Source: a virus (taxonomy: Duplodnaviria; Caudoviricetes). From it: a stretch of DNA of 41,986 nt. The stretch's first letter is position 1; each line of letters starts with the position of its first letter. Under the pieces are notes generated by a model, which saw only the letters and a list, made by a program, of their open reading frames with translations, was not told the DNA's origin and made no database searches. The stretch spans positions 1 to 41,986 of IMG/VR virus record IMGVR_UViG_3300025018_000048; one strand, given 5' to 3'. Below are positions 1 through 41,986 of the stretch, one piece after another. Made by a program: the position numbers and the translations under genes.

Positions 1-127
1 CGTCGTCGGCCGCATCCAGTGCGGCAACACGATCAGCCTCGGCGATGTCCTGCAGCTGGTCCAGTGCTTGCTCGAGAACCGAGCGCATGCGGGCATCGAT
101 GCGGGCGTTGTCGCTCGTGATCAACGC
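1..127. repeat. Terminal direct repeat (copy 1), most likely assembler overlap of a circular contig
   Basis: 1-127 is identical to 41860-41986. 127 is a common maximum assembler k-mer, and a minus-strand ORF reads through the junction. Confidence 0.95.
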
Positions 128-292
128 GACGGTCTCGATCAGCTGTTCATTGGCAAGGCCGCTGCGTGCGTACGGCATGGCCGCCAACACACGGGCCTGC
201 ATCGGGTCACGCATGGCCAGGTGCACCAGTGACTGCGGCGGCGCCATAGGGGCCAGGGCCTGGGCCAGGACTGGCGGGAGGTGAGCGTTCAT
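1..292 (-). CDS. First gene of PL operon, hypothetical; 5' part, continues across the circular junction to the stop at 41768
   Basis: ATG at 292 with GAAGGGG RBS just downstream of PL. MNAHLPPVLAQALAPM...LITSDNARIDARMR is in frame with ORF 41768..41983. Confidence 0.75.
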   Translation of the reverse strand, partial: MNAHLPPVLAQALAPMAPPQSLVHLAMRDPMQARVLAAMPYARSGLANEQLIETVALITSDNARIDARMRSVLEQALDQLQDIAEADRVAALDAADD

Positions 293-332
293 CGGATTCC
301 CCTTCATTGCGCCTGGGTGGCGCGTTGGGGGG

Positions 333-361
333 ATATTAGGGAATCCTTACTATCGTGTCAA
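333..361 (-). promoter_or_regulatory. PL-like sigma70 promoter
   Basis: Minus-strand TTGACA (361-356), 17-bp spacer, TAATAT (338-333). Confidence 0.85.
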
Positions 362-374
362 TAGGTATTCCTAA
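337..374. promoter_or_regulatory. Two OL-like repressor operators
   Basis: TAGGGAATCCTTA (337-349) is the exact reverse complement of 2023-2035. TAGGTATTCCTAA (362-374) is 12/13 identical to the reverse complement of 2048-2060. Confidence 0.85.
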
Positions 375-416
375 CTTCATGCGAAAATATTTCCACGCTA
401 CCAATTCCGGGGCGTG

Positions 417-440
417 AAAAAGCCCGCGCTTGGCGGGCTT
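417..440 (-). terminator. Intrinsic terminator of the cI (immunity) transcript
   Basis: Minus strand AAGCCCGC-CAAGC-GCGGGCTT followed by a T run, just past the last gene co-oriented with cI. Confidence 0.8.
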
Positions 441-460
441 GGAGGGCGAGATGAAGATGA

Positions 461-694
461 CTACGGAGCGGGCGGCCTATCTGGTGCGTCTGCACTTAAT
501 TGGTCCCGGTAACGCTGCAGCGCAGCCCGAACATCAGGCCTCATTGTTTGCCCGTCTGCGCGAGAAGCATCTTCGAGTTGGAACGCGGCCACCACCATAT
601 CCACCGTCTCACGCAAAGCGGCGCGGTCGCGGGCAGCCTCAATGAGTGCGATCACTACGATCTTGAGTGCCTGCAGCTCTGCGTCATTGTTCAC
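461..694 (-). CDS. Hypothetical protein, immunity-region accessory gene
   Basis: Likely GTG start at 694 (MNNDAELQALKIVVIALIE...), 4 nt after the upstream small ORF; ends before the terminator. Confidence 0.6.
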   Translation of the reverse strand: MNNDAELQALKIVVIALIEAARDRAALRETVDMVVAAFQLEDASRADGQTMRPDVRAALQRYRDQLSADAPDRPPAP

Positions 695-698
695 AGGA

Positions 699-830
699 TT
701 ACCCGCCAACCGTGCCGTAGAAGATGTCGGCCAACCCACTCCAGAACGACAGGCCGATGAAGCCGCCCGCGATCGCGTAGACCAGCCAGCGGTACCAGCG
801 GGGTTCGTTTTGCAGGTCACTCATTTTCAT
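699..830 (-). CDS. 43-aa single-pass membrane peptide (below the ORF-track cutoff)
   Basis: MKMSDLQNEPRWYRWLVYAIAGGFIGLSFWSGLADIFYGTVGG*, hydrophobic core, tightly packed with the next ORF. Confidence 0.55.
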   Translation of the reverse strand: MKMSDLQNEPRWYRWLVYAIAGGFIGLSFWSGLADIFYGTVGG

Positions 831-906
831 GGTGCAACGCGGCGCGTCTGAGGCGCAAAAGAAAGGAAGATCATGCGGTTACCGCTGGGCTACTTGTGGA
901 CACTGG

Positions 907-1245
907 TCAAGGTGAGCGGGGAAAATCGTCGAAGTAGGCAAGAGTCAGTATGGACGGCCGCCCGACGAGAACGGGCAAGTCGTAGCGACCTCCTCTTAGA
1001 ACTGTGTGAATGCGTGCATCACCAGTGGTTTCGACTATGCCAAGCACTACGCCGATGGGCTGGGGCCAGTCAGAAATCGTATCTCCCACCGATGCACTAT
1101 GCACACGACCGTTGTGCTCAAAGCGAATCGAGCATGGCCGCGCAGTCGGATGCGCAAGCGGGTAGGTAGTTGCCATTTGCACGAAGGCGCCATAGGCGCG
1201 CTCGGCTTGCGCCTGATCGGCGGCATATGGCACGAAGAATTTCAT
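907..1245 (-). CDS. Hypothetical protein, immunity-region accessory gene
   Basis: ATG at 1245 (MKFFVPYAADQAQAE...), 4 nt after the upstream stop. Confidence 0.65.
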   Translation of the reverse strand: MKFFVPYAADQAQAERAYGAFVQMATTYPLAHPTARPCSIRFEHNGRVHSASVGDTISDWPQPIGVVLGIVETTGDARIHTVLRGGRYDLPVLVGRPSILTLAYFDDFPRSP

Positions 1246-1249
1246 TGGC

Positions 1250-1585
1250 TTACTCGGCCGGGATGCCGTCAGGGTCGCAATGCATCGAGGATGTTCCTGT
1301 CGATCCATCGCGCCATACGATGCAACGCTGGATCTCGACGACTCCGACCCCGTAGCGATCTACCGGCAGCCGAATCTCGACCAGATTGCCATGCGGCGTA
1401 GCCCACCCCCTTGTTGTTGGGCCGGCCTGCAATTGCCGCTGCGCATTCTCATCAAGCGCGGACCTTTGCGCACGCCGATCGGCTGACTCCTTGACCGTGC
1501 GCGTCTTGGCGGCATCCCAGGCCCATGCAGCCACTACGACAGCGACAATGGCGGCAACGATCCAGTAACTCTTCTCGCTGCGCAT
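1250..1585 (-). CDS. Membrane-anchored/periplasmic small protein downstream of cI
   Basis: N-terminal TM helix (YWIVAAIVAVVVAAWAW) and two C-terminal Cys. Confidence 0.7.
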   Translation of the reverse strand: MRSEKSYWIVAAIVAVVVAAWAWDAAKTRTVKESADRRAQRSALDENAQRQLQAGPTTRGWATPHGNLVEIRLPVDRYGVGVVEIQRCIVWRDGSTGTSSMHCDPDGIPAE

Positions 1586-1629
1586 GGGAGGTCAAAACAG
1601 CTTCGATTGCACGAGGTACAGGCGAGGGG

Positions 1630-1998
1630 CTACCCCTCGGTCCCGTTTCCCTTCAAGGACTTCCTCTCCTGGGCCTCGATCTCGTCCATCATGCGCGTCT
1701 GGACGGCCCCCTTCGCGAAAACGCTCAGGGCTTCATATCTTTCTTCGTCAACCAGTTCGAAGCGCCACTCCGTTTCTGCGCTCTTTGATCCGACGCCGAA
1801 GCAGAGCCAGTTTGCGCTGACTTTGCACAGCTTCGCGGCCGTCAGCAAGTTGCTTGCTTCCATCGACTTGGATTTGCCGGAAAGCCAGTCGCTCACCGAA
1901 GGTGGTTTTACCTTGCACGCCCGAGCCAAGTCCGCGGCGCTCACAGGCGGCGGTCCCCGCATGGCCTCTGCTAGTCGTTCTGCGAGCGTCGTTTTCAT
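1630..1998 (-). CDS. cI: CI-like XRE-family HTH repressor (no S24 peptidase domain)
   Basis: TLAERL...SAADLARACKVKPPSVSDWLSG...SANWL HTH; divergent from the cro-like gene. Confidence 0.9.
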   Translation of the reverse strand: MKTTLAERLAEAMRGPPPVSAADLARACKVKPPSVSDWLSGKSKSMEASNLLTAAKLCKVSANWLCFGVGSKSAETEWRFELVDEERYEALSVFAKGAVQTRMMDEIEAQERKSLKGNGTEG

Positions 1999-2022
1999 TA
2001 GCGCAGACTAATGCAGCTCTTG

Positions 2023-2064
2023 TAAGGATTCCCTATTGACAATGATCTAAGGAATACCTAACAT
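2023..2064 (+). promoter_or_regulatory. PR promoter with two OR-like operators
   Basis: TTGACA 2036-2041, 17-bp spacer, TAACAT 2059-2064. Operators TAAGGATTCCCTA 2023-2035 and TAAGGAATACCTA 2048-2060. Confidence 0.85.
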
Positions 2065-2070
2065 GCCGCC

Positions 2071-2343
2071 ATGACTGATAAAGAAATCATTGAGATGCTG
2101 GGCGGAGTCACGGCTGTGGCTCGAATGCTCGACATCAAGCCGCCGAGCGTGCACGGTTGGCTTGAGACCGGAATTCCAGAAGGTCGACTTCGAGACTTGG
2201 CGGCCCAGATTGAGATCCGCTCCGAAGGGCGGTTTACTCGAAAGCAACGGTGGCCGGAGAAGTATGGGTTCTACTGGCCCGAGCTGATCGGCGCCGAGGG
2301 CGCGCCGGCCGTGCCCGCATCCGAAGCGAAAGCGGCAGCCTGA
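2071..2343 (+). CDS. cro: Cro-like transcriptional regulator
   Basis: IIEMLGGVTAVARMLDIKPPSVHGW...GIP...YWPEL; the recognition helix KPPSV is shared with CI. Confidence 0.88.
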   Translation: MTDKEIIEMLGGVTAVARMLDIKPPSVHGWLETGIPEGRLRDLAAQIEIRSEGRFTRKQRWPEKYGFYWPELIGAEGAPAVPASEAKAAA

Positions 2344-2344
2344 T

Positions 2345-2596
2345 ATGGGACAGCCCTCACGCCCCCCGATGCTGACCCCTTGGGGAAAGTGCACTGAGCC
2401 GGTCAAGACCACTATCCCGGCCGAGACCGATCGGCTGCTTCGCATGCACGCCGCGCACACCGGCTCGACCGAGGCCGAGATCGTGCGAAACATGCTGATC
2501 GAGAAGTTCCATGGCGCCGACATGGCCGAAGCGTCGCTCGTCGAGCACTTCCGGTCAACGGTCAGAACTGGGGCAGGAAAGGCCGAGGTGTCATGA
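2345..2596 (+). CDS. Small putative DNA-binding protein (CII position, RHH-like)
   Basis: Follows cro; VKTTIP...LRMHAA...AEIVRNML pattern. Confidence 0.55.
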   Translation: MGQPSRPPMLTPWGKCTEPVKTTIPAETDRLLRMHAAHTGSTEAEIVRNMLIEKFHGADMAEASLVEHFRSTVRTGAGKAEVS

Positions 2597-3507
2597 GCGC
2601 AAACACCAAAATCGAATGGGCCGACCACACGTTTAATCCGTGGGAGGGTTGCCAGAAGGTCGGCCCGGGCTGCGACCACTGCTACGCGGAGCACCGAAAT
2701 GCACGGTTCGCCGGCGGCCAGGCCATCAATTGGGGGCCGGGTGCGCCACGCCGGCGCACAAGCGAGGCGAACTGGCGCAAGCCGCTGGCCTGGAACGCGA
2801 ACCACGAGGCATTCCTCGCCGCGCACGGGCGACGGCAGCGCGTGTTCTGCGCGTCCCTGGCCGACGTGTTCGACAACGCGGTGGACCGCGAATGGCGCGA
2901 TGACCTGGCCACGGTGATCCTGAGCACACCGAACCTCGACTGGCTGCTGCTCACGAAACGGATCGGCAACGCCGGCGAGATGCTTGGCGAGATGTTCCTT
3001 GACGGCCCGCCGGACAACCTGTGGCTGGGCGCCACAATCGTCAATCCGGAAGAAGCCGACCGCGACATCACGAAGCTGCTGGCGGTGCCGGCGCGCGTGC
3101 GGTTCCTGAGTATGGAGCCGTTGCTCGGGCCAGTGGATCTCGGGTTGATGTGCGAAAACTGGTCCGACGACATCGTGATGGACCCGGAAACCGGCGCCCG
3201 TGAGTGCTGCAAGAAGTGCGACTACACCGGTGTCGGCAACGCTATTGACTGGGTCATCGTCGGCGGCGAGAGCGGCCCCAACGCCCGCCCGATGCATCCC
3301 GACTGGGCACGCAGCCTGCGCGACCAGTGCCAGGCCGCCGGCGTGCCGTTCATGTTTAAGCAGTGGGGCGAATATGGGCCGGCGTCTGAAGGTTTCGCGC
3401 GCAATGGCGACGTAGTCCATGAGTATGGCGTCTGGTCGGTGCGCATGGGCAAGAAAGCCGCCGGCCGCATGCTCGATGGCCGCACCTGGGATGGGGTTCC
3501 GTCATGA
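2593..3507 (+). CDS. Phage Gp37/Gp68 (DUF5131) family protein
   Basis: TKIEWADHTFNPWEGCQKVGPGCDHCYAE, LLLTKR, FLSMEPLLG, WVIVGGESG, FKQWGE. Confidence 0.92.
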   Translation: MSANTKIEWADHTFNPWEGCQKVGPGCDHCYAEHRNARFAGGQAINWGPGAPRRRTSEANWRKPLAWNANHEAFLAAHGRRQRVFCASLADVFDNAVDREWRDDLATVILSTPNLDWLLLTKRIGNAGEMLGEMFLDGPPDNLWLGATIVNPEEADRDITKLLAVPARVRFLSMEPLLGPVDLGLMCENWSDDIVMDPETGARECCKKCDYTGVGNAIDWVIVGGESGPNARPMHPDWARSLRDQCQAAGVPFMFKQWGEYGPASEGFARNGDVVHEYGVWSVRMGKKAAGRMLDGRTWDGVPS

Positions 3508-3725
3508 GCGCCGGCCAGTTCCACCGCCCCAAACCGGCGCAGATCGTCAACGCCTTCGGCCGCATCCATGAGGACACGCCAACCGTGTTCGCCACCAAGC
3601 AGGAGCTGGGCCGAGCCAAGGCGCACCAGTCGCTGACCATGACCGAGAAGGGTCAGGCTGCGATCGCGGAGTCGAACCGGCGCCTGGATGTGTACGTGAA
3701 GCGGCGCAAGGGGGCCTCGAGATGA
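3504..3725 (+). CDS. Hypothetical protein
   Basis: ATGA overlaps with both neighbours. Confidence 0.65.
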   Translation: MSAGQFHRPKPAQIVNAFGRIHEDTPTVFATKQELGRAKAHQSLTMTEKGQAAIAESNRRLDVYVKRRKGASR

Positions 3726-4579
3726 CCGCCATCACCAGGCCCGCGCTGCGGTACCACGGTGGCAAGTTTCGGCTGGCTCCGTGGATACAGCAGTTCTTCC
3801 CGCCGCATGGATGCTATGTGGAGCCGTTCGGCGGCGCCGCTGGCGTGCTGCTGCGCAAGGCTCGGGTGTACGCCGAGGTCTACAACGACCTGGATGGCGA
3901 CATCGTGAACTTCTTTCGCGTCCTGCGAGATCCGGTGTTGCGTGAAGATCTGATTCAGGCCTGCCGGTTGACGCCGTACGCGCGCGATGAATTTGACCTG
4001 GCCTACGAACACACCGATGACCAGCTCGAGCGCGCCAGGCGCACATGCATTCGCGCCGCGATGGGCTTCGGATCCGCTGGCGCCACCAAGGCCACGACCG
4101 GGTTCCGCACAGACACGCGCCGGAAGTACGGCACGGCGCAGCACAACTGGGCCGATTACCCGGACGCGCTGGGTGCAATTGGCGAACGCTTCTCCGGCGT
4201 GCTGATCGAGAACCGCGACGCGATCGCAGTGATGCGGGACCACGACGGCCACGACACGCTGCATTTCGTCGATCCGCCGTACGTGCACGCCACAAGGCAC
4301 ATGCGCAACAAGGGTGTGTACAGGCACGAACTGGATGACGTCGGCCAAGGCCAGCTGCTCGACGCGCTGCTCGAGCTGGATGGCATGGTGGTGCTGAGCG
4401 GGTATCCGGGCACGTTCTACGACGACCGCCTGGCTGGCTGGGAGACGTTCACGACCGCGGCGCGGATCTCTGGTGGCCGTGGCACATCTGTGCGCACCGA
4501 GGTCGTGTGGATCAACCCAGCCTGCAGCGCCGCTCTGCAGCGATCGCGGCGTGATCTGTTCGCGGAGGTGTCGGCGTGA
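3722..4579 (+). CDS. DNA N6-adenine methyltransferase (D12 class)
   Basis: RYHGGK, YVEPFGG, YNDLD, DPPY motifs. Confidence 0.93.
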   Translation: MTAITRPALRYHGGKFRLAPWIQQFFPPHGCYVEPFGGAAGVLLRKARVYAEVYNDLDGDIVNFFRVLRDPVLREDLIQACRLTPYARDEFDLAYEHTDDQLERARRTCIRAAMGFGSAGATKATTGFRTDTRRKYGTAQHNWADYPDALGAIGERFSGVLIENRDAIAVMRDHDGHDTLHFVDPPYVHATRHMRNKGVYRHELDDVGQGQLLDALLELDGMVVLSGYPGTFYDDRLAGWETFTTAARISGGRGTSVRTEVVWINPACSAALQRSRRDLFAEVSA

Positions 4580-4602
4580 ACTACTACGAGCACCACGTGG
4601 GG
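4576..4602 (+). pseudogene. Possible N-terminal relic of a YdaU/DUF1376-type gene
   Basis: GTG start coupled to the MTase stop with GGAGG RBS, encoding MNYYEHHVG, like the MNYYEHHIGD start of that family. Similarity then appears to end. Confidence 0.45.
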
Positions 4603-4639
4603 GCTACCATTGCATCCCCTCAATCAACAAGGAGCAGCA

Positions 4640-4837
4640 ATGCCAGAAAAAGATGTCCTGGTTATCACGCCCAGGCCGCAGATCTCAGTTCACATTTCAG
4701 AGCACGGCGACGTAGTCATCACAGTTTCCTCGATGTCGGACGACATGCAAAGGGTGGAGATCAACGACGTGACATTTCCGAGAGAGTGCGCCTCGGAGGT
4801 AGGGAACGCGTTGCTGGGTCTAGCTGCGCAAAACTAG
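4640..4837 (+). CDS. Small hypothetical protein
   Basis: AAGGAG RBS, then MPEKDVLVITPRPQISV...; lower GC than neighbours. Confidence 0.65.
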   Translation: MPEKDVLVITPRPQISVHISEHGDVVITVSSMSDDMQRVEINDVTFPRECASEVGNALLGLAAQN

Positions 4838-4874
4838 CGGTTGATACGGCGCACCCCTGCAATGGGGGTGCGTC

Positions 4875-5812
<938 letters not shown>

Positions 5813-5816
<4 letters not shown>

Positions 5817-6283
5817 CCTTCGCCAAGCCCGATAAGTCGTTGGCTGATGCCATCCCGCACACCCCGGTCGTGCGCACCTACCGATGCTCCGGCCACGGCT
5901 GCCCGATGCCCGGTGCGATATTCGACAACCCGGGGCAGCTCACTGGCGTTTGCGCCTACCACTACGCTGCCAACCCGAGCGACTGGCCACGCATCACGCA
6001 GGCCTTGACCGACTGGGCCTGTGTCACCGACGAGATCAACGCCTGTCGGCAGATCCACACCGACCCAGAGACGGCCACCAGTCCGGGCACGATAGCCCGC
6101 CAGTTCGAAGCTGCCGTGGCCAGGCTCGAACCACTGGTCGGCACCTGGTGGGACCAGCTCAAGCCGCAGCCGGGACGCGGCGGTCGCATGGACGACTACC
6201 GATCGTGGGGCCTGCGCTTGGATCGCTTCATCGGCGCCAGGGTGCAGGCCGTCACCGTCACACCTCGCAGGAGAGCAGCATGA
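5813..6283 (+). CDS. Hypothetical protein with Cys/His cluster, downstream of rep
   Basis: ATGA coupling; CSGHGCP...CAYH. Confidence 0.7.
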
Positions 6284-6474
6284 CCGCCGAAGACGACCTT
6301 CGCAGCCCAAACCCGGACGAGACCGAGCTGTCGACGCTCGAGGTGCGCCAGGGGCTCAGGGACGGCAGCATCCCGCCTGGACCGCGCGCGCGTGCCCGAG
6401 CGTTTGCCGATGCGTGGGTGTGGGAGCGCCGGCGGGTCGAAGTACACGACTTTTACCGGGAGACAACAACGTGA
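6280..6474 (+). CDS. Small hypothetical protein
   Basis: AGGAG RBS, overlapping start/stop on both sides. Confidence 0.6.
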   Translation: MTAEDDLRSPNPDETELSTLEVRQGLRDGSIPPGPRARARAFADAWVWERRRVEVHDFYRETTT

Positions 6475-6926
6475 TCGTCCTTGCCCTTCCATACCCGTTG
6501 TCGGCCAACCGCTACTGGCGCCCGGTGCGCATCGGCAACCACATCACCATCGTGCCGACCAAGGAGGCCAAGGGGTACCGCACTGCGGCCGCATGGTGCA
6601 TCAAGTCGGCCGGCATCAAGACCCCTATCACCGGCCGCGTCGCGATCGATGTGAAGCTCTACCCCAACCGCCCGCAGGACTGGAAGAAGCGCCAGCGCGA
6701 GCATGGCGCCGCGTGGGATGACACCGTTATGTGCATCGACCTGGACAACGCGAACAAGGTGTTGTTGGACGCCATCAAGGGCGTGGCCATCGAGGATGAC
6801 AAGTGGGTGCGCCGGCTCACGTGCGAGCGCATGGAGCCCGACGCCGCGGGCGCGCGCGTGGTGATCACCATCACCCAAATTGCCACCGAACAGCCGCAGG
6901 AATCGCTGGCGTTGGAGGCTGCGTGA
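6471..6926 (+). CDS. rusA: RusA-family Holliday junction resolvase
   Basis: LPYPLSANRYWR, DLDNANKVLLDAI, IEDDKWV. Confidence 0.9.
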   Translation: MIVLALPYPLSANRYWRPVRIGNHITIVPTKEAKGYRTAAAWCIKSAGIKTPITGRVAIDVKLYPNRPQDWKKRQREHGAAWDDTVMCIDLDNANKVLLDAIKGVAIEDDKWVRRLTCERMEPDAAGARVVITITQIATEQPQESLALEAA

Positions 6927-7075
6927 TGCTGGTTCTGCGCCCCCAGGGCCGCGGCAACTGGGCGCCGACTCGCATCGTCATCGACGGGGCCCGGATCGGC
7001 CCAATGACGTTTCGCGCCGGCCAGCTGCTGCCCCTTGGGGGTATCGTGTTTCGGATCGTGATGGTGCTTCCGTGA
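6926..7075 (+). CDS. 49-aa hypothetical protein
   Basis: GGAGG RBS, TGATG coupling; MLVLRPQGRGNW... Confidence 0.6.
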   Translation: MLVLRPQGRGNWAPTRIVIDGARIGPMTFRAGQLLPLGGIVFRIVMVLP

Positions 7076-7326
7076 AACCACCAGAGCCTATGCGCAAGAT
7101 CGGGCGCACGATTACCGCGATGACGGCCCAGCGCATGTGCATCGACAAGAAGCGGTTCGCCAGCAAGAACGAGGCTCGCGACTTCGCCATTCGCGGTCAG
7201 AAGCTTTACGGCAACGCATCGACCACTCCCTACAAGTGCCCGGTGTGCTTCAAGTGGCACCTGTCATCGCTCAATCACACCGAAGGCAACAAGGCCCGGC
7301 GCCGCGCGCTGTCCCACAAGCCATGA
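7072..7326 (+). CDS. Small basic putative Zn-binding protein
   Basis: C..KKRF...YKCPVCFKWHL. Confidence 0.65.
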   Translation: MKPPEPMRKIGRTITAMTAQRMCIDKKRFASKNEARDFAIRGQKLYGNASTTPYKCPVCFKWHLSSLNHTEGNKARRRALSHKP

Positions 7327-7574
7327 CCGCTGCGATCAACACCAAACCGCCCATCGGCATGCTGCGCTTCACGCCGCGGCCGATCGACGTTGAGTCCATC
7401 CCGATCGGTGCAGTGGTGCGAACCACATTGGGGCAACTGGCGCGTGTCACCGGGTACCGTGGCCGGCGGCGCCAACATCGCGAATACCTGGTGCTGCGCT
7501 ACTTGACGCCGCGCAACCGTGCCTTTGCCGTGGTGCTGTTGTTGCCCGAGCTGGTGGAGGTGGTCGATGGGTAG
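7323..7574 (+). CDS. Small hypothetical protein X, copy 1 (SH3/KOW-like beta pattern)
   Basis: Coupled ORF; 64 of 66 core residues are identical to 25568..25903. Confidence 0.8.
   Translation: MTAAINTKPPIGMLRFTPRPIDVESIPIGAVVRTTLGQLARVTGYRGRRRQHREYLVLRYLTPRNRAFAVVLLLPELVEVVDG
7368..7565 (+). repeat. 198-bp diverged direct repeat, copy 1
   Basis: Gapless alignment to 25646-25843, with mostly synonymous differences. Confidence 0.92.
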
Positions 7575-8079
7575 GCCGAGCAGCTACACCGATGCCGTTG
7601 CCATGCGCATTTGCACGCGGCTGGCCAACGGCGAGAGTCTGCGCACGATATGCCTGGATGCGGACATGCCGGACCGAGGGACGGTGATCTATTGGCTGGC
7701 GCAAGAATGCAACGCCGAATTCGCCCGCCAGTACGCGCGCGCGCGGGAGGCGCAGGCCGACCACTATGCCGACGAGATCATCGAGATCAGCAACACGCCG
7801 GTGATCGGCAAGAAGACCAAGAAGACGGGCAAGGTCACAGAGGTCACCACGGGCGACATGATCGAGCATCGCCGGCTGCAGGTCGATGCGCGCAAGTGGT
7901 ACGCCGAAAAGGTGGCACCCAAGAAATACGGCACGCGCGCAGCCCTGGAGCACACCGGCCGCGACGGCAAGGACCTGCCGGCGACCACGACAACGGTGCA
8001 GGCTGGTGTGCTGGTGGTGCCGGGGGTCATGCAGGATCCGGATGCCTGGACGAAACTCGTGAAGGACAATGGGCAATGA
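7567..8079 (+). CDS. terS: Terminase small subunit
   Basis: MGRPSSYT...ICTRLANGESLRTIC...FARQYARARE...RLQVDARKW...APKKYG. Confidence 0.92.
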   Translation: MGRPSSYTDAVAMRICTRLANGESLRTICLDADMPDRGTVIYWLAQECNAEFARQYARAREAQADHYADEIIEISNTPVIGKKTKKTGKVTEVTTGDMIEHRRLQVDARKWYAEKVAPKKYGTRAALEHTGRDGKDLPATTTTVQAGVLVVPGVMQDPDAWTKLVKDNGQ

Positions 8080-8264
8080 CGGATCCAGCGCAGCCTTTCC
8101 CGGCACCCGCAGACCTGCAGGCGCAGGTGCCTGAGACTCCGCACGACAAGATGCTGCAGGACTACATGCAGCGCCAGCTGCAGCAGGCCATTCGTCTGCG
8201 CCAGGTGCGTACGCCGCAGGGCCTGGCATCGCTTTTCCCAGGACTGGGCAAGAAGCACCGGTGA
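8076..8264 (+). CDS. Small hypothetical protein between terS and terL
   Basis: Start/stop overlaps with both terminase genes. Confidence 0.55.
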   Translation: MTDPAQPFPAPADLQAQVPETPHDKMLQDYMQRQLQQAIRLRQVRTPQGLASLFPGLGKKHR

Positions 8265-9694
8265 CAACCGTATGGGCGCCGCACAAGGGTAGCCAAACCC
8301 TGTTCCTGGCCTGCCCGGTATTCGAATGCCTGTTCGAGGGCACTCGCGGACCGGGCAAGACCGATGCGCTCCTGATGTCGTTCGCCCAGTACGTCGGCGT
8401 GGGCTTTGGCCCGGCCTGGCGTGGCATCCTGTTTCGGGAGACGTACAAGCAGCTGGCTGACGTCATCGTCAAGACCAAGCGTTGGTTTCGCCTGTTCTTC
8501 CCCGCGGCCCGGTTCCTTGAGAGCCCATCGGACTACAAATGGCGGTTCCCCGGCGGCGAGGAGCTGCTGCTGCGAGTGGGCGTGAAGGAGGATGACTACT
8601 GGGACTACCACGGCCATGAATATCCGTGGATCGGATTCGAGGAACTGACCAACTGGCGCACGCTGGGCTTCTACGAGATGATGCACAGCTGCTGTCGCTC
8701 GAGCCAGCCGGGCATGCCGCGCATGGTGCGGGCCACCACCAACCCATACGGTCGCGGCCATGCAGCTGTGAAGGAGCGCTGGAGCATCGGTGTCAGCAAG
8801 CCCGGCGACATCATCCGCGACGCGCAGGGCAGGGAGCGCACCTACGTGCACGGCGATATTCGCGAGAACCTGGCGCTCCTGGCCAATGATCCGGACTACA
8901 TGGCAACGCTGGAGGGCATCAAGGATCCAAACCGGCGCAAGGCCTGGCTGCACGGCTCCTGGGAAATCAACATCGGCGCCTTCCTCGAGCACTGCTGGGA
9001 CCCGGCCAAACACATCGTCAAGCCGTTCCCGATCCCCGGCCACTGGAAGTGCTGGCGGGCGATGGACTGGGGGTATGCCAAGCCGTATGCGGTGCTGTGG
9101 TTTGCCAAGGACCCAGAGGGCAAGACCTACATCTGGCGCGAGATGTACGGCATCGCCAAAGACGACAACGGCAAGGACCTGCCGAATGTGGGCAGCAAAG
9201 AATCGCCCGACACGGTGGCCAGGCGCATCGCCGAGCGCGAGAAGCACGACGAGCGTGTCGGCATCTGGATGGGTCCGTCGTTCACCGGTCCCGACCTGTT
9301 CGCCCGCGGCGGTGGCCAGTATGGCGCCCAGAACACCCATGCCGAGACGTTCAAGCGCCATGGCGTGAAGTTCCGCCCGGCCTGGGCCGCAAAGGGGAGC
9401 CGCGCCGCCGGCGCGATGGAAATTGTGCGGCTGCTCGAGACTGACCAGCTCGCGGTGTTCGATACCTGTCGCCATTGGCTGCGCACCGTTCCGACACTGG
9501 AGCCCGATCCTGAGGATCCCGATGACGTGGACACCGAGGCCGAAGACCACGCCTGGGACGCCACACGCCAGGGTCTGGTGCGCGTGACGCGATCGCCAAG
9601 TGAGCCCGAGGAATCACTTTCTGGCGACCCAGAGGCGAACCCGGTCCATATTCTGCCGGACGGATCACACCGAATCGAGCGGATCACACGATGA
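8261..9694 (+). CDS. terL: Terminase large subunit
   Basis: Walker A GTRGPGKT, Walker B IGFEE, ATTNP, nuclease MDWG and EDHAWD. Confidence 0.93.
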   Translation: MTTVWAPHKGSQTLFLACPVFECLFEGTRGPGKTDALLMSFAQYVGVGFGPAWRGILFRETYKQLADVIVKTKRWFRLFFPAARFLESPSDYKWRFPGGEELLLRVGVKEDDYWDYHGHEYPWIGFEELTNWRTLGFYEMMHSCCRSSQPGMPRMVRATTNPYGRGHAAVKERWSIGVSKPGDIIRDAQGRERTYVHGDIRENLALLANDPDYMATLEGIKDPNRRKAWLHGSWEINIGAFLEHCWDPAKHIVKPFPIPGHWKCWRAMDWGYAKPYAVLWFAKDPEGKTYIWREMYGIAKDDNGKDLPNVGSKESPDTVARRIAEREKHDERVGIWMGPSFTGPDLFARGGGQYGAQNTHAETFKRHGVKFRPAWAAKGSRAAGAMEIVRLLETDQLAVFDTCRHWLRTVPTLEPDPEDPDDVDTEAEDHAWDATRQGLVRVTRSPSEPEESLSGDPEANPVHILPDGSHRIERITR

Positions 9695-11733
9695 CGATTG
9701 ACATCACCCCCACACCAGCGCCGCCGCCAGGCAGCGCGCAATCCATTGTCTCGGCTCAGGTCGAACAGACAAGGCCGAAGGACGATCCACTGGTCGCGAC
9801 CTGGTTCAAGCGCATCAAGGCCGCCGAAAAGCACTGGGACGCCTTCCACCGGCGCGTGCGATACAACCGCGCGCTGGTGCGTGGCATCGACGATTCCTCT
9901 GGAACCACCCCGGAGAGCCCGCACTACAACAAGAAGCGAGCGAACCTGATCAAGGCCAACATCGCGGTGGTGCAGTCCAAGGTCTACGCCAAGAACCCGG
10001 AGATGTCGGCCGAGCCCACGAACAAGGGCGCCAACTTGCGCAAGCTGTGCGATACGGTGTCGACAGTCACACAGACCATGCTCGAGGATGCCAAGCTCAA
10101 GGCCAAGGCCAAGCGCGGTGTGCGCGCCGCCATGACCTGCACGCTGGGCATCCTCAAGGTGCAGTACCAGCGCGATCGCAAGATCGACCCGATCATCAAA
10201 GACCGCATCGAGGACGCGCAGGACAACATCGCCAACATCGAATCTCTGCTGGCGCAGATCGAGGGCGACGAAGCTACCCGCACCGACCTTGAGTCCAAGC
10301 GCCGCGAGCTCGAGCAGGCCGTTGCAGGCTGGGAGGCGCAGAAGGAGGTTGTGGCGTCCGAGGGCCTGGTGCTGGACATGGTGCGAACCGACAGGTTGCT
10401 GCTGGACACCGCGATCGATGACATCCTGGACTACGAGCAGTCGGCCTACATGATCGAGAAGATCCCGATGCGCCGGTCCGTGGCGATGGGGCTGATGCCT
10501 GGGATCGACCTGACACACGCCACGACATACAAGGTCGGAGACGTGGACAAGTCCCCGCAGGCCAATGCCACAAGTCCGTATTCCGGCACCAACATGCAAG
10601 GCGACAGCGCCGACGATCCGCTGGTGCTGGTCTACGAGATCTGGAGCAAGACCGACAACACGATCTATACCCTGGTCGACGGAATCAAATCCCAGTTCGC
10701 GCGCGCGCCGTATCAACCGCAATATGCCGGTGAGCGGTGGTGGCCGTATTTCATCCTGCCGTGGGGTGTTGTCGACGGCGTTGTGGTGAGCCAGTCTCTG
10801 GTCGACGACCTGGAAAAGCTCGAGGTCGAGCACAACGAGACGCGCGACAAGTTCGCCGAGCTGCGCCGCAAGAACGTGCCGCACTGGATCGCATCGGGTG
10901 ACGTGCGCGAGAAGGACCTGATCAAGAAGATCACGATTCCAGGCCTGGGCGAAGTCATGGTTCTCGATGCCGGGGACAAGAAGGTCGAGGACGTGTTCAC
11001 GCAGGCCCAGCTGCTGCAGATCGATCCGGCCGCCTACGACACGTCCCCGATCAGCTACGACATCGAGACGGTGTCAGGCCTGCAGGAGGCGGCCAGGTCC
11101 ATCGTCACCAAGCCCAAGACCGCGACCGAGGCCAGCATCAGCGACCAGAGCCTGGGCGCCAGGGTTGCAGACTTCCGGGACACGGTCGAAGACTGGCTGA
11201 CCGAGATCGCGCAGTATTCGAGCGAGCTGTGCCTGCTGGCCATGACGCCGCAGCAGGTCGAGCAGATCATGGGCGCTCCAGCCCCCGTCGACCCGCTGGC
11301 GGCCATGACGCAGACCATGGCAACCGGTATGCCGCCGCCACCGCCCGAGTTGCCCTACGAGTGGCCAGCGCAGCGCACGCCCGATACCGTGTTTCAGCTG
11401 ATCCAGATGAAGATCCGGGCCGGCTCGACCGCGGCGCCCAACAAGCTCGAGATGCAGGAGTCATGGACCCGGGCCCTGCCGCTGCTGCAACAGATGATCG
11501 GCATCATCATGCAGACCGACGCCATGGGCGGCGACAGCACGCCATACCGCGAACTGGTCAAGGAGACGGCCGCGCGGTTCGATGAATCGCTCGATGTGGA
11601 CCGGTTCTTGCCGCCCAAACCCATTGCGCCAGCCATGCCAGCCGTGGCCGCGTCACCCCAGATTCCCGGCGCCCAGCCGGGCATGCCAATGCCAGGCGGC
11701 CAGCCTGGTCAACCCCCTGCAACACTCCAATGA
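9691..11733 (+). CDS. Portal protein (podovirus type)
   Basis: 680 aa after terL; KTATEA motif, Pro/Gln-rich C-terminal tail. Confidence 0.85.
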   Translation: MTIDITPTPAPPPGSAQSIVSAQVEQTRPKDDPLVATWFKRIKAAEKHWDAFHRRVRYNRALVRGIDDSSGTTPESPHYNKKRANLIKANIAVVQSKVYAKNPEMSAEPTNKGANLRKLCDTVSTVTQTMLEDAKLKAKAKRGVRAAMTCTLGILKVQYQRDRKIDPIIKDRIEDAQDNIANIESLLAQIEGDEATRTDLESKRRELEQAVAGWEAQKEVVASEGLVLDMVRTDRLLLDTAIDDILDYEQSAYMIEKIPMRRSVAMGLMPGIDLTHATTYKVGDVDKSPQANATSPYSGTNMQGDSADDPLVLVYEIWSKTDNTIYTLVDGIKSQFARAPYQPQYAGERWWPYFILPWGVVDGVVVSQSLVDDLEKLEVEHNETRDKFAELRRKNVPHWIASGDVREKDLIKKITIPGLGEVMVLDAGDKKVEDVFTQAQLLQIDPAAYDTSPISYDIETVSGLQEAARSIVTKPKTATEASISDQSLGARVADFRDTVEDWLTEIAQYSSELCLLAMTPQQVEQIMGAPAPVDPLAAMTQTMATGMPPPPPELPYEWPAQRTPDTVFQLIQMKIRAGSTAAPNKLEMQESWTRALPLLQQMIGIIMQTDAMGGDSTPYRELVKETAARFDESLDVDRFLPPKPIAPAMPAVAASPQIPGAQPGMPMPGGQPGQPPATLQ

Positions 11734-12848
11734 AATACCCACGACACAGATTCCTCGCCCCCGAGCCCGGCGACACCGGCGGCACCGGGGCCGCTGCTCC
11801 AACCGACGGCCCTGCACCAGACGCGACGCCGGCGGCACCGCCAGAGCCCGAAGTCGTCAAGGTCGACTCCGGCCACGGCGACGAGAACGCAGCCAAGATC
11901 ACGGCGCTGCTCGATGGGATCGGCAAGCCCGACGACGAGTCCAAGCCCGCCAGTGGCGATGCCAAGACCGGTCCGGCCGACAAGAGTGGCGCCAAGCCCG
12001 ACGCGCAGCCCAAGCCAACCGACAAGCCGCCCAAGGATGCGGAGGCCAAGGACGATGACTTGACGCCGCCGGAGGGCGCCAACGAGAAGACCATGGGCCG
12101 ATGGGCGAAGCTGGCCGAGCGCGCCAAGGCGGTGCCGGAGCTGGAGAAGCGCGCCACCGACGCAGAAACGGCTCTGGCCAGCGTGCGCGAGATGGTGCAG
12201 AGCTCTGGCCTGGCGCAGGACGAATTCCAGGGCATGCTCGCCATGGGCCGGCTGTTCAAGTCGGACAACCCGGAAGACCTCAAGACCGCGTTGCAGCAGA
12301 TCGACGGCCTGGGCGCCGACCTGGCAACGCGGCTGGGCATCGAGGCGCCCGGTGTCGACCCGTTGTCCAAACACCCGGACCTGGCCAAGGATGTCGAGGA
12401 CATGGCGATGTCCCGCGAGCGTGCCCTGGAAGTCGCCAAGCTCCGCGACAAGGCGGCAAAGGCCGATCAGGCGGCCCTGGCCACGCAGGAGCAAACCAAG
12501 TTCCAGCAATCGGTGCAGTCGGCAGCCCAGCAGATGGATGTGGCGCTTGCGCAGCGGGCGAACACGCCAGGACACGCCGAGAAGTTGGCATTCATCACCG
12601 CCAAGCTGCGCGAGCCCGGCGCGATGCAGCAGTTCGTGACGACGTACCAGCCGCACCAGTGGCAGGCGGCCGTGCTGATGATGTACGACGCCTATTCCCC
12701 ACCGGCGCCGGCGCCAACGCCCCCGGCCGCGCCGCAGCCGCTGCGCCCTGGTCATGTTGCCAACGGCACGCGCCAGATCGGCAACAAGCCGGTGACGGCC
12801 GAAGAATCGGTCGAACATGCATGGGCGGCCGCAGGCCTGCCAGGGTGA
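11730..12848 (+). CDS. Head scaffolding protein
   Basis: Acidic, Pro-rich disordered N-terminus and coiled coil; lies between portal and capsid. Confidence 0.75.
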   Translation: MKYPRHRFLAPEPGDTGGTGAAAPTDGPAPDATPAAPPEPEVVKVDSGHGDENAAKITALLDGIGKPDDESKPASGDAKTGPADKSGAKPDAQPKPTDKPPKDAEAKDDDLTPPEGANEKTMGRWAKLAERAKAVPELEKRATDAETALASVREMVQSSGLAQDEFQGMLAMGRLFKSDNPEDLKTALQQIDGLGADLATRLGIEAPGVDPLSKHPDLAKDVEDMAMSRERALEVAKLRDKAAKADQAALATQEQTKFQQSVQSAAQQMDVALAQRANTPGHAEKLAFITAKLREPGAMQQFVTTYQPHQWQAAVLMMYDAYSPPAPAPTPPAAPQPLRPGHVANGTRQIGNKPVTAEESVEHAWAAAGLPG

Positions 12849-12899
12849 GGGTGAATCACTTTTTGGCGTGAGTGGTGTTGACACGGGCAAATAATTCGC

Positions 12900-13143
12900 T
12901 CGCAGTCGTCAGAAGGTCGCTGTAACCGGGAGTCGCGCCCCGGGCTCCTGGCAGCTGCAACACGCCCAGGAATACCGCATGTACGTGTGAGTCGCGACAC
13001 ACAGCCCCAGCAGGGCCTGACCTCATGGCAGCAACGCCGGATTCGCCACCGGCAAGGCCAGGTCCTGCAAATGCCCCCGCTGAACCGGTGCGTCAGCAAG
13101 CGTGAAAGGAGATCCACAACTTTCATTCTTGGAGGGCACCACC
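12900..13143 (+). ncRNA. Candidate structured leader RNA upstream of the major capsid gene
   Basis: Three 5-bp stems with related 8-nt loops, plus additional helices, in a 295-bp intergenic gap. Confidence 0.55.
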
Positions 13144-14190
13144 ATGCCAATCTCTGGCGGCGACCTGGCAACCATTGCCACGCTATCCATCGCAGACTAC
13201 CTGCGCAATCGCCCGATCGATCAGGTCGGCACGCAGCACCCGCTGCTCGAAAAGCTCATGGCCAAGCGCAAGAAGCTCAACCCTGGTGTGAACCAGAAGG
13301 TGCAGGTGCGCAAGGGCTACGGCACGAACTTCGCCTGGAGCAAGGGCGAATCGCCGCGCACGTTCACCAAGCGCGACACGATCGATCAGGCCACCTACGA
13401 GTGGTACACCGGTATCGATGGCATGTACCTGCCGTGGGACAACCTGTTTGCTGCAGGCGTGTTCGTGGATCCCGACCCGGCCAGCAAAGGCAAGCTGGTG
13501 CCCACGGCCAACGAGAAGGCGGTGATCACCAACATGATCACCGAGCACATGGAAGCGTTCGAGCTCGGCTTCAAGGAGAAGCTGGACATCGAGCTGCACC
13601 GCGACGGCACGTCCGGATCGGATGCGGTGGTGGGCCTGGATGCCGCTATCTCCCGTACGCCTGCGGTGGGGGCGTATGGCGGCCTGGATCCGGCCACCAA
13701 GACCTACTGGCGCAACTACTTCGCCGGCGCGGTTGCCACGGTGAACCTGTTAGCCACCATGGAGGCCATGTGGCGCGCGTGCCATCGCAACGGTGGTACG
13801 CCCGACTGCATCATCGCCGGATCAACGTTCATCGACGTGTATCGCACGGTGATCACGCTGACCCAGAACGTGGACGCTGGCACGGTCAAGCGGATCGACG
13901 CCGGTGTGGGCCAGGGCAGCAAAACCGGGCTGTTTTACAAGGGTGTGGAGATCCTGTGGGATCCGACCTTCTCCACGCTCGACGCGTTGGAGACGCCGGC
14001 CGCATCGGCCTTGTGGGAGAAGCGGGCCTACTTCATCAACAGCGACCAGCTGCTGTATGAGGACGACGGCATGACGGTGTACAGCCCGATGTCGCCCCAC
14101 AACATCCGCGCGACTTATGTGTCCGTGGATCTGCGCTGTCGACTCAAGGCGCATCGGCGCAATGCGCACGGTCTGATCATCGTCGCGTAA
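13144..14190 (+). CDS. Major capsid protein
   Basis: 348 aa, GGAGG RBS, follows the scaffold; GLDAAIS...YGGLD...YWRN pattern of podovirus capsids. Confidence 0.88.
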   Translation: MPISGGDLATIATLSIADYLRNRPIDQVGTQHPLLEKLMAKRKKLNPGVNQKVQVRKGYGTNFAWSKGESPRTFTKRDTIDQATYEWYTGIDGMYLPWDNLFAAGVFVDPDPASKGKLVPTANEKAVITNMITEHMEAFELGFKEKLDIELHRDGTSGSDAVVGLDAAISRTPAVGAYGGLDPATKTYWRNYFAGAVATVNLLATMEAMWRACHRNGGTPDCIIAGSTFIDVYRTVITLTQNVDAGTVKRIDAGVGQGSKTGLFYKGVEILWDPTFSTLDALETPAASALWEKRAYFINSDQLLYEDDGMTVYSPMSPHNIRATYVSVDLRCRLKAHRRNAHGLIIVA

Positions 14191-14264
14191 CCCCCTGGCG
14201 GCCCGAATCAACACCCGGGCCGCCGCTTCCTTGACCCCTGCTACACAGAAAGCGAGACCCAGCC

Positions 14265-14768
14265 ATGAAACACCTTGTCCCTCTGATCGTCGTTGGTGTG
14301 CACCGCGACATCACGACCACCCAATATCCGCAGGTGCCCGAGCACGAGATCCCGATTCTGCAGGCGATCCACGGTGACACGAACGTCTACCCCGGCGAAC
14401 CCAATGGCGAGAACACCGCCCTGGACGCGGACGATGAATACGACCGCCTGACCCGCAAATACAACGAGGACGCGGTGCGCGATGCCTACGGCGTGACGGC
14501 GCGTGGCGACATCCGCCGGGCTGTGCTCAACGCCAGCGTCGGCCAGGTCGAGAACGAGAACACCGGTATCGTGCTCGAGGGCCCCGACTCCAAGCCCAAG
14601 GCCGCCAAGACGTCCGACGCACCCGCCAATGACGCGGCCGGGAAACCCGGGGCCCAGTGGACCAAGGCGCAGCTGCTCGAATACGCGTCCGCGCACGACA
14701 TCGACGTGGACGAAGATGCCACCAAGGCGCAGATCCTGGAGGCCATCAAGGCCGCCGTGCCGGCGTAA
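14265..14768 (+). CDS. Virion-associated hypothetical protein with C-terminal Rho-N/HeH-like domain
   Basis: HEIPILQAIHG...YDRLTRKY; WTKAQLLEYA...ATKAQILEAI. Confidence 0.7.
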   Translation: MKHLVPLIVVGVHRDITTTQYPQVPEHEIPILQAIHGDTNVYPGEPNGENTALDADDEYDRLTRKYNEDAVRDAYGVTARGDIRRAVLNASVGQVENENTGIVLEGPDSKPKAAKTSDAPANDAAGKPGAQWTKAQLLEYASAHDIDVDEDATKAQILEAIKAAVPA

Positions 14769-14780
14769 GGACGGCTCGCC

Positions 14781-15596
14781 ATGCCATTGATCGTCGCAGA
14801 CCGGGTCCTGGAGCAAAGCACAACCGTCGGCAATGGCACGATGGTGCTGGCCGGCGCAGCCCTGGGCTTTCGCTCCTTTGCCTCGGCCTGCTCGATCGGG
14901 GACACCTGCTGGTACTACATCGAGGGCGTCGACTCCTTCGGCAAGCCCACTGGCGAGTATGAGTACGGCCTGGGCACCTACTCGGCCGCGAACCAGCTGG
15001 CCCGCACCGCTGTTCGCGGGTCGAGCAATGGCGGCTCACTGGTGGTGCTCACCGCAGGCACCAAGCTGGTCGGCATTGCGCCGCTGTCGCCTGGGGTGAC
15101 AGCAACCCGAGACGAGTGGCTCAGTCTGCTCGGCGCCTTGAGCAAGACCGGTGGCACGATGACGGGCGAGATCATCCTGCTCAACGGCCTGGTGTCCACC
15201 GAGCTGACGCCGGTGGGCTCCATGGTGCTGTTTGCTGGCCCGACTCCGCCGTCCGGATGGCTCACCGTGCCGGTTGCGCCAACTGACATTTCCCGCGCCA
15301 CGTACGCACGGCTGTTCACGGCCTTGGGTACAACTTGGGGCGCTGGAGACGGATCAACGACGTTCGGCATGCCCTACGTCCTGCCCGATCAAGTGTTTGT
15401 GCAAGCGAATGGCAACGTGGCGGCGGCAACGACGGGCGACGTCAAGGCCCACACGCACTCTGGTGGAGCAAACGTCAATCTTGGCGTCACGTCGGGCGGC
15501 GCGGTCTATGGCGTGACCGCCGCAAACACGGGGTCAGCCGGCGGCTCCTACAACCTGCCAGCGGGCAATCGGTCTCTGTACATCATCAAGTATTGA
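14781..15596 (+). CDS. Short fibre protein with tail-collar domain
   Basis: N-terminal ADRVLEQSTTVGNG domain; PVGSMVLFAG..PPSGWL...SRATYARLF..LGTTWGAGDGSTTF. Confidence 0.85.
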   Translation: MPLIVADRVLEQSTTVGNGTMVLAGAALGFRSFASACSIGDTCWYYIEGVDSFGKPTGEYEYGLGTYSAANQLARTAVRGSSNGGSLVVLTAGTKLVGIAPLSPGVTATRDEWLSLLGALSKTGGTMTGEIILLNGLVSTELTPVGSMVLFAGPTPPSGWLTVPVAPTDISRATYARLFTALGTTWGAGDGSTTFGMPYVLPDQVFVQANGNVAAATTGDVKAHTHSGGANVNLGVTSGGAVYGVTAANTGSAGGSYNLPAGNRSLYIIKY

Positions 15597-15600
15597 CGAC

Positions 15601-15948
15601 ATGAAAACCGTCTATCTGTTCGACCCTGAGACCGGCGCCTACAAGGGCGAGTATCTGGCGCAGGAGAGTCCACTGGAGCCCGGTGACTTCATTGTGCCGA
15701 AGCACTCGGTTGAGGTTGAGCCTCCCGCGGCAGAGCTTGGGAAGCGGTCGGTGTGGGATGGCCAGAAGTGGGGCAAGGTCGATGTTCCCGTGACGCCGGA
15801 GAACGCGCCGGCCCAGTACGAATCACTGCTCAGTGAGATCACCCCATTGGCGCTGGCCAAGGCCATTCTGACCGACGAGGGCAAGACTGATCTGGCGCGC
15901 ATCGTGGCGCGAATCGAAGCTGAAAAGGCGAAAGGGACACTGAAATGA
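15601..15948 (+). CDS. Tail fibre assembly chaperone (Tfa-like)
   Basis: VYLFDPETGAYKGE...SPLEPG.F.VP......PP.......WDGQKW. Confidence 0.8.
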   Translation: MKTVYLFDPETGAYKGEYLAQESPLEPGDFIVPKHSVEVEPPAAELGKRSVWDGQKWGKVDVPVTPENAPAQYESLLSEITPLALAKAILTDEGKTDLARIVARIEAEKAKGTLK

Positions 15949-17417
15949 CGATCAAGTTCACAGTAGCGGTCGACGGATACGCGGTCGGCATGACTGCAAA
16001 CAAGGCTGCACCGATCGAGGCGGCATATGTGGCGCGTGGGGTTGCGGTGTATGGGGGAGACGGGTATCCGCCCGCATCGGTATTAGGTCCTGGCGGCAAT
16101 GCCACATCTCTGGTGGATGGGGCTGGGAAAATCATTGTTCAGGCGAAAGCGTCTGGCGACGGCTTCGACCCATTCGGCCAGAACATCAGCACTACGAACA
16201 TCACGACGCTGACACCGCAGTCTGGGAGCGTTGCCACTGTCACCAACGTAATGACAGCCGAGGGTCCAGGCGTGCGCGCAGTATCCGACACGGCGGACAA
16301 ATACATCGAGATGACGTTTGCCCTGCCGTATCCGATGCTGATCAAGAACCTGGGCATCATCGCGCAGGCGAACGGCGTCACGCAGGCGACGTTGGCGATC
16401 TACGCATCCACATCGTCATCGTTCCTGTCCGCATCGTCCATCAGCAAGGGAATCGCCGTCAACGCCGGTAGCGGCAAGAATGGCGCGCAAAGCCATGGCC
16501 TGCTGACCTTCACGCTTTGCGGGCAGTCGCCGTCGAACGTTTGGACGAACATCACGCCGGTGAGTCTTGACACAACCCTTTTCACTCACATCAGGGTGCG
16601 CATCACGCCGGCATCAGGGCAGATCGCCGACTTCACCGTCGTCAAGTGGATTGCCAATCCAGCGGCAAAGTCGCGCATCGCGCTGACGTTCGACGACGGC
16701 TTGATCGCTCAGTACACCCACGTTGCGCCGCTGCTGCAAGCGCGTGGGCTGCGGGCATCGTTCGCCGTCATCCCCGACCTGATCGGCTCTTCGTCGGCGT
16801 ACATGAACCTGTCTCAGTTGCGCGAATTGAAGGCCAACGGCCACGAGATCATCACGCACGGCCCCATCGGTGGCGCCGGATCGCTGATTGACAACTACGG
16901 GTCCATCTCTGCCATGGTCGCCGACGCCGTGGCCTGCCGAGATTCCCTGATCGCCAAAGGCTTGATCACCACCGAAAACGAACGGTCTGTGTATGTGTGG
17001 CCTCAAGGGAAATTCCAGTCGGCCAGCGGAAACACCGACTTGTTGGAGGCTATGAAGGCGGCCGGATTCACGACCGGGCGCAGTGTGACGCGCTACCTCG
17101 GCTACAGCCACGCAGCAGCGAAGGCAACGCGATACGGTGGTTTGATCGCTCCGATCTTTGGGCACATCCGCAGCGGCGTTTCTTCGGGCGATGAGGATAC
17201 CGTCATCACCAACTGCACCACGGCGATCACCTACGCGGTTTCGACCGGCCTGGATGCTGTCGGAATGTTCCACAACATCATCGCTGACCAGGGTGTATTT
17301 GCGGCCACCAGCAACAACGATATTGAGGTGTCGCGGTTCATCACGATCCTTGATGCCATCGTCACGCAAATTGCGACCGGCAAGGCGACGAACGAGCTGT
17401 TTTCGAGTTTCGCCTGA
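15945..17417 (+). CDS. Tailspike/virion appendage with C-terminal polysaccharide deacetylase (CE4/NodB-like) domain
   Basis: IALTFDDG, ASFAVIP, GHEIITH, YVWPQG, MFH motifs; lies in the structural block. Confidence 0.8.
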   Translation: MTIKFTVAVDGYAVGMTANKAAPIEAAYVARGVAVYGGDGYPPASVLGPGGNATSLVDGAGKIIVQAKASGDGFDPFGQNISTTNITTLTPQSGSVATVTNVMTAEGPGVRAVSDTADKYIEMTFALPYPMLIKNLGIIAQANGVTQATLAIYASTSSSFLSASSISKGIAVNAGSGKNGAQSHGLLTFTLCGQSPSNVWTNITPVSLDTTLFTHIRVRITPASGQIADFTVVKWIANPAAKSRIALTFDDGLIAQYTHVAPLLQARGLRASFAVIPDLIGSSSAYMNLSQLRELKANGHEIITHGPIGGAGSLIDNYGSISAMVADAVACRDSLIAKGLITTENERSVYVWPQGKFQSASGNTDLLEAMKAAGFTTGRSVTRYLGYSHAAAKATRYGGLIAPIFGHIRSGVSSGDEDTVITNCTTAITYAVSTGLDAVGMFHNIIADQGVFAATSNNDIEVSRFITILDAIVTQIATGKATNELFSSFA

Positions 17418-17446
17418 TTCCCATCCACTGCCGGTACACCTGACCC

Positions 17447-18154
17447 ATGACCGTCACCGTCACCCCCACCCAGACATACGCCGGCATGCTGCAGACGCTG
17501 CGCGTGCGCTGCGGCATTCACGCGACGGTGGGCAGTGCGCCGGCCCTGAACGACATCCTGACCGAGGCTCACGAGTTCGTTTACCAACAACTCGACGACG
17601 GGCTTCCGTTCACCTCAACCATCACCCTGGCACCCAATGTGGCGACATACCCGTGGGTGGCCGACGTGGACAGCGTACCGATTGCCCGGGGCAGTGTGCA
17701 AGCGGTTTGGATTGCGCAGGGCAGTCAAGAGCGTTTGCCGCTGTCCCAGGGCATCACGCACGCCATGCGCGCGCACAGCGATATGCGAGCGCCCCCGGAG
17801 TGGTACGACAGCAAGTTCGAAGGCGACCCGGCCGTGTTCACGCTCGAAGTGTGGCCGACGCCGGACCAGGCCTATCCGCTGTACGTCGACCACGAGCGGG
17901 TGCTGACCCGGTTCAGCGAGAGCGCCGACGTTCCCAGCGCGCCATACCGCCTGGTGCTGGCGTATGCGATCGCCATGGGCAAAGCTCACTACAGCAAACC
18001 CGATGCTGAGGTGTCGGGCCAGGCGTTCAAGACGATGCTGTCCAAGACGAAGTATGAGCAGCGCGAGAATCAACGGTACATCCCGCAATCGGATCGCGCA
18101 GCTGTGCCGCGGGTTGTGCAAACCGCTGGTGGTTTCCGGCAGGTCTGGAGCTGA
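17447..18154 (+). CDS. Head-tail adaptor (tail tubular protein A-like)
   Basis: 235 aa; LEVWPTPDQAY motif; position before the nozzle. Confidence 0.75.
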   Translation: MTVTVTPTQTYAGMLQTLRVRCGIHATVGSAPALNDILTEAHEFVYQQLDDGLPFTSTITLAPNVATYPWVADVDSVPIARGSVQAVWIAQGSQERLPLSQGITHAMRAHSDMRAPPEWYDSKFEGDPAVFTLEVWPTPDQAYPLYVDHERVLTRFSESADVPSAPYRLVLAYAIAMGKAHYSKPDAEVSGQAFKTMLSKTKYEQRENQRYIPQSDRAAVPRVVQTAGGFRQVWS

Positions 18155-18160
18155 CCCGCC

Positions 18161-19198
18161 ATGTCCAAGACCACGTTCGACAAGTTCGATGGCGGCCTGT
18201 TGCTGGCGCGCCCATCGAGCGTGGCGCCGGCCAATTCTCTGGCCAAGCTGATCAACATGGATGTGCAGCCCGGCGGCTGGCTGCGCTCGAGGGCCAAGTT
18301 CAAACAGGCGCCGGGATCGTTCATCCTGGGACCGCAGTGGAAGGGTCTGGAGTCGAACGCGGGATATTTGTGGACCTTCTCGTGCTGGAACGTGGCCAGC
18401 ACTGGTCTGGTCAGTGCAGTCGTGAACACCGAGACGAATGACCGGCTGGTCTACGCCTTCTATTCGAGCGGCACCGGTGGCAACTTCGCCGACGCCACAA
18501 CGGCCCGGCTGCTGGGCGTCACCCGCTGGAACAACGGCTTCTTGGCGGTGGTATCGCCCGACAATGGGACCACGAAATATGGCGTGCTGTTCAGTGTGAA
18601 CACAGGCACCCACACGGTTACGGGGGTGAACGTCGCCGATGTGAACATGCCCAAGTCTGGCCAGATGGTGACGGCCACCGGGCGCATCTTCGCAGTCTCG
18701 GACGATGGGCAGGCAGTTCGGTATTGCAAGGTCGGCGATCCGACCGACTGGACCGCAGCAAGCAATGCCGGGTTCCTGCCAGTCTCGCAGCACTTCGGCA
18801 GCGGGCAGCGGGTCTACGGCCTTGGCCTGTATCAGGGAAAGCTGGCCGTGTTCACCGATCAGTCGATTCAGCTGTGGATCATCGACCCAGACCCGACGGC
18901 GATGGCGCTGGACCGGGTTGTTGACGGTGTCGGCACGCGTCACCATGGATCCATCGTGAGCCTGTATGGTGATCTGCTTTTCCTCTCCGAGTCGGGCGTG
19001 CGTTCGCTCACGACGCTGAGCAACGCGTTGTTTCCGACTGATGTTGATGTGGGTTTGCCGATCAAGAAGTTCACGGCCTCGCCAGTGAACCTCACGCGTA
19101 CCGCCAATGGTGGATCGCAACCGGCTGTGATTGCCCTTGCAGCAGGACCGGTGTCCCAATACTGGCTTACCGCGCCTTCGCGCTGGGTGTCAGGATAG
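18161..19198 (+). CDS. Tail nozzle/tubular protein B, N-terminal part
   Basis: FDKFDGGL start; YCKVGDPTDW, GKLAVF, DLLFLSESGVRSL beta-propeller-like blades. Confidence 0.75.
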   Translation: MSKTTFDKFDGGLLLARPSSVAPANSLAKLINMDVQPGGWLRSRAKFKQAPGSFILGPQWKGLESNAGYLWTFSCWNVASTGLVSAVVNTETNDRLVYAFYSSGTGGNFADATTARLLGVTRWNNGFLAVVSPDNGTTKYGVLFSVNTGTHTVTGVNVADVNMPKSGQMVTATGRIFAVSDDGQAVRYCKVGDPTDWTAASNAGFLPVSQHFGSGQRVYGLGLYQGKLAVFTDQSIQLWIIDPDPTAMALDRVVDGVGTRHHGSIVSLYGDLLFLSESGVRSLTTLSNALFPTDVDVGLPIKKFTASPVNLTRTANGGSQPAVIALAAGPVSQYWLTAPSRWVSG

Positions 19199-19202
19199 CG
19201 GC

Positions 19203-19814
19203 ATGGCATTCGGTTCTGCAACCTTTTCGACCAGGCCATTTGCAGCCGGACAAATCCCGAACCGGCAGACCCTGCTGGCCGCGATCAACGGTGAATATGG
19301 GTGGACGGCTTGGACGTATTCCAAGACCGCCAAACTCAACGCCTGGGCATGGCACGGCCTCGGCGTCACTGGCACGGCCAACATCAACGCGTGGGCGCAG
19401 CTGGGCAATTCAATCTATCTGCGCAAGGATGGCGACTCGGCCGTCTATCTGATGATGCCCGACGTGTTCCTTCAGGCCGAGGACATCAACACCGAGAGCC
19501 TGGCGGTCTACGCTGAGACGCAATGGCTTGATTTCGACAAGCCCGGCGATTTGAAGGGTCTTACCGGCATCGACTTCGACGGCATGAACGTGACAACGCT
19601 CGAGGTTTATGTTTCCGAGAACGGCGGGCGCGATGGCGTGTTGGCCGAGACGCTAACGGTTGGATCTGCCGATGGTGGTTGGACCTACAGCGGCGGCATG
19701 CTGCCGCTGACGGCCGCCGGCACCGAGTTCAAGCTGCGTTTTGTCGGGAATCCAAACCTCGAGGTTCAGATCAACAGGATGACGATCTACTGGGACAACC
19801 TGGGCCAGGTGTAG
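19203..19814 (+). CDS. Tail nozzle/tubular protein B, C-terminal part as separate ORF
   Basis: TYSKTAKLNAWAW...ETQWLDFDKPGDLK...FKLRF resembles nozzle C-termini; ATG 4 nt after the upstream TAG. Confidence 0.65.
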   Translation: MAFGSATFSTRPFAAGQIPNRQTLLAAINGEYGWTAWTYSKTAKLNAWAWHGLGVTGTANINAWAQLGNSIYLRKDGDSAVYLMMPDVFLQAEDINTESLAVYAETQWLDFDKPGDLKGLTGIDFDGMNVTTLEVYVSENGGRDGVLAETLTVGSADGGWTYSGGMLPLTAAGTEFKLRFVGNPNLEVQINRMTIYWDNLGQV

Positions 19815-19817
19815 GCC

Positions 19818-20234
19818 ATGCGCGCTGTGTTCCTCAATTCCAGAGAGCTGATCGACCAGCACTGGTGGTCCGTGGCACATCTGCTCGATGGCCGGATCGA
19901 CCAGGTATCGGACGAATACACGCTGCAGGACCTGGCCGCTATGGTGGAAGCTGGCACCGCGTTTGCAGGCTTTGCGCTGGACGATGAAGGCGCGCCGGTG
20001 CTGGCCATGGTGTTTCGCTTCGTGCACTATCCGCGCGCGCAGACGGTGCACATCATGGCCATGGGCGGCAGTCATCTTGCCGAAGTCGCAGTCACTTTCT
20101 GGCGGCAGTTCACCCAATGGGCGAAAGAATCAGGCGCAACACGAATCGAAGCGTGTGCGCTGCCGGCGATGACGCGGGTGCTGCGCTCCCTTGGATTCGA
20201 GCACAGGTACAACCATTTGCGAATCGAGGTGTGA
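19818..20234 (+). CDS. GNAT-like protein of the podovirus tail/ejection block
   Basis: VHIMAMGG...WAKESGATRIEA...RVLRSLGF; typical position. Confidence 0.65.
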   Translation: MRAVFLNSRELIDQHWWSVAHLLDGRIDQVSDEYTLQDLAAMVEAGTAFAGFALDDEGAPVLAMVFRFVHYPRAQTVHIMAMGGSHLAEVAVTFWRQFTQWAKESGATRIEACALPAMTRVLRSLGFEHRYNHLRIEV

Positions 20235-20235
20235 C

Positions 20236-21084
20236 ATGGGCGGTGGCGGAGACGGCGGTGCGGCTGACCTGCGGGCAGAAGAGCAGGCGCGCCAGCGCAA
20301 GATTCAGATGGCCGTCGACGCGATCAACGGCAAGTTCGGCATCGCGCCGTCGAGCGCAACCGTTGGCGCGGCGCCCACGCGCGAGCAGTTCACTACGGCG
20401 GCCACTGGCGGCACGCCTGGTGGATATGTCGACGTCGGGCGCGAAGAACGTCGCTATGTGGCTCCGGTTGCGGCAACGGCAGGCGGGTTCGACCAGGCCG
20501 GGTTCGATGCGGCGATGAAGGCGTTCGAGGGCACCCAGAGCGATGTGACTGCCAACAAGGCCGCCCGGGATGCTCTGTACAAGGATGTCGGCAGTGCAAC
20601 GACTGACGTTGCGACGCGAGACCTCGATCGCCAGTTCACGACGGCCAGCAACCAGAATCTGTTTGGCCTGGCGCGCGCTGGTTTGTTGGGTGGTTCGGTT
20701 GACGCTGAATCAGGCGGCGACCTGCAAACGCGCTACGGCGAGGGCAAGATTCGGGCGGAGCAGGCCGGCATCGGGGCCGCATCCGATCTGCGCTCCGTCG
20801 ACGAGAAGACCCGCCAGAACCTGATCAGCTTGGCGCAGTCCGGCATCGACACCGGCACCGCGGCGAGCTTGGCTGCAGGGCAGTCAGAGGCCGCAGCATC
20901 GACCGCCAAGGCCAACACTGCCGGGGCGTCCGTCGGGCGGCTGTTCGATGACATGGGCCAGGCGTATCTGGCCAGCAAAGTCAACGCGGCACGCTTTCCC
21001 AATGGCGTGCCACAGTCCTCGAGTGGCAGCAGCTTCTTCGGCAACCTGTTCACCGGCAAGCGGTATACCGGAACGGCGGGGTAA
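20236..21084 (+). CDS. Internal virion (ejection) protein 1
   Basis: MGGGGDGG start, Ala/Gly/Gln-rich, FGLARAGLLGGS; GAGGTG RBS. Confidence 0.7.
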   Translation: MGGGGDGGAADLRAEEQARQRKIQMAVDAINGKFGIAPSSATVGAAPTREQFTTAATGGTPGGYVDVGREERRYVAPVAATAGGFDQAGFDAAMKAFEGTQSDVTANKAARDALYKDVGSATTDVATRDLDRQFTTASNQNLFGLARAGLLGGSVDAESGGDLQTRYGEGKIRAEQAGIGAASDLRSVDEKTRQNLISLAQSGIDTGTAASLAAGQSEAAASTAKANTAGASVGRLFDDMGQAYLASKVNAARFPNGVPQSSSGSSFFGNLFTGKRYTGTAG

Positions 21085-21090
21085 CACACC

Positions 21091-21753
21091 ATGGCATTTG
21101 ATCCGATCAGCATTGGGGCAATGCTCCTGAGCGCAGTCATCCAGCAAAAGACGCAGGCCGACGCGATCGCCAAGCAAAAGCGCATGGCGGTCGAGTCGCA
21201 GCAGCGCGCCCTGGCCAGTCAGAACCAGGCCACCGACGCGGCGATGAAGCGCGTGCAGGAGTTCGACCCGAACACCCGCAAACAAGCGCAGGATGCGATC
21301 ACGCAGGACCTGACGCAGCAGCTCGAGCAGGCGGGCACAGCCAGGCCGATCACGGCCCAAGGCGTCGAGGTTGGCGGCACCATCCCGGGCGGCACCAGCG
21401 ACTACCTGACGGCCAAGGCGAAAGAGACTGCCAAAGCGGCCGAGTCAAGCCGGCAGCTCGCGCAGCTATTCGGGCGCATCGGTGGCGCGCAGCAGCTGCG
21501 CCGCAACGAATCCGTGGCTTTTGGCGACACGGCTGGCGAGATCGGCCGCATCCAGACCGGTGCGAACAACGTGGCGAACATCGACCAGATCGGCATCGAC
21601 GCGGCTGGACAACCGAGCCTGGGCGGCATGCTGGTCAGTTCCGCGCTGGGTGCGTACGGCATGGGCCGGGCGAGCCTGCCGGGCGCGACCAAGATGAAGC
21701 CCGGGGCGCCCGGTGGCTTCGGTGGCGGTAGCTGGCTGGTTGGCCCGCAATAG
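21091..21753 (+). CDS. Internal virion (ejection) protein 2
   Basis: MAFDPISIGAML start, helical Ala/Gln-rich, Gly-rich hydrophobic C-terminus. Confidence 0.7.
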   Translation: MAFDPISIGAMLLSAVIQQKTQADAIAKQKRMAVESQQRALASQNQATDAAMKRVQEFDPNTRKQAQDAITQDLTQQLEQAGTARPITAQGVEVGGTIPGGTSDYLTAKAKETAKAAESSRQLAQLFGRIGGAQQLRRNESVAFGDTAGEIGRIQTGANNVANIDQIGIDAAGQPSLGGMLVSSALGAYGMGRASLPGATKMKPGAPGGFGGGSWLVGPQ

Positions 21754-21761
21754 GGGGACGC

Positions 21762-22976
21762 ATGCGGTTTCGAGTACCAAACACAGGCGGACAAGCGGCG
21801 GCAGACGGCATCGGGAATTTCTTCCGCTCGATGGCCATGGCGCCGATGTACGAAGCGCAGGCAGCAGAGGAAGCGCAGACGGCAGGAATGAAGCGCGACC
21901 TGCTGGGTGCGCAGACCGGGCAGGCGAACGCGAACATCAGCCGCATCCTGGCCGAGGCCGCCATCAAGGAGCAGGAGGCCAAGCAACTCTCCGGGCGTGG
22001 TGATGTGCTCAACCTGATGGGCGCAACCCGGGCGGGCATGTCCGTTCCCGAGTTCCAGGCAGGTATCAACGAGCGCAAGTTCGGTGCGCCAGAGGTCGGG
22101 CCTGCGGTTCTCCCGCAACCCATTGCGGGTGTCGGTCCCAGCGGCAGGACGGCGGCATTCGATGACGCCATCCTTACACTGTTTGGCCCGGCCATGGCAA
22201 CGCCTGCGGACAAAACGAACTGGGACCAGTTGGCCAATGCCCGCGGCGAGTACCGCAATCAGGCGCTGGGCGACTCCATCCTGTCCGGCCAGGTCGACGC
22301 CGGCCGGGCGGGTGCATCGCAGGCGGCGGTGGCTGGGAAGCCTCTTGTGAACAACATCGGCACCAGTGGCGCGGGCTTCAACCAGTTCACCGGTGAAGGT
22401 CAGTCCCTGAACCCTGGCATGGAGGTTCTGTTTCGGGACCAGGGCAAGGCGCTTGTGGGCCAGAGGCAGGCGGCGGCCGGCGCGTCCAACGCATCGGCTG
22501 GGGCCTCTCGCGCGCTGGCCGGGCTTCGCGGCGTGCAGACCAACAACGCGAAGGTCGAGGGCGGACTCACCGCACTGGACTACGAAGCGGCCAAGGCCGG
22601 GCAACCGCTGCCGAGCTCGAACAAGGGCACCAGCGGCTCGAGCGCGACCAATTCGAAGTTCCGCAACCAGATCATCATGGCCGCCATGCGCCGGCCAGAG
22701 TTCGCGGTGATGGACCCCGCCGAGAAGCAGGATTTCATCAACACCGAATTGATGGTGGCCGGCATGGAGCCGGTGGTACCCGGTGAACTGGCCGGCGTGT
22801 CCGGCAAGGGCAAGGTGGCCGCCAAGTCCGAGTCTGGCCCGATTGACGCGAACGCCGGCACCAAGAAACCGGCGATCGACATGGACGCGGCCAACAAGGT
22901 GAAGGCCGACTTCAAGGCGGGCAGGATCACACGCGAACAGGCGAAGGCGAAGCTCAAAGCACTCGGGATGGACTGA
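21762..22976 (+). CDS. Ejection protein 3, paralog A
   Basis: AADGIGNFFRSMAMAP.Y.AQAAEEAQ is shared with 25900..27441. Confidence 0.7.
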   Translation: MRFRVPNTGGQAAADGIGNFFRSMAMAPMYEAQAAEEAQTAGMKRDLLGAQTGQANANISRILAEAAIKEQEAKQLSGRGDVLNLMGATRAGMSVPEFQAGINERKFGAPEVGPAVLPQPIAGVGPSGRTAAFDDAILTLFGPAMATPADKTNWDQLANARGEYRNQALGDSILSGQVDAGRAGASQAAVAGKPLVNNIGTSGAGFNQFTGEGQSLNPGMEVLFRDQGKALVGQRQAAAGASNASAGASRALAGLRGVQTNNAKVEGGLTALDYEAAKAGQPLPSSNKGTSGSSATNSKFRNQIIMAAMRRPEFAVMDPAEKQDFINTELMVAGMEPVVPGELAGVSGKGKVAAKSESGPIDANAGTKKPAIDMDAANKVKADFKAGRITREQAKAKLKALGMD

Positions 22977-23380
22977 TGAAGGCCGACGACTTTCTGGCCG
23001 ACGTTCCGAGCGCCGACGACTTCCTGGGCGAGCCCGACGCGCGCCGGCCGCGCCGCGATCGGATCAGGAATCCATACGTCGCGCCGGACAACCCGGACAA
23101 CCCGATCCTGCCCACTGGCGGGAGCGTGCTGCAGGACGTGCAGATGGCGGCGCCGACCTTCGACGAGGACCGGCAGAACCGCGCCATCGTGAACCAGGCC
23201 ATCGAGGCGAACACACCGGCCCCCCGCGGCCCGCGCCCGGTGCGCGACATCAAGGCGATCGGCCAGGACCTGTATTCGATCCTGGGCAATACCGGCGTGC
23301 AGCTGGTCAAGCCGTTCGTGGACGTGCCCAACATCGTTCTTGGCGGCGCGCTGTCCAACTTGTCGGCGGCCTGCAAATGA
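22976..23380 (+). CDS. Probable truncated N-terminus of a large ejection protein
   Basis: ADDFL repeat at the start and low-complexity sequence; ends abruptly at the rep2 start. Confidence 0.5.
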   Translation: MKADDFLADVPSADDFLGEPDARRPRRDRIRNPYVAPDNPDNPILPTGGSVLQDVQMAAPTFDEDRQNRAIVNQAIEANTPAPRGPRPVRDIKAIGQDLYSILGNTGVQLVKPFVDVPNIVLGGALSNLSAACK

Positions 23381-24135
23381 GCGTGCGTACCATGGCCAGG
23401 GTCTGGGCGGACTCGAAGCACTCAGGCACCGAACTGCTGATGTTGCTGGCGATCGCAGATTTTGCTGACGACGACGGCCGCGCCTATCCCGCGGTTACGA
23501 CCTTGGCCGAGAAATGCCGCATGAAGCCGCGAAATGCGAACTACGTCTTGGCAGCGTTGAAGGCCAGCGGCGAGCTTGAAATACTGGTCAACGAAGGGCC
23601 CAAGGGCACGAACCTCTACCGGGTGATGCTGGATCGTTTGGGGCTGCAAGCCGTTGCACCCCTGCAAAGCCTTGCACCCCTGCAACACATTGCGCCCACC
23701 CCTGCAAAGGATTGCGCGAAACCCCTGCAACGCATTGCAGACGAACCATCATTGAACCATCAAGAACCACCAGATACGTCGACAGCCAAGCTGCCGACAT
23801 GTCCGCACCGTGCAATCGTTGACCTGTACCACGAGCTCTTGCCAATGCTACCGAGCGTTCGAATGATGCCGAAGGCCCGCAAGAACGCTATGTCTTCGAC
23901 CTGGGCTTGGGTCTTGACCGACAAGCGAATGGACGGTTCCGCACGCGCGACCAACGCTGACGAGGCGCTTGAATGGTTCCGGGCCTACTTCACCCGTGCC
24001 AGAGACAACGACTTTCTGATGGGCCGTGTCGCTCGATCGGCCGGCCACAAGAATTGGCGGTGCGACCTGGACTTCCTGCTGTCGGACAAGGGCAAGAAAC
24101 ACGTCATCGAAAAAACTGAGGAAGCATTGGCATGA
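23377..24135 (+). CDS. Replication initiator 2 (N-terminal winged HTH)
   Basis: LLMLLAIADFADDDGRAYPAVTTLAEKC HTH, internal iterons, C-terminal CPH...W...YF...WRCDLDF domain like rep1; coupled to DnaB. Confidence 0.85.
   Translation: MSVRTMARVWADSKHSGTELLMLLAIADFADDDGRAYPAVTTLAEKCRMKPRNANYVLAALKASGELEILVNEGPKGTNLYRVMLDRLGLQAVAPLQSLAPLQHIAPTPAKDCAKPLQRIADEPSLNHQEPPDTSTAKLPTCPHRAIVDLYHELLPMLPSVRMMPKARKNAMSSTWAWVLTDKRMDGSARATNADEALEWFRAYFTRARDNDFLMGRVARSAGHKNWRCDLDFLLSDKGKKHVIEKTEEALA
23645..23739. repeat. Five iteron-like palindromes TGCAA-N4-TTGC(A/G), putative second origin
   Basis: Starts at 23645, 23663, 23681, 23703, 23726; the last four are preceded by CCCC. Confidence 0.8.
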
Positions 24136-25571
24136 ACGCTCGCGCCGAATTCTCACCTGGTATCGATCGGGTCATGGACGATGCGCCGGTCAGCGCGCTG
24201 CGGATCCCGCCGAACTCCGCCGAGGCGGAATCGAGCGTGCTTGGCGGGTTGCTGCTGAACCCCGGTGCCTGGGATCGCGTTGCCGACCTGCTGACCGACG
24301 CCGATTTCTACCGCTACGAGCACCGGCTGATCTACGGTGCGCTCGCTGTGCTGGCTGCGGCGAACCGGGCTGCCGACGTCGTGACGGTGTTCGAATACCT
24401 CAAGGACCGCGGCAAGGACGACGAGGCCGGCGGGCTGATGTACCTGAACTCGCTGGCGCAGTACGTGCCGAGCTCGGCCAACTTGCGTCGCTATGCCGAG
24501 ATCGTTCGGGAGAAGGCGGTATTGCGCCGACTGGTGGTGGCAAGCGACGAGATCGCAACGGCCGCTTTCAACACCGGCGGCAAGCCGGTGGCCGAGATTG
24601 TCGACGAGTGCGAGCAGCGTATCTTCGGGATCGGCCAGGCCGCGCAGCGCGCCAGGGATGACTGGGTCGAGAGTAGCGACAGCATGGTCGCGCTGCTGGA
24701 TCGGATCCAGTCGGCCGCCGATGACGATCAGGACGACCTCATGCCAACAGGCCTGCACGAGGTCGACAAGTTGCTCAACGGGGGGCTTCGGCCCGGCCAA
24801 CTGGTGGTGATCGGTGCGCGCCCGAGCATGGGAAAAACTGCGCTGGCCATGTCGATCGGCATGCACATGGCGTTGAGCGAAGGCCTTGCAGTTGCGATGT
24901 TCAGCATGGAGATGACAGAGCGGGAGCTGGCCGAACGGCAAATGTCCATGGTGTCGCACATCCACCTGACGCGGGTGCAGCGGCCAAAGTACCTCAAGGA
25001 CTACGACTGGCCCCGGGTTACCGAGGCTGTCGAGAAAATCCGCCAGATCAGTTTCTCCGTGACCGATACGTCTGGCCTGAACATCACGCAACTGCGCAGC
25101 CGGGCTCGGTCGATCGCGCGCAAGAACGCGGTCAAGTTGCTGATCGTGGACTACCTGGGGTTGATGAACGGGTCGGACCCGAAGATGCCTCGCGTGTACC
25201 AGCTCGAGGAAGTGACCAAGGGCCTGAAAGCGCTGGCCAAGGAGTTGGGATGCGCGGTGATGCTGCTGTGCCAGGTCAAGCGACTGGAGGACCGCATCAA
25301 CCAGATGCCGACCATGGCGGACTTGCGTGATAGCGGCTCGATCGAACAGGACGCAGACATCATCGTTTTCGTGCATCGCCCGTACAAGGCCAAGCCAACG
25401 CTGGGCGACGAGTGGAAGTACCTGGCCGAGTTGCGCGTAGACAAGAACCGCAACGGGACCACCGGTGACGCGCAGGTGATGTACGTGGGCGAGAACACGC
25501 GGTTCAAGGACTGGCCGGCTGGCCAGGCCAGGCCCACGAGCCAAGTGCGTACGAAAGGGGCGGTCCTGTGA
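24132..25571 (+). CDS. dnaB: Replicative DNA helicase DnaB
   Basis: PPNSAEAESSVLGGLL, GARPSMGKT, FSMEM, IVDYL, DLRDSGSIEQDAD, KNRNG. Confidence 0.95.
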   Translation: MNARAEFSPGIDRVMDDAPVSALRIPPNSAEAESSVLGGLLLNPGAWDRVADLLTDADFYRYEHRLIYGALAVLAAANRAADVVTVFEYLKDRGKDDEAGGLMYLNSLAQYVPSSANLRRYAEIVREKAVLRRLVVASDEIATAAFNTGGKPVAEIVDECEQRIFGIGQAAQRARDDWVESSDSMVALLDRIQSAADDDQDDLMPTGLHEVDKLLNGGLRPGQLVVIGARPSMGKTALAMSIGMHMALSEGLAVAMFSMEMTERELAERQMSMVSHIHLTRVQRPKYLKDYDWPRVTEAVEKIRQISFSVTDTSGLNITQLRSRARSIARKNAVKLLIVDYLGLMNGSDPKMPRVYQLEEVTKGLKALAKELGCAVMLLCQVKRLEDRINQMPTMADLRDSGSIEQDADIIVFVHRPYKAKPTLGDEWKYLAELRVDKNRNGTTGDAQVMYVGENTRFKDWPAGQARPTSQVRTKGAVL

Positions 25572-25903
25572 TCGATGAGCCAGTGACCGCTATTGCGACC
25601 GATGGCACCAACATCGAGGACAAGTTGTACGGCGGTTTACTCGAGTTCACGCCGCGCCCGATCGATGTCGAGTCCATCCCGATCGGTGCGGTTGTACGCA
25701 CACCGCTGGGGCAGCTGGCACGTGTCACCGGGTACCGTGGCCGGCGGCGCCAGCATCGAGAATATCTCGTGCTGCGCTACCTGACGCCGCGCAACCGTGA
25801 GTTCGCTGTGGTGTTGTTGCTGCCCGAACTGGTCGAGGTGGTTCGTTCGAACAACGAAGTTTGCAACCCCAAAGAAGGTGATTCAAGGAGTCAAGAGCCA
25901 TGA
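25568..25903 (+). CDS. Small hypothetical protein X, copy 2
   Basis: Core nearly identical to 7323..7574, with different termini; coupled to dnaB and to the ejection paralog. Confidence 0.75.
   Translation: MIDEPVTAIATDGTNIEDKLYGGLLEFTPRPIDVESIPIGAVVRTPLGQLARVTGYRGRRRQHREYLVLRYLTPRNREFAVVLLLPELVEVVRSNNEVCNPKEGDSRSQEP
25646..25843 (+). repeat. 198-bp diverged direct repeat, copy 2
   Basis: Aligns with 7368-7565; the longest identical run is about 32 bp (cgtgtcaccgggtaccgtggccggcggcgcca). Confidence 0.92.
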
Positions 25904-27441
25904 GATTCAAGCTACCAGTGAGCCATGTTGGTGCGCAGCAGGCGGCCGACGGCATCGGAAACTTCTTCCGGTCCATGGCAATGGCGCCGCTGTACCAGGC
26001 GCAGGCGGCCGAGGAGGCGCAAGGGGCGCAGGCCAAGCGCGACCTGATCGGTGCGCAGCAGCGTCAGGCCGAGGCCCATGCCGCGCTGTTCCAGGGCCAG
26101 GCCGAAAGCGAGCGGCAGCAGCAGCAACGCGGCAGCCTGGGCGAGCTGATCAAGACGGCCGCGATGATGCACGGCGTGGCACCCAGCCAAACGGCAGACT
26201 TTGCACAGTTCGCCCAGACAGGGCAGATGCCGGCGCAGTATCGGCCGCCAGCTGTCGACGGCGTCGGCCCGTTCCAGCCCGCCCCGAGGTTCTACCAAGA
26301 CGACACGGCGTCGAAGATCTGGAAATCGCTGGGGCTGACGAATCAGGCGCTCACGATCGGAGACAAGAGCGTCGAGAACATCGCCAAGGCGTCCGGTGTG
26401 TACCGCGATCAGGGCCTGGGCGATCAGGTGCTGGCCGGCCAGATCGACCCGGGCCGGGTGGCCGAGGCACAGGCGGCCATGGACGGCAAGGATCGATTCA
26501 AGAACATCGGCGACACCGGTCAAGGCTTCAATGTGTTCAGCGGTGCCGAGCAGGACCTGAGTCCCGGACTGGCCGTGCTTTTCGGGCGCAAGACAGATGC
26601 CGGGATCGGCGCGGATGATGCGCGCGCGCTTGCATCGCGGGCTGCGGCAGGTGCGTCCACAGCATCGGCAAGCAACAGCTACGCGGCAGCTGCGCAGCAC
26701 CGGGCATCGACCGACAAGATCCGGCAGGACATTGCCCAAGGCGGTCGAACCGGTCAATTGCAGGTTGTGCCAGCATTCGATGGCACGATCATGCTGGTCA
26801 ACAAGGCGACCGGTGAGGCGCGGCCTGCACTCGGACCGGGCGGCGTTCCGTTGCAAGGCAAGGGCCCGCCAATGAGGGCCTTGCCTTCGGCAGCGGCCAA
26901 GGGTCACCTGGACAACCTCACAAACCTGCGGCGTGCGGAGAACGCGCTGGCGCTCGTGCAGGGCAAGACCGTCGACGGGCAGGAGGGCGACCCCAATGCA
27001 ACCGGATGGAAGGGCTTTCTGCCGAACACCGCGCTGAACATCCTGGACGAATCGGGTGTGCCGACGCGTGCAGCGATCGCGGATCTCGGATCACTGGTGA
27101 TTCACGATCGATCGGGCGCCGCGGTTACGGCAGCAGAGTTTCCGCGATTGGCTCCGTTCATCCCTCGGGCGACCGATGATCCGGCGACGGTGCAGAAGAA
27201 GCTGCAGATGTTCGTGTCGAACTACCGGGCCGCCGTTGACGAGGCGAGCGAGTTCTACAGGGCATCCGGATACACCGTGCCGGAGCTTGGCAATCGCGCG
27301 CCGGCGGCCCAAACCGGCGGGGCTGGCACTGGCCAGATGGCTGCGCCGCCGTCCGGGCCAAGACCTGGCGCAATTCAGGACGGCTACCGCTTCAAGGGCG
27401 GCGACCCGTCGCAGGCCGTCAACTGGGAGCAGGTCAAATGA
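25900..27441 (+). CDS. Ejection protein 3, paralog B
   Basis: Two blocks homologous to 21762..22976; different C-terminus ending GYRFKGGDPSQAVNW. Confidence 0.72.
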   Translation: MRFKLPVSHVGAQQAADGIGNFFRSMAMAPLYQAQAAEEAQGAQAKRDLIGAQQRQAEAHAALFQGQAESERQQQQRGSLGELIKTAAMMHGVAPSQTADFAQFAQTGQMPAQYRPPAVDGVGPFQPAPRFYQDDTASKIWKSLGLTNQALTIGDKSVENIAKASGVYRDQGLGDQVLAGQIDPGRVAEAQAAMDGKDRFKNIGDTGQGFNVFSGAEQDLSPGLAVLFGRKTDAGIGADDARALASRAAAGASTASASNSYAAAAQHRASTDKIRQDIAQGGRTGQLQVVPAFDGTIMLVNKATGEARPALGPGGVPLQGKGPPMRALPSAAAKGHLDNLTNLRRAENALALVQGKTVDGQEGDPNATGWKGFLPNTALNILDESGVPTRAAIADLGSLVIHDRSGAAVTAAEFPRLAPFIPRATDDPATVQKKLQMFVSNYRAAVDEASEFYRASGYTVPELGNRAPAAQTGGAGTGQMAAPPSGPRPGAIQDGYRFKGGDPSQAVNWEQVK

Positions 27442-29021
27442 GCGGGCCATGGGAGAAATACCAAGGCGCACCGGCAGCGGCACCGGTTGCGCCCGTCGCG
27501 GGCCCGTGGGACCGGTATGCGGCGCCGGCAGCGGCTGTATCGGATCTGGATCCGACAGCGGGCATGTCGACGGTGGACCGCCTGCTGGCGGCGACTGGTA
27601 GCGGTCTCGCAAGTACTGGCCGAGCGATTGGCCTGGGTAGCGTGCTGGAGAACTTCGGCATGCCAGGTACCAAGGAAGAGGCCGACCGGCTCGATGCGCC
27701 ACTGGACGCGACAACTGCAGGCAAGGTCGGCAAGTTCATCGGAAAGGCGGCGCCGCTGGCGCTCGCGCCGGCAGCTGGCTCGCTCGCGTTGGCCGCTGGC
27801 GCCGGCGCAGGCCTGAGCGCGTTGACAACCGAGGGCGGCATTGTCGACAGGGCTGCAGCGGCCGCAGGCGGGGCCGCAGGCGGCGCAGCTGGCAAGGTGC
27901 TGGGCGATGCAGTCGGAGCGGGCGCAAAGGCCGTGGCGTCGCGATTTGCGGCCAGGGCCGCGGCGAAGAAGGCGGCCAACGCCGGCAAGGATGCTGCGCT
28001 GGTGGCGGCTCGCGGCGAAGGCTTCGTGGTGACGCCATCACAGGCCGACGCCGGCAGCCTCGTGTCGCGGGGCTTGGAGGCCCTTGGCGGCAAGATCAAG
28101 ACCCAGCAGGCGGCAAGCGTCGCGAATCAGTCGGTTACGAACAACCTGGCGCGTCGGGCCTTGGGGCTCGCCAGAGACACGCCGATCGACACAGCAACGC
28201 TTCAACAGCTGCGAAAGCAGGCGGGCACCGCCTATGACGCGCTGAAGAACACCGGGACGGTGCAGGCGGATCAGGTCTACCACAAGGCCCTCGACGGCAT
28301 CGTGGCGAAGTACCATGGCGCTTCGGCACAGTTCCCCGGGTTGGCAAAGCCACAGGTCCAGCAACTCGTCGACACGCTGCGACAGCCGCTGTTCAAGGCT
28401 GATGCGGCGGTCGACGCCATCCGCGTACTGCGCGGCAACGCGGACGACGCGTTTCGCGCAGGCGATGCTGCGCTGGGCAAAGCCAGCAGAGAAGCCGCCG
28501 AAGCCATGGAGGCGCAGCTCGAGCGCCATCTCGTGAACACTGCCCAGCCCGCCAGCGTCCTGAGCGAGTTCAGGGACGCGCGAAAGCTGATCGCCAAGAC
28601 CTACACCGTGGAGAAGTCGCTCAACGCTGCGACCGGTGACGTATCGGCGCAGAAGCTGGCCGGGCAACTGGCCAAGGGCAAGCCCCTGTCGGGCGAGTTG
28701 AAGAGCGCCGCCCAGTTTGGCCAGGCGTTTCCGAAGGCGGCCCAGTCCGGCGTCGACGTGCCGCCGTGGTCGGTGCTCGACATTGCGGCCGGCGGAGTTG
28801 GGGGCATGCACAACCCTGGAATTGCTGCGCTGTTCGCCGCCCGGCCGGTGGCTCGATCAGTGGTGCTCAATCCGACGGTGCAGCGCCTGATGGTCAACCC
28901 GAATCGTGAAGCCAGCGTGCTGTCGCGAGTGCCGGCCGCCACATTGGACAACCTGCCGGCGAAAAAGCTGTGGAAGGCCCTGGGTATCGAGGCGGGCGCC
29001 GAACTGGCCTCGGACCGTTAG
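27438..29021 (+). CDS. Ejection (DNA transfer) protein 4
   Basis: GPWEKY/GPWDRY repeated start, Ala/Gly-rich hydrophobic segments, helical C-half. Confidence 0.7.
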   Translation: MSGPWEKYQGAPAAAPVAPVAGPWDRYAAPAAAVSDLDPTAGMSTVDRLLAATGSGLASTGRAIGLGSVLENFGMPGTKEEADRLDAPLDATTAGKVGKFIGKAAPLALAPAAGSLALAAGAGAGLSALTTEGGIVDRAAAAAGGAAGGAAGKVLGDAVGAGAKAVASRFAARAAAKKAANAGKDAALVAARGEGFVVTPSQADAGSLVSRGLEALGGKIKTQQAASVANQSVTNNLARRALGLARDTPIDTATLQQLRKQAGTAYDALKNTGTVQADQVYHKALDGIVAKYHGASAQFPGLAKPQVQQLVDTLRQPLFKADAAVDAIRVLRGNADDAFRAGDAALGKASREAAEAMEAQLERHLVNTAQPASVLSEFRDARKLIAKTYTVEKSLNAATGDVSAQKLAGQLAKGKPLSGELKSAAQFGQAFPKAAQSGVDVPPWSVLDIAAGGVGGMHNPGIAALFAARPVARSVVLNPTVQRLMVNPNREASVLSRVPAATLDNLPAKKLWKALGIEAGAELASDR

Positions 29022-29257
29022 AGGTTGTGGATCACCAAGCCCAGGAACCCCATGGCGAACATGAAAACGAAGCCGAACACGAAGATGGCCCAATGGATCC
29101 ATGGTCTGCGGGTCAGGAGTTCACGATCGAGCAGCGTGCGCTTGAGCTTGCCATCCCGCATCCATCGCTTGATGGCCATCGTGAACGGGATCGACGCCAG
29201 CAGCATCACGAACAGCAGCAGCGGCTTGAATGCCTGAACGAGAAAGGCGCTTCCCAT
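29018..29257 (-). CDS. Two-TM small membrane protein, opposite strand (moron-like)
   Basis: LLLFVMLLASIPF and WAIFVFGFVFMFAMGFLGLVI; convergent with the ejection gene. Confidence 0.75.
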   Translation of the reverse strand: MGSAFLVQAFKPLLLFVMLLASIPFTMAIKRWMRDGKLKRTLLDRELLTRRPWIHWAIFVFGFVFMFAMGFLGLVIHNL

Positions 29258-29540
29258 GACGACAGTTTATCGAGCCACCGGCAAACCGCAAGACGGCGCG
29301 GACGCCGATCCAGAGACGAAGCCGGATGAGCGGCCCGCGCCACCGCGGGCGCCGCAATCGCCAGACGTGGTCGAGTTTCGCAAGAGGCTGGCAGTGGTCA
29401 AGGCGATTCGAAAGGGGCCGGCGATGTCGCTGACAACGAGCCTGAAGAAGGCCGGCCGGGACCTGCACGCAGAAGACAAGGCTGCCATCCTGGCAAACAC
29501 CCGGGACGCGCGCCGGCGCGTGGCAGCAGCGCAAGAGTGA
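29256..29540 (+). CDS. Hypothetical protein, possible fused remnant of large virion genes
   Basis: Internal RBS-like AAAGGGG and ATG at 29424 (MSLTTSLKKAGRDLHAEDKAAILA). Confidence 0.4.
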   Translation: MTTVYRATGKPQDGADADPETKPDERPAPPRAPQSPDVVEFRKRLAVVKAIRKGPAMSLTTSLKKAGRDLHAEDKAAILANTRDARRRVAAAQE

Positions 29541-29583
29541 TTTTTCGTCACGGCAGGTGGTTGACTGCTTGACCATACCGGGC

Positions 29584-30000
29584 ATGGCCAATTTTCTCTA
29601 TGCCGTGATCATCACCCTGCACCTTGCAGGTCCTGCTCTCGCACAAGAGCCTCACAAGAATCCACTGTCGTATTCGCTTCGAGAGTACGGAATGATCCTC
29701 GCGATCGCGATGCTTGGTGGCTTTGTGCGTTGGTACAACGCGGTTCGCCGCGGCGAGTCGGCGGCCTACGACTTGCGCATTCTGGTTGGCGAGCTGTTCA
29801 CATCGGCCTTCATCGGGATCCTGACATTCTGGGCTTGCGAGGCGATGAACGTGCAGCCGTTGATCACCGCTGCACTGGCGGGCATGGCGGGTCACGCTGG
29901 GGTTTCTGGATTGATGTGGGCCGAGAAGGTCATGAAGACGTTTTTCGAGCGCAGATACGGCGTCCACAACACCGATCGCTCGCCGCTGGACAAGCAATGA
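29584..30000 (+). CDS. Holin
   Basis: Several TM segments; AMLGGFVRW, GELFTSAFIG, ALAGMAGHAG; upstream of the endolysin. Confidence 0.85.
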   Translation: MANFLYAVIITLHLAGPALAQEPHKNPLSYSLREYGMILAIAMLGGFVRWYNAVRRGESAAYDLRILVGELFTSAFIGILTFWACEAMNVQPLITAALAGMAGHAGVSGLMWAEKVMKTFFERRYGVHNTDRSPLDKQ

Positions 30001-30188
30001 GCGCGTGGTGGTTGCTTCCCGTGGCGCTTGCTGTGTGGGCATGGCTCGCATGGCGCAATGCCCCCGAGGATCCGTTCGATCTCGAATACCCCGACAGCGC
30101 GCCGGCGCCCGAGTCCGATTTCGGGTGCCCGGATACCGAACCAACCAGCCCGGGTGCGCTGGATTCTGACCTGTCGAGGCTGCAATGA
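29997..30188 (+). CDS. Small membrane protein in the lysis cassette
   Basis: MSAWWLLPVALAVWAWLAW followed by an acidic tail; ATGA-coupled on both sides. Confidence 0.6.
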   Translation: MSAWWLLPVALAVWAWLAWRNAPEDPFDLEYPDSAPAPESDFGCPDTEPTSPGALDSDLSRLQ

Positions 30189-30568
30189 CATTCGCCCTCT
30201 CCACCAAATCCCTAGGCCGCCTGACCGGCGTGCACCCGCGCCTGCAGGCGGTCGTCAAACTGGCCATCCAGATGACCACGGTCGATTTCGCCGTGCTCGA
30301 AGGCGTGCGCACCATCGAGCGCCAGCGCGAGTTGTTCAAGGCAGGCGCCAGTACCACCATGCGCAGCCGCCACCTGTCCGGCCATGCTGTCGACCTGGGC
30401 GCCATCGTCGACGGCCAGGTGCGCTGGGACTGGCCGTTGTACCACCAGCTCGCCGTCGCCGTGAAATCGGCCGCGCAGCAGCTCGGCGTGCCGATCGAGT
30501 GGGGCGGTGACTGGGAGACATTCAAGGACGGCCCGCACTGGCAGTTGCCTTGGTCGGAATACCCATGA
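30185..30568 (+). CDS. Endolysin, peptidase M15 family
   Basis: EGVRTIERQ, SRHLSGHAVD, WGGDW...DGPHWQ. Confidence 0.92.
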   Translation: MTFALSTKSLGRLTGVHPRLQAVVKLAIQMTTVDFAVLEGVRTIERQRELFKAGASTTMRSRHLSGHAVDLGAIVDGQVRWDWPLYHQLAVAVKSAAQQLGVPIEWGGDWETFKDGPHWQLPWSEYP

Positions 30569-30918
30569 TCCCGTTTCCCCTCCTGCTGGCCTTGGGCGTC
30601 CTGCTAGTCAGCAACGCCGCCACCGGCTGGGCCTGGCTGCAGGCCCGCGATCGCGCCGCCACGCTCCAGGAGCAGTTGGTCAACACCGTCGACGTGGCGC
30701 GCGAATGCAGCCGCGGCGTAGAAGCCCTGCGCACCGAGGCCGACAAGCGCGCACGTGCAGCGCGGGCCGCCGTCGCCGCGGCCGAGAAACGCGCCGCCGC
30801 CGGCGACCAGCGGGCCGACCAGATCTTGGCCACGCCGCCGGCGGTGGTCGGCGACGACTGCGCCAGCGCTCAGGCCCAGGTCGACGACTGGCTCTCCACC
30901 CGCCAGGTCAAGCCATGA
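30565..30918 (+). CDS. Rz-like inner-membrane spanin
   Basis: N-terminal TM and Ala-rich coiled coil after the endolysin. Confidence 0.8.
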   Translation: MIPFPLLLALGVLLVSNAATGWAWLQARDRAATLQEQLVNTVDVARECSRGVEALRTEADKRARAARAAVAAAEKRAAAGDQRADQILATPPAVVGDDCASAQAQVDDWLSTRQVKP

Positions 30919-31217
30919 TGACAGTGCGCGTGCTGGCCATCGCGGCCCTGATCGTCGTGCTGGCCGTCCTGGTTGGCTGCAGCGCGGCGCCGGTCCGCCT
31001 GCAGCCTGTCCGGGTGCCGGTGCCCGTCCAATGCCAGGCGCACGTGCCTGCGCGGCCCGCCATGCCCACGGAAGCCCTGCGGCCAGGGGTTGGCCTCGAC
31101 CAGTTCGTGAAAGCCGCCCAGGCCGAGATTGAGCGGCGCGAGGGCTACGAGGATCGGCTGCGGGCGGCGCTGGCCGAGTGTGTGGTGCCTATCGAGGCCG
31201 TGACAGGTCCGAGCTGA
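30915..31217 (+). CDS. Rz1-like outer-membrane spanin lipoprotein
   Basis: Signal peptide with LVGC lipobox; Pro-rich VPVPVQC. Confidence 0.82.
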   Translation: MMTVRVLAIAALIVVLAVLVGCSAAPVRLQPVRVPVPVQCQAHVPARPAMPTEALRPGVGLDQFVKAAQAEIERREGYEDRLRAALAECVVPIEAVTGPS

Positions 31218-31235
31218 GGATCCTCAGATCCTGCC

Positions 31236-31456
31236 CGGTGCAATCCTGGTGTAATTTCCTGCCCGCCAGGCCCATTTCGTGGTGGTCAGGCCACGACTTC
31301 CCCTCTGGAGATCCATGTCGCGCGTGGCGGTCACTAGCATTCACACTGCTGGGGTCGGAGGTTCGAAGCCTCCACCGCCCACCATTGGAAACACTGCGTT
31401 TCCCGCTACCAAAGCAGTAGCGCCAACACTGGCCCGGTGTAATTTCGGTGCAATCC
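31236..31456. other. attP region with integrase arm-type sites
   Basis: Tandem 11-bp repeats YGGTGYAATYY at 31236, 31247, 31435 and 31446 flank the tRNA-derived core, next to the integrase 3' end. Confidence 0.8.
31335..31384 (+). tRNA. 3' part of tRNA-Val(CAC), attP core (not a complete tRNA)
   Basis: TAGCA-TTCACAC-TGCTG anticodon arm, GGAGG-TTCGAAG-CCTCC T arm, ACCGCCC-ACCA 3' end; no D arm. Confidence 0.85.
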
Positions 31457-31457
31457 A

Positions 31458-32405
31458 TCAGGAAAATGCCCGTTTCAGGGCCTCTCGCTGCTGACTCACT
31501 TCCAGGTGCGCATACCGCTGAGTGGTGGTGATCGTGCTGTGCCCCAGGATCTTGGACACCGTGTAGATGTCGGCCCCCTTGGCCATCAGGATGGAGGCGC
31601 AGGAGTGGCGCAGGTCGTGAAAGTTGACCCATGGCATTTCGGCCTTGATGCGCGCGCGCTGGAAGGCGGTTTTTAGGCCCTCGTAGTCCTTGTACTGCAG
31701 CGGTATCTGCTTGAGCCAGACACGCAGGCCTGGCGCGATCGGGATGACCCTGGTGCGCAGCGTCTTGGTGTTGCCGCTGTGGATGGTGATCGCGTCACGG
31801 CCGATGTCCTCGGGACGCATTTTCAGTATCTCGCCGCGCCGGCATCCGGTTAGCAAGGCAATCCAGATCGCGGCTTGGCAGGTCTTGGATGCGCAACTGG
31901 CCAGGTGGTCCACCTGGTCGACCGACAGGAACATTTCTCGCTTATTGTGGGTCGGCAGGCTCTTGACGTTGTCGCCATAGTTCACGGCGGTCAGGTTGTC
32001 CTCCCACGCCAGACCCAAGGCCTTTTTGAGCGCTGCAAGGCTTCGGTTGATGGTGGCGGCCTCGTAGCTCGACCGCATGTCCTTGACGATCGCGGCGGCC
32101 ACTTCTCGGGCCTGTGAGGCACGGTATCCGATCAGCCATGGGCCAATGCGCCTGGCGCACAGCTTGGCTGGCTCTGGCCAGCGCAATGTGTCGGCGTGGA
32201 CCATGAACAGCGGCATGACATCTGTGATCAGCGGATCGCCGGGCGGCTGCGCGGCGCCCTTGGATTTCAGGAGGCGGCGGAGATCACTCTCAACAGACTT
32301 GGCATCACTCGACGTTGCACCGACATCGAGGACTCGATGAAGTCGCTCGCCGCGGTACATGACGCCCGCGTGGCGGCGGCCTGCTTTGTCGATCCAGGTT
32401 GACAT
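31458..32405 (-). CDS. int: Tyrosine integrase
   Basis: TGCRRGE, FHDLRH, LGHS, RYAH catalytic motifs. Confidence 0.95.
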   Translation of the reverse strand: MSTWIDKAGRRHAGVMYRGERLHRVLDVGATSSDAKSVESDLRRLLKSKGAAQPPGDPLITDVMPLFMVHADTLRWPEPAKLCARRIGPWLIGYRASQAREVAAAIVKDMRSSYEAATINRSLAALKKALGLAWEDNLTAVNYGDNVKSLPTHNKREMFLSVDQVDHLASCASKTCQAAIWIALLTGCRRGEILKMRPEDIGRDAITIHSGNTKTLRTRVIPIAPGLRVWLKQIPLQYKDYEGLKTAFQRARIKAEMPWVNFHDLRHSCASILMAKGADIYTVSKILGHSTITTTQRYAHLEVSQQREALKRAFS

Positions 32406-32566
32406 GGGGTCCTCTCACGCAGCCATTTTTTGCATTCTGCCAAATCGTAGCGTTTGGCCTTTTTGCCCACCGGCGTGCACGGCATGCCGTCGCGCTCGTG
32501 CCGGCGAACGGTGGATTCGCTGATCTGCAGCGCGGCGCACAGCTGCTGGCGGGTGATGTCGGTCAT
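32267..32566 (-). CDS. Excisionase-like HTH protein
   Basis: ITRQQLCAALQISESTVRR...GMP...RYDL...WL; overlaps the int start. Confidence 0.75.
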   Translation of the reverse strand: MTDITRQQLCAALQISESTVRRHERDGMPCTPVGKKAKRYDLAECKKWLRERTPCQPGSTKQAAATRASCTAASDFIESSMSVQRRVMPSLLRVISAAS

Positions 32567-33018
32567 GGTTTCGGCGCCTCCAGAGCCGGCAACAGTCGCT
32601 GATCAGCCACATGCTCGAGCACGGTTTTGCCGGTGCCCAGGAGAATTTGGCCAAGGAATGCACCTTCGAACGACAGGATCCCAGTCTCGATCGCCGTGAT
32701 CTGGCCCTTGATCCAGTCTCTCAAGATGCTGTAGACCGCCACGCTGGCGATGTCCATGGCCTTGCGCTCGTGTTGCTGCCTGGTGCTGCGCGTGCGGCCC
32801 GGGTTGTACGGGTGTTCCTTGAGCCATGCCGCGGCATAGCCCTTGATCGAGGCCTTCACGCTGACCGGCCGGCCCTTGTATTCGAACTGCACCAGGACCT
32901 CGCCCAGGCCGTCGTCGATCATGGATCCGAACTTGTTGCAGCCGAAGCCGCGCAGCAGCTTCTGGATCTCGCCCAGCGCGCGTTCGCCGCTGGTGGCGCT
33001 CTCGTAGGGTAGTGGCAT
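32563..33018 (-). CDS. Hypothetical phage protein
   Basis: [14 protein letters not shown]...SILRDWIKGQ; coupled to the MTase stop. Confidence 0.75.
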   Translation of the reverse strand: MPLPYESATSGERALGEIQKLLRGFGCNKFGSMIDDGLGEVLVQFEYKGRPVSVKASIKGYAAAWLKEHPYNPGRTRSTRQQHERKAMDIASVAVYSILRDWIKGQITAIETGILSFEGAFLGQILLGTGKTVLEHVADQRLLPALEAPKP

Positions 33019-34793
33019 CAGATCCCCCCTTGTGCAACTGACAACCCGACCGCCACCGGCCGCACCCACACGGGCGCCGCCGACAGGCTGAATGTCTCCC
33101 CGCTCCAGGCCCCGAGCAGGGTGCGACCCATTTCACTGGCGATCGCCTGCGCCGCGTCGCTCGGCACGGCATTGCCAATGCGCTCGCGCCAGGCCTGATC
33201 ACTCAGGCCGTCGAGCTCGAGCTGTTCCTCGGGGTCGACCAACGACTGCAGTGCGGCCAGCTCCAGCGTGGTGAACGGCCGATGCCATGTGTCATCGAGC
33301 GATCGGATCCGGCACACTAGCTTTTCGGCTGACGCGGGCATGCGCGGATCGGCAACCGACCACCGGCCGTTGTCATGGCCTGCGGCCGCGCTCACGGCGC
33401 CGGCGGGCTGGTCCCATGGAATCACGCCGTAGTGGCCGCCGGTCAGGTAGGCGGATCGATCGGCTGCCATGCCGCTGCGCGGGTCGGCCACAGCATAGGC
33501 ACCATTGTTGTCACCGCCGATGACGGTGCGCGAGGCCGAACTCCAGTCGGCGCAGTGGTATTTACCGAACAACTTGCTGTCCTGCGGGCCGCGTGGGTCA
33601 GCCACCGCCTGCCCGGTACCGTGCGCACTGGTGACCGCCATGGAATGCCCGTACCAGCGCACGATCCGAAACTCGTTGCTGTGCTTGGCCGGACCATCGT
33701 GGCGAGGATCTGCGACGGCGAAACCACCCTGGCCGGGCGACTTCACTCCGATGACGGCGCCCATCGTGTCGGTCCAGGCGTGGACTCCGTACTGGCCAAA
33801 CTGCTCGGCGCCGATGGCATGCCGCGGATCAGCCACCGAGAACGCCCCATTCATCGGCAGTGACTCACCGGCGACAGCACCGGTCTTGCCATCCCACTTG
33901 CGCACACCAAGCGCACCGCTGAACATCTCTGGCACGATCAGGAAGTCGCGCAGCTTGCCATCCTGCACCGCCAACTTGTTCAGGCTGCGCCAGTCGGACC
34001 AGGCCTCGACGAATGCCAGGCGCACCCAGGTCTTCCATTGCAGGGCCGGCACCCGGTGCATGGGCCCGGCGCGCAGGTCGCCTGGAAGCGCCATGCGGCC
34101 CAGCACGTCACCGACCGCGCGCAGCGTCTTGCGCTCGGGCTGGTACAGCATGGGCGCGACCTTCTCCATGTGGCGCGCCACCAGCAAGAACCGCTTGCGT
34201 GACTGGGCCAGGCCGCCCAGCTCGCCGCAGTCGTGCGTCGTCTCGGCCGTGGCGTAGCCGTAGGCGCGCAGCAGCTCGGTGATGCGCTCCAGCAGCTCGC
34301 GGCCGCGGGTGGCCAGGCGCGGCACGTTCTCGAACAGCACCAGCTCGGGTGGATCATCGGACCAGGCCTCGAGCATCAGCCACACGCCGCGAAGCGTGAG
34401 CCGGTTCAGGGCCTGATACTTGGCCGTCTTGCTCTTGGCCTCGGACAGCAGGCCGCTGAAACCCTTGCACGGCGCGGACAGGAACACAATGTGCGGCCGC
34501 TCGCCGCCGGCGGCGCGCTGCAGGTCCTGCGGTGTTGCCTCGCGCCAATCCGGGCCCGGCTCGCGATCATGGAAGGCGCGGTACTGCTCGCGGTCGAACA
34601 TATCGAGCACGGTGCCTGGCACGCCGGCCAGTCGTTGGAAGTCGCGCATTGCAGCCGCGTCGTTGTCGACGCCTCCGATGCAGCGAAAGCGCGCTTCCAG
34701 GTTGCCGACCCGGGCCTTGCCCTGGTTGAAGCCGCGGGCACCGCCGCCGAGGCCGGCGAAAAGGTGGAAGTGGCGGATGTCGATTGGGGTCAT
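33018..34793 (-). CDS. DNA cytosine-C5 methyltransferase with internal repeats
   Basis: [32 protein letters not shown]; five (S/A)VADPR repeats. Confidence 0.9.
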
Positions 34794-35314
34794 GGTCTGG
34801 TGATCTCCCAATAGCGATCGAGGAACGCCTGCCGAGCATGCGCCGGCGTCATGGGGTGAATGCGTCGTTCCAGCGGCTCGATGCCGTCGATGTGCCACTC
34901 GGCGTTGCGGCATGACGGCATCAGGTCGCGCTTTTCCGTGACCAGCAGCTGCAAGTCGGCGCGCTTGACGCTGGGCGGAAGCTCTGCCGGCAGGCCGAAC
35001 CGCGCGAACACGGCCGCCTCGATGCTGGCCTCGAGCTCCTGGTAGTCCGGCAGCAGCCGCTTGAGCGGCTTGGCCACGTCGCCGATGAACGCCTCGGCCG
35101 CGTCGTGCAGCAGGCCAGCCAACGCGTCCTCTGGTGGCACGGCATAGGACACCAGCACCGAGTGCTGCGCCACGCTGTAGTAGTCACGGCAGTGGCCGGT
35201 GTACCTGCAGATGTGCGACAGGGCGTGTGCGATCGAGGCAACCGTGAAGTCCGATTTCTCGGGCTCCAGGAAGTTGAAGTAGGTGCCCTCGGCGGTCAGA
35301 ATGGTCGGGCTCAC
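34790..35314 (-). CDS. HD-domain phosphohydrolase (YfbR/YfdR-like)
   Basis: IAHALS..CRYTGH...[19 protein letters not shown]. Confidence 0.88.
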
Positions 35315-36162
35315 TTGACCTCCGCCAGGTTGATCCGGTACCGCCCATTCTTCGAGCGATGCTCCTGCTCGCAGTAGCGACGGAATGCGGCCTCGTGCAG
35401 TTCGCCGGGCAGCATGTCGATGCTGGTCCCGATCAGACCGCCCTTCCACGAGCCTTTCTCTGGCCCACACTCGCGGTCGAATTCGATGTTCAGTGTGCGC
35501 CGGATCGTCGCCTTGCGGAACAGCGACAACCACGCGAATGCACCCGTGCCGAAGCGCCACTCGCGCTCCTCGATGTTGGTGGACACCCCGATGCGCGCGC
35601 CGTCGTAGTCGACGATCTCGAATCGGGTCTTGACGAGACCTGCCTCGAACTCGCGGCGCCATTCCCACTGGGCGGATCGGACCTCTTTGCTCCTGGTTTC
35701 CCACAGGGTTTCGATGTGCTGGCCGGTTGGGCCGTACCAGCTGTGCCGGACGAACCGCCAGTTGCACCATGGCAAGAAATAGCACTTGCTTTTCGTTGTC
35801 GTGCTGTCGTGCGTCTGGGGGCCATAGTGCACATGCATGGCCCCGTCGCTGACGGTGAAGCCATACTCGCGTGGAAACACTTCGTCGTACCAATTGCGTC
35901 CCAGGCGCTCGATGGTGGCCGCGTCCCAGGCGACGTTGGAGTGCCGAATGCGAAAGTCCGGCAGCAGGCGCGGCAGTTCAATGATCAGCGTACTGCCGCA
36001 GGCTTGCAGCTTGAGGTTGCATCCTTTATTCCCGCTGCTCTCGTGATCGCCCCCTGAGTCCAGCATCAGCCCGAACGGGCGCCAGCCCTCGTTGTTGTGC
36101 CGGCTCCAGGTGAACGGGCCGAAGTGCTTGTCGTCGCCGCTGTAGCGGCGTTTGCGGCTCAT
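35311..36162 (-). CDS. Hypothetical protein
   Basis: Long coupled ORF in the left operon; [10 protein letters not shown]. Confidence 0.7.
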
Positions 36163-36905
36163 CACTTCGACCCCACCGAATCAGCCAGAGCCTCTTCCGG
36201 CGTCTTCGGGCCGCCCCCAGGAAACGGCCAATCACCCTTCTGCGTCGGATCCTTGGCCAACTCCTTGGCTTGGCGCTCGGCCTGGTCGGCATCGGTGCCC
36301 AGGCCCTTGCCTTTGCCCTTGGCACCCTTGATCGGCGTGACCTTGCCGCTGTCGGCGGCGTCATCGATCTTGGTCTGCTTGCTGATGATCTCGGGCGCCG
36401 TCAGTTCGATGTCCAGGTCGTGCGACTTGAGCACGCCGAGCTCGCCCATCGTCTCCGCGTCGACGTCCGACGTGTAGAACACGACATGGAAATCGACCGC
36501 GCCGCCTTCCTTCGGGCTGATCTTCTTGACCGTGACGGTGCCGTCCTGCAGCTTGATGTCCGCGTGGCCGGTGGCGCCGACGTGGATGTGCAGCTTGCAC
36601 CCGGTCTGCTCGTTGCCCTCTTTCGGGCTCAGGTCGCCGAGCATGACCGCGGCTTTCGTGAGCGAGGGGAATTCGCTGACGACTTCGACGCCGTCGAGCG
36701 TGGCCTGGGCTGCGGCGCCGCTGTTGCCCCTGGAGTAGAGGAAGGTCAGCAGGGCCTTGTCCAGCATCGCCAGGGCGCTGTTGGCCAGCGTGACCTTGAA
36801 GGCCAGGGCGACGGCCGGCACCACTTCGGTCTGGCCCATCTTGAGCGACTGGATGTCGATGTCGACCAAGGTGGCCTTGGTCTTGCGGGTGAGTTCGAAG
36901 CGCAT
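36162..36905 (-). CDS. Hypothetical protein
   Basis: AAAGGA RBS, MRFELTRKTK...; strong GC3 bias. Confidence 0.75.
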   Translation of the reverse strand: MRFELTRKTKATLVDIDIQSLKMGQTEVVPAVALAFKVTLANSALAMLDKALLTFLYSRGNSGAAAQATLDGVEVVSEFPSLTKAAVMLGDLSPKEGNEQTGCKLHIHVGATGHADIKLQDGTVTVKKISPKEGGAVDFHVVFYTSDVDAETMGELGVLKSHDLDIELTAPEIISKQTKIDDAADSGKVTPIKGAKGKGKGLGTDADQAERQAKELAKDPTQKGDWPFPGGGPKTPEEALADSVGSK

Positions 36906-36936
36906 GGGGTTCCTTTTGGTGGTGGTTGGTGGCGGG

Positions 36937-37281
36937 TCAGAAATTGCGATCGTCTTCGGGGAAATAGTCCTCACGCGACGACTCGCTGGTCAGCAGCGGC
37001 GCCGCCGGCGCGTCGCGCATTTCGTAGGCGTTCACCGGCGAGGACTGCAGGTAGTTCGCCAACTTGCGGGCAGTGGCCTCGGCCAGCGGCGTCATGCCGT
37101 ACAGGGAGCCGGGCGCGAAATAGCGCGTGTGGGCCGCGATGTCGCCGACCTGGGGCACGTCGACGCGGATGAACGCGCACCCGCCGATGGTCTGTTCGGT
37201 CAGCTCACCGGCAATGCGCGTGCGCCCCATCAGTTCGAGCAGTCCCCAGGACTTGAATTGCTCCGTTGGTTGATCTGGCAT
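36937..37281 (-). CDS. Hypothetical phage protein
   Basis: WGLLELMGRTRIAG...FIRVDVP; AAGGA RBS. Confidence 0.78.
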   Translation of the reverse strand: MPDQPTEQFKSWGLLELMGRTRIAGELTEQTIGGCAFIRVDVPQVGDIAAHTRYFAPGSLYGMTPLAEATARKLANYLQSSPVNAYEMRDAPAAPLLTSESSREDYFPEDDRNF

Positions 37282-37407
37282 GTTGATTTTTCCTTGGGCG
37301 GATGTAGGTGGTGGGTGGGGCGATCAGGCTGCGGTCGCTTCGCTTACTAGGCGCCAGGCCGGCTCAGCACCGGGGGAAACACTTCCGCCATGTGACCGCC
37401 CCGTAAC

Positions 37408-37929
37408 TCAGTCGACGATTGCCCAGTCGTCAGCCAGCATGTCGGTCTGGCTGGCAAGCCATCCCGGCAACATTGCGCGGCGGCCGTGGGCATTGACCGT
37501 CCACATATCGATGTGCGGCAGGATCTCGCAAGCGTTGCACTCGGCTTCTGGCGTGCTCAGGGCCTTCGCGTAAGGCGTACCAGGATTCAGTTTTGCGAGT
37601 TCCGTGCCGGGTACCAGCAACAGCCACATACCCTTGCCGTTCCAGCCTGCGCGCGCGACCTTGAAGCCCTTCTTCAGTGCCTCGATGGCCAGGCCGAATG
37701 ACAGGCCCGATGTCTCGCGATAGGCGTTGTCGAATTGCTCGGCCGGCGACCAGCTGATGTATCCGGCGTGGCGTGAGTCGTTCGGCTTGCCCCCGTCCAG
37801 ATACTCGACCAGATAGCCTGGCGCGCCCTGGTCCTCGTTTGCGGGCGGCGCCCACCCACGATAGGCGTTGTAGTCTCCGCGCGTCAACGGCCTGGCGTTG
37901 ATCATCTTGGTCCCGATGTAGGTCTTCAT
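37408..37929 (-). CDS. DUF2829 (Tad2-like anti-defence sponge) domain protein with an extra N-terminal domain
   Basis: LSFGLAIEALKKGFKVARAGWNGKGMW...WLASQTDMLADDW. Confidence 0.85.
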   Translation of the reverse strand: MKTYIGTKMINARPLTRGDYNAYRGWAPPANEDQGAPGYLVEYLDGGKPNDSRHAGYISWSPAEQFDNAYRETSGLSFGLAIEALKKGFKVARAGWNGKGMWLLLVPGTELAKLNPGTPYAKALSTPEAECNACEILPHIDMWTVNAHGRRAMLPGWLASQTDMLADDWAIVD

Positions 37930-38045
37930 GGTGAATAGCCCTTTCGTGGCTGGTTGGGAAATGGGTGGGGCAACGCAACAGCGCGGTGATGGCTTTCGGC
38001 GCGGGATGCGCCTCTATCGCCTTTGGCCGGTCGTTGCCCCGTAAA

Positions 38046-38666
38046 TCAGGCCGCGACCGGCTGCGCCTTCTTCGCGTCAGCGATCGCGAAATAGACCGCC
38101 ATGCACGCCTTCACGTCGGCCATGGCGCTGTGGGCGTTCTCGAACGGCGCGCCGGTGAAGTGCGTGAATGCCTCCTGCAGGTTCGCGCTCTTGTGCTTGA
38201 AAAAGCCGGCCGCACGCATCTTGGCCGTGGGCGGCAACTTCATGATGGGCGTTGCCAGGCGCTGCGTGCACGCTGCCTTGACGCCCTTCCACAGCGCGCA
38301 GTCGCTCTCCGAATACCCGAACCGGTGCTGGGCGATGCGGATGATCCGGGCGTCGAACTGCTCGTTGTGCGCGATGCGCAGCTGCTGGCTCCACAGCGAC
38401 AGGAACATGTCCAGCGCATCGGCCTCCGGGATGCCTTCGGCCAGGGCGCGTTCGGTCGTGATGCCATGGATGTCAGACACCTCCTTGGGGATGGTCCAGC
38501 CGTCGGGGCGGATGATGGTGTTCATCGAGCCCAGCTGCTCGCGCGTGTCCAGGTCAACCACGATGGCCGCCAGTTGCACGATGTGCGGTTGCCGGGGGTC
38601 CTCGCTGGGCTCGCTGAACAGGGGCAGGCCGGAAGTTTCCGTGTCGAAGAAGATTGCTTTGGGCAT
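38046..38666 (-). CDS. DEDDh 3'-5' exonuclease
   Basis: FFDTETSG, IHGIT, AHNEQFD, AHSAMAD. Confidence 0.9.
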   Translation of the reverse strand: MPKAIFFDTETSGLPLFSEPSEDPRQPHIVQLAAIVVDLDTREQLGSMNTIIRPDGWTIPKEVSDIHGITTERALAEGIPEADALDMFLSLWSQQLRIAHNEQFDARIIRIAQHRFGYSESDCALWKGVKAACTQRLATPIMKLPPTAKMRAAGFFKHKSANLQEAFTHFTGAPFENAHSAMADVKACMAVYFAIADAKKAQPVAA

Positions 38667-38705
38667 GGTTCGCTTTCAAGTAGTTGCAGGGGTGGGGGAT
38701 CGGTA

Positions 38706-39599
38706 TCAGGCCGCGCGTGCGGACATCGTCTGTTTCTGGAACACGCGCACGCCGGGCAGCTTGGTGTTCATGCCGGTGGCGCGGACCTGGGCGCGCAGCT
38801 TGATGCTGTCGGCCATCAACAACGTGATCAGCTCCGGGTGCTCGGCAACATGGCACACCAGCGCGTGCAGGTTCTCGATCACGAAGTCGACCGACTTGCT
38901 GGTGCTGATGCCCGACACGCGCGCCGGCGCCGAGACCTCGGCCGGCATGCTGACGACGGCAGCCGATACCGCCGTGGCCTGTGCTTGAGCCTGGGCCTGC
39001 TCGGCAGCTTGGGCTTGCTCGGCGGCCTGGGCCTGGGCGGTTGCCTGTGCCGCTTGCGCTGCAGCTGCTGCCTCGGCATCGCCCCGGGCTGCCGCCTCCT
39101 GTGCCTCGCGTTCGGCGCGCTGGGATTCTTCTGCTGCCCGCTGCGCCGCGGCTGCCGCCTCGCGGGCGACGCGTTCCTGCTCGCGCTGCTCGGCGGCCAG
39201 GCGCTCGCGCTCGATGCGCGCGGCTTCCTCGGCCTTGCGCCGGGCCTCATCGGCAATGCGCTGCTGCTCGGTGGTGTAGGTGAGCATGGCGCCTTTGAGC
39301 TGGCGCTCGGCGTCAACCAAGTATTGCGCCGGCGCGCGGAACAGATCGTTGACTGCCTTGACCGCCTGATTTAGTGGCCCGGTGATGCTGGTGCGCTGTT
39401 CCTCGACCTTCTTCTGCAGAGCCTTGACGCTGCGCAGGTCGACGGCTGCGACCTCGAGCATGTCATCGCTGTCGACCGTGAAGTCGGCCGCGTTGGACAG
39501 GGCGCGCTGCGCCTGCTGGCCGAGCACGATCGCGGCGGTGGCGTCGTACTGGATTGCGCCTTTGGCGGGCGCGCTGGTGGTTGTGACGGTATCAGGCAT
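38706..39599 (-). CDS. Coiled-coil protein of the recombination module
   Basis: EEQRTSITGPLN, long Ala/Glu/Gln helix, LPGVRVF C-terminus. Confidence 0.7.
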   Translation of the reverse strand: MPDTVTTTSAPAKGAIQYDATAAIVLGQQAQRALSNAADFTVDSDDMLEVAAVDLRSVKALQKKVEEQRTSITGPLNQAVKAVNDLFRAPAQYLVDAERQLKGAMLTYTTEQQRIADEARRKAEEAARIERERLAAEQREQERVAREAAAAAQRAAEESQRAEREAQEAAARGDAEAAAAAQAAQATAQAQAAEQAQAAEQAQAQAQATAVSAAVVSMPAEVSAPARVSGISTSKSVDFVIENLHALVCHVAEHPELITLLMADSIKLRAQVRATGMNTKLPGVRVFQKQTMSARAA

Positions 39600-40206
39600 G
39601 AGAGATCTCCTTCAAGGTGATGCGGTGTTTGGCCGCGAACTGACGCAGGGTGACCAGCGACGCGAACGCCGCAAAGTCAGTGGGATCGGTGTATTGCTTG
39701 AGCTCATACCCATTCGGGTACAGGCGAACGGCGTAGCGGCGATACACGCCGGCCATGGATGGCTGACCGATGCCTTGGGCATGAGCGTGGGCATAGGCGG
39801 ACAACTGCGGGCCCACGCTGGCATACAGGGCGGTACCCGACTTAATGTCCACGATTGCGGGAAACCCGTCGACGATGCCCTTGCGGTCCAACGTGCCGGC
39901 GTAGCGCAGGCTTGGGTGGTACACGCGCGACTCGATCAGCTCCCAGGCGCAGCCGTGTTCACGGCAGAACTTGCGCCACCCTGCCAAGTAGGGCATCAAG
40001 TTGGGATCGAGGGCGGACTCGTCCAGTTGCTTGAGGTCGTCCAGCTCGCAGGCCGCATGCACCGCGGTGCCGAATGCGCTGGCGCGGCGCAGCAAATCCG
40101 GGTCGACGTGATCCAGGTCCATCATCGGGCGCAGGATCTGTGTGACCGATGGCACCACCTGGCCGCCGTAGCGGTAGGTGTGCGTGTCTGCATCGAAGGT
40201 CAGCAT
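39592..40206 (-). CDS. PD-(D/E)XK family nuclease
   Basis: PSVTQIL, GTAVH, YAGTLD, IVDIKSG, QLSAY. Confidence 0.85.
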   Translation of the reverse strand: MLTFDADTHTYRYGGQVVPSVTQILRPMMDLDHVDPDLLRRASAFGTAVHAACELDDLKQLDESALDPNLMPYLAGWRKFCREHGCAWELIESRVYHPSLRYAGTLDRKGIVDGFPAIVDIKSGTALYASVGPQLSAYAHAHAQGIGQPSMAGVYRRYAVRLYPNGYELKQYTDPTDFAAFASLVTLRQFAAKHRITLKEISHA

Positions 40207-40211
40207 GATGA

Positions 40212-41399
40212 TCAGGCCGACGCCGGCAGCTGGTCCTTGATCGCGATGAATCCGTCTTTGGTCAGCCCGGCCAGGTCAGCGGGCAGGCCTTCGACGCCCG
40301 CGGCAATCACCAGTTCGGCCAGGTCCTTGCCGGCACTGCGCGCGCGGTTGATGATGAACTTGCGTTCGCCCTCGGTGGCCAGGGCCGCGGGGTCGGCTGA
40401 TGCCGCGGCCGCGCGCTTGGGCTTGGCCTGGGTGACTTCCGGCTTTTGCTCCGCGTTTGGGGTGGTCTCGGTGCCGGATTCGGGGTTGTCGGCCGGGTCG
40501 ATCGCCGGGGGCGGGGTGCGCTCGGGCTCGGTGGCCGCGTGGATTTCGCCGGTGTTCTGGTCGACAGTGGCAGGCTTTGCCTGAGGCGCCTTCACGATGG
40601 GTTTCCCCGGCTCGCCAGTGGGCTCCATTTCGAACCAGTCGCCCGGCAAACTCATGTCGTCGCGCAGGCTCGCGTAAATGCGCTTGAGCATGACCACTTG
40701 AGCCGGCTGTATCGCGTCCAGTCGGCGCTGGATTCGCTTCTCGATGTGCTCCTTTTGGATGCCCCACGGAGCGAAGGCTGCGACCATTTTCTGCATGGCC
40801 TCGGAACTGGTGTCGGCCGTCGTCTTGAGCGTGACGTCCACCTGCGTCATGGCGGCCTCGGTAACGTCGCCCGGGATCATCGCCAAGATGCATGCACGCA
40901 CGCGGCGCTGCGCCTGGTTGGCGATCAACTCGTAGATGTCGCGCTCGTCGGTGAGCTTGTAGCCGCCCTTCTTGGTGTCGCGCCAGTGGCGAACGATGAA
41001 CTGCAGCCGCTTGCTGCTGCGGCCTTCCAGGTCGACGCAGTAGGCCTCGACTTCGGAGAACGGCACACCGTCCGGGTCGGTGCCGCGGGCGAGTTCACGA
41101 AAGCCCTGTTCCATGTTCCCCCATTGCTGCGCGATCGCCTCGGCAGCGCGAATGCTCGGGCCGCTGATGTCGCTGCCACCGCGCGCGAATTGATATTCCG
41201 CTTTCTCGGCAAGGGTGGGGCGGGTGAAGGCATTGAGGATGCGGTCCATGGCGGCGACCACATCGCGAGGGAAGCGCTGCGCCATCAGGTATTTGGTTTG
41301 CGTCTCCGCGAGTTCGCGGGATTGGTTCTGACGTGCGCCGGCGGTCTCGACGACAGCAGTCTGGCGCTGGGTTGCGAACGGTGAATCAACAGTGGACAT
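40212..41399 (-). CDS. Putative single-strand annealing/recombination protein
   Basis: AQRFPRD, RGG...GPSIRAAE..AQQWGN, RRVRACILAMIPGD; adjacent to the nuclease. Function inferred from context. Confidence 0.6.
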   Translation of the reverse strand: MSTVDSPFATQRQTAVVETAGARQNQSRELAETQTKYLMAQRFPRDVVAAMDRILNAFTRPTLAEKAEYQFARGGSDISGPSIRAAEAIAQQWGNMEQGFRELARGTDPDGVPFSEVEAYCVDLEGRSSKRLQFIVRHWRDTKKGGYKLTDERDIYELIANQAQRRVRACILAMIPGDVTEAAMTQVDVTLKTTADTSSEAMQKMVAAFAPWGIQKEHIEKRIQRRLDAIQPAQVVMLKRIYASLRDDMSLPGDWFEMEPTGEPGKPIVKAPQAKPATVDQNTGEIHAATEPERTPPPAIDPADNPESGTETTPNAEQKPEVTQAKPKRAAAASADPAALATEGERKFIINRARSAGKDLAELVIAAGVEGLPADLAGLTKDGFIAIKDQLPASA

Positions 41400-41429
41400 G
41401 GTTGTGCTTTCAGGGTTGGAAATCGTTGG

Positions 41430-41546
41430 TCACCAGACGATCGACATGGCGATCGCGGCGATAAAGGCGACGATGTACAGGGCTGCGTCCTGCACGCGGC
41501 GCGACTGCCACATGGACAGGCGGCGAAGGTTGGTGGGGCGACGCAT
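41430..41546 (-). CDS. 38-aa membrane peptide
   Basis: MRRPTNLRRLSMWQSRRVQDAALYIVAFIAAIAMSIVW*; GGAGG RBS. Confidence 0.55.
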   Translation of the reverse strand: MRRPTNLRRLSMWQSRRVQDAALYIVAFIAAIAMSIVW

Positions 41547-41550
41547 GGCG

Positions 41551-41631
41551 TCATTCCTCCATGAGCCACTGAGCCGTGGCGAGGACGCAGTACAGGGCCG
41601 CATCGCGGCAGAGGGCGAGGGCAGAGTTCAT
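41551..41631 (-). CDS. 26-aa peptide
   Basis: MNSALALCRDAALYCVLATAQWLMEE*; ATGA-coupled to the upstream ORF. Confidence 0.4.
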   Translation of the reverse strand: MNSALALCRDAALYCVLATAQWLMEE

Positions 41632-41771
41632 GGCTTCTTTCCCCTCAGGTTGCCACTCACGATCGCCAGAATCGCGGCGATCAGGGCCAGCCAGAACACG
41701 GAGACCACGATGCCAACTTGCAGCGGCGATCCACTCCACCAGGACATGAGCCAGGACACGGCGGCGCTCAT
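41628..41771 (-). CDS. 47-aa membrane peptide
   Basis: MSAAVSWLMSWWSGSPLQVGIVVSVFWLALIAAILAIVSGNLRGKKP*; ATGA-coupled. Confidence 0.55.
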   Translation of the reverse strand: MSAAVSWLMSWWSGSPLQVGIVVSVFWLALIAAILAIVSGNLRGKKP

Positions 41772-41986
41772 GGCATCACCCCGCCAGGAAAGCCGACACG
41801 CATCACGGTGCTGGCGTCGTACTGTCCGATCACCGCGCCGCCGGTGCGCCGGCTTGCTTCGTCGTCGGCCGCATCCAGTGCGGCAACACGATCAGCCTCG
41901 GCGATGTCCTGCAGCTGGTCCAGTGCTTGCTCGAGAACCGAGCGCATGCGGGCATCGATGCGGGCGTTGTCGCTCGTGATCAACGC
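41768..41986 (-). CDS. 3' part of the junction-spanning PL gene (start at 292)
   Basis: Same frame as the ORF starting at 292. Confidence 0.7.
   Translation of the reverse strand, partial: ALITSDNARIDARMRSVLEQALDQLQDIAEADRVAALDAADDEASRRTGGAVIGQYDASTVMRVGFPGGVMP
41860..41986. repeat. Terminal direct repeat (copy 2)
   Basis: Identical to 1-127. Confidence 0.95.

Follow-up and report, generated by a model that had tools for sequence, protein, structure and literature searches.

Foreign DNA in a predicted ejection-gene slot of a short-tailed phage

The window, i.e., the whole stretch of 41,986 nt that was analyzed, holds the 41,859-bp genome of a temperate short-tailed phage from groundwater, in which we found foreign DNA filling positions 23353-29495 (6.1 kb). 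It lies at the place of a giant gene in the relatives of this phage and is wider than the 23377..29257 first delineated. The resident backbone (hereafter the helper, with the source of the foreign DNA termed the donor) carries the early initiator gene rep1 (4875..5816, + strand), the small gene X1 (7323-7574) with terS (together 7323..8079, +), and ejA (21762..22976, +), the predicted ejection gene of the gp20 slot, which matches the same-slot genes of L010, L011 and L012 at 71-85% and that of L040 at 64%. L040 is a prophage of an environmental Comamonadaceae isolate, i.e., a cultured relative of the helper; in this prophage and a viral contig, a gene for 2,260-2,654 aa lies between ejA and the holin (2260 aa in L010, where the protein displays LPD38 and JAB domains, and 2654 aa in L040). 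The window keeps both ends of this gene only, namely 126 codons at its start and ~17 at its end. The 126-codon 5′ stub (22976..23352, +; predicted ejection) matches aa 1-126 of the L010 protein at 88% and the L040 protein at 90%, and 123/126 residues are identical in P0146. Identity to L010 and L040 ends at the left junction (23352..23353), where helper passes into donor sequence. At the right junction (29489..29495), donor (contig L041) and helper (L040) have a 7-bp microhomology in common, and here o94 (29256..29540, +) is an in-frame fusion of the start of a shrunken giant-like gene of the donor with the final codons of the helper's giant gene. The resident lysis genes follow (29557..31217, +), which in relatives lie directly 3′ of the giant gene. 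As family members L011, L128 and L129 have short last ejection genes (630-833 aa), this phage family can do without the giant.

Both crossovers, the loss of the giant gene and, in the same run, the right half of the donor were observed directly. In run X1, possibly the source of the window, one unitig covers ~7445-25750 and a second 25723-29495; in run X2, contigs 22114-25750 and 28700-30215 cross the left and right junctions without any differing letter; and in run X3, contig 25730-25895 crosses the boundary between genes X2 and ejB. The left junction is spanned in runs X1 and X2 and in the viral contig L001, which we do not count as independent, since it starts at the same base as a run X2 contig. 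All three junctions are spanned without mismatch, each in at least two sequencing runs, by contigs and unitigs rather than at the level of reads, and the runs with the hybrid possibly belong to a single campaign. The coverage step proposed as a check on these junctions is absent across the block, where depth is flat (79-91x for the hybrid in run X1); at 29495, the branch point of a 6.3x unitig in run X1, depth is 89 and 91x on the left vs. 78.8 + 6.3x on the right. In the run X1 assembly graph, nothing branches off towards an intact giant gene. The unitig also runs through the left junction without a break, where a branch would be expected from a free satellite; this is not decisive because contigs drop short low-depth tips. 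A 32-nt exact repeat common to genes X1 and X2 appears in the graph as a node with two copies and could have yielded a chimera; however, with all three junctions outside this node and each spanned in two runs at even depth, misassembly at the repeat was ruled out and a chimeric assembly has a negligible chance of being the explanation. An extra contig with a tRNA-Val att core occurs in runs X2-X4 and none in run X1, which we do not take as evidence regarding virions.

Replication and predicted ejection genes of the block

The preliminary description had correctly recognized the places and order of rep2, dnaB, X2, ejB, ej4 and a reversed membrane gene, their start/stop coupling, and rep1 at 4875 as the other initiator of the genome. 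The first of these, rep2 (23377..24135, +), encodes an O-like initiator of the island (satellite) type with an HTH_36 domain (PHROG 5810/345), whose best full-length relatives sit in integrase-AlpA islands. It fits the lambda O-like pattern of an N-terminal HTH, internal direct repeats and an adjacent helicase. The five iterons claimed for it were borne out as CTGCAA-core repeats (23644..23730, +) forming a predicted origin: the best 9-mer occurs 4x in 120 nt, a count reached by 0/300 codon shuffles of rep2. Over the whole window, the iteron 12-mer with 2 mismatches allowed is no more frequent than by chance (8 vs. a mean of 7.0). The DnaB helicase (24132..25571, +) is intact, with DnaB and DnaB_C domains and the Walker A/B and Arg-finger motifs. 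It shows 51-52% identity to prophage and host DnaBs (host 51%) vs. 31-44% to island DnaBs and groups in a tree with two prophage DnaBs (52%, support 96/95), not with those of islands. The decay of rep2 and dnaB envisaged as a sign against a meaningful arrangement is not seen; as for the accompanying point, the exact arrangement was found nowhere else among 124 viral ejection-gene loci. Predicted promoters and terminators within the block do not exceed chance counts, and no + strand terminator is present.

X2 (25568..25903, +) is a second copy of the small gene preceding terS in this phage family, a paralog of X1 (94% at the amino acid level; 197 nt at 87%) with no match in Pfam or PDB; a reading of gene X by eye as a KOW/NusG-like domain found no support on searching. 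It is followed by ejB (25900..27441, +), a predicted P22 gp20-like ejection protein and ejA paralog (43% over aa 1-237), and ej4 (27438..29021, +), a predicted P22 gp16-like ejection protein. The reversed membrane gene (29018..29257, - strand) is small and travels with ej4, being found at the same place and strand after it in L014 (45%) and L017.

The gp7, gp20 and gp16 proteins constitute the ejection set of P22, and LPD38 giants are polyvalent virion proteins. The block resembles these systems in its slot after the tail genes, in its helical low-complexity proteins and in likeness to Atlas clusters. It differs from them in having no sequence or structure match to the P22 proteins and in the replacement of a giant LPD38 protein by a gp20/gp16-like pair. 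The ejection labels of ejB and ej4 are predictions from position and language-model likeness: ejection-type genes lie after the tail genes in the podophage loci of PBR31, ct7QV12, L014, L022 and L129; ej4 is close to the PF26808 (P22 gp16) cluster (0.96, 178 features) and matches the 'putative internal protein C' of phage PBR31 at 52%; and the nearest named cluster of ejB, PF16928 (0.93, 151/256 features), is taken as a lead only. Neither protein has a direct match in PHROG, Pfam or PDB; their profiles recover nothing meaningful from PDB sequences, a Foldseek search of PDB with ej4 has no hit at E<=0.001, and a wide VIA search yields generic helix bundles only (best Z 8.8). Matches in BFVD are to uncharacterized phage proteins, with weak ones named as injection or DNA-transfer proteins.

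The right arm of the donor and its island relatives

The 6.3x branch leads into L041, a contig of 6,285 bp that leaves the hybrid at 29495, lies wholly in run X1 at 3.9-7.1x (~6x), and does not rejoin the window over its 6.3 kb; one 366-bp piece of it at 2.2x in run X9 was not used as support, nor were small shares in runs from soil, aquaculture and springs. L041 starts with window positions 29373-29495, followed by a degenerate giant-like ORF (shrunken to 368 codons), a lone TerS gene (987-1511; PHROG 4044) with no TerL in the next 4.7 kb, and island-type genes. Its 3′ module recurs in two islands: in L214 it sits between the integrase and AlpA, in L104 at the end. The TerS matches the helper-family TerS at 68%, and a complex model of its tail with the TerL of the window scores 0.83 vs. 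0.00 for the best of 3 controls (at least 55% contact agreement between model runs; partner pLDDT 46-50). This mark is reached by 51/78 solved and 2/108 mismatched pairs, and since close cousins of a true partner pass too, we read the model as a likeness to the tail of the resident TerS, not as binding. The preliminary description had viewed the block as a related phage with the stretch between gene X and the ejection genes deleted; we reject this as the main reading because the donor TerS comes after the ejection genes and is not followed by a TerL, and the closest full-length relatives of rep2 are in islands.

Islands with rep2-type genes were surveyed in Burkholderiales through the best 17 rep2 matches in 401 genomes, 11 of which match its N-terminus or full length and 6 its C-terminus only; 22 genomes with weaker matches and loci L008 and L009 were left out of the counts. 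A full-length tyrosine integrase is nearby in 10/11, a called TerL or portal is present in 0/11, ejection-type genes occur in 3/11 and tape measures in 5/11, and tRNA att repeats bound 4/11 at 10.4-14.2 kb. The PHROG/Pfam scan covered selected island proteins, and the TerL/portal labels in L178, L182 and L183 and the integrase of L189 were read from called genes, not HMMs. Hence, rep2 marks integrase-AlpA-rep islands of 10-14 kb; of the 6 matches to its C-terminal half only, 3 are in full prophages. A search for the rep2-dnaB-X-ejection synteny in stand-alone elements and other phages had been proposed. Among the islands, L172 displays tRNA-integrase-rep-dnaB-ejB family gene-large gene-terS and L175 integrase-AlpA-primase-helicase-ej4 family gene. 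In other phages, the exact synteny did not turn up: rep2 or dnaB flanks the ejection gene in 0/44 ejB-family and 0/80 ej4-family viral loci.

These islands resemble the Gram-negative PICIs of the SatelliteFinder models (PMC10085698), with their integrase, AlpA, replication module and TerS in ~10-15 kb at tRNAs. The donor likewise features a replication module, though rep2 with iterons and DnaB rather than the usual primase-replicase, and a small terminase without a large one; no capsid-morphogenesis gene was recognized over the 12.3 kb recovered from the donor (block plus L041, without the left arm). The left arm with integrase, AlpA and att was not found: the recovered donor DNA has no integrase; block and L041 lack an AlpA/MerR/Stl regulator (present in relatives L098, L107 and L005); among viral contigs, rep2 leads only to L001, which has the hybrid junction, and the L041 TerS does not lead to the arm; and 201 relatives of G001 match the block and L041 in distant pieces only. 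With the predicted ejB and ej4, the donor also breaks the PICI rule of no other structural or lysis genes. As EcCIMP1 departs from the rule likewise, we file the donor as PICI-like only.

The published account of EcCIMP1 (PMC11773190) describes a PICI of E. coli MP1 mobilized by the podophage Kapi1. Like the donor, it is a satellite of a short-tailed temperate phage with genes for DNA-transfer-protein-like products, similar to helper genes, downstream of its replication gene; these three genes are put forward there as untested packaging candidates. Unlike the donor replicon with its O-like initiator, iterons and DnaB, EcCIMP1 has a primase and is a free island, whereas in our case a lone TerS follows and the ejection genes now lie within the helper genome in place of the giant gene. 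In the chimeric tails of PLE11 of Vibrio cholerae (PMC12987554), the satellite's own tape measure was shown by experiment to displace that of the helper. The proposed donor would similarly bring its own DNA-delivery scaffold, and rep2-type islands carry tape measures too; however, PLE11 is from an unrelated element family, has a myophage helper and uses a tape measure rather than ejection proteins. Its Rta blocks the helper tape measure, for which the donor would have a counterpart only in the decoy proposed below.

Probable origin of the hybrid and predicted role of the captured genes

We posit that the genome is probably a recombinant of a helper phage and a PICI-like satellite that now relies on the satellite's gp20/gp16-like pair, with rep2-dnaB likely as passengers; the block likely derives from such a satellite belonging to this phage family. 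The satellite-like 'replication + DNA-delivery' cassette replacing a large ejection gene, as earlier suggested, is thus upheld by the giant gene of the relatives and the island survey. The donor would be an integrase-AlpA-rep-DnaB island whose own TerS docks on the helper TerL for packaging and which adds its own ejection proteins to particles. One cell would have held helper and satellite, and two crossovers, one at the 7-bp microhomology and both leaving fused frames open, would have removed ~6.4-7.6 kb of the giant gene and put 6.1 kb from the satellite in its place, with the genome remaining packageable in size. As stop/start coupling links the genes of the block and no + strand terminator interrupts them, a late transcript would run through ej1-ej2-ejA-stub-rep2-dnaB-X2-ejB-ej4 into the lysis genes. 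Virions would contain ej1, ej2, ejA and/or ejB, plus ej4, a predicted set of the P22 gp7/gp20/gp16 type as in family members with short last ejection genes, and the hybrid is predicted to eject its DNA via the satellite's ejB/ej4 pair.

Alternatively, the donor might not be a working satellite but a prophage of this family that has decayed or been rearranged, and the hybrid a case of ordinary phage mosaicism. The helper-family homologs of X2, ejB, the shrunken giant-like ORF and TerS, the grouping of the block DnaB with prophage DnaBs, the rep-dnaB early module of family phage L053 and the donor DNA without a visible integrase are consistent with this. We nevertheless regard it as unlikely, given that the order of ejection genes, lone TerS and island genes does not result from a simple deletion of the helper X-terS-terL order, that the full-length rep2 relatives are islands, and that the L041 3′ module recurs in integrase-AlpA islands. 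It is also improbable that the 6x form is a longer precursor of the same genome (helper plus a larger insert), which a subsequent deletion at the 7-bp microhomology turned into the majority form; under this view, the hybrid may be defective, i.e., replicating well from two origins with non-infectious or helper-dependent particles. The missing left branch in the run X1 graph and the depths on either side of the right branch are in line with such a precursor; yet it would exceed 48 kb vs. roughly 42-44 kb in the phage family, L041 does not return to the window, no complementing intact-giant form is present in run X1, and family members with short ejection genes exist. Whether or not there was such a precursor, the block could stem from a satellite. 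It is highly improbable that the block was selected because a second origin, active late, increases the amount of DNA at packaging: the majority form does carry rep2, its iterons and dnaB intact and coupled to the late operon, but intactness is expected soon after a crossover, the layout recurs in no other phage among 124 ejection-gene loci, and linkage to ejB/ej4 accounts for their presence.

As a natural experiment, the helper-satellite recombinant suggests that a satellite gp20/gp16-like pair can replace a helper ejection protein of 2,300-2,600 aa. Ejection sets would then be swappable modules, with satellites as a source of virion genes for phages. We found no report of such a helper-satellite hybrid phage in a non-exhaustive literature search. 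EcCIMP1, whose ejection-type genes were left untested, is the sole published case found of a satellite carrying such genes. In a bolder and rather doubtful reading, the satellite disables the giant ejection protein of the helper, e.g., with the 368-codon giant-like protein as a decoy, and substitutes ejB/ej4; the helper would have escaped by acquiring this pair while losing both the gene under attack and the decoy, and would have outgrown both parents. Were this true, it would be a counter-defense by capture of a parasite's virion parts with the donor still present in nature, and would point to a broad Burkholderiales satellite family with ejection sets or tape measures by helper type. Independently of this reading, the survey points to a family of small islands in Burkholderiales with an O-like rep, DnaB or DnaC, a lone TerS and ejection genes or a tape measure, which current satellite models would tend to overlook or take for decayed prophages. 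The cultured host of the L040 prophage makes the replacement of the giant by the ejection pair testable.

Foreign block in a temperate phage genome

A 127-nt end repeat renders the window contig circular (unit length 41,859), and its gene set is that of a temperate short-tailed phage: repressor, Cro, rep1, RusA, terS, terL, portal, tail genes, lysis genes and integrase. The 49 bp of att core before the integrase match the 3′ end of a tRNA-Val of the Comamonadaceae isolate G001, whose prophage (L040) is the closest relative found, with 93-95% identical DNA in the head-tail region; the window sequence is present in aquifer metagenome runs. The genes, start/stop coupling and repeats that the preliminary description claimed for a block in this genome (23377-29257: rep2 with its iterons, dnaB, a second copy of gene X, the ejection genes ejB and ej4 and a reversed membrane gene) were all found at the described places; the foreign DNA itself is slightly wider, 23353-29495, and takes in the start of the reading frame o94. 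Its check for a chimeric assembly likewise came out in favor of a real block: two contigs of run X2 (22114-25750 and 28700-30215) cross both outer junctions with zero mismatches, and one of run X3 crosses the boundary between the second gene X copy and ejB. Run X1 is possibly the source. Its graph has an 18,306-nt unitig (89x) that runs up to 25750, another (91x) spanning 25723-29495 and one (78.8x) that begins at 29466; a 32-nt node (170x) corresponds exactly to the core of the repeat common to the two gene X copies.

The replaced giant gene and a co-occurring donor arm

Relative L010 and the prophage L040 have, after the resident ejection gene ejA (window 21762-22976), a giant gene of 2,260 or 2,654 aa with the holin directly next; the L010 protein displays JAB and LPD38 domains, as is typical of large head-packaged polyvalent proteins. 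The window retains giant-gene codons 1-126 (88-90% identical; 123 of 126 identical to the protein P0146) and, from the other end of the gene, its final codons through the stop at 29540. Identity to the resident phage family (the helper) stops at 23352 and returns at 29489, and a 7-bp microhomology at 29489-29495 is common to donor and helper, with an in-frame fusion there. From giant start to holin start there are 6,581 nt in the window versus 7,981 nt in L040; thus, genome size is roughly kept. L040 also bears a chimeric allele (10001-11221, P0006) with an ejB-like N-terminal half (83%) and an ejA-like C-terminal half, which shows exchange between the two alleles.

The o94 search uncovered one longer relative, on contig L041, which opens with window 29373-29495 and then parts from the window at the very point at which a 6.3x unitig branches off in run X1. 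In its first half, o94 is similar to the C-terminus of P0146, and L041 continues with a degenerate piece resembling giant aa 1150-1354 (37%), a small terminase (TerS; PHROG 4044), a KTSC gene and small genes, with no large terminase (TerL) in the remainder of the contig. Run X1 contains all of L041 at 3.9-7.1x, the hybrid window being about 13 times as deep as this donor arm, and run X2 contains two short pieces at about 2.5x. The window has lost its giant gene between two crossovers, and the donor arm co-occurs with it. The assembly graph of run X1 has no branch to an intact giant gene. Counting against a satellite donor, it has none at the left junction either, and a search for the donor's integrase arm did not find it. 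L041 2870-3370, a non-coding stretch and a small gene, recurs in island L214, flanked by a P4-type integrase and AlpA; the small gene also lies at the end of island L104.

The L041 TerS is 68% identical to those of L040 and L053 and has a C-terminal tail in common with the window TerS. A complex model of this tail with the window TerL scored 0.83 (best of three controls 0.00; contacts agreeing at least 55%; partner pLDDT 46-50); 51 of 78 solved pairs attained the mark, as did 2 of 108 mismatched ones. This supports a predicted binding of the window TerL, a result that a close cousin of the true partner could also give through likeness. The window TerS (7567-8079) itself is unlike that of the G001 prophage in its N-terminal part (43% aa), with an 85% tail and 98-99% identical flanking DNA; given the resemblance of the donor TerS to the G001 type, this is a possible packaging-specificity swap.

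Satellite-like islands and the ejection gene families

Within the family of G001, 39 of 401 genomes match rep2, the best 17 of which were surveyed. Eleven match the N-terminus or full length: a full-length tyrosine integrase lies close by in ten, a TerL or portal was called in none, and a major capsid gene occurs in one. tRNA att repeats bound four (L104, 11.1 kb; L105, 10.4 kb; L106 and L107, 14.2 kb); ejection-type genes are present in three (L098, L104, L107) and tape measures in five (L100-L103, L106), the other three having neither. Another six match in the C-terminus only, three of them islands and three full prophages. Eight further matches are on viral contigs, including four integrase-rep-dnaB elements, which variously carry a tape measure (L004), an LPD38 protein and two virion proteins (L005), internal-virion PHROGs 308 and 805 with an LPD22 protein (L006) or a lone TerS (L007). 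Counting against a satellite origin, the DnaB of the block clusters with those of two prophages (96/95), and its identity to a host DnaB is 51%.

Several of these islands have distinctive cargo. The tape-measure gene stands with almost no other tail genes in L101, L102, L103, L106, L004 and L100, and in L101 it is accompanied by a lone major capsid gene. At a tRNA-Ser, L107 (964-15141) forms a complete 14.2-kb att-bounded island, which lacks head and tail genes and has an ejection-like set of three genes (91, 506 and 1612 aa). A PAPS-reductase-like gene in L098 (10604-12060) and L104 (10805-12184), joined in L104 by a methyltransferase, is perhaps for DNA modification.

The ejB profile matched 6 of 401 genomes of the order, two of them islands. 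L172 comprises tRNA-Leu, integrase, rep, dnaB, a 768-aa ejB-family gene (E 5e-15), a 684-aa gene and TerS; the start of the 684-aa gene resembles ej4 by eye, yet it does not match the ej4 profile. L175 comprises integrase, an AlpA-like gene, primase, helicase, a 435-aa gene and a 561-aa ej4-family gene (E 8e-25). A further point against the proposed origin is that neither rep2 nor dnaB lies near any of 44 ejB-family or 80 ej4-family viral loci, 64 of the 80 having at least 5 kb of sequence upstream; therefore, these families are mostly ordinary phage genes and the exact layout is unique so far. Atlas, a language-model feature resource, likens ej4 to the family of P22 gp16 (0.96) and, less strongly, ejB to that of gp20 (0.93); together with ejection-gene synteny in PBR31 and ct7QV12 and helical structure models, which match only uncharacterised phage proteins, this indirectly points to ejB and ej4 being predicted ejection proteins. 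In family members L011, L128 and L129 the last ejection genes are only 630-833 aa, with a small reversed gene next in two, as in the window.

Proposed origin, precedents and other features

We propose that helper and satellite met in one cell, where two crossovers would have swapped the giant gene for the satellite's middle. ejB and ej4 may fill the gp20 and gp16 slots, letting the hybrid survive, and, as a search of the block found no + strand terminator, the late transcript would continue into the lysis genes. rep2 and dnaB, lying between the left crossover and ejB, would have been brought along; they would be expressed late and might fire the iteron origin. The roughly 13-fold depth over the donor arm and the lack of an intact-giant branch in run X1 fit a self-sufficient hybrid, though they do not prove it.

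The donor class has a precedent in EcCIMP1, a PICI alike in layout that podophage Kapi1 mobilises and that carries DNA-transfer-like genes (PMC11773190). PLE11 likewise substitutes a helper part with its own, there the tape measure (PMC12987554). Set against the PICI definition of PMC10085698, the donor has the replication module and lone TerS but departs from 'no other structural genes', and integrase and AlpA are not in the recovered DNA; hence, we call it only PICI-like. The accessible descriptions of marine satellites (PMC9618062), Ando (PMC13587820) and Charybdis (10.1101/2025.08.03.668216) do not describe ejection genes, and literature searches found no report of a hybrid like this one: a helper that took over a satellite's predicted ejection pair and replicon, its two junctions mapped and the donor arm present alongside.

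Elsewhere in the window, gene X (7323-7574, 25568-25903) defines a small family with 29 representatives, located ahead of terS in this phage group, for which Pfam and PDB searches gave no match. rep1 is itself a replacement, since a stub of another initiator gene (4576-4878) precedes it where the G001 prophage has a whole 292-aa gene; the iteron 12-mer of rep2 recurs without a change at 4851-4862, inside a hairpin immediately ahead of the start codon of rep1, which could be chance. A tail-region virion gene with a polysaccharide deacetylase domain (15945-17417) has other genes in its place in L040, and a Tad2-like anti-Thoeris gene (37408-37929; PF11195) is 94% conserved in the G001 prophage.
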